Of a DNA stretch of 64,000 nucleotides, positions 1 through 64,000 are shown in pieces. This DNA comes from Tricharina praecox (lineage: Eukaryota). Made by a program: the position numbers and the translations under genes. Location: assembly GCF_024521635.1 (NCBI RefSeq), contig NW_026250414.1, positions 310,001 to 374,000 of the forward strand, read 5' to 3'. Each line of letters starts with the position of its first letter. Positions within the stretch are counted from its first letter, which is position 1. The notes under the pieces were generated by a model. It was not told where the DNA came from. It saw only the letters and a program-made list of their open reading frames with translations, and did not search any database.

Positions 1-1426
1 GGTAGTGGCGCACCAGCAGGTCCTGCGTCAGCGCGCTGTCGCGGCGCGTCCGCGACGTGGATAGGTGCTGCTCCAGGATGAATTGCGTGAAGAGCCCGCG
101 GTAGTCCGGGCCCGCGGGCGTTAGGGTGTTGAAGAAGAGGGAGAAGGAGGAGAGAGGGAGGTGCGAGATGTTATTTTTGTACTCGAGGTAGAGGTCCTCC
201 GTCGCTATGAATTGGCCGTGCGTGGAGAGGTCGGAGAGCTGCGGGGTTAGTGGGGTTATTTGCACACGCGGGGGAGGGAGGATTCACAAGCGTCAGGAAG
301 CGTTGGCGGAGACTGAAGGCAGTTACACCGCCCCAGGAGTCGTATGTGCTGGGTGTTGGTGGGGCGTCGGACATGTCGATGTCGATGTCGTCGTCTTCAT
401 CCAGCGGGTCGTCGTTTTCGTCCAGGGTCTTGTCGGTTTTCTTTGGCGTCTTTGTCTCCTCGTCATCACCGAACTCACCCATGAACCCGCCGAGAGTTCT
501 CTGGCCCTTCTTCTTTGGCCGGTGCGCGAACAGTTCGTCCTCCCAAACCGGATGGAACTCTTGGGCCTTCGCGCTTCCATTCGCGAGGATCGCCCGAACA
601 ACCCGCCTATATCCGCCGGTACCACGGGTCTCGGGCAGCATCTTGACAGCAATGCTCTCCCTAAGAACCCTCTCCGCCTTCTCCCCCGCATTCTTGTACT
701 TCTCCCGCCTATAGTCCCAATCCGTCTCCAGCGTGAGCAGCAAACACTCGAGTACATTCCCCCACCACGTCCACCTGGCGGGGTGCAGCACAGAGCACGT
801 AAACGCCCAGCCGACCACATCCCACACATCCTCGACGCGCGAAAACAGACTCTCCTCATTCGCGAGTTCGCCGGAGATAGCGTCATCAGCGCTGGGAGAC
901 AGCTCTCGGTTCTCGCGGTTCCCGCGACGGACGGAGCGGCGGCCGCGGTCAAACACCCAGATCTTGTCCAGCGAGGCGTTGACGGGGCCGATGATCTTGA
1001 TGATGCGGTGGACGAGCATGTATGCGGCGATGGGCGCTTTGGACGGCAGCATGCCTTTGCGGAGCTGCGTGGTGTGGAACGGGTGCGCCATCAGCGTTAT
1101 CACGAAGCGTAGGAACGTCGGCGGCGGCATCAGCCCGGGCGTGGGTTGCTCGCCGGGCGTAGAGAAGCCGCTGAAGACCACTGAGTCGAAGATCTCGAGG
1201 CCTTGCTCCGCTACGGCGAGCCCGACAAAGTTTGTCAGCTGGCCGCAATTGCACAAGGTGGAAGGGTGCTCGTACGTAGGTTCTCTTCGAACGCGACGCG
1301 GATGCGCTCGACAAGGTTGTATTGCAGCGGCATTACGGACTGGTAGAACCACAGCTGTTGATCTTTGTCGGGAGGTGGTGACGGTGTCCGTTGATGTTGT
1401 TGCTGGCGGGGCCGCGACGATGTCAT
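1..1426 (-). CDS. Hypothetical protein, spliced, running off the window edge
   Basis: ATG at 1426 (MTSSRPRQ...) joins through a GTACGA..TAG intron (~1275-1211) to the long minus ORF (VWDVVGWAFTCSVLHPARW..., acidic tract). A further intron lies near 240-290 and the frame continues past position 1. No family motif recognised. Confidence 0.65.
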
Positions 1427-3388
1427 GGCGGGCAAGAAAGGCTGAGGTTAAAATATTGTTTTTAGGGCGGGGCACTGGGGGGTGGAGACGTGCACGTTTG
1501 GACACGGGAAGACGCGGTCAGGTACTTTCGATACGTACGAGCCTAGTCGATTATTCAGGTACTCTAGAGTGAAGTGCAGATCAGCGCGACCAACGCCTTT
1601 ATGGAGTGGGACTGATCTGTGGAACGTTCGACACCATGTGCTAGGGATGTCGATAGCTGCTAACCACGGCGTTTGCGGATCTCTTTTCTACGGAACCCTT
1701 CACCTTCCGCATCTCGAAAATCGAAAATGGAAATCTTCAGGAGCTTTTCCGGAAACACACTTACTCCCTTCGCTGGCACTGACTGCGAGCCCTAGCAAGG
1801 GAAGGGCATCCCTCGTTTCCTCCCCCATGCTTCACGGATCCTCACTAACAAGAGCTTAGCTAACCGGGGCATGCGTGTGTAACAGCACGTGTGAGCACTG
1901 CGTGTAACGACACTTCTATTCGTCTGCCCGTCTCCTCTAGAGTGGTGTAGATAGACGACGGCAGACAGCACTTCGGTTTCGACAACTGTTCGACGTGCCC
2001 CCTGCTTGCCCTGCCTGCCCCTGCCACGACGACGACGATAGTGACCATCCTTTCGTCCGTCCATTCTCCGGATGGATGAGGAATGTGCTGTGGTGCGTGC
2101 GTGGTCATGAAACAGTCTGCCAGACAATGGGAATTCGGGCTTCGCTGTCGTAGCAGGTGAAGCGCTGAGTATGGATTATCTGGACCTCGACGAGAGAAAT
2201 GCTGTCTGTCTGTCCGTCGCGGTTTGCTTGTTTGCGTGTGTTAGATATTCGGATGTGTTTGGTTGGCTGTTCGTTGTTCCTATTGAAGGTGGCGGCTATA
2301 GGTATCGAAAAAAGTCTTCTCTGCTGGAGAAACAGACGAAGGAGAAGAAGAAGAAGAAAGACACGATGGGAAGCCCATATGGAGAATATGGATGTGCGAA
2401 AGCGTAGAGTTCGTTGTGATTCCTCCGCCCAAACAACACCAAGCAGAAGAGACAGCAGACACGCCTGTCGGGATAACTCTAAAAATTCCATCTTCAGCCC
2501 TTCCATCCCAACGACAACCATCACCACCGACGACGACCACATCCACCGACGACCATCGTCGTCTCTACCCGCCCGCCTCAAAGTGACCCAGCTCCCACCT
2601 TCAATCTCCTCCACCACCTCCTCCTCCTCCTCCACCACCTCCTCCCCCTCCTCCTACCTTTATACCCCACCCGCCTCGCGTTGAGATAACCCCGCCCATC
2701 ACCCACTCCACCACCACCGTCACCGTCATCGTCACCGCCGCTGACTACAAAGAAAACTCGCCAAAAAAAAAAAAGACTCCCTCCCCCCACCGCCGCCGCC
2801 TATTCCCACATAGGTCTACTTGCTTGTTATATCAACTTCTACCGCCACCTCACGCGACCCATTCACTCACTACCTACTCTAGACGACGACGTTACGAAAC
2901 ACCACCCCACTTCATCCGCCCCCATCGAAACCCAATAACCCCGCCCCGCCCTACCCTGCCCTGCCACGACACCCTACGATACCACGGTCTCTCGTCCCGC
3001 CTGCTCGAATTTTCCAACCCGTACACTTGTGATCCGGTTAGGCTTTGTTCCGATCGGGTGGCTTTGTGATTTGGCTTTGGCTTGGATTCCCATCGATTCC
3101 TTCGGCATAGTTACCTCTGCCCTTTACTTTCTTTGAGTCTCGTTCAAATCAATCTGCAACCCAAAATCCTCCCGCGCTTGTCCAACCAGGTTCTCTCAAT
3201 CAAAAGCATCAATTTCGCTTCCAACTGAATTCATATAACTCAACAACCGCACCGCCCCTCCCCCGCTTACTCGCTTTCCTTCGTTCAACTCTCCTTTACA
3301 CACACACATATACACCCACGAACACACGACACTTGGTCCCTCTCTCTCCGATAGATCAGTCGTCCACCTACCCACACGCCGTAACAGC

Positions 3389-5803
3389 ATGCCTGCCGCT
3401 GCCGACACGCCCTCCACCACCACGACGACTACTGTACCACCCACCAAAGCCGCCCGCCGCAAGCCCGCCCGGCTCCTCCGTCGTCGCGCCGGTCACCCAC
3501 ACGAGGAAGACGATGATGCCGAAACAGTAGGATCGGACGACTCCTACAGCGATGATTCCGGTCTGAGCGAGGAAGAAGGGTTCAGTGATTGCGAGAGCGA
3601 CGATGAATTTGAGGATGCATCCGATGGTGAGGGGCGGCAAGCAGCGGTGGAGAAACCGGCGACTAAACAGAGGACGGATACCGATTTGATGATTAATGGG
3701 ATTGCCCCCCACGGGGGCAAGGCTGAGACGGTGGAGTTCGAGGAAATGGGACGCGAGCGAACGGTTGCGAACGGCAAGCGGGTCAGCGTTGAGGTCAGAG
3801 ATAAGGCGCCTGCGACTACAGGGCAGGTTAAGCCTCAACCGGAGAAAGAAGAGGAAGAAGAAGAAACGGTGGATGGGGAGGTGGAAGAGACGGTGGTGGA
3901 AGAGGTACAGCGACAGGAACCTAAGAAGCACTTGACGCCGTACGAGCGGAGGCAGAGAGAACACGAGGAATACAAAAAGCGGCGCGCCGAGGATCCGAGT
4001 TTTGTGCCCAATCGAGGCCGGTTCTTCATGCATGACTCCCGCGACAACGCCGGCGGTAATGGGTTCCGGCCTTTCGGTCCTGGCGGTAAAGGGAGGGGCG
4101 GTCGCTTCGGGAACAGAGAGTTCCAACCGCACCATCAAGCGCCACCACCGCCCGAGCTCGCCGGCGAATGGCTTCACGACATGCACGAGCAGATTGAGAC
4201 TCAGGTTGAGCAGCAGCAACAACAGAGGCCTGCTCCAGCTTCGGCGCAATCTCATCAACAGCAGCAAAATCAAGGTCACAACAACAATAACAACTTTGCT
4301 GCCGGTCGTCAGCGAGCTCCGGATCAACCTAGGAGCTTTGGTCGGACTTTGCACAAAGGGACTGTGCAGATTCAGGTCAATCTGCCCGGTATGAAGGCGC
4401 CGATCACATTCAGCGAGGTTCCATGCAAAGTTTACACCCGCCTGCCGTTCCACCGCCCGCCGCTTCGCCGAGACAAGCCCGTTAGAATCGCACTTCCGGA
4501 GAGTCCTGTTCGTTACATCTACCCGAATGTGCAACGGTCGTTCATCTTCATTCCACGGGCGATGCGGCCGGGCGGGTCGGGATATATCAGAGGTGCTGCT
4601 GGCAGGGGACGGGGTGGCTATTCACAAGGTGGCCGAAGTTTCTACGGCGGCGGGTCGACCATCTATTCGCCTTCCGTTGATATGTCGAGGCGGTCATCAC
4701 TGGTATACGATACGCGCCACCACACGCCGGCACAGGCCATGCACCCGTCCATACCACCACAGCAAGCCCACGTAGAAGATGGACAGACCAGGACAGTGGT
4801 CGAAGGTGAGGATGCGGTAGGCAAGCCAGTTGTCAGGCTTCCAAACTCTATTCCGTCGGTCTCTGGTGCTCCAGCACAGTCATCCAGCCAGGCAGGTCAC
4901 GCACCGACTCCCAGGCTTGCAACTCAGCAACCGCCGCCCTCTTACACTCCTTCGTACACTCCTGCGATGATTCCGGCTCCATATCGCGAAGCTCGTGCTA
5001 CGCCGAAGATTCCGATGTATCAACCTCGGCCCCAAAAGGCTGTCAATGTAGCCGAAATAGACTCACCGGCGGTCATGCACTTTCCCAGCAACTACAGTGG
5101 CGGCATTTACACCGATCATGTGCCTTCCGGGACTCCTGTGATGGCACCAAACGGATACCCGCAACACCCGCAGCACCCACAGCAGCACCCGCAAAACCCG
5201 CAGAATCTCCAACAGCCCCAGCACATGCAACAACATAATCGGCACCCATCATATACGTCACAGGCACCCGGGACTCCACTATCGCAAATTCCGGAGGCTG
5301 TCCATGCAAGACCTTTCCAGCCCAACCCCTACCCGCAGCAGCAGCAACCCTACTATCAGCAGTACCCTCCTCCACACGCACCGCAGCAGAATCCTATGCC
5401 CCATCCTCAGCATGCTCCGATGCAGCCACATCATGGGGTCTTCCACCCTCCGCCACCACCATACGTCGCCGGTCCATCGCCCATGCCCAACGGACCAACA
5501 AACCACTACATCCCTCAGTCAATGCAGCCACACCAACCGCCGCCGCCACTTCAGCAGGTTCCAGGACCGGCTCCGCCTGGGCCATCCGGGCCAACGACGA
5601 TCGCCCAGGAGAGCAACGGAATGGTTTACTATTCGACGTGGGATCCCAATACCACGTACTATCAGTACCCACCGGCCCCTGGTCCGACCTACGCCGATGC
5701 GCCCGTCATGACGATGACGCCAGGACCAGATGGCCAGGGGCAAAATGTGGGTGGGACGATGTACTACTACCCGCCACAGGCAGCGGGGTATTACCCATCG
5801 TAG
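3389..5803 (+). CDS. CASC3/Barentsz (Btz) domain protein, exon-junction-complex component
   Basis: 804-aa ORF. Segment YKKRRAEDPSFVPNRGRFFMHDSRD...GEWLHDMHE resembles the Btz/SELOR eIF4AIII-binding domain. Acidic N-terminus, RGG motifs and a P/Q-rich C-terminus. Confidence 0.8.
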   Translation: MPAAADTPSTTTTTTVPPTKAARRKPARLLRRRAGHPHEEDDDAETVGSDDSYSDDSGLSEEEGFSDCESDDEFEDASDGEGRQAAVEKPATKQRTDTDLMINGIAPHGGKAETVEFEEMGRERTVANGKRVSVEVRDKAPATTGQVKPQPEKEEEEEETVDGEVEETVVEEVQRQEPKKHLTPYERRQREHEEYKKRRAEDPSFVPNRGRFFMHDSRDNAGGNGFRPFGPGGKGRGGRFGNREFQPHHQAPPPPELAGEWLHDMHEQIETQVEQQQQQRPAPASAQSHQQQQNQGHNNNNNFAAGRQRAPDQPRSFGRTLHKGTVQIQVNLPGMKAPITFSEVPCKVYTRLPFHRPPLRRDKPVRIALPESPVRYIYPNVQRSFIFIPRAMRPGGSGYIRGAAGRGRGGYSQGGRSFYGGGSTIYSPSVDMSRRSSLVYDTRHHTPAQAMHPSIPPQQAHVEDGQTRTVVEGEDAVGKPVVRLPNSIPSVSGAPAQSSSQAGHAPTPRLATQQPPPSYTPSYTPAMIPAPYREARATPKIPMYQPRPQKAVNVAEIDSPAVMHFPSNYSGGIYTDHVPSGTPVMAPNGYPQHPQHPQQHPQNPQNLQQPQHMQQHNRHPSYTSQAPGTPLSQIPEAVHARPFQPNPYPQQQQPYYQQYPPPHAPQQNPMPHPQHAPMQPHHGVFHPPPPPYVAGPSPMPNGPTNHYIPQSMQPHQPPPPLQQVPGPAPPGPSGPTTIAQESNGMVYYSTWDPNTTYYQYPPAPGPTYADAPVMTMTPGPDGQGQNVGGTMYYYPPQAAGYYPS

Positions 5804-6769
5804 TAGGAAAGACTGTTTGGGAGTTGCAGGTGATACATGCTAGTAATTTCTTTTTTCTCTCTCTTTCTTTCGTTACTCGGGTTTTTCCTTTCTTCCTGCT
5901 TCTCTCGACTTGATAGTATTCTCATGTTTTTTTTCCGTTTTTTTTTCGTTTTTTTTCCTGGGTGGGTCGGATGGGTGTGGGTTGGTTGGTCAATGCTCCG
6001 TACGGGATACGCTGTTTTGTTTTTGATGTTTCCAGTTGAGGCTGCTCACTTGCACTCTGAAATTAGGGACCTTATGATATTATGCATTTTCGTTCTCTAT
6101 TCGCCAGAGTTTTCTTGTCTCGTGTTGGGTTTGGTTTTTATCATTTATCGGTCTTCCTATTTATTTTCCATGTCCTTCTTACTTTCTTCTGTGTTCGCTC
6201 CGATTGCGATTTTCTGTCTTTTTGTTTGGCAGGTTGGGGGTTTTTTCCTTTTTCCTTTTTCTTTCTTTTTTTCTCTTTTCTTGATGAGATGCCGGACGGA
6301 CGGTTCACGGCGGAGAAAGCAAATAATCATGAAAGCTCACTCTGAGTGCCACTCAGAGCTCCACAAATAGCATTTTGGTTATCACCGCTGTATCCTGACT
6401 CAGCGAAGTGTGCTTTTGAAGGCGGTCAGGGTCGATCGCTGAAGGTAGAGTTTAAAAGCTCATCATCTTGACCCGACACCACTCACACTTTGTTCGTTTG
6501 GCATCATCGTCAAGTTACCCTGCCATAACTTAGCAATCTTTTCACCTTGCTCCTCCCCACTCCATCTTCTTACCGTTCTACCCCACAATTTTTCATTTAT
6601 TCACTCAACACCCGCTACCTGCTACTACTCTCTTCCCCCAAACTCGTGATACCCCGACCGTTGATCGTGTGAGGTCCTCGACACCTCCGACAGTTTAACA
6701 CCACCTCCTCCCCCACCACTACCTTCTCTCCGCACACCCACGCCCACCTTCACCAGTTTTGCCGCCAAC

Positions 6770-8331
6770 ATGTCTGCTCCCGCCGGTAACGATGCTGAGA
6801 AGAATATCGAGATCTGGAAGGTGCGTTGGTCCCTGCGAGTCTTGTCTTTCACGTGAATAGTTTAGTGGGGTTCTAATTTCAGCTTTGGGGAAATAGGTCA
6901 AGAAGCTCATCAAGCGCCTCACTGAGGCCAGAGGAAATGGAACTTCTATGATTTCGCTCATTATCCCGCCGAAGGACCAGATCTCTCGTGCCGCGAAGAT
7001 GTTGGCTGAAGAATTCGTGAGAAACCTTGTCCGGTTCAGAGTTGTTGCCACTTGTTGTGTGCTGACGGTCCGACCGGGTGTGACAGGGAACGGCTTCCAA
7101 CATCAAGTCGCGTGTCAACCGACTGTCGGTCCTCTCGGCGATCACCTCCACCCAGCAGCGCCTCAAGCTCTACCCGAAGGTCCCGCCGAATGGACTCGTC
7201 GTCTACTGTGGTGAAATCATCACCAGCGAGGGTAAGGAGCGCAAGATCAACATCGACTTCGAGCCTTTCAAACCGATCAACACCTCGTTGTATCTCTGCG
7301 ACAACAAATTCCACACTGAGGCGCTCTCGGAGTTGCTCGAGTCCGACAGCAAGTTCGGGTTCATCATCATGGACGGAAATGGTGCGCTCTTCGGTACCCT
7401 CAGTGGAAACACCCGTGAGATCGTCCACAAGTTCACCGTCGATCTCCCCAAGAAGCACGGTCGTGGTGGTCAGTCCGCGCTGCGTTTCGCCCGTCTGCGT
7501 GAGGAGAAGCGCCACAACTACGTCCGCAAGGTCGCCGAGTGCGCGGTTCAGAACTTTATCACCAACGATAAGGTCAACGTGCAGGGACTCATCTTGGCCG
7601 GTTCCGCCGACTTCAAGAGTGAGCTCGCGCAGTCCGAAATGTTTGACGGTCGTCTCCAGGTCAAGATCATCAAGGTGGTGGATGTTTCCTATGGTGGAGA
7701 GAACGGATTCAACCAGGCTATCGAGCTCGCGGCCGAGACTCTGAGCAACGTCAAGTTCATCCAGGAGAAGAAGCTCATCCAGAAGTACTTTGACGAGATC
7801 TCGCAGGACAGCGGACGTGTCTGCTACGGTATCGACGATACCTTGAAGGCGCTGGAGCTGGGTGCCGCCGAGAGTATGTGCCCCTCATTGCACCCCACCT
7901 AGGGATTTTTACTAATGGTGCATAGCTCTGATCGTCTTCGAGAACTTGGACATCACCCGCTGGACGCTCAAGCCGTCCACCGGTGGTGAGATAATCCTGC
8001 ACACCTCCAAGCTGCAGGAGCAGAACCGCGAGCAGTTCATGGACAAGGAGACCGGCCAGGAGATGGAAGTAATCGAGCAGATGCCGTTCCTCGAGTGGCT
8101 CGCCGAGAAGTACAAGGACTTTGGTGCCACGCTCGAGTTCGTCTCGGACCGCTCCTCGGAGGGAAATCAGTTCGTCAAGGGATTCGGTGGTATCGGCGCT
8201 ATGCTCCGGTATAAGGTCAACTTTGAACAGCTCCAGGACCTCGAGGACGAGGATGAGTACTACGACGGTTTGTTCCCTTTGCTTTGCCCAGCTGAGTGAG
8301 GAATTCAAGAGACTGATGAGTGCAAGATTGA
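6770..8331 (+). CDS. SUP45: Eukaryotic peptide chain release factor 1
   Basis: Exons 6770-6820, 6897-7016, 7087-7873, 7926-8267, 8327-8331 keep frame. TASNIKS, YLCDNKF and GRGGQS motifs present. The last mini-exon is inferred; retaining the last intron would instead end the CDS at 8299. Confidence 0.95.
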
Positions 8332-8667
8332 TGGTTTTGTGACCTCGCTCATGGCGAGGACGTTCTTCCGGACAGCATCTGCCCGAGGGCGTCCCGCACA
8401 GTGCCCAATGAGGCAGCTGGTTTCGGGGAGATGGCGGCGGTGGTAGGGGGCGAGACGACGACGACGATGAAGATGGTTTGTGTTTGATGGTGATGATATA
8501 CGCGGGGTTCGAGGATGAAAATACGTCAGTTTTCCACACTCCTCCCCCCATTTCTACTCATATTCTGATGGTGATATAGTCTGGTTTGGGATCAACAAAA
8601 ACGAACGAACGATATGGCTGGTCTGGTGCGGGTCTGCTTTTTCAATCTTTTCTATTCCTTTTTTTTT

Positions 8668-8716
8668 GTTTCTTTCTTTTCTTTTCTTTTCTTTTCTTTT
8701 CTTTTCTTTTCTTTTC
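8668..8716 (+). repeat. (CTTTT)n microsatellite / pyrimidine tract in eRF1 3' region
   Basis: Directly visible run of ctttt units. Confidence 0.85.
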
Positions 8717-9182
8717 GCATGAAACAAAAACGATCGATTCACTGGTAACTGGGCTGGGGTTTTTGTTTGAATGTTGGATGGACGGCTGTTATAAATTTTT
8801 CTTTCTTTCTTCTTTGATTTCTACTACTTCCAAGTAGGAACTACGTAACGCTTGTTGTAAGCCCAATCTTGTAGGTGCCGTGTAGGTACTAGGTAGGCTA
8901 GGTATGCTGGGGCTGCATCGAATGTCACTCGCTTTTTGTGCAAATGTTCTCGGCTTGCGGGGGCAGATTGAGGGCTGAATTGGTGACTGAATGGTTCACT
9001 GTGGTGTAGGTGATGTGGGTGCTCGAGCTACTGGTGTCGTGCGGGTTGGGTTGGTAGAAGTAGGTAGACTCAGCAGGCCACCATAAACATAGCACCTTCA
9101 GCATAGCAGCACGACAGATAACATCTCCAACCTACAGACACCCACCCACCCACCCTCCCCCCATCAATCCACCCACCCACCC

Positions 9183-9688
9183 CTAACTCTTCCCCCAAAC
9201 ACAAAACCCAATCCCGGTGCAAACAGCGACAATCCCCGCCCAGGTCCTGCGATCGACAACTTTCCCATCCGCCCACCAATCGCCGAGCACCGTGAACAGG
9301 AACGCGACCGAGTTGACGATCGGCACGGTGAGACTCAGCTCCGCCTGCCCGATCAGGAGGAAGAACCATACGCTGCCTGTCAGGTTCAGAAGAAGTGGGA
9401 TTGTGTACGACGGGTGCCGGAGAAGGTCGTGGGCTGTGTGCAGGAGCTTTATGATCGGGTTGTGAGAGGGGGTGGGCGTGGGTGTGTATAGGAGGGCGGC
9501 CCGGCGGATGAACGGGTTGGTGAGGCCCCTAGGAAAGGGTGGGGTCAGTGGGGTGGGGGGGAAGGTGGGAGAAGGGAGGGAGGGGGGCCGAACCAGCACA
9601 TCCCCACGAGAAGGAAGCCGAGCGTCCACCGGAGGAGCCCGGGGTCGGCGGGTACGGCGGGGTCTGCCGGGGCGGCGGAGTCGGACAT
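9183..9688 (-). CDS. TMEM234-family small membrane protein
   Basis: ATG 9688 (MSDSAAPA...LLVGMCW), one intron ~9592-9529, then GLTNPFIRRAA...PLLLNLTGSVWFFLLIGQAELSLTVPIVNSVAFLFTVLG, typical of TMEM234. Confidence 0.85.
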
Positions 9689-10389
9689 CGTGCGGGGCGG
9701 TAGTGGTGCTGCTGGTGGTGGTGGTGAAGCTCGTGGTAGTCGTGAAGCTCGTGTTGGGACTTATCCGTGTACCGCGACTTGACGTGACGTGTGGTTGCGC
9801 GTGTCTTGAGTGGCGCTACTCAGGTACCGGTACGTACGCGGGCGCTGAGTCAGGGTCTTCAGGGATATTTCGACACTAGTTAGAGTACTGTGGGGCTCAT
9901 GAGATATCACCTCTCCCGGCCCCCGGGCTGTTTGTACAAAATTGCGGTTGAAAACTGCCGGGAATTACTCGCTGGAGCTCGTAGATACACATGGAAGAAC
10001 GACGCCCCAAGCGGAGTCAAATATCGGGCTTGCTTCATCGTTTCGTATCCGATCATGGCGGTAATTACAAGTACCTATCCGTGTGTGCATACGTCCCACG
10101 CCGTCTCCTCCGCGGCCGCTCGGTTTCATTTCCACCAAAGGAAACCCCCAGGCGCTCTACGGCTGGCTGGAGCGCCTAGTAAGATATCTAGCAAATGTGC
10201 TGGGTGATTACCTGTCGAGTGAAATCAAGTGATTACATAAATTTATAATGCCATAGTTTCTTCAACCGTAGTATGTTTTTCGGATAGGTCACCGGATGAT
10301 CAGCAGCACCTCTAAAATAAAAAGCAGCCAACTCCACAGACAATGCCAAATGAATCAATTTTTCCACTATTATACCTTATAATTGGCAA

Positions 10390-11900
10390 CTAGTAAACAC
10401 CCGTGTGGCGACCACACGGTGTGCGGTCATTAGGCCAGCGCCACTTAATGTAAAGTCATAAGTAAGATCTGTCAAGACTCAACTGCTCGGGATCCCTTTC
10501 CACACCATATCCATCGCGATCTGCTGGGCCGGCTTCTTCATTGTCCTTCAATGGTATATCCGGTCTCCAACATTGCTCGCCGTATATCAAAAGCAACACA
10601 TATCTCAAAGGAAGATAAAGAGAGCTTAATTCGGTGACGTGCCTCAAAACACCGATTTCATCGGCTGTTGGTCTATTGTAAGTTCTGGGATCCCGGTTCG
10701 TAATATCCAGCATGCGCAACTGCAAAGCAACAGGTTGCTCTGGGTTATCGGCCAAGACTTCTCCAGCCGTACGCCAGGTCTAAATCAATGGATTATGCGC
10801 ATGGAGCATGTCTGTCAGCTCCTGCAACACCTGAGGATTCACAGAATTGTCGTGGGGACTTCGTCGCAAGTGCTACGGTTGTGAACCACATGGCCACACC
10901 GGATACAACGCTGAGGACCATTGTCTGGAACATCTTCCAGTGCCCCCCCCGGGACCTCCTTGGATCCTTTGAACTTGTCACTCCTTTCCTTATTCTCCTC
11001 TCCTTAAGTCGGCCGCGTGCACGGCTGAAGGGTGGAGGAAAGCACTCGTCATCCCCGGAGTATCCGGAGGACGACGAGTGCTACCGCCCACGGGGATGAA
11101 TATCCCTCAGGTAGGTCCACCTGTAAGTTTCCAGGCTCCCCGTGTTGCACTAGCAGCTCAGCACGTTGGTGCTGGCTGAAGTTCATGAATTCCGTGAGGA
11201 GATGCAATGCGAAGTTGGTATATCTCGCGCCGGAAACAGCAAGCGTCGGCGGTGTTTTCGACCGTATTCGGGGGATGTGGTCGTAAATTGGTGGCCGCAT
11301 GGTTGCGTATTCGGTGTTGGGGATGTTGTGGTGCGAAGGATGATCAACGGCGGATAGCAGGTTGGTTTAAACCCTTCTCGTTGCCGGGCTGGCGGACAAT
11401 GAGTGAAAATTCGCCGGCGACAGTGGCTGTTCTGACCCCACATGACCAGCTGGTTTGGAATCCTCCGTACTCGGCTGGTGAGGTCGATACTGTACACCGA
11501 TATCCGTCAGTTTCCAAAGGCATATACACACCGAAATTGAAGCTTGAAAGAGGATTTGACGAACAGTTGGGATATATGGGTGTCCTGGTATCGATAAAAG
11601 AAACAGGCGCATAATATCAAGGTTCAGTCAACGCTGATATCGAAGTTCGCCGGAGCCGAATGTCGATGTCGTTCGTTGGGGAGGAAACATGCCACCGAAG
11701 GTTGAAATGGTGAAGTTTGGTGTTGTGGATTACGTGTGTTGTGTTTGTGGGTGGTGTGTTTATAGTTGTGCGAGGTGTGTGGTATGTGGTGTGTGGTGTG
11801 GTGTTGTAGTTGCGGCTATCGTCGTGAGGACGGAGGACGGAGCTTCAGAGTATTTAAAGCCCGATTAGGCGCATTAGTGAGTCATAGCAAAAACGGAGAA
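10390..11900 (-). mobile_element. Non-autonomous, internally deleted Helitron; 3' end exact, 5' end approximate
   Basis: Minus strand ends with hairpin CCGTGTGG-tcg-CCACACGG (10419-10401), a 7-nt spacer, CTAG (10393-10390) and then T. Degenerate RepHel N-terminal peptide upstream: PQVLQELTDMLHAHNPLI*TWRTA...DPRTYNRPTADEIGV...ELSSLYLPLRYVLLLIYGEQCWRPDIP. Confidence 0.85.
10456..10860 (-). pseudogene. Helitron RepHel N-terminal fragment
   Basis: YNxPTADE and LxYxLLxxYGExxWxPDI-type motifs with an in-frame TAG. The Rep catalytic and PIF1 helicase parts are absent before the terminus. Confidence 0.8.
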
Positions 11901-13559
11901 TATATAGAATTCCAGAATAGAGAGCGATCAACTAAAGGCTAGTCGATCAAAGATACTAGTATCTCAGCAAGTTTTTTTTGGCAAATCCCACAACTCTAGC
12001 TCTTTGAATATATTTAGTAGTGTACAAGCGCAAGAACACAACTGCTTTGATGCCCACCACTGCGGTATGACTTTCTCCCTCATAGGATACGATTCACTAT
12101 GGATCACTATAGATCACTCGGCTTCCGTGTTTGATCCGATGTCATTCTTTTTACCTACGCTTGTAGTTTCAGTGACGGGTACGGCTGAAGGGTGCATATG
12201 CACGTCTGCTGCTGCTGACTTGGTGACGTGAGTTCCATATTCCTACAGCATGGCGTCGAAGGCTTTGAAGTTCGGAGTTGGAGCGGGTTTACAATCCCGA
12301 GGCGATGGTGAGGAGTTCCTAGGGGTACATACGTGTTGCGAGGAGCGTAAAGCGAACGCCTCCCGGACCGACCCTTAGCCATAGCAAGTTTTCGGGTTGC
12401 CGTCAGCGTTCGCGGAGCTCGTGGCGTGTGCGTGGCCGTGGCCGATGCGGCGTGGAGAGGAGGGCCGTAGATATTCACCTTCCTAGCATCCGATGAGCGA
12501 CATACGGCTACTCTGCCCAACCGTCCGCCGTGTGCATTCTTCGGCTTCGCCGCGGCAGTTGACCTCACCCACCCACCCACCCACCCACCGCGCCGCAACG
12601 TTTCGCGCGCGTCAAACGTAAGCGCAAATAGAGTGCGCGCATTGCGTGGTACTACAAAGTGCACACCACAGCGGACCGCATCCCGCGAACCGTACACTGC
12701 ACTACACACCTTCACACACACATATCTAGGAACACAAATACGTACGTAGGGCATGACGACGCCCAGAGTGGAACTTGCATGGCGAACATCGTTACTCCGA
12801 GTCGAGTACCTACGGTACTCTATGTATTAGTTAGGCGTGGTTGGTGTGCCGGCATGTAGAGTTGGCACGGTATGGTACTAGCTAGTCCAACAAAGACAGC
12901 TCCGGCGCCGGGAACCCGCCAACAGGTGACCCACTCCCAGCACAAACATCTTTCGTTCTCCACCATCGCCTAGTTGTTGCCATTGCTGGTGCCATGATGT
13001 ACTGTGTTCTCCCATCTACTCTACAGAATTCTCCCGTGGACGACAAAAAATAGGAGCACCATTTGCACGTACGCCCAACTGCACTGACACGTTGCGCCCA
13101 GCCGAAACCACGCCCAGCTGCACCAGCCACACCAGCCATGTCTCAGCCACTAAATGTACCTATCTTTGTTAGAGAGGCGAGTACATACGTTGGGCGTTGG
13201 GTGACATCTGCACGCGTGCGTACGCAATCCTCCCCCCCCCGTGTCTCCACTCCCCCCGACCCCCCGCAAGTGCTGTGCTGTGCGATCTCCAGGGTGGGGA
13301 AAAGGAAAAAAAAACCTTTCTCGAAGCAAAGACTCGGACGAAAAACATGTCGGCAATAGAAATCCGAGCCTGGACGAAGAGAGGGAAAGCTCTACGAAAA
13401 GGGGGGGCGGGGTGGGGGACGGTGGAGACGGGTGAGGCGTGGCGGGAATGGTCGTGTAGGCAGCTCATGAAGCCGAATCCATGGCCCACGGGGTCCGGTT
13501 GGCAAGTTGGCAACAGCCCGGATGCTGGACCATCAGGGAGCCCCAAGCCGGACAAGCAC

Positions 13560-14300
13560 CCAGAAGCCTATACATAGAAGCCCAGGAATCCCAAGCCGGA
13601 CGACCACCCGAAGCCTCGAAAGCCCAGGAGCCCAGAAGCCAAGAAGCCGAAAGTCTTGCATAGTCTCCAAGACGGAGCAAATCCCGACGGCGGCGGGGAG
13701 TGACGGGTGGACGGGTGGTTGGTCAATAATCCATTCAAAAAGCCCGACTTCGTTCTAGAAGCCAAGGGCTGCGAAGCAATTGAACAATTGCAAAAGACCG
13801 AGCCGAGAGGCCAGGGGAAGGAAGTCCAAGAAGCCTGACTTCGAGAATCCAAGGGCTGTGCTGCGATTGAACCAAGCCCCCCAAGCCTCCCAGGACTCAG
13901 GAGGCCGATGGAGATGTCACCGAAAATCTCCGTCTCCAAGACGGAGGAAGCTCCGACGGATGCTGTGCATAGATACTACTCTAGTACCTACTCGCCAAGC
14001 TGTGCGGCGGCGGGATGTGATTGTTGGCTGGTCAATAGTTAGGTCAACAATCTAAGAAGCTCGACTTCGAGAAGCCAAGGGCTGCGGTGCAATTGAACGA
14101 GTGTATTGTACAATACAAAGACCGAGCCGAGAGGCCAGGGGAAGGGAGTCCAAGAAGCCCGAGTTCGAGAAGCCAAGGGCTGCGCTGCAAAAGACCGAGC
14201 CTCGCCTTGCCTCGCCTCGCTCGCGAGGCTAGGCCAGGGGAAGGAAGTCCAAAAACCCCAAGCCCACAAGAAGATATCCAAGATGTCCAAGATGTCCAAG
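13560..14300. repeat. Degenerate tandem/segmental repeat
   Basis: GAAGCCAAGGGCTGCG, AAAGACCGAGCCGAGAGGCCAGGGGAAGG and GTCTCCAAGACGGAG recur; the block at ~13660-13870 is duplicated at ~13930-14200. Confidence 0.75.
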
Positions 14301-15060
14301 AGGTGGAGCCCTCTGTAGAGTACCACCATGGAGGAACTGAAGCCCGGCGCCCAGTTCTGTAAAATAGTCTACCCCCAGAGTCTCCACCTCTGAAATAGAG
14401 GTGGCCATAGCGGAGGCTGTACATATCTGGGCGCTAGGAGTCGGCGCCGTGATGAATCGTGAACCGGTGCTGGGCGATATCGGAGGGGAAGGCCACTAGG
14501 CAAGGCTCTGAGCTCTGAGCTCAACGAGGCTCAGGTATGTCACCACTCAGCCATCACCGCCATCACCGCCATCACCGCTCTCCCGCCACCGTATCGCCGC
14601 CTCCATCCACTGTAAAGTTTTAATCGATTTCAATTCACTCTCTCTCCCCGCCCTCCCCGCCCCTCCATCTCTACCGACCTCATTAACCCTTCCCCCTTCC
14701 CTATCTTCCATCTTCCAACACCATCTCCCTCCCGAAAACATATAGAATGTAGATGTAGATGTAGAGATTCAGAGTGTATAGTATAGTATATGTACCATTC
14801 GAAAAGAAAAGCAAGCAAAAGTATGTGGAGTTGCGGTATGATAGAGTGGCCCCCCGCCCTCCAAAAACTTTAGAAACAATCAATATATCCTCCCCCCGCC
14901 CCACCCCCGCCCCAGCCGATCGCCGACCCGCCATTCCAACCAAATAAATAAACAAAAAGACCAGAACCAATATACAGTGTGTCCTCCCTCTCCCCATCTC
15001 CCCTACTCACCTCACCGCCTCACTATATCATGCATTGGACGCCTTCGAAATCACCCCAGC

Positions 15061-15063
<3 letters not shown>

Positions 15064-15140
<77 letters not shown>

Positions 15141-15146
15141 GAGAGT
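15064..15146 (+). repeat. (GA)n microsatellite
   Basis: About 35 uninterrupted GA units plus a degenerate tail. Confidence 0.97.
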
Positions 15147-15491
15147 GAGAAAAAAAAGGACCAAAACCACACACGGCAAAAGAAACACGCACATAACAAC
15201 CGTAAGGAAAAACGACAAGAGGCAAAAGAAAAAAGACACAAAAAAAAACACAGAGAACTAACTCGGAAGGTAAACAGGTAAACACGCCCCGTCCGTCCGT
15301 CCCATTTCTATTTCACACACACACGCGTTTGTTTGATTGGAGGTGAACAGAAAGAAACAAGAAAAGCAAAGCAAAGCGCAAAGCAAAGCTCGTTTCTCCG
15401 AGCTATGTAACCAAAACCAAACTAAACCGACAATCGAATGACAATTACGTAGGAATGAAAGTAAACATACAAACAAACTCCCAAGCTTATC

Positions 15492-18051
15492 TTATTTTTC
15501 GTAACCCACCCCCACGTTCCATCCTCCTTCCTGCCTTGTCGGCGACGGCTGCTCGTAAGGTCCATGCGACCGCTGGGATGGCGAAGGGCTGGGGCCTCTG
15601 CTAGGTGCCCGCATTCCTCCGGGTGTGAGTAATGGCACTCCAGTGCTCTGTGGAGCCTGCTGGCCATACGGATTCCGCGAGCCATCCTGACCGTTCGATG
15701 GGAAGAACGGCACAGATGTATCGACCGGAGAACGGGGAACTTCGTAGCTGCTCGGTGCGCGCGAGTTGGCCGTGGATGGTGGCAATGGAACATGGCTCGC
15801 GCTGTGGTACGATTGTCGGGTGTGGTCGAAAGAATCGCGGTCGTCTTCGAGATCGCGGGACTTGTGGTCACCACGAGCCGTAGCTCCAAGCGCATCCAAT
15901 TCGGTGGAGCCGGTCATCTGTGAGCTGGATTTGATGAAGGAGCCCCTGTCGTCTCGCATTGGCTGGTATCGGATATCAGGGTTCTTGGAGATGAGGGCGT
16001 AGACGGAGGATACGAGGACGAGGATGAGAAGGACGAGAGCGAAAGCGGCATTCATGACAAAAAAAATCACTCCCATAACACCGGTGACTATTTCCTGCGG
16101 GAACGTTAGTAGGCGCTTCACCACCACCGACCGGCGAAGGGGGTCATCGACTTACTGCAGCATTAAAGATTCCGGTAAACACCAGCAAAAAGATGACATT
16201 CAAAAAGTTGATCACACAAATCGAAATGTTGAAAATATTGGTCCTCTTGTCCATCCATGGGCGCATCATGCAGACGGCGATCAGATAGGCGAGTTCGATG
16301 AAGAGCAGTGCAAAGGCTTGCACGGTGCCGGCTGTCTGGCCGAAGGCAATGAACATCGCCTTAACCAGATAGTAGAACAGAAGCGGTACGATGAAGTAGT
16401 AGGCCGAGGCTCGGAACTGAACATAAAGGAAGCCCCATCGGTTCAATGCAGCGGGGTCCGAGTACAAGATGTATGCCGGATTTTTGTGCAAGGAAACCGA
16501 GCGCCGAGCGATGCGAATAACCTTCCAGGAAGCCCAACCCAAGATCCCCATCATCGAAAGGAAGAAGAAGACGGCCAGAACCATTGCTCCAGCAGAGTCG
16601 CTCTGGGTAAGTTCCCAGAGACAGAGAATCGCCATCTGGGGGAAACCAATAAGAACCTAGGTCGATGGAGTCAGCAACGTCGCCCCTCGGCAAGCGGAGT
16701 ATACAAGTTTACAACATACCAGTCGGTACATGATTCCCTTCAAAACCGTCAACCACCCGTTCCTGAAATCCTGGAACTTGGTGCCTCGGATCCACTTCAT
16801 CTTGATCGCCAATTCACAGAAGCCTTTGAACGCGCACACACCCAACGCGGTAGCAGCCAGGAAAACACCGAAGAACACCAGCCCCGTAATAAAAAAGTTT
16901 GTGATTTCAATCTTAGCCTTGAACGAGACCCTCTCAATTCCAGAGACAACGACAACGCTCGCCTGAGCAGTAGCCGTATTGTCGTTGTTAGATCTCGAAT
17001 AGAGCTCTGCTGATCGGCGGACTATCGAATTCACGGTACTCCGTTTGTCGAGGCGGGTTTCGGCGAATCCGTACATCGCGGCTCGACTCATCATGTACGG
17101 CATGTCGCTTCCAACATCTACGGATCTCTTCGCGATCTGCACCGAGACTTCGGTCAAACGGTTGAGCAAGTTCGCCGGAGTTCCTCCGGTGGCTTGGATG
17201 TACCAGTGGAAGATATCCTGCGTGAAGCCGATCTCCAGGATTCCCATCGCCCAGTCGAAGTTTTGGGTCCACGCAGAGACGATCGGCGGAAGCTTGACGG
17301 CAGTCATACCAATCATGGCCTGGGCCTGGAAATATCCAAATAGCGAGCACGCATTCGCAGCGACGTGCGCGGCAGTGTTGGAGTGACCGAGACCCGAGGT
17401 GACGGCTGATGCGACGAGTCCTAAGCCCGCGATGACGGCGGTAACCCATCCGACTCCGTGTTGATCGACGGTTTTGCCGTTACTAAGAGGCGCCTCCACG
17501 CAGGCCACCTTACGCCCCAAATCGACGCTGGTGACTTCGATCCTGGCAATACCGTCGAGATCTGGAACCTGGTAGGTGATGCCTTTACAAATCCAACGCA
17601 ATCAGTCAGGGCTAGCACGCGGATATTCGGAGCTCTCTCTCGCCGACATACCAGGAATTGAGTTCTCAACACCGTCGCCGACCGTGAGGTGCGAATTAAG
17701 GGTGATGACACCGGTCGACATAGGGCACATTCCCTCGAACCCCTCCATGCCGCAAGGATCCAGATCTCTTTCCATCGCCTTGTAGCCATAAGCTATGATG
17801 GACAATTTCGCCGTGACATTTCCAGACAACGAAGAGATTCCATTGACCCTAATCATGAGAGTACCACTATCAGGGGTATACGTGATATTGAACAGAGTCG
17901 CTACGAAGAGTGAATCATCCATACACGGGTTCAAGGAGGTCGACTGGATGATGCGCTCGGCCGCGACATGTTGGGAGCTGAATATTGTGGCCGCGAACAG
18001 GAATGGTATTAAGCGGCGCAAAAAGTATGTTGTTGATAGTGAATGAAGCAT
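15492..18051 (-). CDS. FLC/Pkd2-family TRP-like membrane protein (flavin carrier family)
   Basis: Signal peptide plus ML-like TRP_N domain (LDPC...CP), LSNGKTV, GLGHSNTAAHVAAN and multi-TM region (LNRWGFLYVQFRA, RPWMDKRTN). Four exons spread over ORFs 17602-18051, 16657-17601, 16144-16635 and 15492-16127. Confidence 0.9.
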
Positions 18052-20215
18052 GCTGAACGAGCGACAGAAGGTGAGAAGTGGGGGTCGGGGGGACTATCCC
18101 CAGTAGGCGATTAAACGTAAGTAGCCGTTGTGAGAGTTTTTGAAGGAACCCTTTCTCGTTTCTGGGGTATTGGGGGGTGGGTGGGTTGAGTACGGGGGCG
18201 GTCAGGAGGTTGTTCGTTGGGCGGGCGAGGTGAACGAGAGGTGGGTGGGGCTAGCTGTAGTTGTATGTATTTGGGCGTAGCAACGGGAGGTTGGTTGGGT
18301 TTCGGTCGAAAAGAGCGGCAGGCTGGATCGAGCGTCGAAGGCAACCGAAGGGGAGAAAACGAATGATGACGAAAGTAACAATCAAAGAGCGTGGTAGTCT
18401 ATGTATGTAGATCTGGGAGCGATGATGGTGGAGAGGGAGCAGCGGTTGGGGGGTCAGCTGGATTACTGCTGCAGCAACAAAACCAGGCCTTTCGTCAGTC
18501 AAGTCTTTTTTTTCCCTTTCCTTCAAGGAGTGGATTCGTCGAGAGTTGGCGGGTTGTTTTTTTTGTTTGGGAGGAGACAGGGGCTAGCTGGGCTGCAGGT
18601 CAGGCGAAGAGATGGCTGGATCCAGGTAGGTTACGGTGGTTGGAGTGAATAGGGAGGTCGTGGAGGTGGTGATGTAGAGTATAACAAAGTAGTATGCAAG
18701 CGGAGTTGTAAGCACCTTCAGAGAATTGAATCGGAGGGGGAAGGGTAGAGAGAAGAATCGTAATAATGGAATGATAAAAAGAATGGCAACAATAACAATA
18801 ATGACAGAGCGAAGGCGCGACCCTGCGGCGATGTGGTTGGAGGTGGAGGTGAATAAGTGGAGGGGAGGGGGGGATGGGTTGTGCGAACGGGGAACCAAAA
18901 CCTCTTCAACTCGAGGCGAAGGAAGAAGCTGTTGGGTTTTGGAGTGGAAACCCGTTGTATGTATCGAAGAATAGGGTGATGGGGGGTGGAGAGGGGGGTG
19001 GTATTATCGAGACTGGGGGGAGGGCGATCAGGGGGGATGGAGGGTTGTGGCGGCCGGAATGGGGGATGGGCGCCTGTGCTTCTTCTTGGTATTCGTACTC
19101 TCCAGTCTCCAGTCTCTCGGCCCAACGAGCTGTGTAGGAAGAAGCCGGATAGACGCTGGTGAAGAAGATGGAGCAGATGGTCCTGGGAATCTCCGGGTGA
19201 TCACGGTCTGCCAGAGTACAGACACTCTACATACGAGTAACCATGTGTGTCGATCGATGGACACATCGTGTAGGTATCATACATAGTACTCAGATATCTG
19301 CGTTCCGCTGTCGACGGCGACAACGTAACGCCTCGATTCCGGTGTGTCCCCCGGATTCCTCAGGATGCGCCGCACGGAACGGCTGGTTGAGCTCGAATTC
19401 GAAGCATCCAAGCCCGGTAGTCGAGCTCGTCGTGGCCCTCAAGACTCCAGTGTCGCAAGCTACTATAGTATGTATACTATAGCAGCTGCACAGCCCGCCT
19501 GCATGTGCTTGGGAGCTTGCGACGCACCCACAAGGGGATGATGATGTTGATGATGATGGTTACCGTGCTGCCAATGCAACGCAACGGATGGATCATCGTG
19601 ATACATCATCACGCTTCGTTTCGGCTAATAATTGCACATTCAAAACTACCAAGGAACTTTGAAACCACCCACACCCAGTTGCTCACTTGACCAGAGCCCA
19701 GTGCAGCGAATCAGATGCCTCACCGCGGGATGGAGGCCGAGAATAGGTAAGATTGCCGCCACCGCCAGAGAGAAGCAACCCATGGCCGCCATCTGCGTGC
19801 AGCGCCAGGAGAAGGATATAGAGCAAGTGGTTATCAAGTCGGTGAAGGAGACACTCGAGAGACGGAGATAGGGAGGGAGGGAGGGCAGAAGGGCATGAGG
19901 ACAAGAGGGAAGGAGGAGATGAGGAGATGAGGATGAGGAGGATGGAGGGAGACGGACAGGGAGACAGACAGACAGGCAGGGAGAGAGAAGGAGAGTTGAA
20001 GATGAAATGCGGCCCTTCTTCATCTTACCGGTTGGTGTGTACTATATACAGAATGCATCCACTCCACATAGAGTAGAGAGTAGAGTAGAATACATATGGA
20101 CCTCGAAGCATCGTGCAGAACTCATGTGCGGAAACATCCATTCCCCAGATCTGTCAGATCTAGCCGTGACGGAGATGGAGGCGGCTCCCCCTTGGCGCTT
20201 TTGGCCGCTCAGATG

Positions 20216-20224
20216 TTAGGGTTA
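20216..20224 (+). promoter_or_regulatory. Telo-box-like TTAGGGTTA upstream of the HAS1-like/snoRNA host gene
   Basis: Motif lies ~215 nt before the ATG and resembles Tbf1-type sites. It is short and could be chance. Confidence 0.3.
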
Positions 20225-20437
20225 TAGATAGTGCATATGCTGTGTGAGCTAAGAGGTTGCGAAGAAACTTTGCAGGATTTTTTTCTTTCTTACGCGCTTC
20301 ATCTTTCATCCCACCACTCCCCGCAACATCCACCACCACCACCAAACAGCCACCACCACCAAACAGCCACCACCACAACCCACTATTTCATCACCTGCTT
20401 CCTCCCACACCTCTATCATCACATCATCATCATCATC

Positions 20438-22360
20438 ATGTCACTGGCCTTTGGCTCTAATGCTACATCATCCAAGAAGCGAAGAATACAGGACCCACAG
20501 TCACCCCACTCCAGCAAGCCCCGCACAGTGCAGAAGAAATCCACAGGCTCTCCAGCGGTGGCGAATGAAAATGCGTCGACAACACGAGATGCCTCGTCTC
20601 AGGTGAAAAGTTTCCAGGAATTGATCCTCTCCAGCACACTCCAAAAGGCCGTTTCCGATCTGGAACTCTCGGAATTGTCACCACTGCAGTCTCGGGCCAT
20701 CCCTGCACTGCTTGATGGGAAAGATGTAAGCCGATCCGCTCCCGTCTCACTCACCGGGTTCTGACGCTCCTAGGTTGCTGCTGTAGCACAGGCCGGACGG
20801 GATACTATGCTTTCTTTCTTGGTTCCTGCCGTGGCTTTGCTGGAAAAACACCGTTTTCATACCCGACATGGTACTGGAGTGCTTATCGTGACGCCTGACC
20901 GCGAAACCGCCGTTCAGATATCTGGACTAGCTTCGGAACTGCTTGCTGGCACTTCGCATACCGTCGGGATGGTCATTGAGGGCGCCAACCGCGGTGCCGA
21001 AGAGCAGAAATTGGACAGAGGCGTCAACCTGTTGGTTGCCACGCCAGCGAGATTACTCGAGCACATGCGTGATGTGACTTCATTCGTGTACAAGAACATG
21101 AAGGCGTTCTTCGTGTACGGAGCAGATTCGCTCGTCGAGCAGGGGATGCAGAAGCAAGTGCGAGAAATAATCTCACTCATTCCCAAGAAGGGCCGTACAT
21201 CTGGAGTTTTTGGGACGGAGAGGACGGACGGGGTTGAGGGTCTCGTCGAGCTTATTTGCCGTCCCGAAGCAGTTAAAATCACGTCGACGACAGGCACATC
21301 AACCGATGCGAATGCATCTACTGCCCAGACCCAGGGTTACGTTATTGTTGAGGCTGATAAACGATTCCTGTTGCTTTACTCGTTTCTGAAGAAATTTCAG
21401 AGAAAGAGGATGGTTGTGTTTGTCTCGTCGACGTCTGGTGTGCTGTTCTGTGAGGAAGCGTTTGGTTCCTTCGATTTGCCGGTCCATGCCATCCATGGAA
21501 GGCAGAATGCGAAGTCACGGGCGGCTGCCTTCTCTGGTTTCCTGAACGATGCTGAGGGCACTCTTATATGCACAGAGGAGGCAGTCCAAGGACTTGATGT
21601 ACGTTTTTCTTCACTTCAGCGCTCTCCTGATCGCCGTGTTTCTGACATTACTCCAGGTTCCATCTGCAGATTGGGTCATCCAGTACGATCCGCCGCGATC
21701 CATCAGAGACTTTATTCACCGGCGGGGGACAGTTCAAGGTCGACCGGTTGCCTTCGTTCTACCCAGCGAAAGCGGCTTCATCGATAGTCTTAAAACTGCG
21801 GGCATTGTGGTCGAGGAATTTGACTTCCCCAAGAATAAGCTCATCAATATCCAGAGTCAGCTCGAGAAGTTGGTGTCGAAAAACTTCGAGCTTCACACAT
21901 TAGCAAAGGGAGGATTCAGGTTAGTCACATCCCTCGCTTCCCCCATGCGTACCCACCTAGCACACATTTTTCCTATGATGAGAATCTATGGTCCGTGTTG
22001 TTGATTGCGGCTTAAGACCCCGCGTGTCATGAAATGAAACCCATTGAATTTAATTCACCTCTGAGTCTATCTTTTTTTTGCCATTACATTTTCCCTCGCA
22101 TCGCTTCTTTGGTACAGCGACTAACGTCGCATCGCATGTGCAGGGCATTCCTTCAAGACTACAACCACCACCCCGACAGCAAAATATTCCCCGTCACAGC
22201 CCTCGACGTGCGGAAAGTCGGAAAAAGCTTTGGGTTTGACACACCGCCCCGAGTCGAAGTGAAAGTGGAAGAGAAGGTGGTCGTGGATAAGAACAAGCGG
22301 ATATATGGGCCCGAAAAGCCCAAGGCCGGCAAGAAACGCAAGGCGTCAGTCGTAGCTTAA
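20438..22360 (+). CDS. HAS1/DDX18-like DEAD-box protein with degenerate catalytic motifs (pseudo-helicase), 530 aa
   Basis: Exons 20438-20725, 20774-21598, 21657-21919, 22144-22360 total 1593 nt in frame. Has1-like signatures DKRFLLLYSFLKK, NIQSQLEKL and KSFGFDTPPRV are retained, while motifs I, II, III, V and VI are altered. Confidence 0.88.
21972..22067 (+). ncRNA. U18: Box C/D snoRNA, U18/snR18 family, intronic
   Basis: Box C ATGATGA 21975-21981. Guide TGGTCCGTGTT 21989-21999 is complementary to the conserved LSU rRNA segment AACACGGACCA. D' TTGA 22001-22004, C'-like ATGAAATGA 22029-22037, box D CTGA 22061-22064. Lies inside a 224-nt intron. Confidence 0.85.
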
Positions 22361-24068
22361 GATTTCGTGCACTGGACTGGGCTGTGCAATGCTGTAATGA
22401 AGATATCCCGAATGATTATTTGATAACCGAGATTCCCATCGTGTGTGCGTGCTGGGCATCTGTGTGTGTGAATACGAACAACCATCATATGTACATGGCC
22501 AACGCTCCGCTTTAACTAGACAGATATGCAAGGGAGGATCTGCACAGACATTACCTTGATCTTGGGTATCCTCCGTTCCCCGCGCTCCGTCCGTACCTGC
22601 ATATGTGTGTATTTATGCTCCATCTCACTCCATCCCCATCCAGATCGAACCCCTACGAATCGGGAAGGCACGAGCCTTGTCCACCTTCTCCATCCTATTA
22701 ATCGGCGATGACGAATCGCACCCCCCGACCGACCGGATATCCGCGTACCCGTGGGGTCTTCTTCGTTTCGTTTCGGTGGGTTTGGTGGGTGGGTTTGGTA
22801 GGTTTGGTTGCTCCGCCTCGTCCGTCGCATTGACCTTCGGTTCTGGGATGCCACGCATGAGAGGGTTGCGCGGCCCGGGATCGGCGCGCTGCCGAAGGGG
22901 GGTTAGGTAAGCCTTGCCTTGCCTTATTTTTTGGGGTTTTGGTTTTTCGAAAAGAAAAGAAATGAATAAATGAACAAGGCAGCATTACATTCTGCCTTGC
23001 TACTACGGTATATAATAGATCATCGCAGTTACTAGATGAGCCAGCTAAAACGGGACGGGATTGGACGGGACGGGCAAGCAAGGCGAGTGATACCGTGGTG
23101 ACTGAGCCCAGAGTAATCGGAGGTTTTCGAAGACGGGCAGTTATCGGAAGAACCGACCGGAAAGGAACACGTACGTGAGCTATATATACTTCATGCTACT
23201 CTATAGCGACAACGACCGGCGGAGATCGGCCGCCCTCCGGCTCTATGTACTCCAGGTGGATCGGAGTTACTCTACGGACCGACGTGTCGTGTGGAGGCGT
23301 CAGCTTTCCCGTTGTTCTTCTTGTTCTTGTCAATCTTCTTCCCGACCATTGGCCTCTGAGGGGCGAGACTGATATGCGTGATAGGTACGAGTGCGGTGGC
23401 TCTAGATCTAGATGTAGATCGGGAAACACCGACGACTATACATACCTCTTAGTAAGTAGCTCCCCCGCGCTTCTGAAGCTGGATTTGGCTGCAGGGATTA
23501 AGCGGGAGGGGGGTTATGTTGGGTCAACGCAGCACCTAGGAGCTGCAGCCGTCGAAGGGAGAGGAATTGCTGCCGGTTTGTACGGAATTGAACGGATATA
23601 GCGATGGAAGCGAGACTCGTACGTCCCCCCCGGCCCCCCTGAGTTCTTGGGTCCTTCCCTGGTTCCCATCGTCCCACTTACCGAGCCGATTTTCGGTGCT
23701 GCGCCCGGCTTCAGGGCCTTGTAGTGTAACCAGTTACGGTACCTATCCTGTTGAACAGTGTCCGTAAACATTGAGCTCTAACTAATAGGTAGTGCAGTTG
23801 GTATCGGAGATTCGGCTTACCTGGCTGGTTGGAATATTGCGGACGGAGTTCGGGTTGTCAGTTCTAAGCAGTGCGATTGGGGCCGAACTTTCGGCCCTCT
23901 GCACGGAAGCAAGAGTGCCGTAGATTGCCGCCGTCGAGTACCTACGGTATGTTCTCCCTCAGCGCACCGCATGTACCGTACTTGTGGCATGCAATCCCTG
24001 GTTTGGCAGTTGGTCATTCCGTCCAGTTCCAATCGGCAACCGAACCAGTTCGCCACATAGTTCAATTT

Positions 24069-24299
24069 CAGTGCCTCCGATAGTCTAGTCTAGTTCGTCT
24101 TTCAGCAAAAGGCGGACTGGACTGATAGGTTGAAAGAGTGATAACCGCTAGTCACATAGTTCGACCCAAAAGTTTCAGAAAATGGCAGTCCGTCAGTCGA
24201 CTGCAGTCAACTGCAGTCCGAGGCGGCAAAATTTTGGGACGGACTGAATTCAAACCGTCTACCAATTTTATGGACTGGACTGGACTATCGGGAGCACTG
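24069..24299. mobile_element. MITE-like element with imperfect TIRs
   Basis: Left end CAGTGCCTCCGATAGTCTAGTCTAGT versus reverse complement of right end CAGTGCTCCCGATAGTCCAGTCCAGT. Internal GGACT/CAGTC repeats. No TSD visible. Confidence 0.65.
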
Positions 24300-25808
24300 C
24301 CGGTAACGATAATGATGACCGACACACCCCGCACGAATAGGTATAGCGAATAGTTCTGGCCGAGGATCACCGCCGAGTTTGCGAATGGATACGGTATGCT
24401 CGTTTCCCTGGGGGGAATAGAGTATCGGCCACAGAACGCAGCATGATCAACATGTACGGGAGAACGAGGCGACCAGCGGCGGAGAAGCATCGCGAACTCC
24501 GGAGCATGATCGCAAGTTTGTTGGTTGCTTTTCCATTAGTATCCGATGTTTTGCAGAATCGCCTATCCGGTTGGAATCTTGGGCGAATCGAAGACTCAGG
24601 TTCGTCTGAGTCACCCACGACTCCGAAGGATCACATCCTTATTGAGGCGGGGCCGTACGATGCTGTTCTCGGAATAGGTAGGTGTATCGATCCTGGATTC
24701 CTATATATTGCGGTGCTCAGACACAAAGTTAGCTTTGTAACTGCGCATCTGCCCGCTGCGGGGTATCCATCAACACCAGGCCACCAGCCGTCACTCGGCA
24801 GTTGTTCCACCGCTAAGCCTCACACAAACGTTTCACTTCTTCCAACCCCCATTGAAGCATAATGACCTCGCCAAGTGAAGATGTTGAGAGGGTCGATGCT
24901 CCCGTTGGCACACATGCTGTGGAACGCCGTGTCGGTGCGTCGAGGTACTTCGGTTTCCGTTTTCGCTGCTGTCGATGGAGGTCTAGGTATCTACTGGCGG
25001 GTTCAGAGTACACTATATGCAAGTGCAGGGGATCTTCGCTGAAAGCGGGGGCAGCGTCCACAAGGGGGGTTTTTATGGACTGAGAACTTCTGTCATAAGT
25101 CTACAAGGCTCGCTTTCGGGTGATCCGATGACCCTTCCATCCTTCCTTCATTCCTCCCGCAATTAATACGACTCGAAAATCGTTCGTTGTTTGTTTGGTG
25201 GAACACGCATGTACCCGTCCAATCGGCTTTGCAGTTTCGAATGACACAAACGCCAATCCCGTCAAAACGATAAGCTTAGATCCCCGCAGCGGGAAGGAGT
25301 GCGCACAGATTGTCAGCCCGCGTATCCAAAGGCCGATCATCGGTGGCCGCAGTACATGCATGTTTCAACATCACTAGGCAACAGCTTCGCTCTGGTCCAG
25401 TCATTGCTGTGCGAGGTATACTGACGCAGATATCAACATGTTGTTCCCGAATCCCCCAGCAAATGGCCGTTGGGTTTTGGTTCAGAATGAAGGGAAGACA
25501 TGGGTTTCCATTCGATGGCTCAGATGTTAACCGTCATGCAACCGGCCCGGAATACGAAGGAGGGGGGAATACTCAGCCGGCCGACTGCGGAGGATTGAGG
25601 GTGAAGGGCGGACTGTGGGGCTCTTCTGAGGAATGGACGGTGGACCATAAAGCTCGACGGGGCTGCGCGGAAAAGAGCGGAGGTTCGCCATCGGAATCAA
25701 GCTCTCCTCCTTAGAAACATCGCATTGCTTTCAACTTCAAATCTTCCACAGCTTCAATTCGCTCCATCATAACCTCAATACCTCCTTCCTCCGAGAAGTA
25801 TTGCCGCC

Positions 25809-28263
25809 ATGTCTGCTGGCAGTTCAAGTCGAGCTGAGGGCTTCGGTGGTGGTGGTAGTGGTGGTGGTGGTGGTGGTGGTGGCGGTGGCGGCGGACATCG
25901 AGCCTCAGCCAGTTCGGGTTCCGAAAGCAGCTCTGAATTTGAACATATCTACAATAGTAATCCCTTCCATGGATCTAGGCTTGATCACCCGCTGACAGCT
26001 GTGCGTCATATGTAGGTCCCCAATCAGCGTCCTGGAGCACCGATGGTATAGAGTCGCTCGGCAGCACCGAACAAGCCCAGATTCTCAGCATCATCGATGG
26101 CATCCGCGATAGCAACGTCTCCAAAGAGATCGATTTCCCACGCCTGGTCGTGTGTGGCGACCAATCTTCCGGCAAGTCCTCGGTGCTGCAGGCCATCGCC
26201 GGAATCCCCTTCCCACACAGCAGTGACCAATGCACCCGCTTCGCAACCGAAGTGATCCTGAAGCGGTCATCCTTCGTGGGTGTTACAGTCAGCATCAAGT
26301 CCTACAACACCAAGGAGACCACCGTCTTCAAGACAAAGAGAGACTTGACCTCGGTAGACGACCTTTCGGAAGTCATCAGGAAGGCCGGCGATAAGATGGA
26401 GCGTACCGGCGCCTTCTCGAAGGATATCCTGCAGATCGAGATATCCGACCCCACGAAGAAACCGCTGATTCTGGTCGATCTTCCGGGATTGATCCACAAT
26501 GGTCCGGACGAGGCCGTTGTGGTTGGAATGGTTGAGGATTACATGAAGAATACGCGCACTGTCATCCTGGCAGTGGTGACGGCTGGAGGCGATCCGGACC
26601 CGCAGGCGGTTCTCAAGTTGGCCAAGATCCACGACCCCGAAGGCCGGCGGACGTTTGGAATCATTACCAAGCCCGACAAGAGCGACGGGAATACCAACCT
26701 ACAAAGAAGGCTCATCGGTATGGCGAAGAACTTGGACAAGAATTTCAAGTTCGATCTGGGGTGGCATGTGCTTATGAACGGCGCCGCAAACGACGGAGAG
26801 CAGCAGCTCGACTTGGAAAAACGAGCGAAAGAAGAGAAGAGGTTTTTCGAAGCCGGGCCATGGTCTGGTGTCCCGAAAGGCAATTGCTGCATCGGACCCC
26901 TTCGCCAACGGCTAAGCACCATGCTGCTCGACCATGTGAAGCAGGAGTTGAAGGGGATCAAAGGGGACATCAGCGCGGCCATTGCGAGATGCCAAAAGGA
27001 GCGCGCCGATATGGGAGAGTTACATCAAGACCTTCCCTCAAAACGGAATTTTCTCGTCGAGACCGGGAAGAAGTACCACAAGATCTGCAACCAGGCGATT
27101 ACGGGTCTCTATACCACTTCACGTTTCTTCGGGACAGGATTCTCGAGCAACCCTGAAGATGATGCGCTTTACCTGAGGGGTAGGATAAAGAATCTCAACG
27201 TCGCTTTCGCCTACACCTTCTGGAAGTATGGCCACCACAAGGAAATCGAGGACTGCAGCTTGATCCCACAGGGCCTGATAGACACCGACGAGTCAACCGA
27301 CCATTTCGATGATTGCCGGGTGGAGCCTGACGAGATCACACGGAAGTACGCGGTCGTTGACTGGGTTAAGCCCGTTGCAAAGAAATCCCGGGGAGTCGAA
27401 ATCGTCGACGGACGCAATCCCACCCTCGTCAAATTCCTATTCTGCGAGCAATCGCAGAAATGGGAAACACTAGCTTACCGCCATCTCGACGAATGCTCCG
27501 CCGCATGCCGGAAGTTCCTGCGACTCGTCCTCGAAGCGGTTGTGCCCGAAGCACGGGAGGAGATCCGGGATTCTCTGCACGATTGGATCGACAGGAAGCT
27601 GGAAAGGAGGGTCGCCGATGCCAAGCGGGAGATGGCGAGCATCATTGCCGACTGCCGCGACTGCTTTCCCATCGTGAATAACTACCAGTATTACGATGAG
27701 GTGGGCATTGCACGAGTGAAACGCGCAGGAAATGGAAGCGCCCGGCAAACCATCACCAGCCTGAGGCACACCTTGGGCTCCGTTGTGGGACTTCCCACGC
27801 AGGCCGAATTGGTGAGCGGGCTTACGGAGGTGATAGGTTCACTCGACGGAGACGCCGAGGAAGTACATGAAGATCCCGAGGATCAACGGTGCGAGGCTTC
27901 GTTGGATGAGATGCTGGCATACTACAAGGTGGGACATCATCCCTCCGTCTCCAGGGGCATACCACTGATATCAAGTCTAGACCGCAAGCAGACGCTTCGT
28001 GGATGACGTTGTTGTTCAGGTTATCGAGCGCAAACTGGTGGCCGAGTTGGACGAAACCTTTTCTGCCTACGAAGCTGCGGTTATGACAGACGAGGAGGTT
28101 GCCAACATCGTCCAGGAGTCGCCGTATAAACAACAGAAGATCAACGAGCTGAATGTCAGACTGAAGAGTCTCGAGAGGGCTGCTGACGCTTGTAGACGGT
28201 ACTCGAGATGGTATGTCCATCCCAACCTTGGCATAGTTTGAGCAGTTACTGACAGATGCTAGA
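25809..28263 (+). CDS. Dynamin-superfamily (Mx-like) GTPase with C-terminal GED
   Basis: G1 GDQSSGKSS, G2 CTRF, G3 DLPG, G4 TKPD and LGWHVL. Poly-Gly first exon from ATG 25809. Introns ~25957-26014, 27929-27980, 28211-28262. GED-like RFVDDVVVQVIERKL. Confidence 0.88.
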
Positions 28264-29231
28264 AACCGGTAATTACCTGGGTTTAACGGCTCCCTAGATA
28301 CTGGCAGAACTAAGGATCAATTGAGTGTGTGTGTATGCTTTCCGTCGTGTTTTTGGGCTTTCTCTGTTTACTAGTGCATGGCGTTTCTTTTGGATGGGGG
28401 AGCTTTATATTGAATTCATTTCCTATTTCGTCTGTGTTTTGTTTCTCGTGGAAGCTGTTTTACTTGCAGAAGTTTCGTTTCTTGTACCAGTACATTGAGT
28501 AGACGCTTTGACATCTAATGAAGTCGTTTCCGAATGAAGTATCTTGTGAATACCCAAGTGTGCAACCACACACTGTCACTCGGAGTGCCTAAAGATCACG
28601 CTTGCAGGACAGTAAAAAACGAGATTACAGAGCATCTACTATATCATTCTGTTACCGGCCGTGATTAGGGAAGCCCTTCTCTGGCGATTGTCCAGTTATG
28701 CTACCTACATACTGTCGGTCCCAGCCCGGACTACCTAAGAAGGCACCCAAGTTTGCCGGTCTAAAGCATCCAGTAGCGGCTCTGGCCATATCCCACCCGT
28801 CGCTTGAACCCCGGTCTATCCTTCCTCAGTGCCCACAACTCGCACAGCAGCAGCATCCACCACATAGAATTCTCTCCAGCTACATGACAGAAGCAAAGGA
28901 TGAAACCCCCGCAAAGATGATGTACGCCAAGAGGCTCCGATACTCACTCCGTATGGTTCGTGGCCGCAACGGTTGCAGTAGATACTCTACCTACGATCGT
29001 GCGGAACTCGACGAGGTGCCGAGTGAGAGGCTATGACCGGTCTCCTCCACCGGTTTGCCAGTCAGCTTGTGCCATGCAGGACCACGACTACTACGTAAAG
29101 TACAAATTACACACAACGGCTAAGCCCCACTGATAGTTAGCGGCTATGGCGGACTACATAATATCGAGGTTGAAGTCCAGAGATGGCACTCTAATAGCCA
29201 CCGGTCCAACAAAAACTACGGTACTCTCTAG

Positions 29232-30282
29232 CAGACCCTCCAACAGTTTGAACTGGGAACAATCCAGGGGTGTTCCCGAACCAACCAACTTTTGGGGGTA
29301 GTGAACTGAATCAACTGGCAAATTGAACCAACTGTCAAACTGAACCAACTGCCAGGTTTCGAACTGGGAAAACTACTTGTTCTATCAGTTCAGTGAGGCT
29401 TAAAAGTTAGGGCCAAATCCGTCGCCACCACAAACCCACCGGCAAACCGCCTAGGTACAACTCACCACCTAGTCGGGCAATATGGGGCATTGTGCCCCGC
29501 TTGATGAGCTCCTAGACTATTGTTCACTGTCTGTCGAGAGGAAGGTTCGCAACAGCCCCGCTGCTATCGAATGGTGATTGGAACTGTTGGAAGGTGTGGC
29601 GAATCACCTTTAATACCAGCATTATACAGAGGTGTCGGTGGTCAGCGGCGGCGGCGCCGGCAGGTACGTAGTCGCCGGCAGGAGGATATAATAGTCGGTA
29701 GATAGCTGTCAATGAAAGGACAACTCGCATACAAAACATCATACCTTCGAGTGAAACTATTTCTCGTGCCTTTCAGCAGGAACCCTTTCAGCAACGACGT
29801 TTCCTAACCTCAGCTGAATGGCGATTGACATTCTGTCTATCCCAGCCATATCCGCTGAGGTTGAACGGCTGTTGTCCGAGTGCAAGAGGATTCCTAGATC
29901 ATCGGCATTCCCTCAGCATCGAGAGTATTGAAGTTCTGGAGAGTATCAAGAGCTTCAATCGCTGAAATGATGGGTAGGTAGCATTAGAGTAGTAATTCAG
30001 AACTGTGACCATGCAAAAATAGTAGTGAACCCAGTTTTTATCGCTTTTTCTGTGACCATAGGAACCTATCTCACCCACTTTGGTTGGCCTAGCTGAACTG
30101 GTAGTTCATCCGCTGAACTGAATACAGTTCTGCCAGTTTTTCCGGGAACAGCTGCCAGACCTACCTAAACAAACTGGGAACTGACAGCCTCTGTTCCCAA
30201 CTGAACCGGGAACAAAATCAACCAGAACTGAACTGTTTAAACCAGTGTTCCCATTTCAACTGACTAACTGTTGGAGGGTCTG
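29232..30282 (+). mobile_element. Non-autonomous hAT DNA transposon, 1051 bp
   Basis: Perfect 17-bp TIR CAGACCCTCCAACAGTT and 8-bp TSD CTCTCTAG (29224-29231, 30283-30290). Many subterminal AACTG repeats. Dimerization-domain remnant FPNLS*MAIDILSIPAISAEVERLLSECKR at ~29800-29890. Confidence 0.93.
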
Positions 30283-31152
30283 CTCTCTAGTAGCGTAGGC
30301 CGCTTGCTTCTCTCCTTCCTAGTAACCGCAACTGTCTGCCAGTGAGAGCTCCCATCAATAGTACTCTACGGTGAAGACCCCTCTTGATTACACGTTTTGC
30401 TATAGGAACTTTGGCGGCAATGGGGAAGGTTCTCGGGAGGAAACATGGCATTCTAGTATTTGGTTCTCGAGGAAGGATTAGAACGTCACATTGGACCACA
30501 CTATAGTAGTACCAGTACATAATCTGTAGTTGGTAATCTTAATGAAGTGGGTTGCGAGGGCTACAATATCTCGTTCGACTTGCTGCATTTTCAAGGGAAG
30601 AGTACATACACATCCTATATAGGTACGGTAAAAGATCCTACGGGCATGTTATGTGGCAGGTACGATCGCAGCTATTAGCCCCACTGGAGGTCTAAGTAGC
30701 AAGTACTCTGCACTCGTGAGTCGTGAGAACACATAATGTAGGTACTCAATTACATTGTGCCTACGTACTCGGCTTCTCTGTTGAGTAACATGTATCCCCG
30801 ATCGCCTGGCATAATAAGCCATTTTGAAACGAAAGCAAACCATTTCCACCACGAACGCCGCCCCCCGCCCCGCCCCTCCCAGGTCATCTCATCTAGTGAT
30901 ACAGCCACCCGCAAAATTAATGTGTACACGGTATATAGTCAAGCGAAATAGAAGAATGAGAAGATGCAAAATTCGCAAAGAAACCCCTCCAGAATCTAAT
31001 TCAGTATGCAAGTAGTGAAAAAAAAACGACCCAGTGTGTATCGGACTATGAAAGCAAAGCAAAAAAAAAACCTCCAACAAAGCTAGCACAAACAATGAGC
31101 TGCATCCCTCTTCCATCCCGATTCTCCACTCACAATTCTGTCCATCACCTAC

Positions 31153-34100
31153 CTAAGTATTGGCGCCGCTGGCAGAGGTTCCCAACTGAGCAGTCCTCGC
31201 CTTCTCCTTGCGAATAGCTCCCTTCCGGCCGCGAACAACCTTCTTGGCAAGATCGACCAGCTCTTTAGCTTCGGTGCTCTCTCTCAAACTCTCCAACATC
31301 AAGTTGAGCTGCGTCTCCGACGCCATGTGCGGGCAACGTTTGGTAAAGTGCGCAGTCTTGCAGAACGGGCACAGCTCGACTCCGCTCTGCTTGAACGAGC
31401 AGGTGCCCGGTGCGTGGTGGTGGTGGCAGGCGCGGCAACAAGGGAATTTGGGGTTGTCCGTTGGCGGGATTATGGTGGCTCGTTGGAATTGCGAAGGGTG
31501 GTTTTCGGGAACGGGAGGCGCCAGTGGAAACATCGTTTGCATGGTGCCCGAGAGGGGCAGAGCATTCTGGTACATAGACCTATTGAGAGCCATAAGAGGA
31601 GGCAGGTAGGTGTAGGGCACAGGAGCATTTGGAGCCATGTGGGGAGGCATGGTGTGATTCGGAGGAGCCATTGAAGCCATATGAGGAGGCGGGTAGGTGT
31701 AGAGCACAGGAGCATTGGGAGCCATGTGGGGAGGCATAGTGTGATTCGGAGGAGCCATTGAAGCCATATGAGGAGGCGGGTATGGGTATGGCACAGTAGC
31801 ATTGGGAGGCATATGGGTAGGCATGGTGTGATTCGGAGGAGCCATTGAAGCCATATGAGGAGGCGGGTATGGATATGGCACAGTAGCATTGGGAGGCATA
31901 TGGGTAGGCATGGTGTGATTCGGAGGAACCATTGAAGCCATGTGAGCCACGGGAGTCATAGACGACGGCTTTCTGCGACCATTGCCGACGCCGGCTATCA
32001 TCAAATCGTGTTTATCCACATCCTCATGGCCACTCTGCGAGTCGTCCGATTCTTGAGCTTTATCGTCGGTATGGAAGTCGGTGTCATTATCGTCGTCGTC
32101 CGCATTTCCATCTTCAATTGCGTACTTGGCAACGGTCTTACGACGGCGGCCCCTTCCTAACTCCTCTTGCTTCGCGGCTGCCTCTTTATTCGCAATCTCT
32201 TCACGTTCCTTCACGATCCGATCCCAGAATGCCACTTCTACCGTATCGTCGTTTCCGGATTCCATTGCAAAGTCGGTTTCTTCGAGAGTGCCCTTCTCAT
32301 TCGCCCACACTCTTGCAAAGCTGAACGTACCGCCGGCATTATCCTCTGCAGCCTTAGTTTCTTCGATCTGAGATCGATCAAGCAGTTTGTCGACACTTTC
32401 GTTGTCGTACTTGATGGCCCGGTCGTCATTATCGTCTTCGAAAAGACGCTTCGCACCGAAGGCGAGAATGCTTTCCACGTCAAAGGCGTCTAGCTCCCCA
32501 CTCTCGTCGTCACCCATTCTCTCAATGATCAAGTGGTCAAGAGACTTCTTCTTCTTGCCCACCTGCATGATCTTTTCCTCGACGGTGTCTCGCGTCATCA
32601 GGTGGAAGACAAGCACCTTATGCTTCTGCCCGATTCTGTGTGCTCGCGAGAGGGCTTGCATGTCTGAATGCGGGTTGTGATCCGGATCCAGAATGATGAC
32701 CGTGTCCGCTGTTGCCAAGTTGATGCCGACACCACCAGCTCTGGTGGACAATAGAAAAGCGAAGTAGTCAGAGTCAGGAGCGTTAAACTCATCAATGGCC
32801 TTCTGCTTGTTTAGACTGCTGACATTGCCATCCAGTCGGTACCACTTAAGTCCCAGTGCAACCAGAAAATCCTCCATCACATCAAGCATTCCCAGGAATT
32901 GGGAGAAAATCAAGACACGATGTCCTCGTTCCTTGAGTTTCGGCAGCATGATATTCAAAAGCCCGAGCTTCGACCCAGCCTCCACCAAGTTCCGATGGAT
33001 GAGTTCATTAGAGTCATCCTCGTTGATCTCCTCTATAGCTCTACTATAGACGAATGGATGGCAGACGCACTTCCGAAGCTGCATTAGCAAGTTGCGGACC
33101 CCCCCTTTCTCGCTCTTGCCGAGCTTGCCGTCACGCGAAAGAAGGGAACGAATCATCTTTGCGTCCTTCTCGAGGATTGACTTGTATAGACTCTTCTGCA
33201 AAGCAGTCATAGAGATAGGTACAATGACCTCAGCCATGGGCGGAAGATCGGTAAGCACTTGCGCCTTCGTACGCCTCAGAAAGTACGGCCTGCTCTTATC
33301 AATACATGGTTTCTCTGCAGGAAGTAGTTTAGACTGACCGGATGAGAGTATGCAGCTTCGGGACATTCTCGACCGTTGGAATCCCGAATTCGTCCTCCAA
33401 TCCTTGGGCGTTCATATCCTTCGGATTGAGGAATTGCAGCATGTTGAACAGCTCCCTCGGATTGTTCTGCAAGGGCGTCCCAGAAAGAAGTACCTTGTGC
33501 GTGTTGGTATACTTCATTAGCTCGACATGGAGCTGGGCCTTTTCGTTCTTTAGACATTGTCCCTCATCCACAATTAGAGCCTGCCATGGAATTTTTCGCA
33601 GCATTGTAGCATCGGAGACGGGGGTCGTGTAAGACGTCACGACGATGTGGCACTTCAATTTTCCATCCTGTCCAAACATTTCATATTGGCGCTTTGGGAG
33701 GAATCAGCGATGATCTTGAACGACGGATGAGCCTATTACTTACCGCATGTTTGCGACCAACTTCAGTCCCGTAGTAGGCCACTACCCGAAGGGAAGGGGC
33801 CCAAGTCCGAATCTCTCGTTTCCTACACTTGGATTAGATATCGCTGAAACCCAATGATTGGGTGTCGACGACGAAGACAAACCAGTTCGGCACAGTCGAC
33901 TGCGGGGCGACCACCAAGAAAGGCCAGATTTTATGCTCTTCAAACAAAACAGACAAGAACGAAATGATCTGAATGGTCTTTCCCAGTCCCATTTCATCTG
34001 CCAAAATCACATTCTGTCCGGCCCACCATTTGTAGTAGAGCCAACTACACTGCGTCAGTTCAAGTTCAAAATTAGGTCGATGGATACTCACTTCATGCCC

Positions 34101-36301
34101 TCCTTCTGGTAGTCCATCAAAGTACCGCCTTTTATGTACCTGGGCTGTCCGGCCAGTTCAAGCGTGTCGAATGGGGAGCGACGGGCCTTTTCAATCTTCT
34201 TGACCAGATTGTGGGCCGGGCGTACATACAACCCATGCACGTAGTCGTAGTAGGCAGACTTCCAATCAGCCCACCTATCCCCATCAGATTCCAAGGGCGG
34301 GCTGTCCCAAACGACTTCGTCATACCCGAGACCCTTATATTTAATAAGGGCCTTAGCGACCTCCCTCACCCGAGCCAGGTCCACATTGACGTCCTTCCCA
34401 ACAGGAACGTAGCTAGTGTATTCTAGCCTGAGAATTATCTCCACCCGCAACCATGACTCGTCGATGGCTTTCTCCTGGCTCAGGATGGCATACGGATTAT
34501 TCTTCAAAAATCCGAGTCGGCGATAAGGGAAGGCACCAGTCAGCCACGGGCCAGGAACCCATTTCACATGGAAATAGGACTGCCCGTCGAACTTGACTAA
34601 GTACTCCCGCTCATCTTCAGTGAAATCAGCGAGACTGAGTGCACGCTCGTCCCACGCGGCAGGATCAATCGGACGCCAAGCGGTGATCTTGTCTATCTTG
34701 CCTGGTGCTCTTACGCAGTCCAGGCATGTGAACGCTGCGTAGTTGGTCGAGTCCCGCTCTGGAAGATGGTCGTAATGCCATGCTCGAGAACATCCTTGAC
34801 AACGAAACAATACGTTCCCGGGAGCATAAAGACCCTTATCAGGAACGTCGATGTCAGGTGACAATGCTCTTCCATCTTGCGCCTTTATTTTGGCCTCGCT
34901 TAATGGCTTGAAAGGTTCACACGAGTCTCCTTGAGCCCCACAATCTGTGCACCGATCCCACGACGCTTGGAGATGATCCTTCAGCTTCGGCCTTCCTATG
35001 CAGCGCTTGCACTGAAGCACAAAATTGGTGCTGGACACCTTGGTAACAAGATGCTCACGCGCATTTCGCAGTCCAATGCAGGCTTTGTGGTAGGAAGCCG
35101 AGCAGCCCTGACAAAAGATCAAGTGGCCTTGTTTATCCGAGGGACCCGACTTTTGGCAAGTCTCACAATGTAGATTATGAACCTGGACGAACTCGTCATC
35201 GTCAGGAAAAATCGGAAATATCTCTTTCGAACGTGTGAGTTTTGGTTTCGGGGGAGCTTTGGGTTGTGGCTCTTCGGTGTACTCGTATTCGTCTTCCGGG
35301 ACCGGCTCAGCGTAGTTTTGGTGACGCCGGGTTCTACCCGACCGTCTCGCTTGTTCGTCCTCGCTACGGTGATACTCCGATTCATCGCTCACCTCTTTTG
35401 CCTTTCCATTCGATTTTCTGGCCGACCTGCGCTGCGACTTTTTACGCGGAAGATCAATGATATTATCGTCGTCGTCCGACTGCGGGCCTCTCTTGAAAGA
35501 GAGCATCGAGGGCCCTTCCTTTAGTCCCTTCGACCGTGTAGCGCGCCCTCCATCGTCCTGCTCTACTATGGCTTTCTCTTTTGTCGTCTCCTTCAGAGTA
35601 GCTAACCGCCTTGTTCCCCGAAGTTTGAGGAGATTTCGCTGGCGTTGTGCTCGCTCAGGAGGAGGGCGTGACAACCAATCTTCCTCCGCCTCTGTACCTC
35701 CGGTTGTAGAATGGTCGTAATCTAATTGGGCTTCACCCTCCGGTTCATCTTCATCTTCGTCGTCATCGTGTTTGCCGCTTAGAAAGTCATTGAGAGCTTT
35801 TTTTCCGTTATCGAGAGAGGCGAGGCGTTCGAAAGACAGCTGGAAGCACTATTTAGCGACAGCCCACACTCCCGACACCTAAATCCCAAGGATAGAAATC
35901 ACTGAAAGTCTTACTTCGGCCTCTTTGCCGTTCTCGAAGCGCACCCAGTACCGGAGTGAGTAGTCATTTGCTCTGATCTCTCGGGTGACCCGAACAAGCT
36001 TTGAGTCTTCTAGATCATCGCCATCGCTCCCCGTGTCCTCGTCGCCTTCACTCTCCGCCTTGTTTCTGTCATCATCCGAGCCTTCTACAAGCTTCTCGTA
36101 TTCGTTTGGGTGAGCTCCCTTGCCCGACAACGTGGGAGGAATGATGCTCACAAGCATCTGTCGTTTGGGCAATCCAGTTGTCTGGATGCTTGTCTCAGCA
36201 GAAGAAGAGTGAACACTCACGCCGCGCTCCGGTACATCGACCTCCATCATGTCGACCTCATCAACTTCCGAGTAGCCCGCTCCGCAATCCGAGTCATCCA
36301 T
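31153..36301 (-). CDS. CHD/Mi-2-type SNF2 chromatin remodeler (Mit1-like)
   Basis: PHD-like fingers (CETC...CQGC..SYH..C), chromo-like regions, [47 protein letters not shown] and a C-terminal Cys/His cluster. Multi-exon; start codon uncertain. Confidence 0.88.
31598..31945 (-). repeat. 87-bp coding tandem repeat x4 ([29 protein letters not shown])
   Basis: Equivalent positions at 31676, 31763, 31850 and 31937. Confidence 0.93.
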
Positions 36302-38109
36302 CAGGTCGTGTATCTCAGGTTTGATACGATGTGTACGAGTGAATTGAATGTGGGAAGGGATAGCGAAAGCGACCGAGGAGTTTTCGGAGCTTGTCGGCGA
36401 CGTAGGATATCGAGGGGTATCGATGGTGTGGCTTGTTGTGGGGGTGGGGGAAGAGATGGAGCCTGGAGGGATTGACGCGTCTGTCCTTTCGAGGTCATGG
36501 TGTCTGCTCTCGTGACCGTGACTAGCGTGTTTGCAAAGACAGGTGGTCCGTGCGTTCGGCTGGCACGTGATCTTGCACGTGACAACCGATCTGAGCTCCC
36601 TATGAATCTATGATGGGTGCTGTATTGTGGGAGTGATTCTGATTGTCTAATATACTTTGTCTATGGATACATTCCGGCGAAGATCAAACTGGAGGTATGT
36701 ACATAACTGGCTATGACCAGCTCGGACTCGAGAATCGAACCGGCCGCGGCCTGCAGTCTACCGGTAGATGTAAAGGTCTCGAGGAAAAGAAGCACATGTA
36801 TATACCCCGGATCCGTATACAAAGGTATGTATCTACTAGCGGTGAGGGCCAGATGGGACGAACGACTGTAGCTACCTGCGGCGGTCTCCCGTTGTTACTC
36901 TAGATGGACGTTTCCATAACCTCCATACTGCTCCCGGCTCTCCTCGAGGGGACGGAACCGATGTTCGTGCACGATACATTTCCCCTCGAGCCATGGTCTA
37001 AGATGTTCTCGCCATAGCGTTCCAACGAACAGTCAATCCGGTTTTGAAGAGGGTTTCGAGGACATTGCTTCTTGCACTTGCACCTGGGATTGGTATGTTT
37101 GTACATATACGTGCAAAACCTATGTACAATCAGGGTCTCCGCAAACGTCTCATCTGCCTATCTCTTTGTCCGGCGAATACATGGGCGATTGGAGCTATAC
37201 ATCATTTAGCGCAATGGCACAGTCACAGTGATCACTCATCCACAGACCCAAAAAGCACAGGGACTGCTATGTAGGCTCTACATACCAGCTACAGAGCTAC
37301 TCATTGCTCAAGTACTATATACCGGTATAGCACAGTGACTTCGCCCATTGCACCAATGCATGGCTCTGGTCATATGGATCTGGTCATATGGATCTGCAGC
37401 ACAAAGCTTTGGACGGAACATCCGGTCATCAACGGTGGCACTGCGGAATCCGGCAAGAAATTCACTCCTGCAGCGATGATATGTACCGGCATCCGAATAC
37501 GAATGGTTCGGGAAACGCTGGACCACCTGGTGTCATGACCCTGCGCACGTCTCAAGGGTTCATAGTCCCAAAGCATGCATAGCGCTACCGAACTCTCCGT
37601 ATTCCGGGTCTGATGGCACCAAGGCGTACCTACCGTCCCTACGTCTCGCTCGGACGGAAGCTGGGATCTCTGGGCGTTTAGGCGATTCTGTAGGCGACCC
37701 GCGGACGGCCATTCCAATATCCATACACATCAAGCATGACTTCGATAGTGTGGAGCAGCAACCTGGTAGACGGTCAGTAGAGTAGGTACTCGTATGCATA
37801 CCCGCCACGATTATATAGAGGTTGATTCCATCCCTTGCCATAAGCTTAAGAACCTTTTGATTCGTGGCCTTCACTCAGGAACAGACTCTACTGTGTAGAG
37901 TACAAAGTCCGATAGTACCGTTATCCTTTTCCCTCGACCGGGACCTAGGGTTACGGATGATTTCTGTTCGGGATTCCTTCTGTCTGTCGACAACTCGACG
38001 TCATATTGGGGTCGCCGGTCGCCCAGGGAAGTTGGAATCACGGTCACTCTATTTCAAGCAGAGACGGCTTAGAGTCCAGACCGTCAGATGAGAAAAGGGC
38101 TCCTGTCCA

Positions 38110-38192
38110 GCAGCTGACTGAAGAGTAGCCGACTGAAGAATGGTCGGCTGAAGAGTGGCCGACTGAAGAGCGGTTGACTGAAGAAACGACTG
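38110..38192 (+). repeat. 15-bp degenerate tandem repeat, ~5 copies
   Basis: GACTGAAGA core recurs every 15 nt. Confidence 0.75.
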
Positions 38193-39152
38193 TGCCAGTT
38201 CTTACCTGATCCGTATCTGTCAGTCAGCTGCCAGCAGTAAGGGGATGATTGCTTGCTTACTACTTGCACAGCTAATATCGGAGAGCCTAGTCTTGCGGTG
38301 GGATTCTCTCGCCATTATTGGTGGCTGAGCTGTGGTATGCTACCGGTATGCACGTTGCAAGATACACCGGTATCTAGCACAAGGGAAGCCAGACACCCAG
38401 AGCTGGATATTCCGGGCGATTATGTGCATGGTGCATGCGCGTGGCTGTGTGCAACATACATACTCGTCCTTTCTTTTGGTGAGGAGTCCGGCTTCTGGAG
38501 CACGCGCTGGATTCCGTTCGTTATTCCCCGGCCAAAACTACCCAGCTAGCCCCGCTGTCCTTCGTCCTCGTGAACCTCTATCTAGGCCTCCCACTCTCCC
38601 TTGCCTTAGCGAGCTTCCTCACCGAGTCCTCTCCTTCGTGAAGAGGCCTTTTGCTTATTAGTAAGGTGCGCCCTGCTGCCTCCGTCTCTGCCTCCTCCGC
38701 CTCCGCCTCGCTGTCTTCCGTTCATACCTGCTGTACCGTGTCTTGTCGTAGCCATACGCGCGTCTGTTGTCTTGCCTTCTTTCCCACTCCCCAAAAGCCG
38801 AAGACTGATTGGACACATCAAAGGGTTTCACCTTGTTACACTCATAACTCTGTCTGGCTCCCCCACTAAGCCCCGTACTCTAGCCCACCTCCCCCAGCGG
38901 ACGATCCGTTCTCATCTTACTTTCCTCCATATCAGACACAGAAGGCACACCCCTCAATTAACGCGCACACCCGCATACCACATACGTACTCACTCCCGAG
39001 CATCCTTCCCCAGCCAAGCACTCGATAGGTGGTAGCAAACTACCTAGCAGAGCCAGCGCCGAGGAACCACCGGCGCAGCAATCCCCCGTCACACTCGGGA
39101 GAAGGAAGGAATTAGAAAATAGAAAAGGCCGCCCTCTCAGACATATTCTATT

Positions 39153-42100
39153 ATGGCCGGAAGGGACCCCTACACCCGCTTGGACTTTGACCCTCCATCA
39201 CATCCCGACGTCGACAACCGCTACGACGACGACTCTCCCCCGCGCTCTCCAGGAGGTCATCACATCGCCGGAATGAATCCCCACCGCAATCCTCACGCTT
39301 ATGATCCCCCTCTCGATGGCGGTCTCCACTCGCACACCCCCTCGCCGCCTGGAGGCGGTTACCAGCTCGAAGACAACCCCGGTCCCTACCGTCCACAGCG
39401 ACAGAACACTGCTGGATACCCAGCGCAGCACACGCACATGCCCGAGTGGCCAGATCACCCGAGTAACGTTCTGGTTGCGCAACCTACTGTAAGTCAAGCG
39501 TCGGATGGTGAAACCTACAAGCGGGCTTCGGCTTTGTCTGTGTCGTGGTGGTCGAGTTCGGTGAACTGAGTTCAAGCGCGCAGTACTCGGTATCGAATCT
39601 TCCCCACAGCTACAATGAAGCCCCCCCGGCACCTCCGTCTCGAACCGATATGCGCACTCCCGGCGCCCCCGATCCATTTCAGCATGTTATGTATCCGGAG
39701 GATCACAGGGATGCCTACAATACCGAGCCGTACCAGCCACACGTCGCCGGTGTCGATGCCTACGGAAACCCCTTCGACAACTCCCACACGTATGACGGTC
39801 CCTACGACGATGATAACCGTCCGATCCTACAAACCCCGGAAACAGTACCGACGCCTCTTTCGGCGGATCCGGACTCATACTTTCCCAACCCAGCCGTGTC
39901 TCCGGTGCCACAGAGCGGCACGCCAGGGCCGGGTCTTCGGAGATGGAAGACGGTGAAGAAGGTAGCCTTGTTTAAGGGTAACTTGGTATTGGACTGTCCC
40001 GTACCTAAGAAGCTGTTGCAAATGCTGCCGATGAAGACGGAGCGCGAGTTCACGCACATGAGATACTCAGCGGCGACTTGCGATCCCTCGGAATTCGTCA
40101 AGGAACGGTTTACTCTGCGCCAAAAGCTGTTCCAGCAGCCACGTGTTACTGAGCTCTTCATCGTCGTGACAATGTACAACGAGGATGAAATTCTGTTTGC
40201 GCGCACTATGGCTGGTGTGTTCAAGAATATCGCCTATCTGTGCTCCAGAAACAAGTCGAAGACCTGGGGCGCAGAGGCGTGGAAGAAGGTGGTGGTCTGC
40301 GTAGTGAGCGACGGTCGCGGAAAGATCAATCCCAGAACCAGAAGTGTTCTCGCAGGTATGGGATGCTACCAGGAAGGAATCGCGAAGACGAAAGTCAACG
40401 AAAAGGACGTAACTGCGCACATCTATGAGGTTCGCAGGAAAAGCTTGTCACCGCGTTTCGGGGGTGCACCATTGGGCTGACGAGTATTATAATAGTATAC
40501 CACTCAAGTAGGAATCGAACTTGACAAAAACGACATTGTCCAGCTCAATCCGGGAGGGAAGAAAACGACACCTGTGCAGATACTGTTCTGCCTCAAGGAA
40601 AACAACCAGAAAAAGATCAACTCCCACCGGTGGTTCTTCCAGGCGTTTGGGCCGGTATTGGAGCCAAATGTCTGTGTCTTGATTGACGCCGGAACCAAGC
40701 CCGGTGGAACAAGTATTTACCACTTGTGGAAGGCCTTCGAGGTGAATCCACAGTGTGCTGGAGCTTGTGGTGAGATCAAGACGATGTTGGGACCTGGAGG
40801 AAAACTATTGCTTAATCCGTTGGTTGCTACACAAAACTTTGAGTACAAGGTCGGTAATTGTGCAAATGTGCTCCCTGGGATGAGCAGCTGACCCGATTCT
40901 TCTAGATGTCAAATATCCTGGATAAACCACTCGAGAGTGTGTTTGGATTCATCAGCGTGCTTCCCGGAGCTTTCTCGGCGTACAGGTATGTCGCTTTGCA
41001 GAACGACATGAGTGGCGAGGGTCCTCTGGAGAAGTACTTCAAGGGTGAAAAGATGCACGGAGCAGACGCCGGAATCTTCACTGCGAACATGTACCTCGCA
41101 GAAGATCGTATTCTGTGCTTCGAGCTCGTCACCAAACGGAAGAGTCACTGGGTCCTGCAATACGTCAAATCGTCCTACGCCGAGACGGATGTTCCCGACG
41201 AAATCTCGGAGTTGATCTTGCAGCGACGACGATGGCTGAACGGATCCTTCTTTGCCGCGGTTTACGCTCTGGTCCATGTCTTTGACCTCTGGAGAAGCGA
41301 CCATTCGCTCATGCGGAAATTCATGTTCCACATAGAGTTCTTGTATCAGACGATTTCCATGCTGTTTTCTTGGTTTGCTATTGTAAGTCCTCCTGCGGGA
41401 TGGTTTGGCGGTAGTTACTGACATCCGAACAGGGTAATTTCTTCCTTGTTTTCAGAATCTTGACGGCCAGTTTGGGGGACGAACAACTTGGATTCCCACC
41501 CGGACGCGTTCTCAGTGTGGTGTTCGAATGGATCTACCTCGGTGTTTTAGTCACATGTTTCATCATGTCGCTGGGAAATACGCCGGGTGGATCTCGAAAG
41601 TTGTACATGTCGATCGTGGTTTTCTGGGCGATAATCATGCTGTAAGTTTCAGTTGTCCGCCCCCCGGAGGAATCCGACTGATCAGCTAGGTACCTTCTCT
41701 TCGCCGCCATATTCATCTCCGTCCGGTCGATCCAGAGAGAGCTAGATACAACTGGCTCGTTGACTATCGGAGGAATCTTCAGTAATCAACTCTTCCGAGA
41801 TCTGATCGTATCGTTGTGTTCGACTTACCTGCTCTATTTCATCGCATCGTTCATGTTTTTCGAGCCATGGCACATGTTCACGTCCTTCGTGCAATACTTG
41901 CTGCTGTCGCCCTCCTACATCAACGTCCTGAACGTCTACGCATTCTGCAACGTCCACGACATTTCCTGGGGAACCAAAGGCCCCGACGTGCCACCTCCGA
42001 TCGTTGGCGGAACCGTCAAGACCTCGGACGGACAGGCATCAGTCAGCGTTCCCGGCGACGACAAGGACCTCGACGAGCAATACGAGGCGGAAATGAACGT

Positions 42101-42465
42101 GCTCTCCAAAAAGGCGGTCGCGGAAGTCCGGAAAGTCGACGAGACGCAGAGCCAGAAGGATTACTATGCCGGTGTGAGATCTGGTGTCGTGCTCGCGTGG
42201 ATGTTTACGAATTTTGCGCTTGCCGCCGCGATTCTGAACTCGGCGGGTCTGGATCGGCTGGTTAGTGGTGATGATGACAGTGTCGAGAGTGCGAGGAGTA
42301 AGCTCTATCTGGCTATCATCCTCTGGACAGTCGCGGCGCTCTCGGCATTTAGGTTCTTGGGGTGCACGTGGTTTTTGGTGTTGAGAATGGTGAGTTGCCT
42401 CCTTCTTCCCCATCTTCCTCCTATTGTGACATACACTGACGAGTGCGTAGTTCCGTGGCGTTTAA
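39153..42465 (+). CDS. Chitin synthase, division 1 (probably class I)
   Basis: [63 protein letters not shown] and a TM C-terminus ending RM|FRGV*. About seven exons. Confidence 0.95.
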
Positions 42466-42773
42466 TACCTGATCTACGTTTGTTTTCATTTTCCTTTTCC
42501 TTTTCCTTGATACCGGCTCTTCAAAGTACATTCTTGCGTATTTATCCGCCTCATTGTACATGATACCTACATCTTAGTTGGCTTTTAACTACCTGTGCGA
42601 GTGATGAATAATGATTTACGGTTTTATTGGGTAACGGTGGTGATTGTGGTGATGGGGTAGATGGGGTGGATGGGGAGTTTTTGGGGAGGGGGTTAGGGAT
42701 TTAACTAGAGCTAGAGGGAATCGATAGATACTATACGATGTGATAACTCATGGCCTTCCTCGTATCATACATT

Positions 42774-44494
42774 TTACTTAGTCCTCATCTTCATCTTCCT
42801 CGCCGCCGCGCCATCTACGGGCTCCGACTCCACCACCTTCCCATCCACCACTCTAACCGCGACCCACATCCCCAGCGCGGCGACAATACTCGCCCCCAAA
42901 ATGCCTATCATCGCCAAATTACTCCCTCTATACCGCAACCTCCCCTCCCGCGCCGCATCCTCGGCCCACCCCGTGTACAACGCATACGTAGTCGTCACAC
43001 TGCCCAGGTTGCCCAGACCACTGACCAGCGCCGTTGCCGCCGCAACCCCAATCTCACCATGGCGCGGCTGAAATATCTCCGCAGTCCAGGTCATACATAC
43101 CGGCACGGTGGGCCCAAGTCCGAAGCCCACGATCAGCAGACCCGAGTACCTCGCCCAACCGTTGCCAGCGTACGTAACGACCAGCAGCCCCGCGATCTGC
43201 AGCATCGCCGGCAGAATAAAGAACACCGGGCGGGCGCGGGCATATCGGTCGCTAATCGGCGTCACGATCAGGATCGCAATCAAGTCGCAGATCCAGATCG
43301 GCGCGAATAGCAGGCTGAGCTGCACACTGCTCAGGGCGGGCAGCAGGCTGCGGATGATGAGTGTTGCGAATACTTGCACGCCGATGCCGACGCCCACTAC
43401 TCCGAAGTACATCACTGTCAACGGGTATAGCCGCCAGTCACACAGGATCCGGATGAGGTCCCGGAGCGTCCAGGCCGGCGTGTGGTACACCCGTGTTAGG
43501 TCCGCGTAGTGGATACGGGAGTCTTCGCCTGTGAGAGCGGGGGGTGAGCGCGGGAGGAGGAGGCGCCAGCCTGTGCGCGGCGCGGGTGGCGGGTCGCAGG
43601 GCGCGATGGGCCGGTCCGGGAGCCACCATAGCAGCAGCACGCCGTCGACGACGGCGACGAGACCGTAGATCAGGAACATCCACTGGAAGCCCGCTAGGCC
43701 GCCCACGCCGTCCATCTGCTGGAAGCCGGCGGAGACGAGACCGACCACCGCCGCGGAAACTTGCGCCGCTGTGAAGTACTGCCCGATGCGCTTGCCGGTG
43801 TTTTCGGGCGGGTAGAAGATCGTTAGGTAGTAGGCCATCCCTGGCCACATGCCGGCTATCACGACGCCCAGGAGAAGCCGGATCAGACTGCGTGTGCACA
43901 TACATCAGCCCTGCCCCTCATACCCCCTCTCCCTCCCTCTCACACCGAGCCCACCGAGAGCAACATACTAAAAGTTCCACGCCCCCGTCAACGCCGCATG
44001 GCAAGCGCCAATAATCCCGACGCCGACAACAATCCTGCTCATCCAGACATGAGGGCTGACCCTGGTCATGACGAGGTTCGCGGGGGCGTCGAAGATGACA
44101 TAGCAGACGTAGAATAGTGCAACGCCCGTGCTGATCTGCTTATTGGTGAGCTGCAGCTTCTGCGCGAGCGAGTTCCCCGAGGATGTGTTCATCGTCAGCG
44201 ACAGCCCCACGTTGGACCGTATCGCGGCGCAGAGGAAGTACAGCACCCATAAAGCGGGGATTATGCGCCGGTCGAGTTTACTGTGGTGGAGAGATTAGCA
44301 CTTGCGAAACGGGGGGGATGCAGAGGAGGGGAGGGGAGGGGGGGGGGGTGGCCGTACCGGTATACACGGGCTACATTTGCGTCGAGCATTGCGTCGCCGG
44401 CCTCACCGTCACGCTCCACATCTACCGACGGCCCCGTTCCCGTTCCCGTGCCCGTGCCCGTACCCGTATCGTCGTCCTTCATCGCCGTCTTCAT
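42774..44494 (-). CDS. MFS transporter, anion:cation symporter (allantoate/nicotinate permease-like) family
   Basis: FYVCYVIFDAPAN, WMSRIVV, RLLLGVVIAGMWPGMAYYLTIFY, GLAGFQWMFLIYG, WWLPDRP. Three exons. Confidence 0.88.
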
Positions 44495-45226
44495 GGTTGC
44501 TGCGACCTCATGGCGAATCTACAGGGCGCCCCGGTAGCTCTTTATACCCAGATAGTAAAGTAAGCTTTTTCGCTATTTTACCCCTCCCGAGTCCCTCCCC
44601 CCACTATGACCACCACCATCCCATTTCCCTATCTATCTTTCGCTTCCTCCGTCTATCTAGAGTAAGCTGCAACCACGGGTAGTTAGTTAGCTGCATGCAG
44701 CGAAGAGGGAAAGAAAGAAAACATGTCGGAGAAACACCGTGGGGACTGTCTCAGGGACGGGGATCCGGGTAGACTAGAGGCCTTCTGGAATAGCAGATCA
44801 TACGGCGAGGAGGAGCAAGTTCATCATCATGCAGCACGGTAGATTCAAGAACCATACTTAACAAATACATTTCCTAAGGAGCGACTGTTCTGTGGAAGAC
44901 AGACGGTACGAAAGGACAAGAAGCAGCAGCAGACAATCAAAAGCAATACGTTTTCCCTTTCCATCCCTTCAGTGTCCAATTTCCCTTCCCCCCATTTTCC
45001 ACTGCCATGAAGCCCCCGAGAAATCTCCACAAGAAGAAAAAAAGCGTGAGAACGGACAAACGAAGTACACAAAAGCAAACAGTACGGGCCAACCAGTCAG
45101 TAAAAGAACATGAAAATACCAAAATAATGAAATGAGAAAAACACCCAATGCTCCACCGTTTCCAACCATCCCAATTCCAAGCAAGAGAACAATTTACCCA
45201 ACCGAGCAATAAAAGGTCCGGTCCGT

Positions 45227-47969
45227 CTACACATGGCGCTCGCAGTCCTCAAACTCCTCGTCGGAAGCGCAGAGGACGTCGTACTCCTCGTCGGTCATGA
45301 AGTCCTCGCTGCCCTCGATCGAACTGATATCGACCTCCTCCTCGATATCGCCGTTCTCGCTGAGCGCGAAAGTCTTGTGAGACGAATTGCTAACGGGACT
45401 AGCAGGCATGGGGATCTCCTCAGCCTGGTCGGTGCTGGCACGCGACGGGAGGGACTCCAGCGAGTGAACCGGGCTCTCAACCTCGAGCTTGGGGAAGACC
45501 ATCTCGGAGGATGCCTGGGACCTAACCATGATCTCGGCAATACTCTCGAAGTCGTTCTTCTCCTCCCTAACACTCTCAGTCTTGACGCTGTTGGCGTCGA
45601 CCACGCTCTCGGAGCTGTAAGTCTCCGACTGCCTGTCCTCCTCGTGTTCCGGCGCCACTTCCGAGGGGGCCTCTTGAGACTCCACAACGTTGATGCTGCA
45701 CCAAATGTTGTCGCCGAAGCGTCTACCATCTGGAGCCGTCAAACGCCAGTAGGAGATGAAGGCCTTGTTGGGAGGCCAGGTAGCAGAAAGTCCGACCGAG
45801 AAGCTAGCAGTCTCGCCAGGCTTAATCTCACAATCGGTAACCGTAGCGTCCAGAGAATACGTGTCCGACTTGAGGAACATGTAGTCACCACCGACAAACT
45901 TGACCGTCACACCAGCGGGCCAAGAAGTGGTGCCAGTGTTCTCCATATACCACGTTTGGGTGAACTCCTGTCCGACGGGCAGGCTGGTGCCATCGGCAAT
46001 GCTGTCACCGCTGAAGGTAGCGGACAACGGCTCCAAGACGTTCACCTTAACGGGCTCTGCCTGAACCTGAACCTCCTCGACAACCTCAACAACCTCCTCG
46101 ACGACCTTCTCGACGGCCTCAACGACCTCCTCAACAACCTCCTCAACCGCCTTGACAGCGCTCTCGACAGGAGGGGTAAACTCCTCAGTAGGCTTGACGT
46201 CCGCGATAGTGTGAACCTCACTTGCAGTGTTGCCGCTGGACTCGCGCTTAACTTCGGGTTCCGGGAAGTCACCCATCACGGTATTGGTGTTATCAGTAGT
46301 TGTGACGTGAACATTGCGGATCGGAGTCCTGAACTTAATCAGAGGATGGCTGGAGTTGTGGCGGTTCAAAGGCGAAGCTTCACAAGTGCCACAGAAGTCT
46401 GTATCTGGGCAGATGGCACACTTGTATCTAGGACCTCGAATGCATCCGTTTCCGTACTGTGCACAGACCGGGCCATCGCAATAAACTCCGTTGTGCCTCA
46501 CACCGGAAAGGTGGAAACCAAGCGGTGCAACGGTCAGGCTGTCGAGAACCTGGACGAAGCGGTGTCCAGGATGGTGTTCGCTGGCGACCCAGATACACTC
46601 GTGGCAGTAATCCCAGTCGGGGCAGTCGATGCACTTGTGGCGAATGCCGGTGATTGCCTGGTCACAGCGGTCGCAAAGAGCTGCATGTCCAACGCCGCGA
46701 CCCGCCGTAAGAAGTACCCTCGTCTTCCTTAGACAAAGTCACGGTCGTCTTAGCACGGACGAAACCATGTCGAGGGTCGTGGCCGTGCTCTCCAGCGCGC
46801 AGGCAAGAGAGGCATAGATCATAGTCCTTGCAATCCAAACAGACAACGCACTGCTCGTCTCCGAACCCTATATCAAGCCCGTCAGTGATTGTATGGTATC
46901 GAAGCCGAAATCAAGGGCAACTTACGGCCAACGCAGGAATTACAGATGCGAGTCTTGCACATGCTCTTGCTGTTTCTCTCCTGGACGACAGGTCGTCCAC
47001 CGACGATATCTCGCTTAGTCAACGAGTGCTCGCTGTCGTAGCAGTGGCTACTCCGGTCAACGCACTTCTCGCAGAGATCGTAATCACCTCCATCGCACAA
47101 ATCACAATGGTAGTGCGATCCGTCGATAGTGCCGTTGCACACGTTACAGTAGATGGCGAAGTTACAGTTGATATGGGTCTGGTGAAGGGACTGGATCAAC
47201 TTTTCGACATCAGGCTGAGTGCCCAACGATTCCGAGCTCCTAGACAGGTTGATGAGGTCGGCTGTTTCCGGCTGTTGCTTCTCGACCTTTTCGACCTTCT
47301 CGACCTTCCCGACCTCCTCGCGAACAGTGTCACGCAGTTGGCTCGTGAAATCGCTGCTCGTGCAGTACGAAGAAACGGCCTTGGCGACAACGTCGTCGAG
47401 TTGCGCGGAGTCAACGGTCGGAGTAGCGATCGGAGGGGAAAGCGTCGACTGGGAAGAAGAAGCGTTGACGTTGGTGGTCGAATACAATGGTGGAAGAGAG
47501 ACACGGTCGGCCAGATCTTGGGCTTCTGTAGGAGCTACGCGAGCTTGTGAGCATGCACCAAACAAGATGAGCTGAGAGTCTGCTTACCGTTGTCCTCGGT
47601 AATCGTCGTCACCCTGATGCGAAGCTTCAGTTTAGCCTTGGCAGCTCTGAAGAGCTGCTTGTAGACACCGGTGTTCTCGGGGTCGAGCGTGACAAAGCTC
47701 GCAGCACTGTCAGAATATCGCTCAAACTTGACGTTCTGTGTGGGCGGCAAGGCGAGTAGTTCTCTTATCTGAGGAAAGAGTCAGCACAAACGGTCGACTG
47801 ATAACTCTAACGCTCCAGCTGAAAGCACGAAGATGTGAGACGCTACCTTTCCCTGGAAAACGCTGGGCCCGACTTCCTTCAACGCAAGCTTGAAGCGACG
47901 GATGTTCTTGTCGTGAGCGACCTTCACGGTAATGAGCGTCTCTGGCGACGCGGAACTAGGAGACGCCAT
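45227..47969 (-). CDS. NBR1: NBR1-like selective autophagy receptor (PB1, ZZ zinc fingers, FW domain)
   Basis: PB1-like ITVKVAHDKNIRRFKL. ZZ fingers CNVC..YHCDLC..YDLCEKC, CDRC..HKCIDCPDWDYC and CDGP..YKCAICPDTDFC. FW domain FTQTWYMENTG..WP..SYWRL..FGDNIWC. Acidic tail with AIM-like DEEYDVL. Confidence 0.85.
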
Positions 47970-50180
47970 GTTGTCGATGAGGTATGCGGGTTCGAGGTGA
48001 GCTATTTAAGTAGGTACGAGAACCACTACCAGCGTATTGACCGCGAATAATTTAGTGGGACGAGACTAGCTGTCCAGATTCCAAAGGGTTAATATCAGGT
48101 GGTGATGGTATGTGGTGGCGATGTATGGAGTTATGGAGTTACGCGAAGGTAGAGTGTGACACGGAGTGGGAGGGGAAGAGGGTTGTGTTGTTGAAGAGAG
48201 GAGGAGGAGGAAGAGGAGGAGGAGGAAGTGGAAGGATAGGTGAGGGAGAGAGAGGAAGAGGAGGGCTGGATGATTGCCTGCTTAGAACGGCGGGTGTGGG
48301 GGAGTTAATTGTATGTACTGTTTGGGGGGGGGGGTGGGTGGTCTGGTGTGCGATCGAAGCTCTCTGTGTCCAATGATAGCCACGCCAGCCAATCACGAGG
48401 AATACCACTTGCCAAGACCGGCATTTTGCCTTCAATTGTATGACGACGCCGTTGGATAATTATTACTCCGATTTCTCCTCGAAGCGATGGGAGAAAGCCA
48501 CCGACTGAGACCGGCGTTGGGATGGCCGACGACACTGCTACCTATGCGGTCCCGCACATGTGGTTACTACTCTGATCTCACCCGGTGGTCATTCCCCTCA
48601 CCTCATTGCATGTTTCAAGCAGCATTCCACTGTCCAGTCCACGGCTGTTGCGGTCCCGGTACGGTACTTTCTTATTTACCTACATACCAGGCGAACGACT
48701 GCTCACTCCAAAGCAGGGCTGTCCGTATCCAGGCAGCAACCACGCAATGGTGGCCACCATCACCTCCACCACCTCCACCACGACGCTGTGGAACGAGGCG
48801 AGTCCAATCCTAGATACTCTAGATCAATCCACTCCAATCCATTGTGATGAATATACGGTATGTACCATACCTAGACCACCGCCCTGCGAACACCAACCTG
48901 ATCTCCGCTGTCCACAACTCTCGTCCGTATCGAGTATCATAGGTCCTCGTAACTCGCGCCGGCTGGCCCACAGACCGACAACAAACCCTACCTGACTACC
49001 CGCATAGCAGCATACATTATGTACCTACGTGTTTTTGAGTCATGCGCGGGTCACCACATGAATGCCGCCGCCGCCCACTCCGTCCGTCCCCTTGTATGTA
49101 TCTCAGTAGTATTTACTCGTATGTATGTAGCTATGATCCTAAGCGCGGCTCCCTCTCCCTCTCCATCCACTTCCCCTTCCCGTTTAAGAATATCCGGGGC
49201 TGACGGCTGATCAATCAAAACTCTGAAACCCACCACCCGCATTCTTTTACTCCACTATGTATGCTCTGCGATACTCTACATATGTACAAGTACATAAGTA
49301 CCCAGAGTACCTCCATATCCCCGACCGACCGGACATGATTCCGGTTTCCAGAGTGTTTTGTTCTGCTTGCGGGCTCCCCCTCACATCATGTGTATAAACG
49401 CCGATCGCGCGAGTGATGCCGCATGCTTAATTGCGCACGCCCTCGGCTACAGCGGAAACCACTAGGTGTGGCGCACGCGTGGCAGTGGCGGTGGCGAGTG
49501 ACGAGTGCCGTTAGCCATGGATGTGCGCACATGTGAAGCTGATTTCGACTGGGTATATTTCTACGGGTGACGTCTCCCTTGCCTTCGGCCTTCGATGAGT
49601 TTCGGCACCACAGGGAGTCATCGTGAAGGTATCATAGAGTCATCAGCCGACGCGGGAAGAGTATGTGCACAAGGCCCTGCCTATCTAGGTCGTCCTACGA
49701 GATCTTTTTTCCACGGACGATGCACCTCCGCCCATGACTGGACCACTCTGTCTAGGTAGGCGAGACCTGGAAGCTGGGAGCTGGAGGAGGCTGAGTCCAA
49801 GTCACCAAGTCACCAAGTGGTCGACAAATGCGCAGGCTTGGGCAGTTGGCCGACGGTGGGGCGGGATATGCCCACTCTACAGTGGATGCAAGCGATGTAC
49901 CGGTATCTCGGGGACTTGTAGCATATACACCGAAGGCGGCATCCCCGTCTCCACTGTCACCACAGATCACAACGACTGATTGCAATGCACCCGCCGCCAA
50001 AGGGTCTCCTCCGAGGTAGGTAGAGTTCGTCCAGAGACACCGCCGCAGCGCGCAACCTCGCCCTCCATGTGTATGTACGAGTAGGTATAGTACCTCCAAT
50101 CCAGCCCGACAGTACTATATCGCCTTCTATTCCAATCGCAGCACGTATCATACACCCATCCCAATCCCCCTCTCCCCCGT

Positions 50181-50596
50181 TTACCAACTCGCCTTCTTCA
50201 CGCCCGGCAGATCGCCCGCCAGGGCATTCAATCTGAACTGGAACCTGCACATCCTAAAGTCGCGAAAGACACCTCTCCCCTTGCCGGCCATGATGCACCG
50301 GTTCTTGATCTGCGTTGGGCGGGTATGCGCGTGCATCGAGTTGAGTTCCAGCTGCGCCTTCAGCCGCTGCATCTGCGAGAGCTGCGTGTTGCGCGTGATG
50401 AACCTGCGGAGGATGGAGGGTTAGCTAGGTGGTGGTGCTGGTGGGGTGGAAGGTGAGGGGGCACTTACCGCAGCGCCTGGCGCCGTTCCTCCGCTGCTGC
50501 GAAGGCGACGCGCTTGCTGTGGTCTTTGAGGACGCGTGAATTGACCCAGCCGCCGATTGGGAGGACCTTTTTGAGGAGCGTGGCCGTCGGGAACAT
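50181..50596 (-). CDS. MRP2: Mitochondrial ribosomal protein uS14m
   Basis: MFPTATLL...LKDHSKRVAF...ALR|FITRN...IKNRCIMAGKGRGVFRDFRMCRFQFR...LPGVKKASW. One intron ~50404-50468. Confidence 0.92.
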
Positions 50597-50829
50597 TGTG
50601 GCGATGTTCGTTGTTGGTGGGGGTGTGGTGGGGGTGTATGATGGGTTGAGGTTGGTGGGAAATTTTGGGCTAGGATGGGTGCGCTAGGGTGAAGGTCAAC
50701 CAGAGCACGTGAGCACGCTTTTTAGGTGAAGACATTTACGCGATCGTGAGTGGTTTAGCTAGCTATCTATCGTACAAGTGTGGCGTCTTTATATGCCTTT
50801 TCTATCTATGGCGAGGAGATTCCTTTGCC

Positions 50830-52865
50830 TTACATGTGTGATTTTGCAGGCTCGTCGGAAGTCTCCGTCAGCTCTTCTGTGGACTCTAACTCCACCGTCT
50901 CGTCGACAGCAGCTTCATCCGCAACGACATCCTCCTCCGTAGCGACATCCTCCTCCGCAGTGACATCCTCCTCCGCAGCGGCAATTCCACTCTCCGCCTT
51001 GACATCCTCAACCACATCCTCCATGCCCGCCTCCAAAACAGGGATAGCCTTCCTACCACCCAAGAAAGCCTGCATAAGCACACCCGCGGCAACACTAACG
51101 TTTAAACTGTCGATTCCCCGGTCCACATCCTCAGCGGCCGTGATGCTAACGCACTTGTCACACAGCTTCTTGATGCTCTCCCTGATGCCCTCAGCCTCAC
51201 CACCCATCAACAAGACGACGGGGCTGGTCTTCAGCGCCTCCTTTACCACGTTGTGGTCCATTCCGATGTACCTGCTGCTGGCATACTTCGGGCGGGGAGC
51301 GGCGCCGAAGAATTTCCAGCCAGCCTCTTTCGATGCCTCGATGAGTCTCGCAGGGTTGATTTGCGTAAGAATCGGCATGTACTCTGAAGCGCCGGCCGAG
51401 GACTTGAGGCAAGTAGGGGAGAGCGGTGCACAGTTCCTCTCCGCTACCATAAGTGCCGAGCAACCCATGAAATAGGCAGATCTGAGGATTGCCCCAAGGT
51501 TACCAGGGTCAAGGATTTCGTCGAGCATGAGGACGAGAGGGTAGCGGGTGGGATCACGGTTCGGGATGGTTTGCGGTAGCTCATTGAGGATGATACCGCT
51601 CTCAGTGAAGTCGTGCTGTGAGATCTGCAGGCCAAAGGCAGTCCTGTCGAATGAGACGTTCGACAGCGAGATAATAGGCGTCTTCAGGAGTTTTGACGCT
51701 TCAAGGACGTAGCCATTGTGAGGGCGGCTGTTGCTCATCTAATGCAGGTAACTCATCAATACAGAAAAGATAGAAATCGCACTGGGGGTGGATGGGTACT
51801 AACACTGTCGAGGATGCTGCTGTCTTCCACCTCGCGCACATCGATCTTGAGGCCGCGAGCAAGGTTCTTCAGTTTGATATCGCGCTCACGGGAAGTGGCG
51901 GTCCGGTTTTCGCCTGAGTGGATGTACAGACGGAAAAGTTGCCGCCGGTTGGACTTCAGCGCAGCCTCGACCACACTGGTGCCGTAGATCCACTCTGAAT
52001 CTTGGTTGACTTTCTGGATCGTTCGGCGGGGAGTACTGACGTAATCTCGGGCTGGGGCTGCGTAGCGATCGTCGCGGCGAGCAGTGGGACGCTCTGAATC
52101 CCGGTTGTACGGCCGAGGTGAGGAAGCATCACGGTCTTTGTTGAAAGGCGGTCTCGAAGAACCTCCCTCATAATCCCGCTTAAACGGCGGCCTGGAAGAG
52201 CCTCCCTCGTAATCCCGCTTGAACGGCGGCCTGGAAGACCCACCGTCTTCCCTGTTGAACGGCGGCCTAGAACCTCCCTCCCGAGGAGTATACGGCGGTC
52301 TCGAAGAGCCTCCCTCGTAATCTCGCTTGAACGGCGGCCTGGAAGACCCACCGTCTTCCCTGTTGAACGGCGGCCTAGAACCCCCCTCCCGAGGAGTATA
52401 CGGTGGTCTTGAGGAACCGTCCCGAGGAGTGTACGGTGGCCTTGAGGAACCGTCCCGAGGAGTATACGGTGGCCTTGAGGAACCGTCCCGAGGAGTATAC
52501 GGTGGCCTTGAGGAACCGTCCCGAGGAGTATACGGTGGTCTTGAGGAACCCTCCCGAGGAGTGTACGGCGGCCTAGAACCCCCCTCCCGAGGAGTATACG
52601 GTGGTCTTGAGGAACCCTCCCGAGGAGTGTATGGTGGTCTTGAGGAACCCTCCCGAGGAGTGTATGGTGGTCTTGAGGAACCCTCCCGAGGAGTGTATGG
52701 TGGTCTCGACGAAGAATCTCTGCTGCCACGGTCGAACGTCGATTCCGCTCTGGCTTCTCTGTCGACGCCTCTGTGGATTGCGGAGTTATAGGAAGCGCAT
52801 CGGTAGGAGTTCTTCAGTAGCAGCGACTTAGGCGCGCCGTGGGCTGCAAATCGGAGAAGATTCAT
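50830..52865 (-). CDS. MRM1: Mitochondrial rRNA 2'-O-methyltransferase (SpoU/TrmH family)
   Basis: Presequence-like N-terminus from ATG 52865. EWIYGTSVVEAAL, RPHNGYVLEAS, LDEILDPGNLGAILRSA, MGGEAEG, DSLNVSVAAG. One intron ~51739-51800. Confidence 0.9.
52140..52712 (-). repeat. Coding minisatellite (33-39 bp units, SSRPPYTPREG type), ~17 units
   Basis: Ten contiguous 11-aa units followed by variant units RPPFNREDGG and RPPFKRDYEGG. Confidence 0.95.
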
Positions 52866-54006
52866 GATCCTTTGTTGTTGTGGTTGGGTTTTTTGGTCGG
52901 TGGTGGGGTGGATGGAGGGGTGTTGAGGATTGCAACTATTTTGCCTCTTTTCTCTGCGTTTCCTTGTCCCGATGAAGACTCGCGTGGATGAAAAAAGTGT
53001 GTCACATCGCTTTTTTGGCGCGTGCGAGATGGCACAGATTTGCATCATGATGTCAATTAGACCCACAAACTCAATTTCGTCCCTGACCCTTCTGGAGCCC
53101 CTTGGCAACGAGTTCTGCTCTCCAACGACATTTTCAACATCTGGTCTACCACCCGGCGAAGCGCTAACTAATAACGAACTGCCGCAGCCGTCCACCACAA
53201 CAACCTTACTGAGCACGAGGGCATCCTCCGTAAGCCGCATTGACACGCCCTGCGCCGTTACCAGCGCACACCACAGCTTCCCGACGTTGCTCCGGTCCCT
53301 GGCTAACGTGCATCATCGCGATGGGCTGATACTTCATCCCCATCGAACTAGTCTCCGGCATCCAGCCCTCGAATCGCTGTCGACGAGTCAAATGAGTTCG
53401 TCCACGCGAACACCTCACCGCCATTCGCTCGCAAGACAGAAATCCCGTTGGCTTCCGCGGCTACAGCCATAAACGCCAATACCACCAGCGGAAACACGCA
53501 AGGAATATCAGATACCACCAGCATCAGTGTGATAATCTGCGCCGTGGTAGTCTGTAACGATATAGAACTCCAATATTGCTGGCCATTTCTGGTGCGATCG
53601 CAAAAATTAAGATATGAAGTTTGGATGTGAGGCTGGCCGCTCGGAGCGCGTGAATATTCATGCGCCGTGAGGTAGAGACCGAGGCGCAACCGTAGATGCC
53701 GTTGCCGCCTAGGACAGTGCGGGTAAATAGGAATTTGTGAGGGAATATGCATGAGCAAGGCGTGGTAGTTTTTATCCAGACACTCCCGGAGGCGGAGCAG
53801 TAGTGAGGAGTTTAGCTACAGCCACGGCGAAGCTTGATCCCATGCTCGAGTGACATTTATGGAACACGCATAACCGCTAGTCACTCATACAGTGGCCAGG
53901 GGCCTTCATCCAAGATCCCTTATCGTGTTCCCCGCATTCCTCCCCACTAGGTCTATACACACGCGTATCCCTCACAGAACCGTGAAAATCACCGCAACCG
54001 CCCAAA

Positions 54007-54764
54007 ATGTCAACGACAATAGACCTCTACCATCCCTCTCACGATGAGCAAATCAGCGTACTCTTCTGCTGTTTGGGGAACATCTGCCGTAACTACCCTC
54101 CTGATTCCCAAAAAACCCACACCTACTGACTACACGTGCAGGCTCCCCCATGGCCGAAGCCGCATTCCGCGACACCGTCGAAAAGCTAGGATACGCAGAC
54201 CGCTTCTCACGTATCGACAGCTGCGGCACGGCCGGATACCACGTTGGCGCCGAGCCGGATCACCGTATGAACTCCCTCCTCCTCCTGCTGCTTCCCCAAC
54301 GGGTCACGGCCGGTTGATATATGGACGAAGGCACGATTGAGATGCTTCGGAAAAATGGGATTACTACGGACCATTGTGCGCGGCAGGTCGCTCAGAAGGA
54401 TTTTAAGAACTTTGATTATATCCTCGCTATGGATGTGGGTTCCCCCTGCCCTATTGGTGGTGTCTACTATGGGTCGGTGGCTAATGAATGGTGGTGCTCC
54501 AGACGTCGAATTTAAGTAATCTCAAGCGGATTGAGCCCAAGAGTGGGAAGGCGAAGGGTATGTTATACTATCTAATGGTGTGGGAAGGCAGGACTGACTT
54601 GTGCAGTCATGCTGTTTGGATACTTCGACGGAAACAAAAGGAAGGAAATCGTTGAGGATCCGTATTACGGTGGAAACTCGGGGTTCACAGAGAACTTTGC
54701 TCAGGTGGTGAGGTTTTCGAAGAACTTTGTGAGGGAGGTGTTGCAGGTTGAAATACCAGAATAA
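54007..54764 (+). CDS. LTP1: Low-molecular-weight protein tyrosine phosphatase
   Basis: Spliced P-loop VLFCCLGNIC|RSPMAEA, IDSCGTAGYHVG, FDYILAMD and EDPYYGG. Five exons. Confidence 0.92.
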
Positions 54765-54912
54765 CAGATGAGGGGGTCGTATTGGATGGCAGTGGCAGCG
54801 ATGATTCCCTTTCTGTAATGTATCACACCGGCTAGAGTGGATTCTATACGCCTTTCTTCTTTTTGTGATGATATGTTACATGATGCCCCCACCACCGACC
54901 ATCCGCGTTCGT

Positions 54913-55822
54913 CTACCATTGGTAGTATTGCCGCTGACCGTATATCGGCCGGCTGGGAAGATGCTGTCGTACCGGCCGTCGTTCCCGCTTCTCCTTCTGT
55001 TCTCTCGCAATTCTCTCCAGAGTAGCATGCTCCTTGAACTGTAACGTAATGCCTGCCATCCATTAGCCATACTTCCGCAGCACCTATCCGGACCATCAGG
55101 AACTCACTGGTAAACGGTAACATGAGCATATCAATCCTTCCCTTGGCTCTGTGGTTGAGTCCCTTCTCGAACGGCCCCCTCCCAACCCACGCCTGGGCAA
55201 TATACATCTCCTCCGTCTTCATACCCTTCCTGACAACCGCCTCGTTCCTCGTATGGTACAAGTGGGCCAACACATCCCTCGCAGCCTTCTTCGGCGAGAA
55301 CCTCATCTGCGTGATCGCATCATCCACACTCTTCCCCATAATCTGTCTAGCGAGCGGCGCCAACTTCTTCATGGAAGTCTTGATAAAGTGCGAAGCGACG
55401 GTATGCTCACGCTCCGTCTGTGCGATGCGCTCCTGGCGGGTCAATCTCCCGCGGCGGCGCAGATCGCGAGCCGCCGAAGTCTTGAGCCAGCCCCACTGGT
55501 GGCGGTTAGGATCGCGGAGGAGCCGGTTTGCGGTGAGATCGATTTCCTGTGAGGTGGTGACGGCGTCGGCGTCTTCGGAGCCGAAGATCGAGGACTCATC
55601 GAGGGTTCCCCGTGTGGGCATCTGCTGAGCTTGTGACACCTTCGGTGATTGCTTGAGCAGGTCGGCGATGCTGCGGGATGCGGAGTCGTTGGTGCTGGCC
55701 GCTTTGGGACCGCCGCCGAAGCCGAACCACGAGATCGCGCGGGTTTGCGGCTTGGGTGCGAGGCTGAGCCCCCGTGGGACGGTGGCGAGCAGCCGGAACC
55801 GTGAGGGGTGGAGTACGTTCAT
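54913..55822 (-). CDS. MRPL22: Mitochondrial ribosomal protein uL22m
   Basis: KTSMKKLAPLARQIMGKSVDDAITQMRFSPKKAA and YIAQAWVGRG. One intron ~55053-55108; ends PIYGQRQYYQW*. Confidence 0.9.
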
Positions 55823-56261
55823 GGTGGGCCCGGGTTGACGTGGAGGTGTGGTGAACACGAGCCGCCGCGGTGGTGTGGTGGGGAGGTAAAAAGTTGTGCC
55901 AAGGCTGGCCGGGTTAGGTTGCCTACTAGATTGAGTTCATCGGCAAGCACTCAAGTGGGATTTTCTTGAAGTTAGAGATAGGGTGAATTCCATCCTCACT
56001 CTTGATCGAGATGGAATTTAGGCTAGTGAAGTGATAATTCACTCAACATACGAGTATTCGCGGTCCGTTTGAAATCCCTCGAGTGCGATGCCATGATGCA
56101 TTTTCAGCCGCCCAACTTCCTTGCCAGTAGTTAGCTGTGACACAACCCCTCCAAGGTACAAGGTCCTCTGCTATCAACGCAACCTCACCACAGCTCCCAC
56201 AACAACCTCCACTGCACACTCACCCATCCATAACCACCACCACATTTAGACATCAATCACC

Positions 56262-56766
56262 ATGGCCGACGTCGAAATGAAAGATGTCAAGGGAAAAAGC
56301 GCTGCCGCCGGTGGTAAGCCACGCTTCGAAGTGAAGAAGGTGCGTACCTCACCCCGAGCTCTAGTGCAAGCACGTTCCCAGCTAACGATACGCACAAACA
56401 GTGGAGTGCCGTCGCCCTCTGGTCGTGGGATATCGTCGTCGAGAACTGCGCCATCTGCCGTAACCACATCATGGATCTCTGTTCGTCCCGCCGTCCCGCC
56501 GTCCCTACATCTCCAACCGCAGCTAGCTAAACTCGTCATACTACAGGCATCGAGTGTCAGGCCAACCAAGCCAGTGCTGTCACCGAGGAGTGCACTGTCG
56601 CGTGGGGAATCTGCAACGTTGGTTCTCCACCCCACAGCCCTCGACCTCCCTTGCTAACCGAGTGCAGCACGCGTTCCACTTCCACTGCATCTCGAGGTGG
56701 CTCAAGACCAGACAGGTGTGTCCGCTGGACAACAGAGACTGGGAGTTCCAGCGTTACGGAAAATAG
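56262..56766 (+). CDS. RBX1: RING-box protein 1 (cullin-RING ligase subunit)
   Basis: [82 protein letters not shown]. Confidence 0.96.
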
Positions 56767-57153
56767 ATGGCTGGTTATGGTAATGAAGCAGATGGGATGA
56801 ATAGTTCTCCTGGAGGGGCTTCAAGGCGTTTTTGCGCGTCTTTTACGATCTGTTGTTGCATAACTGGATAGCATGGGTTCTGGATAATGAATACCTCGGG
56901 TGCACAACTAATTAAGCTGGGTTGATCACCTATATGACAGTGTGGGTACTGCTATGCATCTGGTTGCTTGCGGGTGATGTTTCGTCTGACCGACATCGTG
57001 ATGTGTATGGCTTCACGGGTCTCTTGGGAGCATCGAAGGTCTGCTTCACTTGACGATTGAGTATTCCAATCTATTCCGTATACGTCCCAGTCCACCCATC
57101 TACCAAAAACAGCAAATCTACTGGTGACCACCACCCTCCCCTTCCTCCGCCCG

Positions 57154-58102
57154 TCATGACGCCGCCGCCGGTTTCTTCGCCAACTTCTGTCTATCAACAT
57201 AACTCCCGAGCACCCTCATCTCAGCACAGAACGTCCCCAACTCCTCCAACGCATCCTTCACGTTCTGCGTATCCTCATGTCCCTCGAACTCGACAAAGAA
57301 GACATAATTCCACCTCGTCTTCCTATCCGGGCGACTCGCAATACTCGTCAAGTTCAGCCCGAAGTTCTTGAAAACCTTCAATCCATCCGCCAGGGCACCG
57401 GGCTGCGCATGATCCACCGAAAACGCCACAAACGTCTTATCCCCCTTGCCGCCCTCCTCCGACATGGGCGAGCGCATCTCCGCCGCCTGCAGCACAAAGA
57501 ACCTCGTAGTATTATCGGGGGTATCCTCGATATTCCTGGCAAGGACCTTGAGCCCATTCACCTCCGCGGCGGCCGCGGACGCAATCGCCGCCGACCCGGG
57601 CTCGTCGCGCACCAGCTGCGCGGCGCGCGACGTCGACGACACGTCGATGCGCTCGATGCCCTTGAGCGTGGAGTTGAGCCAATGCTCGCACTGGCCGAAG
57701 GCTTGCGGGTGCGAGTACAGCCGCGTCAGCCCCGTCAGGTCGCTGGCCGAGGACACCAGGCTGTGGTGCACCGTCAAATATGTCTCCCCCACTACGTGGT
57801 AGCCAGAGCTCCGGTCGCGGAATAGGTCCAGCGTGAACACTACGTTGCCGTTCGTCGAGTTCTCGAATGGGACCACGCCGTAGGTCGTCGCGCCGGTTTG
57901 CACGGAGGTGAAGATGTCTATATGGTGGGCAGGTTAGAGTGGGGGTGGAGGGTACGGGGAAGCGGACGTGACGGGGGGACGTACCGCCGATCGTCGTCTG
58001 CGGAATAAACGTGTGCTCCTCCGTGTCGAAAGCTCCCAGCGCCGCCTGGTGCGAGTATGATGCCGGAGGGCCGAGGTACGCTACTGTCACATCTTGCGGC
58101 AT
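57154..58102 (-). CDS. PHA2: Prephenate dehydratase
   Basis: VAYLGPPASYSHQAA, GVVPFENSTNG, YSHPQAFGQC, NTTRF and ACT domain (NLTSIASRP). One intron ~57919-57983. Confidence 0.93.
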
Positions 58103-59076
58103 CGTGTCGGTTCTTGCTGGCTTGCTTGCTTGCTTGCTTTTCCAATATGCGTTTCCAATAGTTCCTGCTGTATGTCGGTGGCGTATGTAGGCTTTTGTAC
58201 GTACCGGTAGGTAGGACGCTCTCGGGCGGTAGTCACGGCCGATTCTCGAACGGGGTAGGTATGTACGATACCTAGGTTTTTCCAACAGCGAAACAGCGAA
58301 GTGAACCGAAGTGAACCCCGCCGACCCGCGCGGGCGATGATCTATCTATCTATCCATGTGTGGCACGGCCGGGCGGTGCCTGGACATTGTGTGGACTCTT
58401 ACGCTATTCGGTTTGGTTGCGATCGTCGCCGGCACTGGTGACTGGGCCCCGCATTAAACGCCGACGTCGGGGCTTTTTCAGCAACTCAGCACCGGTCATG
58501 AGCGGTGTGGTGAAGGCTAATACGGATGTGGTTAGGCTGGGATGGAATGCTGGAGGAGTGGGGAGGCTTGGCTGGAGCTTATGTAAGAATTCGGGGCTAT
58601 GGATATTCGGATTCAGGTGCGTACATTAGATATCACTCGACGCAGTTCAAAGAGTCAAAGGCTTCCAAGTTCCAAGAGCGGAGGTTTATTACCATGAGCT
58701 AGCCAGGCAGGTCGCACACAATACCGTAAATGAAGAAACAAACAAAAACATCCAAGAGCTTCGATTCGATCTTGAGACATAGGCTTGGAAGTTTGTGAAT
58801 CGCCCGAAGATTCTGATACTTCTCGCAATCAAACCTCCATCCGTTCCAAGTTTCAATTATCATCCCGCCATAGGCCCATAGGTACTTAGTAAAAGCTATA
58901 ACTGAAAATCTACGTACACGAATCAAAGTCGCGGTCGCAGATAGATTTCAAAACCCCAGCAACAGCAAGACAAAAACCAGTAAGTAGCAAGGAAAGGAAA
59001 AGCCAAAGACCACCCACTCGCGGCGGCGCAGTATATTACTTCCACATTTCCCCAACAACACGACAGAGGTATTAAC

Positions 59077-59320
59077 GGCAACAGAACAGAACAGAACAGT
59101 AACAGTAACAGTAACAGTAACAGCAAAAAACGAATTCTTTTCGCCCGGACGGATAACTTAACTAAAACAGCAAAAACAGCAAAACAGCAAAACAGCAAAA
59201 ACCAAAAACAACAAAACAGAAACCAAAAACCAAAAACCAAAAAAAACCAATGTATTCGCTCAAACAGTATGCAGCAAAGGCAAAAGCAAAACGACAAAAC
59301 AGCAAAACAGCAAAAAGATA
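59077..59320 (+). repeat. Low-complexity (AACAGT)n / (CAAAA)n tract in the PLD 3' region
   Basis: Visible aacagt x4 and cagcaaaa/caaaaa repeats. Confidence 0.8.
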
Positions 59321-59602
59321 TAGAGATATAAAAGATATATGGAATATAGAAGAGAACTGAAAAATTGAAAGAGAACCCCACATGAATGCCACACGCCACG
59401 CCAACTATCATTGTATGTATCGCCACCCTGATCGCCGTCCGTCTATCACCACCCAACAATGCAAAGCCCTCCATACAACTTAAGGAAATCAAAAGAGAAT
59501 GTTCTGTTCTCGGACCGGACCGGACGAAATATGTAGATAGGTAGACAAAAGTAGACAAACATCGCCCCGCACCGCACTACACCACACCACAGGAAGCTGC
59601 GT

Positions 59603-62600
59603 TTAATCGCTATATCACATTTCAGTCAGTATACCGTTTTTGGTTTAGGTTTCGCGGCGGGGAAAGGGAAGGGGAGGAGACTTACTAGATCTCGATCGGC
59701 GCCAACTGATCGATGCTATACAACCAATTGCCGGTCTCCTGTTCCTTTACGAGGAAGTCATACGGGAACATGACGAGGTGGCCTTGGATCATGCCCATCA
59801 AGTTCTCGGCGATCTCCGGTTCCATGGCATTAGTAGTCTTACTACTCCTGGTGGTGCCCCTGCGTCTGCGCTTCGTGGTGTTGGCATGTCCCAGCCCGTT
59901 CGGGTTGGCGGCCGTGACGTTGGCGTTGGCGTTGGTGTTGCCCGCGTAGCTGACGCTGCCGACGGTGCTCTGCAGGAGATTTGGGTCGCCGCTGCCGCCG
60001 CCCTGCTTCTCGCCGCTGCCGTTGCTCCCGCGACTGCCGGTTGGCTGGTTGGTGTGGCCCGAGTTCGCCGTGGTCGCGGTGTTCAGCCGGCTGTGGTTGG
60101 ATGCGTGGCTGTTGCCTCTGGTCCGGGTATTAATCGTGTCCAATGGCGTGCCGAAGCCGGTCTTTTCGGCATCGCCGTCGGGGAGGTTCAGTCGGACGTT
60201 GGTAGCCTCTTTGGTAGCGTCCCCCGAGCTTCCAGGCTTCTCGTTCTCGTTCTGCGTGCCGTTCTTGGCTGTGGCCGCCATGCGCTCCCTATTGCGCAGG
60301 TCTTGCTTCTGTGAGAATCTCTCGCCGTAATCCATCGCCTCCTTGTAGCTCGCCCACGTCTTGACGTCGTTGTCGGGCTGGCATCGGAAGACTTGACGGT
60401 AGATCTCGGTGTTGTTCATGGCAACCTTGCTCCACACATCCAGATAGAACGCCTCGTTGAGGGGATCCGTAAACATATCTGGCCTAACTTCAGGGCACGC
60501 GAAGTCTGCTGGCAGCACCGGGGGAGCCGCTATGGGCATCGACGAATTGCCTTTATCCGGCTCCTGCGTCGCAAACGGTCCTCCGATGTCGATGTCATTA
60601 GTATTCGGCAGAGGGGGAAGACTGGACAATTGCGGAAGACCGAGCGCTGCAGAAGTTGTACGCTCGAATGGAAACGGAGGGAGGGGCGGCTCTCCGGTGA
60701 TTTGCGATACGTGACTGGAGGAACGCGATCGTTGGTGGTGGCTGTAGCTGTGGCTAGTAGGACTCCCAAGCGTTGCGCCATCATGACCTCTGCTTCCAAG
60801 GGTGCCTCTCCGCCTCCTCTCCGACTGCTTCGGACTGGCCAGAGTAGATCGATCAATGCTCATGCTTGCGCGTTCACATTCCCTCTGCACCATATGATCA
60901 GGCCCAAAACCCCGCACATCGTTCTGATGCTGGGTATTATTCGACACACGCGGGTCCACCGATTCCTTCTTCCTCGTCTTCTTCAAGTTCGGGTTGTTCT
61001 CCTGTTCCCAGTCGACATCGTGGTTGAAGCTCCTTAAGTTCTCCATGCGCTGGATGGCCTCCTCATCGATCTTGTATCGCCTCTCAGACACCATGCTGTG
61101 CCTCTGATCGGCCATGCTCTGGCGCTGATCGTTGACCATGTCCTCTACCGACTCATTCTGCCACCGTTCCACTTGGTCGTCCCACTCATCGTCCTCGTGC
61201 TCGCCGTTTTCCATTGCCGCTTCGCGCTCCTCCTGCATGATTTCGTCGACGTCCATACCAAGATGCTCGCGCATCAACCGGACACGAAGAGTGTGTGGGA
61301 AACGTCCAACGCGGAAAGGCTTGCCGCCCATGGTACTCATGATCGTATCCGTATCTCTCACGATAGCCGCGACTTCCGAGTCTCTGTCGCCGCGCATAGA
61401 CCGCTCATTGATGTTGGCCGAGCCGATAATCGCGATCCTGTCGTCAACGACCATGCACTTGGCGTGGATGTACAACTGTTCAGTGACCAGCTTTTCGCTT
61501 CCCGGTTTGCCCAACTTGCCCCAGTTGCGCAGACTGAAAAACTCAATGTAGTCGCTTGGCTCGATGTTGACCGCTCTGAGCCGTCCAAATATCGAATTCT
61601 CGCCTTGCGAAATACTGCGGAACTGGCAGTGCATGATGAGTCGCACACTGCTACCATCCTGTGCGTCGACGGCGTTCTGGAATCCAGGCATCAGCGGAAG
61701 CAGGATGATGGCCCTCCAATCCTCGTCATTCTTTGCTGCGCGGATAATCCTCTCGACCAAGGCATCACCGATCTGGTTCTCAATCCTGGTACCCTCAATC
61801 TCCGTGGACGTGATGAAGAACTGGTTCTCGATGTACACCAGATGCTCCGACATCTCGATAGCCTTGAGATATGCGTTCTGGATACTCTTCTCCGTGAGAT
61901 TTGGAGTGCCGAGTGACCAAGAGCAAGCTGATCGTAGAATCTGAATCTCACAACTTCCATCGATTCCCAGGCTCTCGAGTTCCCCTTCCGTAAAATCCGG
62001 AGGTGGCAGCAAGAGCGGCGTCGGTCTCGACGGTGTTCTCTGTCGCAGCAGATAGTTCCACCGCTGCACAAAGTGCCGAGTCAGGTCCCTAGCCGGCTGT
62101 CCGACAATCTGCATATGGATATCGTGCCACGGCATTCTGGGGACCAGGTTGCGGTCATACATGTCTTCGTAGGGTTTGTCCAGATTGAAGAAATCCTGCA
62201 CACGAGGGTTCGAGTAGTCCTTTCCGGGCCATAGCTGGAAGCTGTCTGGATCGGCGTTGGCGCTTCCCTCTTCGAATCCACTGGGCCTATTGTCCATCAC
62301 TGAATGCTGCGGTGTATCCCAACGGCCAAAACATAGATCGATACCACCGACGAATGCGATCATGTGATCCACAACCAGAATCTTCTCGTGATGGGCCCAG
62401 AAAAAGGTGTTCTGCCTGATCTGGTTGGGTGATCGCTGGACGTAGATGTTGGGGTGCAGATCCAGCAGCGAGTATTTGGTATAGACCGAGTCGATAGGGA
62501 TGGCCGCGCCGATATTCCGGTAGACTATCACAAAGATTTTGACTCCCTCCTGAGCCTTCTTCTGCAAGAGTCGGTCCAGTCGCCATTTCTGAGATACCGC

Positions 62601-64000
62601 TGCCGGTCGCCTCAAATACTGGTCACAAAATAAGTCAGTATATCGCACCGGTGTTTCGAGTGAGACTACCAAAGACGCACCAGCTCGGGGGAAAGCCACC
62701 AATCGTGAATATAAATCACGTCTTTGGCCATACTGATGGCTCTGCTAACATTCCAAAAGTAATCTCTGCCATCCACCAGCCACTGTGCAAAGACACCTTT
62801 CCGCACAGGTGCAAAACTCTCGAATCTTTGCGGTCGTGACCATAGAGTGTTCTCCTTCATAAAATCCATGCTCTGCTGGAACTGCTGGAGCTGCCGCTCA
62901 TTCTTAGCAAGTAGCTTTACTCTCCGCTCGTGGTTCTGCACGGTCAGACGGTGGTGCTGCGGTCTGGCAGGGTTAGTTGCAGATACAGGCTCGTCTTTGA
63001 GCATCTTAAGGATCCGCTTAGTGTCCACCGAAAAGGCAGAATCTACAAGAAACACATCATAGATATTCATTTCTTCTGGCGAATCGACGCAAACGATGTA
63101 GGAATGCCGGACCAAGAACCACTTTGGTGCATGGCGCCTGGCTACCTGCGAAGGATTCCACGGCCGTTTGAAGTCACTACCTTTCGCCGACCGAATGATC
63201 AGGTATCCCTCCTTTCCATGATAGGATCCTTCCGCAGCAAGCCTAACACCGAGCGCCGACAGTTCCAAGAACTTGCAGAGCCGGTTCGAGTCGGGCCGGA
63301 AAATCATCTGCTGGATGAGACGTCTAATATAATCCTCCAGCTGTCGTCTCTGCTGCATGTTGAAACCCTCCCGCTTCTGCATGGCCTGCTGGACGACAGG
63401 ACCCGCAGCCGCGGTGGCGGCAGCAATACCTGCAGCGATACCGGCGGACATCGCGTGCTCGATGTCGTCGACCGTAGTGGACATCCTCCTCGCGGGTGGC
63501 CGCTTCTTTTTCCCGGTCCCCTGATCAGCGGGTCCCTGGATAGTCGCATCCGTTTGTGTTCTCGATATGCCACCAATGCCACTAATGCCCTCCTCCCCGG
63601 ATTCATCGTCGCTTCCCAAGCCTCTGACACCCCTGAGGTAGGGGATAGTGCTCCTCGGGAATTTCGGTAGTTTGTGGCCCTCTCCTCCACCGGTGAATGT
63701 TGTGCTACTAACATCTGCCAACCGGTACCGGGAGTGCAAGTTGAAGAAGTCGCGAAACTCTCTATGGATGACCCACTTCATCCTCGTCAAGCCGCTGCCA
63801 TATTCCAGCTCCAATCGGAATGTAGTTTGCGCTCGCCCAGCACCCTTCTGGGAATGAGTTGAGTCCGTGATCTGCACCTTGAGCTGCTCGAGCAATATGG
63901 GAATCCTTCGGTGCCCGTGTTCGTCCCGCTGAAACATACTCGCGAGAATTACAGCGGCAGGAGTAGCAGCCGAAAGCTCCGCCACCAGCTCGGCCGATTT
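59603..64000 (-). CDS. SPO14: Phospholipase D1 (PX-PH-HKD), 5' end outside the window
   Basis: PX-like (WVIHREFRDFFNLH) and PH region. IHDWWLSPEL|YLRRP. Two HKD motifs, HEKILVVD and HAKCMVVD..IIGSANINERS. Final mini-exon gives EIY|D*. Confidence 0.93.

Follow-up and report, generated by a model that had tools for sequence, protein, structure and literature searches.

A probable working pseudo-helicase of cup fungi and truffles: an intact, expressed Has1 paralog without the ATP motifs

The nearest family by sequence to the gene studied here is canonical Has1 (yeast)/DDX18 (human), a DEAD-box helicase of the 90S and nucleolar pre-60S particles. According to PMC3763536, yeast Has1 needs no ATP to dock on pre-60S particles, and such docking by itself is enough for 27SA3 processing: the ATP-binding mutants Q69A and K92A stay associated with these particles and sustain 27SA3 processing, and such mutants are inviable on their own. 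The same source reports that K92A by itself abolishes the ATPase activity of yeast Has1 and is dominant negative on overexpression, and the proposal that Has1 has two roles rests on these lethal yeast point mutants (PMC3763536). A second system to which our locus can be compared is Utp25/Def, the pseudohelicase of the SSU processome, a ribosome-biogenesis protein whose helicase motifs have degenerated or can be dispensed with (PMC9539457); it is ancient, pan-eukaryotic, essential and without a close active twin.

The gene under study lies on the forward strand at positions 20438-22360 of the window, i.e., the whole 64-kb stretch of Tricharina praecox DNA that we analyzed, and belongs to a family of Has1-like proteins that we refer to as the dead family, a name that describes its motifs. 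Like Has1/DDX18, the window protein has the same domain order, including the CTE_SPB4 domain, and the same fold, and its gene has two intron positions in common with Pezizales HAS1 genes. It differs from Has1/DDX18 in that motifs I, II, III, V and VI have degenerated, with 6 residues fewer at motif VI, its family evolves about ten times faster, and in two species the family is additional to a canonical Has1. In place of the long acidic, lysine-rich N-terminal extension of the canonical Has1 proteins of Pezizales (P0328 and P0349), the window protein has only about 55 residues. The family resembles Utp25/Def in its DEAD-box fold and in the idea of a helicase scaffold that works without catalysis (PMC9539457), but it arose recently, in a restricted lineage, as a copy of one active helicase that still stands beside it, and for the dead family we infer a role. 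The engineered has1 mutants are likewise an ATP-blind Has1, and serve as a laboratory analogue of a possible natural role; however, they are point mutants of a sole essential gene, whereas the natural paralog is altered at hundreds of positions, and docking equal to that of the mutants therefore cannot be assumed.

Our gene model has four exons that together give 1593 nt, i.e., 530 amino acids and a stop codon with 0 internal stops, which bears out the spliced 530-aa open reading frame read by an earlier note on this DNA. Exon 1 (20438..20725, aa 1-96) carries a basic KKRR stretch near the N-terminus (20474-20485), and model, translation and contig joint (20725>20774) agree on its end. Intron 1 (20726..20773, 48 nt, GT..AG, phase 0) lies directly 5′ of the former P-loop, and is followed by exon 2 (20774..21598, aa 97-371), which encodes RecA-like domain 1 and the beginning of domain 2. 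Intron 2 (21599..21656, 58 nt, GT..AG, phase 0) lies directly 3′ of the GLD residues, and exon 3 (21657..21919, aa 372-459) completes domain 2 and leads into the C-terminal extension. Intron 3 (21920..22143, 224 nt, GT..AG, phase 2; contig joint 21916>22141, given as 'cut +3') splits the Arg codon of GGFR, and exon 4 (22144..22360, aa 459-530 and stop) contains the CTE_SPB4 match (about 22148-22255), together with FGFDTPPRV, and the basic tail KKRK (22331-22342). Two RecA-like domains are recognizable by profile, which places the protein in the DEAD-box superfamily: Pfam DEAD (PF00270) matches exon 2 at 1.7e-12 (47.8 bits against a cut-off of 26), and Helicase_C (PF00271) matches in two pieces because intron 2 splits the domain, at 23.4 bits in exon 2 (cut-off 23.5) and as a weak piece of 18.1 bits in exon 3. 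CTE_SPB4 matches exon 4 at 2.5e-8. These three matches agree with the colinearity with Has1/DDX18, including the C-terminal domain, claimed in the earlier note; the patches that it called Has1-specific (DKRFLLLYSFLKK, NIQSQLEKL and FGFDTPPRV) are all found in the translation, and the basic tail that it described is there too, in addition to the KKRR stretch at the other end.

The same note had listed changes in the ATP-handling motifs (AQAGRDTM, PDRETA, YGAD, GTE, VQGLD and HRRGTVQG), every one of which we find in the sequence, and we compared them in one alignment of 29 canonical Has1/DDX18 rows with up to 12 dead-family rows. GSGKT, DEAD, SAT, TPGRL, TDVAARGLD and HRVGRTAR are present in all 29 canonical rows, and PTRELA in 28 of 29. 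In the window protein, the Walker A (motif I) remnant AQAGRDTM (20786..20809) has lost GK(T/S), and GSGKT occurs in none of the five dead rows that cover the site, against 29/29 canonical rows. Motif II (DEAD in canonical Has1) is reduced to YGAD (21116..21127), with DEAD in 0/12 dead rows and Y at the first position in 11 of the 12; motif III (SAT in canonical Has1) is reduced to GTE (21212..21220), with SAT likewise in 0/12. The motif V remnant is TEEAVQGLD (21572..21598; TDVAARGLD in canonical Has1), and that of motif VI is HRRGTVQG (21717..21740), within a stretch from which 6 residues of canonical Has1 are missing. Other positions persist: the Q-motif glutamine (Q84, 20687-20689), found in 5/5 dead rows that cover the site, is retained alongside its upstream Phe; the motif Ia remnant PDRETA (20894..20911) retains the Arg and final Ala, both invariant among 11 dead-family rows; and motif Ib, TPARL (21041..21055), retains its T, P and R. 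The window protein thus lacks the intact motifs I (GxGKT), II (DEAD), III (SAT) and VI (HRxGRxxR) expected of the enzyme, and on these residues we predict it to be catalytically dead. The family as a whole lacks the P-loop lysine, DEAD, SAT and the motif VI arginines, and retains the Has1 fold, the C-terminal extension and basic termini. With the catalytic residues gone and the fold, as judged on the Pyronema ortholog, retained, this is the pattern of a pseudohelicase.

The same degenerate motifs are present in Ascodesmis nigricans, Pyronema omphalodes, Geopyxis carbonaria and Trichophaea hybrida, so that motif loss is shared by at least four named Pezizales species, a syntenic metagenome locus (L001) and additional database proteins. 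All named species with family members are Pezizales, and the members span four Pezizales families; this species count is a lower bound, since two of the homology searches (one by profile) scored the 8000 best word-sharing candidates. An exhaustive search with exon 2 gave P0121 (57%), P0122 (50%) and P0126 (55%) as best representatives, the motifs of P0194, P0125 and P0128 are likewise degenerate, and frames are open in every family row read. The window protein is 53% identical to the Pyronema ortholog (P0271) and 42-43% identical to canonical Has1 rows. The copy in the truffle Choiromyces venosus is half-degenerate, with GSGKT retained, DEAD changed to DDAE and SAT to SAE, and represents an intermediate stage in motif loss. 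Database names for the family are generic, either 'P-loop NTP hydrolase' or 'DDX18/HAS1', and the family may therefore be miscounted as active helicases. A limited literature search found no paper on such an ATPase-dead Has1 paralog.

Best matches, tree placement, the CTE_SPB4 domain and structural matches all assign the window protein to the Has1/DDX18 lineage. A fully canonical Has1 is present beside the dead copy in Geopyxis carbonaria (P0328) and beside the half-degenerate copy in Choiromyces venosus (P0349), so the family is a paralog, and, as judged in these two species, not the single canonical copy that a Has1/DDX18 orthologue would be. Canonical Has1 is also found in Tuber indicum, Terfezia claveryi and Kalaharituber pfeilii, and these five species account for 5/120 rows among the matches listed. 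Our careful tree search (29 rows, with animal and plant DDX18 as the root and no Drs1-like outgroup) supports the dead clade at 100/99, its union with the half-dead clade at 100/99, and the group of both with the canonical Has1 of Pezizales, against all others, at 89/89; the dead and half-dead clades join where long branches meet, which is a caveat on this tree. As placed by this analysis, the dead family nests in the Has1 tree beside the canonical Has1 of Pezizales. From the duplication node, the path to the window protein is about 3.1 changes per column, against about 0.25 for the canonical Has1 of Geopyxis. A quick tree rooted with two Drs1-like proteins put the root on the long branch leading to the dead clade, which we took as long-branch attraction, and the tree was therefore re-rooted on animal and plant DDX18; another quick Drs1-rooted tree, built without the canonical Pezizales rows, placed the clade within the Has1 of Pezizomycotina. 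Intron positions were also compared: intron 2 has its position and phase in common with the canonical Has1 genes L003 and L004 (the latter 96.6% identical to Terfezia Has1), and intron 3 with canonical L003, so that two of the three introns recur in L003 and one in L004. Intron 1 is at the same position in the ortholog L001 and is missing from the canonical gene L003.

Examination of the metagenome locus L001 demonstrated that it is syntenic with the window and carries an open frame of 530 aa, 62% identical to the window protein and with the same intron positions. Upstream, a separate neighbor gene on the reverse strand (16702..18021), with tblastx pieces of 71-85% identity in a minus-strand frame, is colinear with L001:56-1353. 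Nucleotide identity between window and L001 at first, second and third codon positions is 0.72/0.82/0.44, with third positions saturated, and dN/dS is 0.13 (NG86) or 0.18 (YN00), values that come from one pair, the single ortholog with DNA, at saturated dS and are unreliable as point estimates. Maximum likelihood gave a saturated dS of 11.5, and only counting methods were used for dN/dS. The related locus L002 gives no selection information because it is 99.9% identical to L001, and the canonical pair L003/L004, taken as a yardstick, has an unusable dS (NG86 = -1). Judged by branch lengths and by codon comparison, the family evolves at roughly ten times the rate of the canonical copy, under purifying selection. 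The gene is expressed and correctly spliced: contigs of runs X2, X3 and X4, from three studies, lack exactly the three predicted introns, where the evidence consists of intron-less contigs and the kinds of run are guesses (X2 and X3 'RNA?', X4 'DNA?'), and contigs of the metagenome DNA run X1 retain introns 1 and 3. Three differences between runs were seen (R123H, L148L and S415S), too few for a polymorphism test. Taken together, the values of dN/dS, open frames and spliced contigs argue for a gene that is selected and expressed, not for a pseudogene, and the earlier suggestion of a retained pseudoenzyme over random decay is supported by the orthologs, by dN/dS, by splicing and by the canonical HAS1 that accompanies the family in two species.

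These findings bear directly on several other explanations of the locus. The loss of every catalytic motif is what would be expected of a decaying duplicate, of a young and still open pseudogene or of a product of repeat-induced point mutation; against this, the frame is open in both window and L001 at 62% identity with dN/dS of 0.13-0.18, the transcript is spliced, and members occur in four Pezizales families. When 17% of the sites of the frame were substituted at random, it stayed open in 1/5000 copies, and an open frame so diverged is not chance. Repeat-induced point mutation was dropped, as the GC content over 20001-22000 is unremarkable (0.515) and the frame lacks stops, and we regard decay in any of these forms as hardly credible. 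It is just as hard to believe that the protein is still an ATPase by way of non-canonical residues. The retained Q-motif glutamine and upstream Phe would fit such an activity, as would the GSGKT of the half-degenerate Tuberaceae form, but the window protein has no P-loop Gly-Lys-Thr, no SAT and no motif VI arginines, both acidic residues of motif II are missing from their canonical places, and the substitutes vary by species, which is unexpected for a new active site; in yeast, K92A alone removes Has1 ATPase activity (PMC3763536). The gene could also be the sole Has1 of the organism, a rapidly diverged essential gene whose canonical copy was lost. No second Has1-like locus, canonical or other, was found within the 64-kb window, in line with this idea, but that absence is uninformative on the rest of the genome, the family and canonical Has1 coexist in Geopyxis carbonaria and Choiromyces venosus, and ATP-binding mutants of yeast Has1 are inviable (PMC3763536), all of which make a sole Has1 very improbable.

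An explanation that deserves more weight, unlikely as we consider it, is that the protein, with the DEAD-box fold and part of the RNA contacts preserved, was neo-functionalized as an RNA-binding or adaptor protein outside ribosome biogenesis, serving some other RNP or pathway, e.g., development-specific RNA handling. Its tree branch lengths, at about ten times the rate of canonical Has1, would agree with this, as would the reduction of the canonical Pezizales N-terminal extension to about 55 residues and the nine positions that the dead clade has fixed to a new residue. Retention of canonical residues in dead rows, counted in cells that come from related sequences and are not independent events, is 43/123 (35%) in the ATP motifs, with 2/36 for SAT, 182/291 (63%) in the RNA motifs, 82/117 (70%) for RNA-contact core residues, and 948/1750 (54%) in other canonical-invariant columns; family members retain most of the RNA-contact residues of motifs Ia, Ib and QxxR. 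The figure of 54% for invariant Has1 residues fits poorly with binding to the same highly conserved pre-ribosome surfaces. However, the Has1-type C-terminal extension is still there, both ends of the protein are basic, and the data name no other partner or pathway. An AF2 model of the Pyronema ortholog P0271 (pLDDT 84.7) has as its top 18 Foldseek PDB matches the Has1/DDX18 chains of nucleolar pre-60S particles, and this ortholog matches Has1/DDX18 sequences in the PDB at E values of 1e-97 to 1e-117.

We therefore favor an intact, expressed, ATP-motif-less Has1 paralog that is retained across cup fungi and truffles and is probably a working pseudo-helicase, and we give the whole explanation, i.e., a retained pseudo-helicase derived from a HAS1 duplicate and acting by ATP-independent docking at Has1 sites, a probability of roughly three in four. 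A DNA-level duplication of HAS1 would have taken place in the Pezizomycete lineage, after which one copy would have retained the essential ATP-dependent work, and the other would have become a pseudo-helicase unable to bind or hydrolyze ATP. The most likely mode of action is that this protein docks ATP-independently at Has1 sites on nucleolar pre-ribosomes, because yeast Has1 docks without ATP and an ATP-binding mutant of it is dominant negative (PMC3763536). Once docked, its task may be that of a dedicated scaffold or placeholder; alternatively, it may be a competitor built into the system, through which ribosome production is tuned. By analogy with the yeast mutant, we tentatively propose, as a possibility that we would sooner doubt than assert, a natural 'K92A-like' Has1 of Pezizomycetes, a twin that would sit at the docking sites of Has1 on nascent ribosomes. 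It would take over the ATP-independent half of the job or be a regulated brake on the assembly of ribosomes, e.g., in fruiting-body development or after fire.

If the pseudo-helicase reading holds, an ATP-blind copy that has persisted alongside the active enzyme from before the split of four Pezizales families would be a natural separation of the two roles proposed for Has1, and this separation becomes testable in tractable species, e.g., Pyronema and Ascodesmis. It would also be a second, independently evolved DEAD-box pseudohelicase beside Utp25, the single validated case in ribosome biogenesis (PMC9539457). Degenerate Has1-like proteins were also seen in a yeast, chytrids, a wasp, a ciliate and a sedge, a hint that Has1 may have split into an active and a dead copy more than once.

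We confirmed the uninterrupted 530-aa spliced open reading frame reported in the earlier note at 20438-22360 on the forward strand: its four exons (20438-20725, 20774-21598, 21657-21919 and 22144-22360) join to 1593 nt, in which 530 codons run unbroken to a terminal stop. Pfam identified a DEAD domain (1.7e-12) and Helicase_C in exon 2, the remainder of Helicase_C in exon 3, and CTE_SPB4 (2.5e-8), the Spb4/Has1-type C-terminal extension, in exon 4, an order that bears out the proposed colinearity with Has1, C-terminal domain included. Every motif change listed in that note is present in the protein: motif I (Walker A) reads AQAGRDTM, with GSGKT in all 29 aligned canonical Has1/DDX18 sequences, and motif Ia reads PDRETA, with PTRELA in 28 of the 29, while YGAD (motif II), GTE (III), TEEAVQGLD (V) and HRRGTV (VI) stand where all 29 canonical sequences have DEAD, SAT, TDVAARGLD and HRVGRTAR, respectively. 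The stretch around motif VI is also six residues shorter than the canonical one in the alignment. Since the P-loop Lys/Thr, the acids of motif II and the arginines of motif VI are all absent, the protein should neither bind nor hydrolyse ATP; by descent it belongs to the Has1/DDX18 family, but judged by its sequence it does not qualify as a DEAD-box helicase in the enzymatic sense. Upstream of the gene, a purine-rich run with GGAGG/GATGAGG-like units lies at 19860-19990 (GC skew of 0.33 over 18001-20000), and CCA/CAC and CAT repeats at 20290-20437 reach the start codon; 20412-20448 was treated as repeat and skipped in contig mapping.

The three predicted introns (48, 58 and 224 nt) all follow the GT..AG rule (GTAAGC, GTACGT and GTTAGT). 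Eight sequencing runs matched the stretch, and the contigs of four (X1-X4) were mapped. In X2, X3 and X4, from three studies, one contig each (2176, 2178 and 1571 letters) spans the gene with joints at 20725>20774, 21598>21657 and 21916>22141, the last carrying a "cut +3" that makes it 21919>22144, so that what is missing from these contigs matches the predicted introns exactly. In the soil metagenome X1, contigs continue through introns 1 and 3 without a break. The presence of an intron-less form beside an intron-containing genomic form is most simply read as transcription and splicing of the gene as modelled, with the run kinds being guesses ("RNA?" for X2 and X3, "DNA?" for X4) and the contigs giving no expression level. 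Downstream of the stop codon the spliced X2 and X3 contigs go on for 440 nt or more (22361-22800), with about 118 letters beyond 22800, a sign that the transcript either has a long 3′ UTR or overlaps a neighbouring one; minus-strand open reading frames are present downstream at 22516-23195.

An exhaustive phmmer search with exon 2 against 1.84 billion representatives gave 12160 matches at E ≤ 0.001, of which the best 150 were listed and nine of these read. Six of the nine (P0121, P0122, P0125, P0126, P0128 and P0194), including the two best matches (57% and 50% identity), are degenerate like the window protein, and the other three are canonical Has1 with 43-44% identity. Searches for named members were word-limited, hence patchy in coverage, and placed such dead-type proteins in at least four named species: Ascodesmis nigricans (P0001, 523 aa), Pyronema omphalodes (P0271, 518 aa), Geopyxis carbonaria (P0275) and Trichophaea hybrida (P0276, 61% identity with the window protein). 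DEAD and SAT occur in none of 12 dead-type sequences and GSGKT in none of the five that span the P-loop, and in 11 of the 12 Tyr stands at the first DEAD position. A motif scan of 384 further proteins added two unnamed sequences with that Tyr (P0131 and P0152) and one more sequence of the half-degenerate type (P0150). The orthologs with shared motif loss sought in related fungi are found, in at least four named Pezizales species and in unnamed proteins. Choiromyces venosus P0280 and an unnamed relative, P0288, are intermediate, i.e., half-dead, with DEAD changed to DDAE, SAT changed to SAE or SAD, and a degenerate, shortened motif VI; P0280 still has the P-loop GSGKT, a region that the P0288 sequence does not reach. 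This truffle-family form could be an ATP-binding, non-hydrolysing stage of the same decay. Lineage lookup for four species gave four Pezizales families, Ascodesmidaceae, Pyronemataceae (the family of Pyronema), Tarzettaceae and Tuberaceae.

Scanning metagenomes with a family profile yielded 14 loci. Two of these, L001 and L002, are 99.9% identical and both carry a dead-family member, and two others hold canonical Has1 genes, the product of L004 being 96.6% identical to Terfezia claveryi Has1 and that of L003 having its best named match (82%) in Geopyxis. A profile of L003 and L004 was used to find canonical Has1, and the 120 matches listed include proteins with motifs intact on reading from Geopyxis carbonaria (P0328), Choiromyces venosus (P0349), Tuber indicum, Terfezia claveryi and Kalaharituber pfeilii. 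Two species thus have both a canonical copy and a dead (G. carbonaria) or half-dead (C. venosus) one, and where both are visible we class the dead family as a Has1 paralog, not as the orthologous single copy that serves as the Has1 of these fungi. We found no further Has1-like locus within the 64-kb window, and T. praecox presumably has a canonical Has1 as well.

Our careful tree (29 sequences, 560 columns, LG+C20 PMSF, with DDX18 of lamprey, flax and Gonium as the root) supports the dead clade at 100/99, and the dead plus half-dead clade also at 100/99, a join that is a meeting of long branches. In favour of the join, however, four of nine positions fixed to another residue in the dead clade are shared with the half-dead sequences, and the shortening at motif VI affects one and the same loop in the two groups. 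Together with six canonical Pezizales sequences they separate from the remaining Has1 at 89/89, a split that recurs in 90% of bootstrap trees. Intron 2 (phase 0, after GLD) occupies the identical site in canonical L003 and L004, and intron 3, which splits the codon following G-[FY] in phase 2, the identical site in L003 (approximately L003:3811-3874 and 4157-4215, and L004:3829-3890), whereas other Pezizomycotina canonical loci, e.g., L008, are uninterrupted at both sites and have introns elsewhere instead. The tree and the shared intron sites lend moderate support to the duplication of HAS1 in a Pezizomycete ancestor, at the DNA level and earlier than the split of the four families.

The open frame of L001 is likewise 530 aa long, and its three introns agree with those of the window gene in position and phase (62% protein identity over 521 aligned codons), and the two share an upstream neighbour, a minus-strand frame at L001:56-1353 and window 16702-18021 (71-85%). 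Nucleotide identity is 0.716, 0.818 and 0.44 at first, second and third codon positions. The dN/dS below 1 that a retained gene was expected to have was obtained, at 0.272/2.03 = 0.13 (NG86) and 0.294/1.61 = 0.18 (YN00), values from a single pair with saturated dS (ML dS 11.5) that are unreliable as point estimates. Under simulated random substitution, the frame stayed open in 1 of 5000 copies at 17% of sites and in none at 34%. The codon-position bias, the low dN/dS and a frame open beyond chance demonstrate that the coding frame is under purifying selection. Despite this selection the dead family is fast-evolving, with about 3.1 changes per column from the duplication node to the window protein vs about 0.25 to Geopyxis canonical Has1.

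We counted how many dead-sequence cells keep the canonical consensus residue, a descriptive measure since the sequences are related; which motifs serve ATP binding and which serve RNA binding follows the general DEAD-box scheme given in PMC9539457. Retention is 43 of 123 cells (35%) in ATP-handling motifs (Q, I, II and VI), 2 of 36 (6%) in SAT (motif III), 182 of 291 (63%) in RNA-binding motifs (Ia, GG, Ib, IV, QxxR and V), 82 of 117 (70%) at core RNA-contact residues, and 948 of 1750 (54%) in the 173 other columns at least 90% conserved in canonical sequences. In all of 11 dead sequences compared, motif Ia has its Arg, Ib its T-P-R and the stretch behind the former GG motif its G-x-N, and Q-x-x-K-x-R of domain 2 is nearly invariant; each of the five sequences that span the Q motif has its glutamine. 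An AlphaFold2 model of the Pyronema ortholog P0271 (44-row alignment) has a mean pLDDT of 84.7, with disorder at the termini only. Its 18 best Foldseek PDB matches (E 2.6e-46 to 1.1e-29, TM up to 0.78) are all Has1/DDX18 chains of Chaetomium, yeast, fission-yeast and human nucleolar pre-60S particles, followed by Spb4, Dbp10 and other DEAD-box proteins, and a sequence search ranks the same Has1/DDX18 entries first.

In yeast, according to PMC3763536, Has1 joins pre-60S particles without ATP and this association is enough for 27SA3 trimming and L17 incorporation, ATP-binding has1 mutants are inviable, mainly via 18S production, and overexpressed has1 K92A is dominant negative; Has1 also acts in U14 release and domain I assembly (PMC6300602). 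An ATP-blind Has1 that retains RNA-contact residues, the C-terminal extension and basic termini would most simply bind Has1 sites on pre-ribosomes independently of ATP, either as a dedicated scaffold or placeholder, or as a competitor modulating assembly. The family evolves fast and has lost almost half of the residues that are otherwise invariant in Has1, which argues that it may instead have moved to partners other than those of Has1, and we put any role in ribosome biogenesis at about even odds. The closest described concept to this putative ATP-independent binder is Utp25/Def, the SSU-processome pseudohelicase (PMC9539457), an ancient and universal factor that has no active twin, whereas the dead Has1 family coexists with canonical Has1 in two species. 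Public names of dead-family proteins are generic, and the literature searched yielded no description of such a Has1 copy from these fungi.

Outside Pezizales, Has1/DDX18-like proteins with several degenerate ATPase motifs (P0156, P0166, P0203, P0185, P0174 and P0233) occur in the yeast Nadsonia fulvescens, two Phlyctochytrium species (chytrids), the wasp Leptopilina boulardi (a "pitchoune"-like protein), the ciliate Blepharisma stoltei and the sedge Rhynchospora breviuscula, and may represent dead copies of independent origin or else faulty annotation. Elsewhere in the window, a long open frame at 3239-5803 (+) encodes a CASC3/Barentsz eIF4AIII-binding domain (Btz, 1.6e-20); CASC3/Barentsz is a partner of another DEAD-box protein, and no evidence here ties this frame to the Has1 paralog. 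A Mit1-like chromatin remodeller (SNF2, Helicase_C, Mit1 zinc finger, PHD-like and MIT1 chromodomain) lies in two long open frames at 31153-35848 (-). Ordinary fungal genes encode a dynamin-family GTPase (25985-28006, +), a SpoU-type RNA methyltransferase substrate-binding domain (51756-53312, -), a ribosomal L22-domain protein (54701-55936, -) and a phospholipase D (59685-62744, -).

Follow-up and report, generated by a model that had tools for sequence, protein, structure and literature searches.

The third intron of a helicase-like gene in Tricharina praecox, a cup fungus (Pezizales), raises the question of whether it houses a working RNA gene and what binds such a gene to its host. The most probable answer, to which we assign a probability of about 0.85 from sequence comparison, is that intron 3 carries a working U18 (snR18/SNORD18) gene inside a dead paralogue of HAS1. 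The link between U18 and host is most likely historical and is probably not a functional partnership. The observations in a preliminary description of the locus are confirmed here; of its interpretation, U18 identity, a dead host and conservation stand, while its suggestion that U18 helps to keep the locus transcribed is not supported. "The window" denotes the whole 64-kb stretch of DNA that was analysed.

Assembled contigs of runs X2, X4 and X5, which come from three studies, skip exactly 224 nt at intron 3, with GT..AG ends, and the same contigs skip 48 nt (20726-20773) and 58 nt (21599-21656) at two further GT..AG joints. X2 and X4 are presumed RNA runs, and the splicing evidence consists of these contigs. 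Intron 3, already singled out in the preliminary description as long relative to other introns, is therefore the sole long intron of the host gene; it is uncovered in X2, X4 and X5 because the contigs there are spliced. The host pre-mRNA is made and intron 3 is removed from it (Table 1).

Table 1. Features of the host gene and of the U18-type element in intron 3 (positions in the window)
Feature	Position	Strand	Description and basis
Host exon 1	20438..20725	+	ATG at 20438; 20725>20774 joint in contigs of X2, X4 and X5
Host exon 2	20774..21598	+	Degenerate DEAD-box core; Pfam, alignment with canonical HAS1 and orthologues
Host exon 3	21657..21919	+	End of helicase C domain; motif VI reduced to HRRG; terminus ...LAKGGFR
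Intron 3	21920..22143	+	224 nt; GTTAGT...CTAAC (22121-22125)...CAG
Host exon 4	22144..22360	+	SPB4-like C-terminal extension; stop TAA 22358-22360; exon 3/4 joint in contigs
U18-type box C/D snoRNA gene	21970..22069	+	Extent is that of the model R1 match; mature ends inferred
Box C AUGAUGA	21975..21981	+	Direct reading; Rfam and R1 alignments; fits RUGAUGA
Guide UGGUCCGUGUU	21989..21999	+	11-nt exact complement of LSU rRNA AACACGGACCA
Box D' UUGA	22001..22004	+	Non-canonical, without 5' C; direct reading and Rfam alignment
Hairpin 1	22007..22023	+	Stem GCGG (22007-22010) / CCGC (22020-22023)
Accessory guide UUAAGAC	22012..22018	+	In hairpin 1 loop; complement of rRNA GUCUUGA
C'-like box AUGAAAUGA	22029..22037	+	UGA..UGA carrying two extra A; falls on the C' region in the R1 alignment
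Hairpin 2	22046..22056	+	GAAU (22046-22049) / AUUC (22053-22056), directly before ACCUCUGA, at second-guide position
Box D CUGA	22061..22064	+	Direct reading and R1 alignment

The host protein keeps the fold and domain order of HAS1, namely DEAD, Helicase_C and an SPB4-like C-terminal extension. Pfam scores are 47.8 bits for DEAD and 34.2 bits for CTE_SPB4, and Helicase_C, at 23.4 bits, falls narrowly below its 23.5-bit cut-off. The closest canonical relatives are HAS1/DDX18 (39-45% identity). The Walker A motif (AxTGSGKT) is absent, AQAGRDTM standing in place of AKTGSGKT; in the alignment with canonical HAS1, YGAD replaces DEAD and GTE replaces SAT, and motif VI (HRVGRTAR) has become HRRG with a five-residue gap. 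Orthologues, which read YGAT, YEAG, YGPG, YDAG or YEAE at the DEAD position, occur across the Pezizales with an open frame and 43-88% identity between genera, and the residues that they conserve are non-catalytic ones, those of the SPB4-like C-terminal extension included. By these comparisons the host, described earlier as a dead helicase, is a HAS1 paralogue predicted to be catalytically dead, as all ATPase motifs (Walker A, DEAD, SAT and motif VI) are lost, and it has been kept across the Pezizales, the only order in which the searches found it.

Box C, an 11-nt guide and boxes D' and D are read directly in the intron, as had been reported, with 90 nt from box C to box D and 56 nt, by our count, from box D to the CTAAC motif (earlier put at about 57). 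The window contains the rRNA sequence AACACGGACCA a single time, at 21989-21999 of the minus strand; 0.02 occurrences are expected per window, and 2 of 100 shuffles contained it. Counting upstream from D', U21996 comes fifth, and the Rfam alignment lines up guide and D' with the SNORD18 consensus GGUCCGUGUUUCUGA, so the guide register is that of U18, in agreement with the preliminary description. The guide complements the AACACGGACC region of LSU rRNA and places its fifth position opposite the A that corresponds to yeast A649, the target sequence being assumed from its universal conservation. At 11 pairs it is shorter than the guide of most fungal copies, many of which have 12-13. The loop sequence UUAAGAC pairs at 7/7 positions (one of them G-U) with GUCUUGA, which we take to lie directly 5' of the U18 target in LSU rRNA. 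The AUGAAAUGA stretch probably represents box C'. A second guide upstream of box D was considered and rejected, the stretch in question being a covarying hairpin. No terminal stem flanking boxes C and D was found by eye in the intron sequence, and in our reading it is likewise absent from the fungal U18 copies hosted by EF-1beta. Neither the snoRNA (z 0.72) nor the whole intron (z 0.54) has an excess of fold stability over shuffles, and such a lack is usual for C/D RNAs.

Membership in the U18 family was assessed with a covariance model, R1, built from 30 metagenomic fungal U18 genes with the window excluded. In these training sequences, the conservation of the accessory loop is partly due to the selection pattern used. 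R1 matches the window at 21970-22069 over its full length (1-96) with 70.6 bits, a score that falls among those of the training members (58-106 bits), and an E-value of 8e-13, R1 E-values being rough owing to a shortened calibration. R1 finds no second U18 in the 64-kb window, where the next best match has 6.7 bits (E 8.5). The Rfam SNORD18 model (RF00093), named as a check in the preliminary description, gives a more qualified result: it aligns to box C, guide and D' over model positions 1-71 and, when 351 nt are searched, reaches 24.6 bits (E 0.019), short of the gathering score of 41, at which it has no match in the window. Of nine fungal U18 loci used as controls, eight undoubted U18 genes (seven EF-1beta-hosted, one ORC4-hosted) likewise stay below 41, at 27.2-34.3 bits, and L041, the ninth, has no SNORD18 match at E<=1. 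The SNORD18 threshold is therefore uninformative for this clade, and the sub-threshold score does not count against U18 identity. The 71-position RF00093 model omits both internal hairpins and misplaces the 3' end at 22033. The SNORD18 alignment and the R1 match thus agree with the original designation of a U18-type C/D snoRNA.

The two hairpins covary among 37 fungal U18 sequences. All 8 of 8 stem pairs show double changes, and 90.5% of cells are paired, as against 72.4% in shuffles and 31-60% with a slid partner; the two-hairpin structure was drawn by hand, and the pair counts come from a model-fitted alignment, which biases them towards the structure. In hairpin 1, 4/4 pairs are changed on both sides and 94.9% of cells are paired; hairpin 2 likewise has double changes in 4/4 pairs, with 86% of cells paired. 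Hairpin 2 of the window aligns to the second helix of the model with wholly different letters, GAAU/AUUC against GCGC/GCGC in EF-1beta-hosted U18. The RNAalifold structure on a MAFFT alignment was discarded as meaningless (5 pairs), and the hand-drawn structure was used instead.

In yeast, U18 lies in the EFB1 intron. The element described here has a dead HAS1 paralogue as its host instead of EF-1beta. Yeast U18 (snR18) is an intronic RNA of a protein-coding gene (PMC8053091), whose single D'-linked guide directs 25S-Am649 and also Cm650 (PMC5389607, PMC3116282, PMC8053091); its D' is AUGA, its C' is AUGAGUGA with a one-nucleotide insertion (PMC5389607), and a conserved accessory guide lies between D' and C' (PMC3116282, PMC5389607). 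The likeness extends to the intronic C/D organization, the same LSU site, a D' without 5' C, C' insertions and the accessory guide. The differences are a D' of UUGA in place of AUGA, two inserted A in C' in place of one G, and the terminal stem, present in yeast (PMC8053091) and not seen here.

The U18 isoforms Nc CD46A and CD46B of Neurospora crassa are also intronic, and are expressed and linked through D' to 26S-Am635; their D' guides have 11 or 12 nt and their loci lie on different chromosomes, so U18 can use more than one host (PMC2780460). Both resemble the present element in being intronic RNAs of a filamentous ascomycete with D' guides of similar length, and they are 89 nt long as against roughly 93-100 nt here. 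The accessible text of PMC2780460 does not name their host genes. According to the same source, N. crassa intronic snoRNAs mostly lie 41-60 nt from the 5' splice site. In intron 3, 50 nt separate the element from the 5' splice site, about 55 nt from the branch A and 74-79 nt from the 3' splice site; its 5' distance falls within the N. crassa range and is compatible with processing.

Fungal U18 genes hosted by EF-1beta (L005, L013, L015, L016, L023 and others) have the same architecture and order of elements as the window copy. In the model alignment the window copy shares 60-70% identity with these genes; its score falls among theirs, its guide is one to two pairs shorter and its host is another gene. 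The D' context GUUGAUU is found only in the window and in L041 among the 37 aligned sequences; a close relationship suggested by the common GUUGA was rejected, as L041 is outside the 12 nearest sequences. An EF-1beta exon lies 132-210 nt downstream on the same strand in 17 of at least 138 matches (at least 118 metagenomic loci), these 17 matches being 17 loci of which two are duplicate contigs. Thus, among the matches listed, the EF-1beta intron is the usual home of U18. Other sites among these matches are ORC4 and RNR1 introns, a position beside an eL42 gene and one five-copy tandem array; with copies in EF-1beta, ORC4 and RNR1 introns, the choice of host looks opportunistic. Orthologues of the present host are absent from the 118 metagenomic U18 loci among the matches listed, the single match to it being a 31%-identical DEAD-box gene at L070, 4 kb away and on the other strand; this result carries no information on whether relatives lack the host. 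Neither EF-1beta nor canonical HAS1 genes occur within the 64-kb window. A dead HAS1 paralogue serving as U18 host was not found in the published main texts searched, and the main text of the fungal snoRNAome paper names neither U18 nor host genes.

Relatives of the host provide a record of how long U18 and this gene have been together. The dead-helicase family provides 18 read-through ORFs, and in nine of them (P0151, P0152, P0154, P0155, P0156, P0161, P0163, P0170 and P0176), with an exon 3 identity of 44-85%, U18 sequence is translated directly after the ...GFR exon end. Three reading frames (WSVLL, GPCC and LVRV) occur among the nine, and the intron peptide upstream of box C varies; since the frame is not constant, the conservation lies in the nucleotide sequence and not in the peptide. 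Judged from these translations, the same element follows the same exon end in orthologues down to 44% identity, and the snoRNA-host pairing is therefore old. Loss of the boxes and guide from orthologous introns had been named at the outset as evidence against U18, and the nine ORFs retain them. The U18 signature is absent from P0193, P0242, P0199 and P0202, whose read-through tails of 28-43 residues cover the first 85-130 nt of the intron; hence U18 is either not in every relative or lies deeper in their introns.

By analogy with known intronic snoRNA biology, Snu13, Nop56, Nop58 and Nop1 would assemble on the C/D motifs within the intron, and splicing would free a lariat, which debranching and exonucleases would reduce to a mature RNA about 93-100 nt long. 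Its guide would then pair with AACACGGACCA in LSU rRNA, aided by the loop UUAAGAC on the upstream GUCUUGA, and Nop1 would 2'-O-methylate the A that corresponds to 25S-A649 of yeast and 26S-A635 of N. crassa. Because D' lacks a 5' C, as in yeast, methylation may extend to the adjacent C. The arrangement most likely arose when a U18 copy was captured by a pre-existing intron, which would then have been protected from loss.

Other readings of the locus are considerably less probable. That short motifs merely came together by chance in this long intron could be argued from the shortness of the boxes and from the Rfam E-value, which by our scaling to the full 64 kb is about 3.5; however, the R1 match (E 8e-13 over the whole window) and the conservation of the element in orthologues already refute this idea, the hairpins covary, and its probability is negligible. 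The element could instead be a redundant, silent or decaying U18 passenger, with the real U18 in an EF-1beta intron as in most fungi. Such a passenger would fit the usual EF-1beta home among the matches listed, the guide of just 11 pairs, the off-consensus D' and C', and a second U18-like contig, with flanks resembling those of EF-1beta-hosted L041, in a soil run that contains window DNA. Yet the copy has its boxes, guide, accessory loop and both hairpins in intact form, and nine orthologues with exon identities as low as 44% retain it in an intron whose adjoining sequence has diverged, where a neutral copy would have decayed; N. crassa, for its part, retains two expressed isoforms, as reported in PMC2780460. 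We regard a silent copy as improbable.

More doubtful still is the proposal, which extends the earlier suggestion that the snoRNA is one reason why the locus stays transcribed, that U18 is the main reason for the survival and transcription of the locus and that the dead helicase frame is largely a carrier, like non-coding snoRNA host genes. Every ATPase motif is lost in the host, snoRNA and host have travelled together across the Pezizales, and snoRNA hosts with little coding potential exist in N. crassa (PMC2780460, where described). A mere carrier would, however, gain stops, whereas this frame is open and its non-catalytic residues are conserved (43-88%), and the frame also persists in the four relatives whose initial 85-130 intron nucleotides lack a U18 signature. 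Since the host protein is itself conserved across the Pezizales, its survival needs no snoRNA explanation. A working U18 gene within a dead HAS1 paralogue thus remains the preferred reading.

U18 itself is unsurprising, being among the oldest and best-studied methylation guides. New are its dead HAS1 host, the persistence of this pairing across the Pezizales, and the picture of U18 in fungi as a mobile passenger with the EF-1beta intron as its usual home. The case fits the proposal of PMC3675471 that an intron is less readily lost when it contains an RNA gene. A closer bond is unlikely, in which U18 and dead HAS1 would have formed a fixed gene-within-gene working unit in Pezizomycetes since the origin of the paralogue, either because this copy is the sole U18, relocated from the EF-1beta intron, or because the pseudo-helicase acts on the same pre-60S step. 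If it were the sole U18 gene, LSU methylation at the A649 site would depend on transcription of the pseudo-helicase; if the same step were shared, the pseudo-helicase could, for example, be an ATP-independent clamp holding or releasing U18. In yeast, according to PMC8053091, Has1 is connected with the release of U14 snoRNA and Dbp3 with the maturation of U18. In practice, the Rfam SNORD18 threshold misses the U18 of filamentous fungi. The intronic U18 also explains a probable mis-annotation of the C-terminus of a public Trichophaea hybrida protein.

The 224-nt third intron of the dead-helicase gene holds an element that is well supported, on sequence grounds, as a U18 snoRNA gene. The preliminary description proposed a U18-type C/D snoRNA here and Rfam as the check. 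At gathering scores, an Rfam scan of the window gave no match; a permissive scan of 351 nt placed SNORD18 first, at 24.6 bits (E 0.019; cut-off 41). This sub-threshold score is no mark against U18 membership, because fungal U18 loci also fall below 41: eight of nine tested (seven hosted by EF-1beta, one by ORC4) score 27.2-34.3 bits with the same Rfam model, and the ninth gave no match at E<=1. The SNORD18 consensus GGUCCGUGUUUCUGA aligns with the window's box C, guide and D' box; counted back from D', nucleotide five thus lies opposite the rRNA adenosine addressed by U18.

An independent test drew on a metagenome collection, screened with a pattern made of box C, the core of the guide and a TGA resembling D'; this yielded at least 118 loci and at least 138 matches. 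A distinctive architecture is common to the window and 34 of the matches listed. A covariance model (R1), its two hairpins drawn by hand, was built from 30 distinct sequences, leaving out the window, loci L009 and L040, truncated L052 and duplicate L081. Run with filters off, it gives a full-length match to 21970-22069 that scores 70.6 bits (E 8e-13), inside the range of its training sequences (58-106 bits); the second-best match in the window reaches 6.7 bits. Across 37 sequences in a model-fitted alignment, which leans towards the structure, all eight pairs of hairpins 1 and 2 changed on both sides, and 90.5% of cells are paired versus 72.4% in shuffles and 31-60% with a slid partner. Hairpin 2 is retained in the window with letters entirely different from those of the R1 helix. 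Together with the SNORD18 guide/D' register, the R1 score bears out the proposed identity.

Orthologous introns were read through database proteins that are plain ORFs running from exon 3 into the intron, with the window's read-through ORF (21657-22001) as query. The word-indexed collection gave six matches, and the best 150 of 577 matches at E<=0.001 were taken from a representative library. Among the matches listed, at least 18 dead-helicase-type ORFs run past ...GFR into the intron (tails read by eye), and nine of the 18 carry a translated U18: FSYDENLWSVLLIAA in P0154 and P0155, TRDEKLWSVLLIAA in P0152, YMMRNWSVLLIAVKTPRVMKSSPLNLYSPLI in P0151 (covering box C to box D), SMMRTLVRVVDCGLRPRVS in P0156, VMINYGPCC in P0161, SMMRTYGPCC in P0176, IMMRIFLVRVYEAA in P0163, whose exon is Ascodesmis-like, and SYDENKLVRVNEAD in P0170. 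Each of the nine tails aligns to the window intron, in one of three frames, or matches EF-1beta-hosted U18 genes in translation, and the peptide 5' of box C varies among them; thus, the nucleotide sequence is what is conserved. Exon-3 identity of these ORFs ranges from 44% to 85%. The expected conservation of boxes and guide in orthologous introns was therefore found in these nine. Tails of P0131, P0153, P0158, P0159 and P0167 have only 14-19 residues and end short of where U18 would show, and the signature is absent from four tails of 28-43 residues (P0193, P0242, P0199 and P0202, the last two of uncertain family membership). Canonical HAS1 read-throughs from other organisms (P0171, P0241, P0266 and P0289) have no U18 in the intron tail; their intron lies at the same codon, after ...AYR, so the intron position seems older than the dead paralogue. 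The Trichophaea hybrida protein P0124 has the annotated C-terminus GFRPRVS, as would result from splicing of exon 3 to an AG in the loop of U18 (GLRPRVS in the window's frame, 22009-22029; E 0.53, weak alone); the snoRNA has probably misled the gene model at this end.

Features of the host gene and of its third intron
Feature	Position	Strand	Basis
Host exon 1	20438-20725	+	sequence; joint in contigs of X2, X4, X5
Host exon 2	20774-21598	+	sequence; joints in contigs of X2, X4, X5
Host exon 3	21657-21919	+	sequence; joints in contigs of X2, X4, X5
Host exon 4	22144-22360	+	sequence; joint in contigs of X2, X4, X5
Box C, AUGAUGA	21975-21981	+	read in sequence
Guide, UGGUCCGUGUU	21989-21999	+	read in sequence
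D' box, UUGA	22001-22004	+	read in sequence
Hairpin 1, GCGG/CCGC, loop with UUAAGAC	22007-22023	+	read in sequence
C'-like box, AUGAAAUGA	22029-22037	+	read in sequence
Hairpin 2 (small), GAAU/AUUC	22046-22056	+	read in sequence
Box D, CUGA	22061-22064	+	read in sequence
Branch site, CTAAC, 56 nt past box D	22121-22125	+	read in sequence

The host exons are joined exactly in contigs of sequencing runs X2, X4 and X5 (three separate studies); the introns skipped are 48, 58 and 224 nt long, and all have GT..AG ends. Thus, intron 3 (21920-22143) is real, and the host is transcribed and spliced; this intron is indeed its sole long one. Unspliced host DNA identical to the window occurs in a soil-metagenome contig (run X1, record 5). 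CCACCA/CAT-rich simple repeats lie just 5' of the start codon (20320-20448), where contigs of several runs break off or show a 5-nt deletion as a difference.

The complement of the 11-nt guide occurs once in the window versus 0.02 expected. A second guide upstream of box D was rejected, the stretch being a hairpin. No terminal stem was found in the window's element, and none was seen by eye in EF-1beta-hosted fungal copies. The hairpin 1 loop UUAAGAC can pair, with one G-U pair, with GUCUUGA, the heptamer immediately 5' of the U18 target in LSU rRNA. The selection pattern accounts in part for the conservation of this loop among the 30 training sequences, which is not counted as independent evidence. 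In yeast U18, an accessory guide lies in the D'-C' interval, and a D' without a 5' C and a C' with an inserted nucleotide allow methylation of two adjacent nucleotides (PMC3116282, PMC5389607). By established knowledge, a snoRNP would assemble on U18 still in the intron; splicing, the step observed here, followed by debranching and trimming would release mature U18, which would direct methylation of the adenosine equivalent to yeast 25S-A649, assisted by the accessory loop.

The host protein has a Pfam DEAD domain (47.8 bits), a weak Helicase_C and an SPB4-like C-terminal extension. Its closest canonical relatives are HAS1/DDX18 (39-45% identity); closer are metagenomic proteins (87-88%), Sphaerosporella brunnea (69%) and Trichophaea hybrida (65%), and an Ascodesmis nigricans relative (43%) has lost the same motifs. 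The taxon names of these sequence relatives place the window in the Pezizales. Throughout this group, the alignment shows Walker A lost (AQAGRDTM, SASERDAI, SSPQDDII), DEAD replaced by YGAD, YGAT, YEAG, YGPG, YDAG or YEAE, and SAT and motif VI lost as well, whereas canonical HAS1 proteins retain all four; the label of dead helicase is correct. Protein conservation does not support the proposal that the locus persists because of its snoRNA: Trichophaea, Sphaerosporella, Ascodesmis and several metagenomic relatives all keep an open reading frame of conserved sequence, an argument for selection on the protein itself. In P0170, half of motif VI is still present (SRLGRTATKS), so this protein may be intermediate in form.

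A literature search of listings and text passages found no publication on a dead-HAS1 U18 host or on Pezizomycetes snoRNAs. Elsewhere in fungi, at least 17 matches (17 loci, two being duplicate contigs) are followed on their own strand, 132-210 nt downstream, by an EF-1beta exon, confirmed by Pfam EF1_GNE and EF-1_beta_acid, and clustering of flanking ORFs grouped 19 loci upstream of U18 and 16 downstream into the same contexts. Other metagenomic copies lie in an ORC4 intron between AAA and ORC4_C exons (L045:12439-12535), in a ribonucleotide reductase large-subunit gene, in its 3' portion just past the barrel domain (L070:11900-11987), and next to an eL42 (L44) reading frame, about 290 nt downstream of it (L022:9800-9891). 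One 2.7-kb contig has five head-to-tail copies at about 270-310-nt spacing (L018:516-1761; 52.8-82.7 bits), and N. crassa has two intronic U18 isoforms on different chromosomes (PMC2780460). These varied hosts show that U18 copies move between introns, the window's host being one more case. A 2735-nt contig (X1, record 6) from the soil run that also contains window DNA matches only 21989-22023, where it differs by one mismatch and one deletion; it has the window's GUUGA D' context and flanks resembling those of EF-1beta-hosted L041, and could be the canonical U18 copy of this fungus or of a relative.
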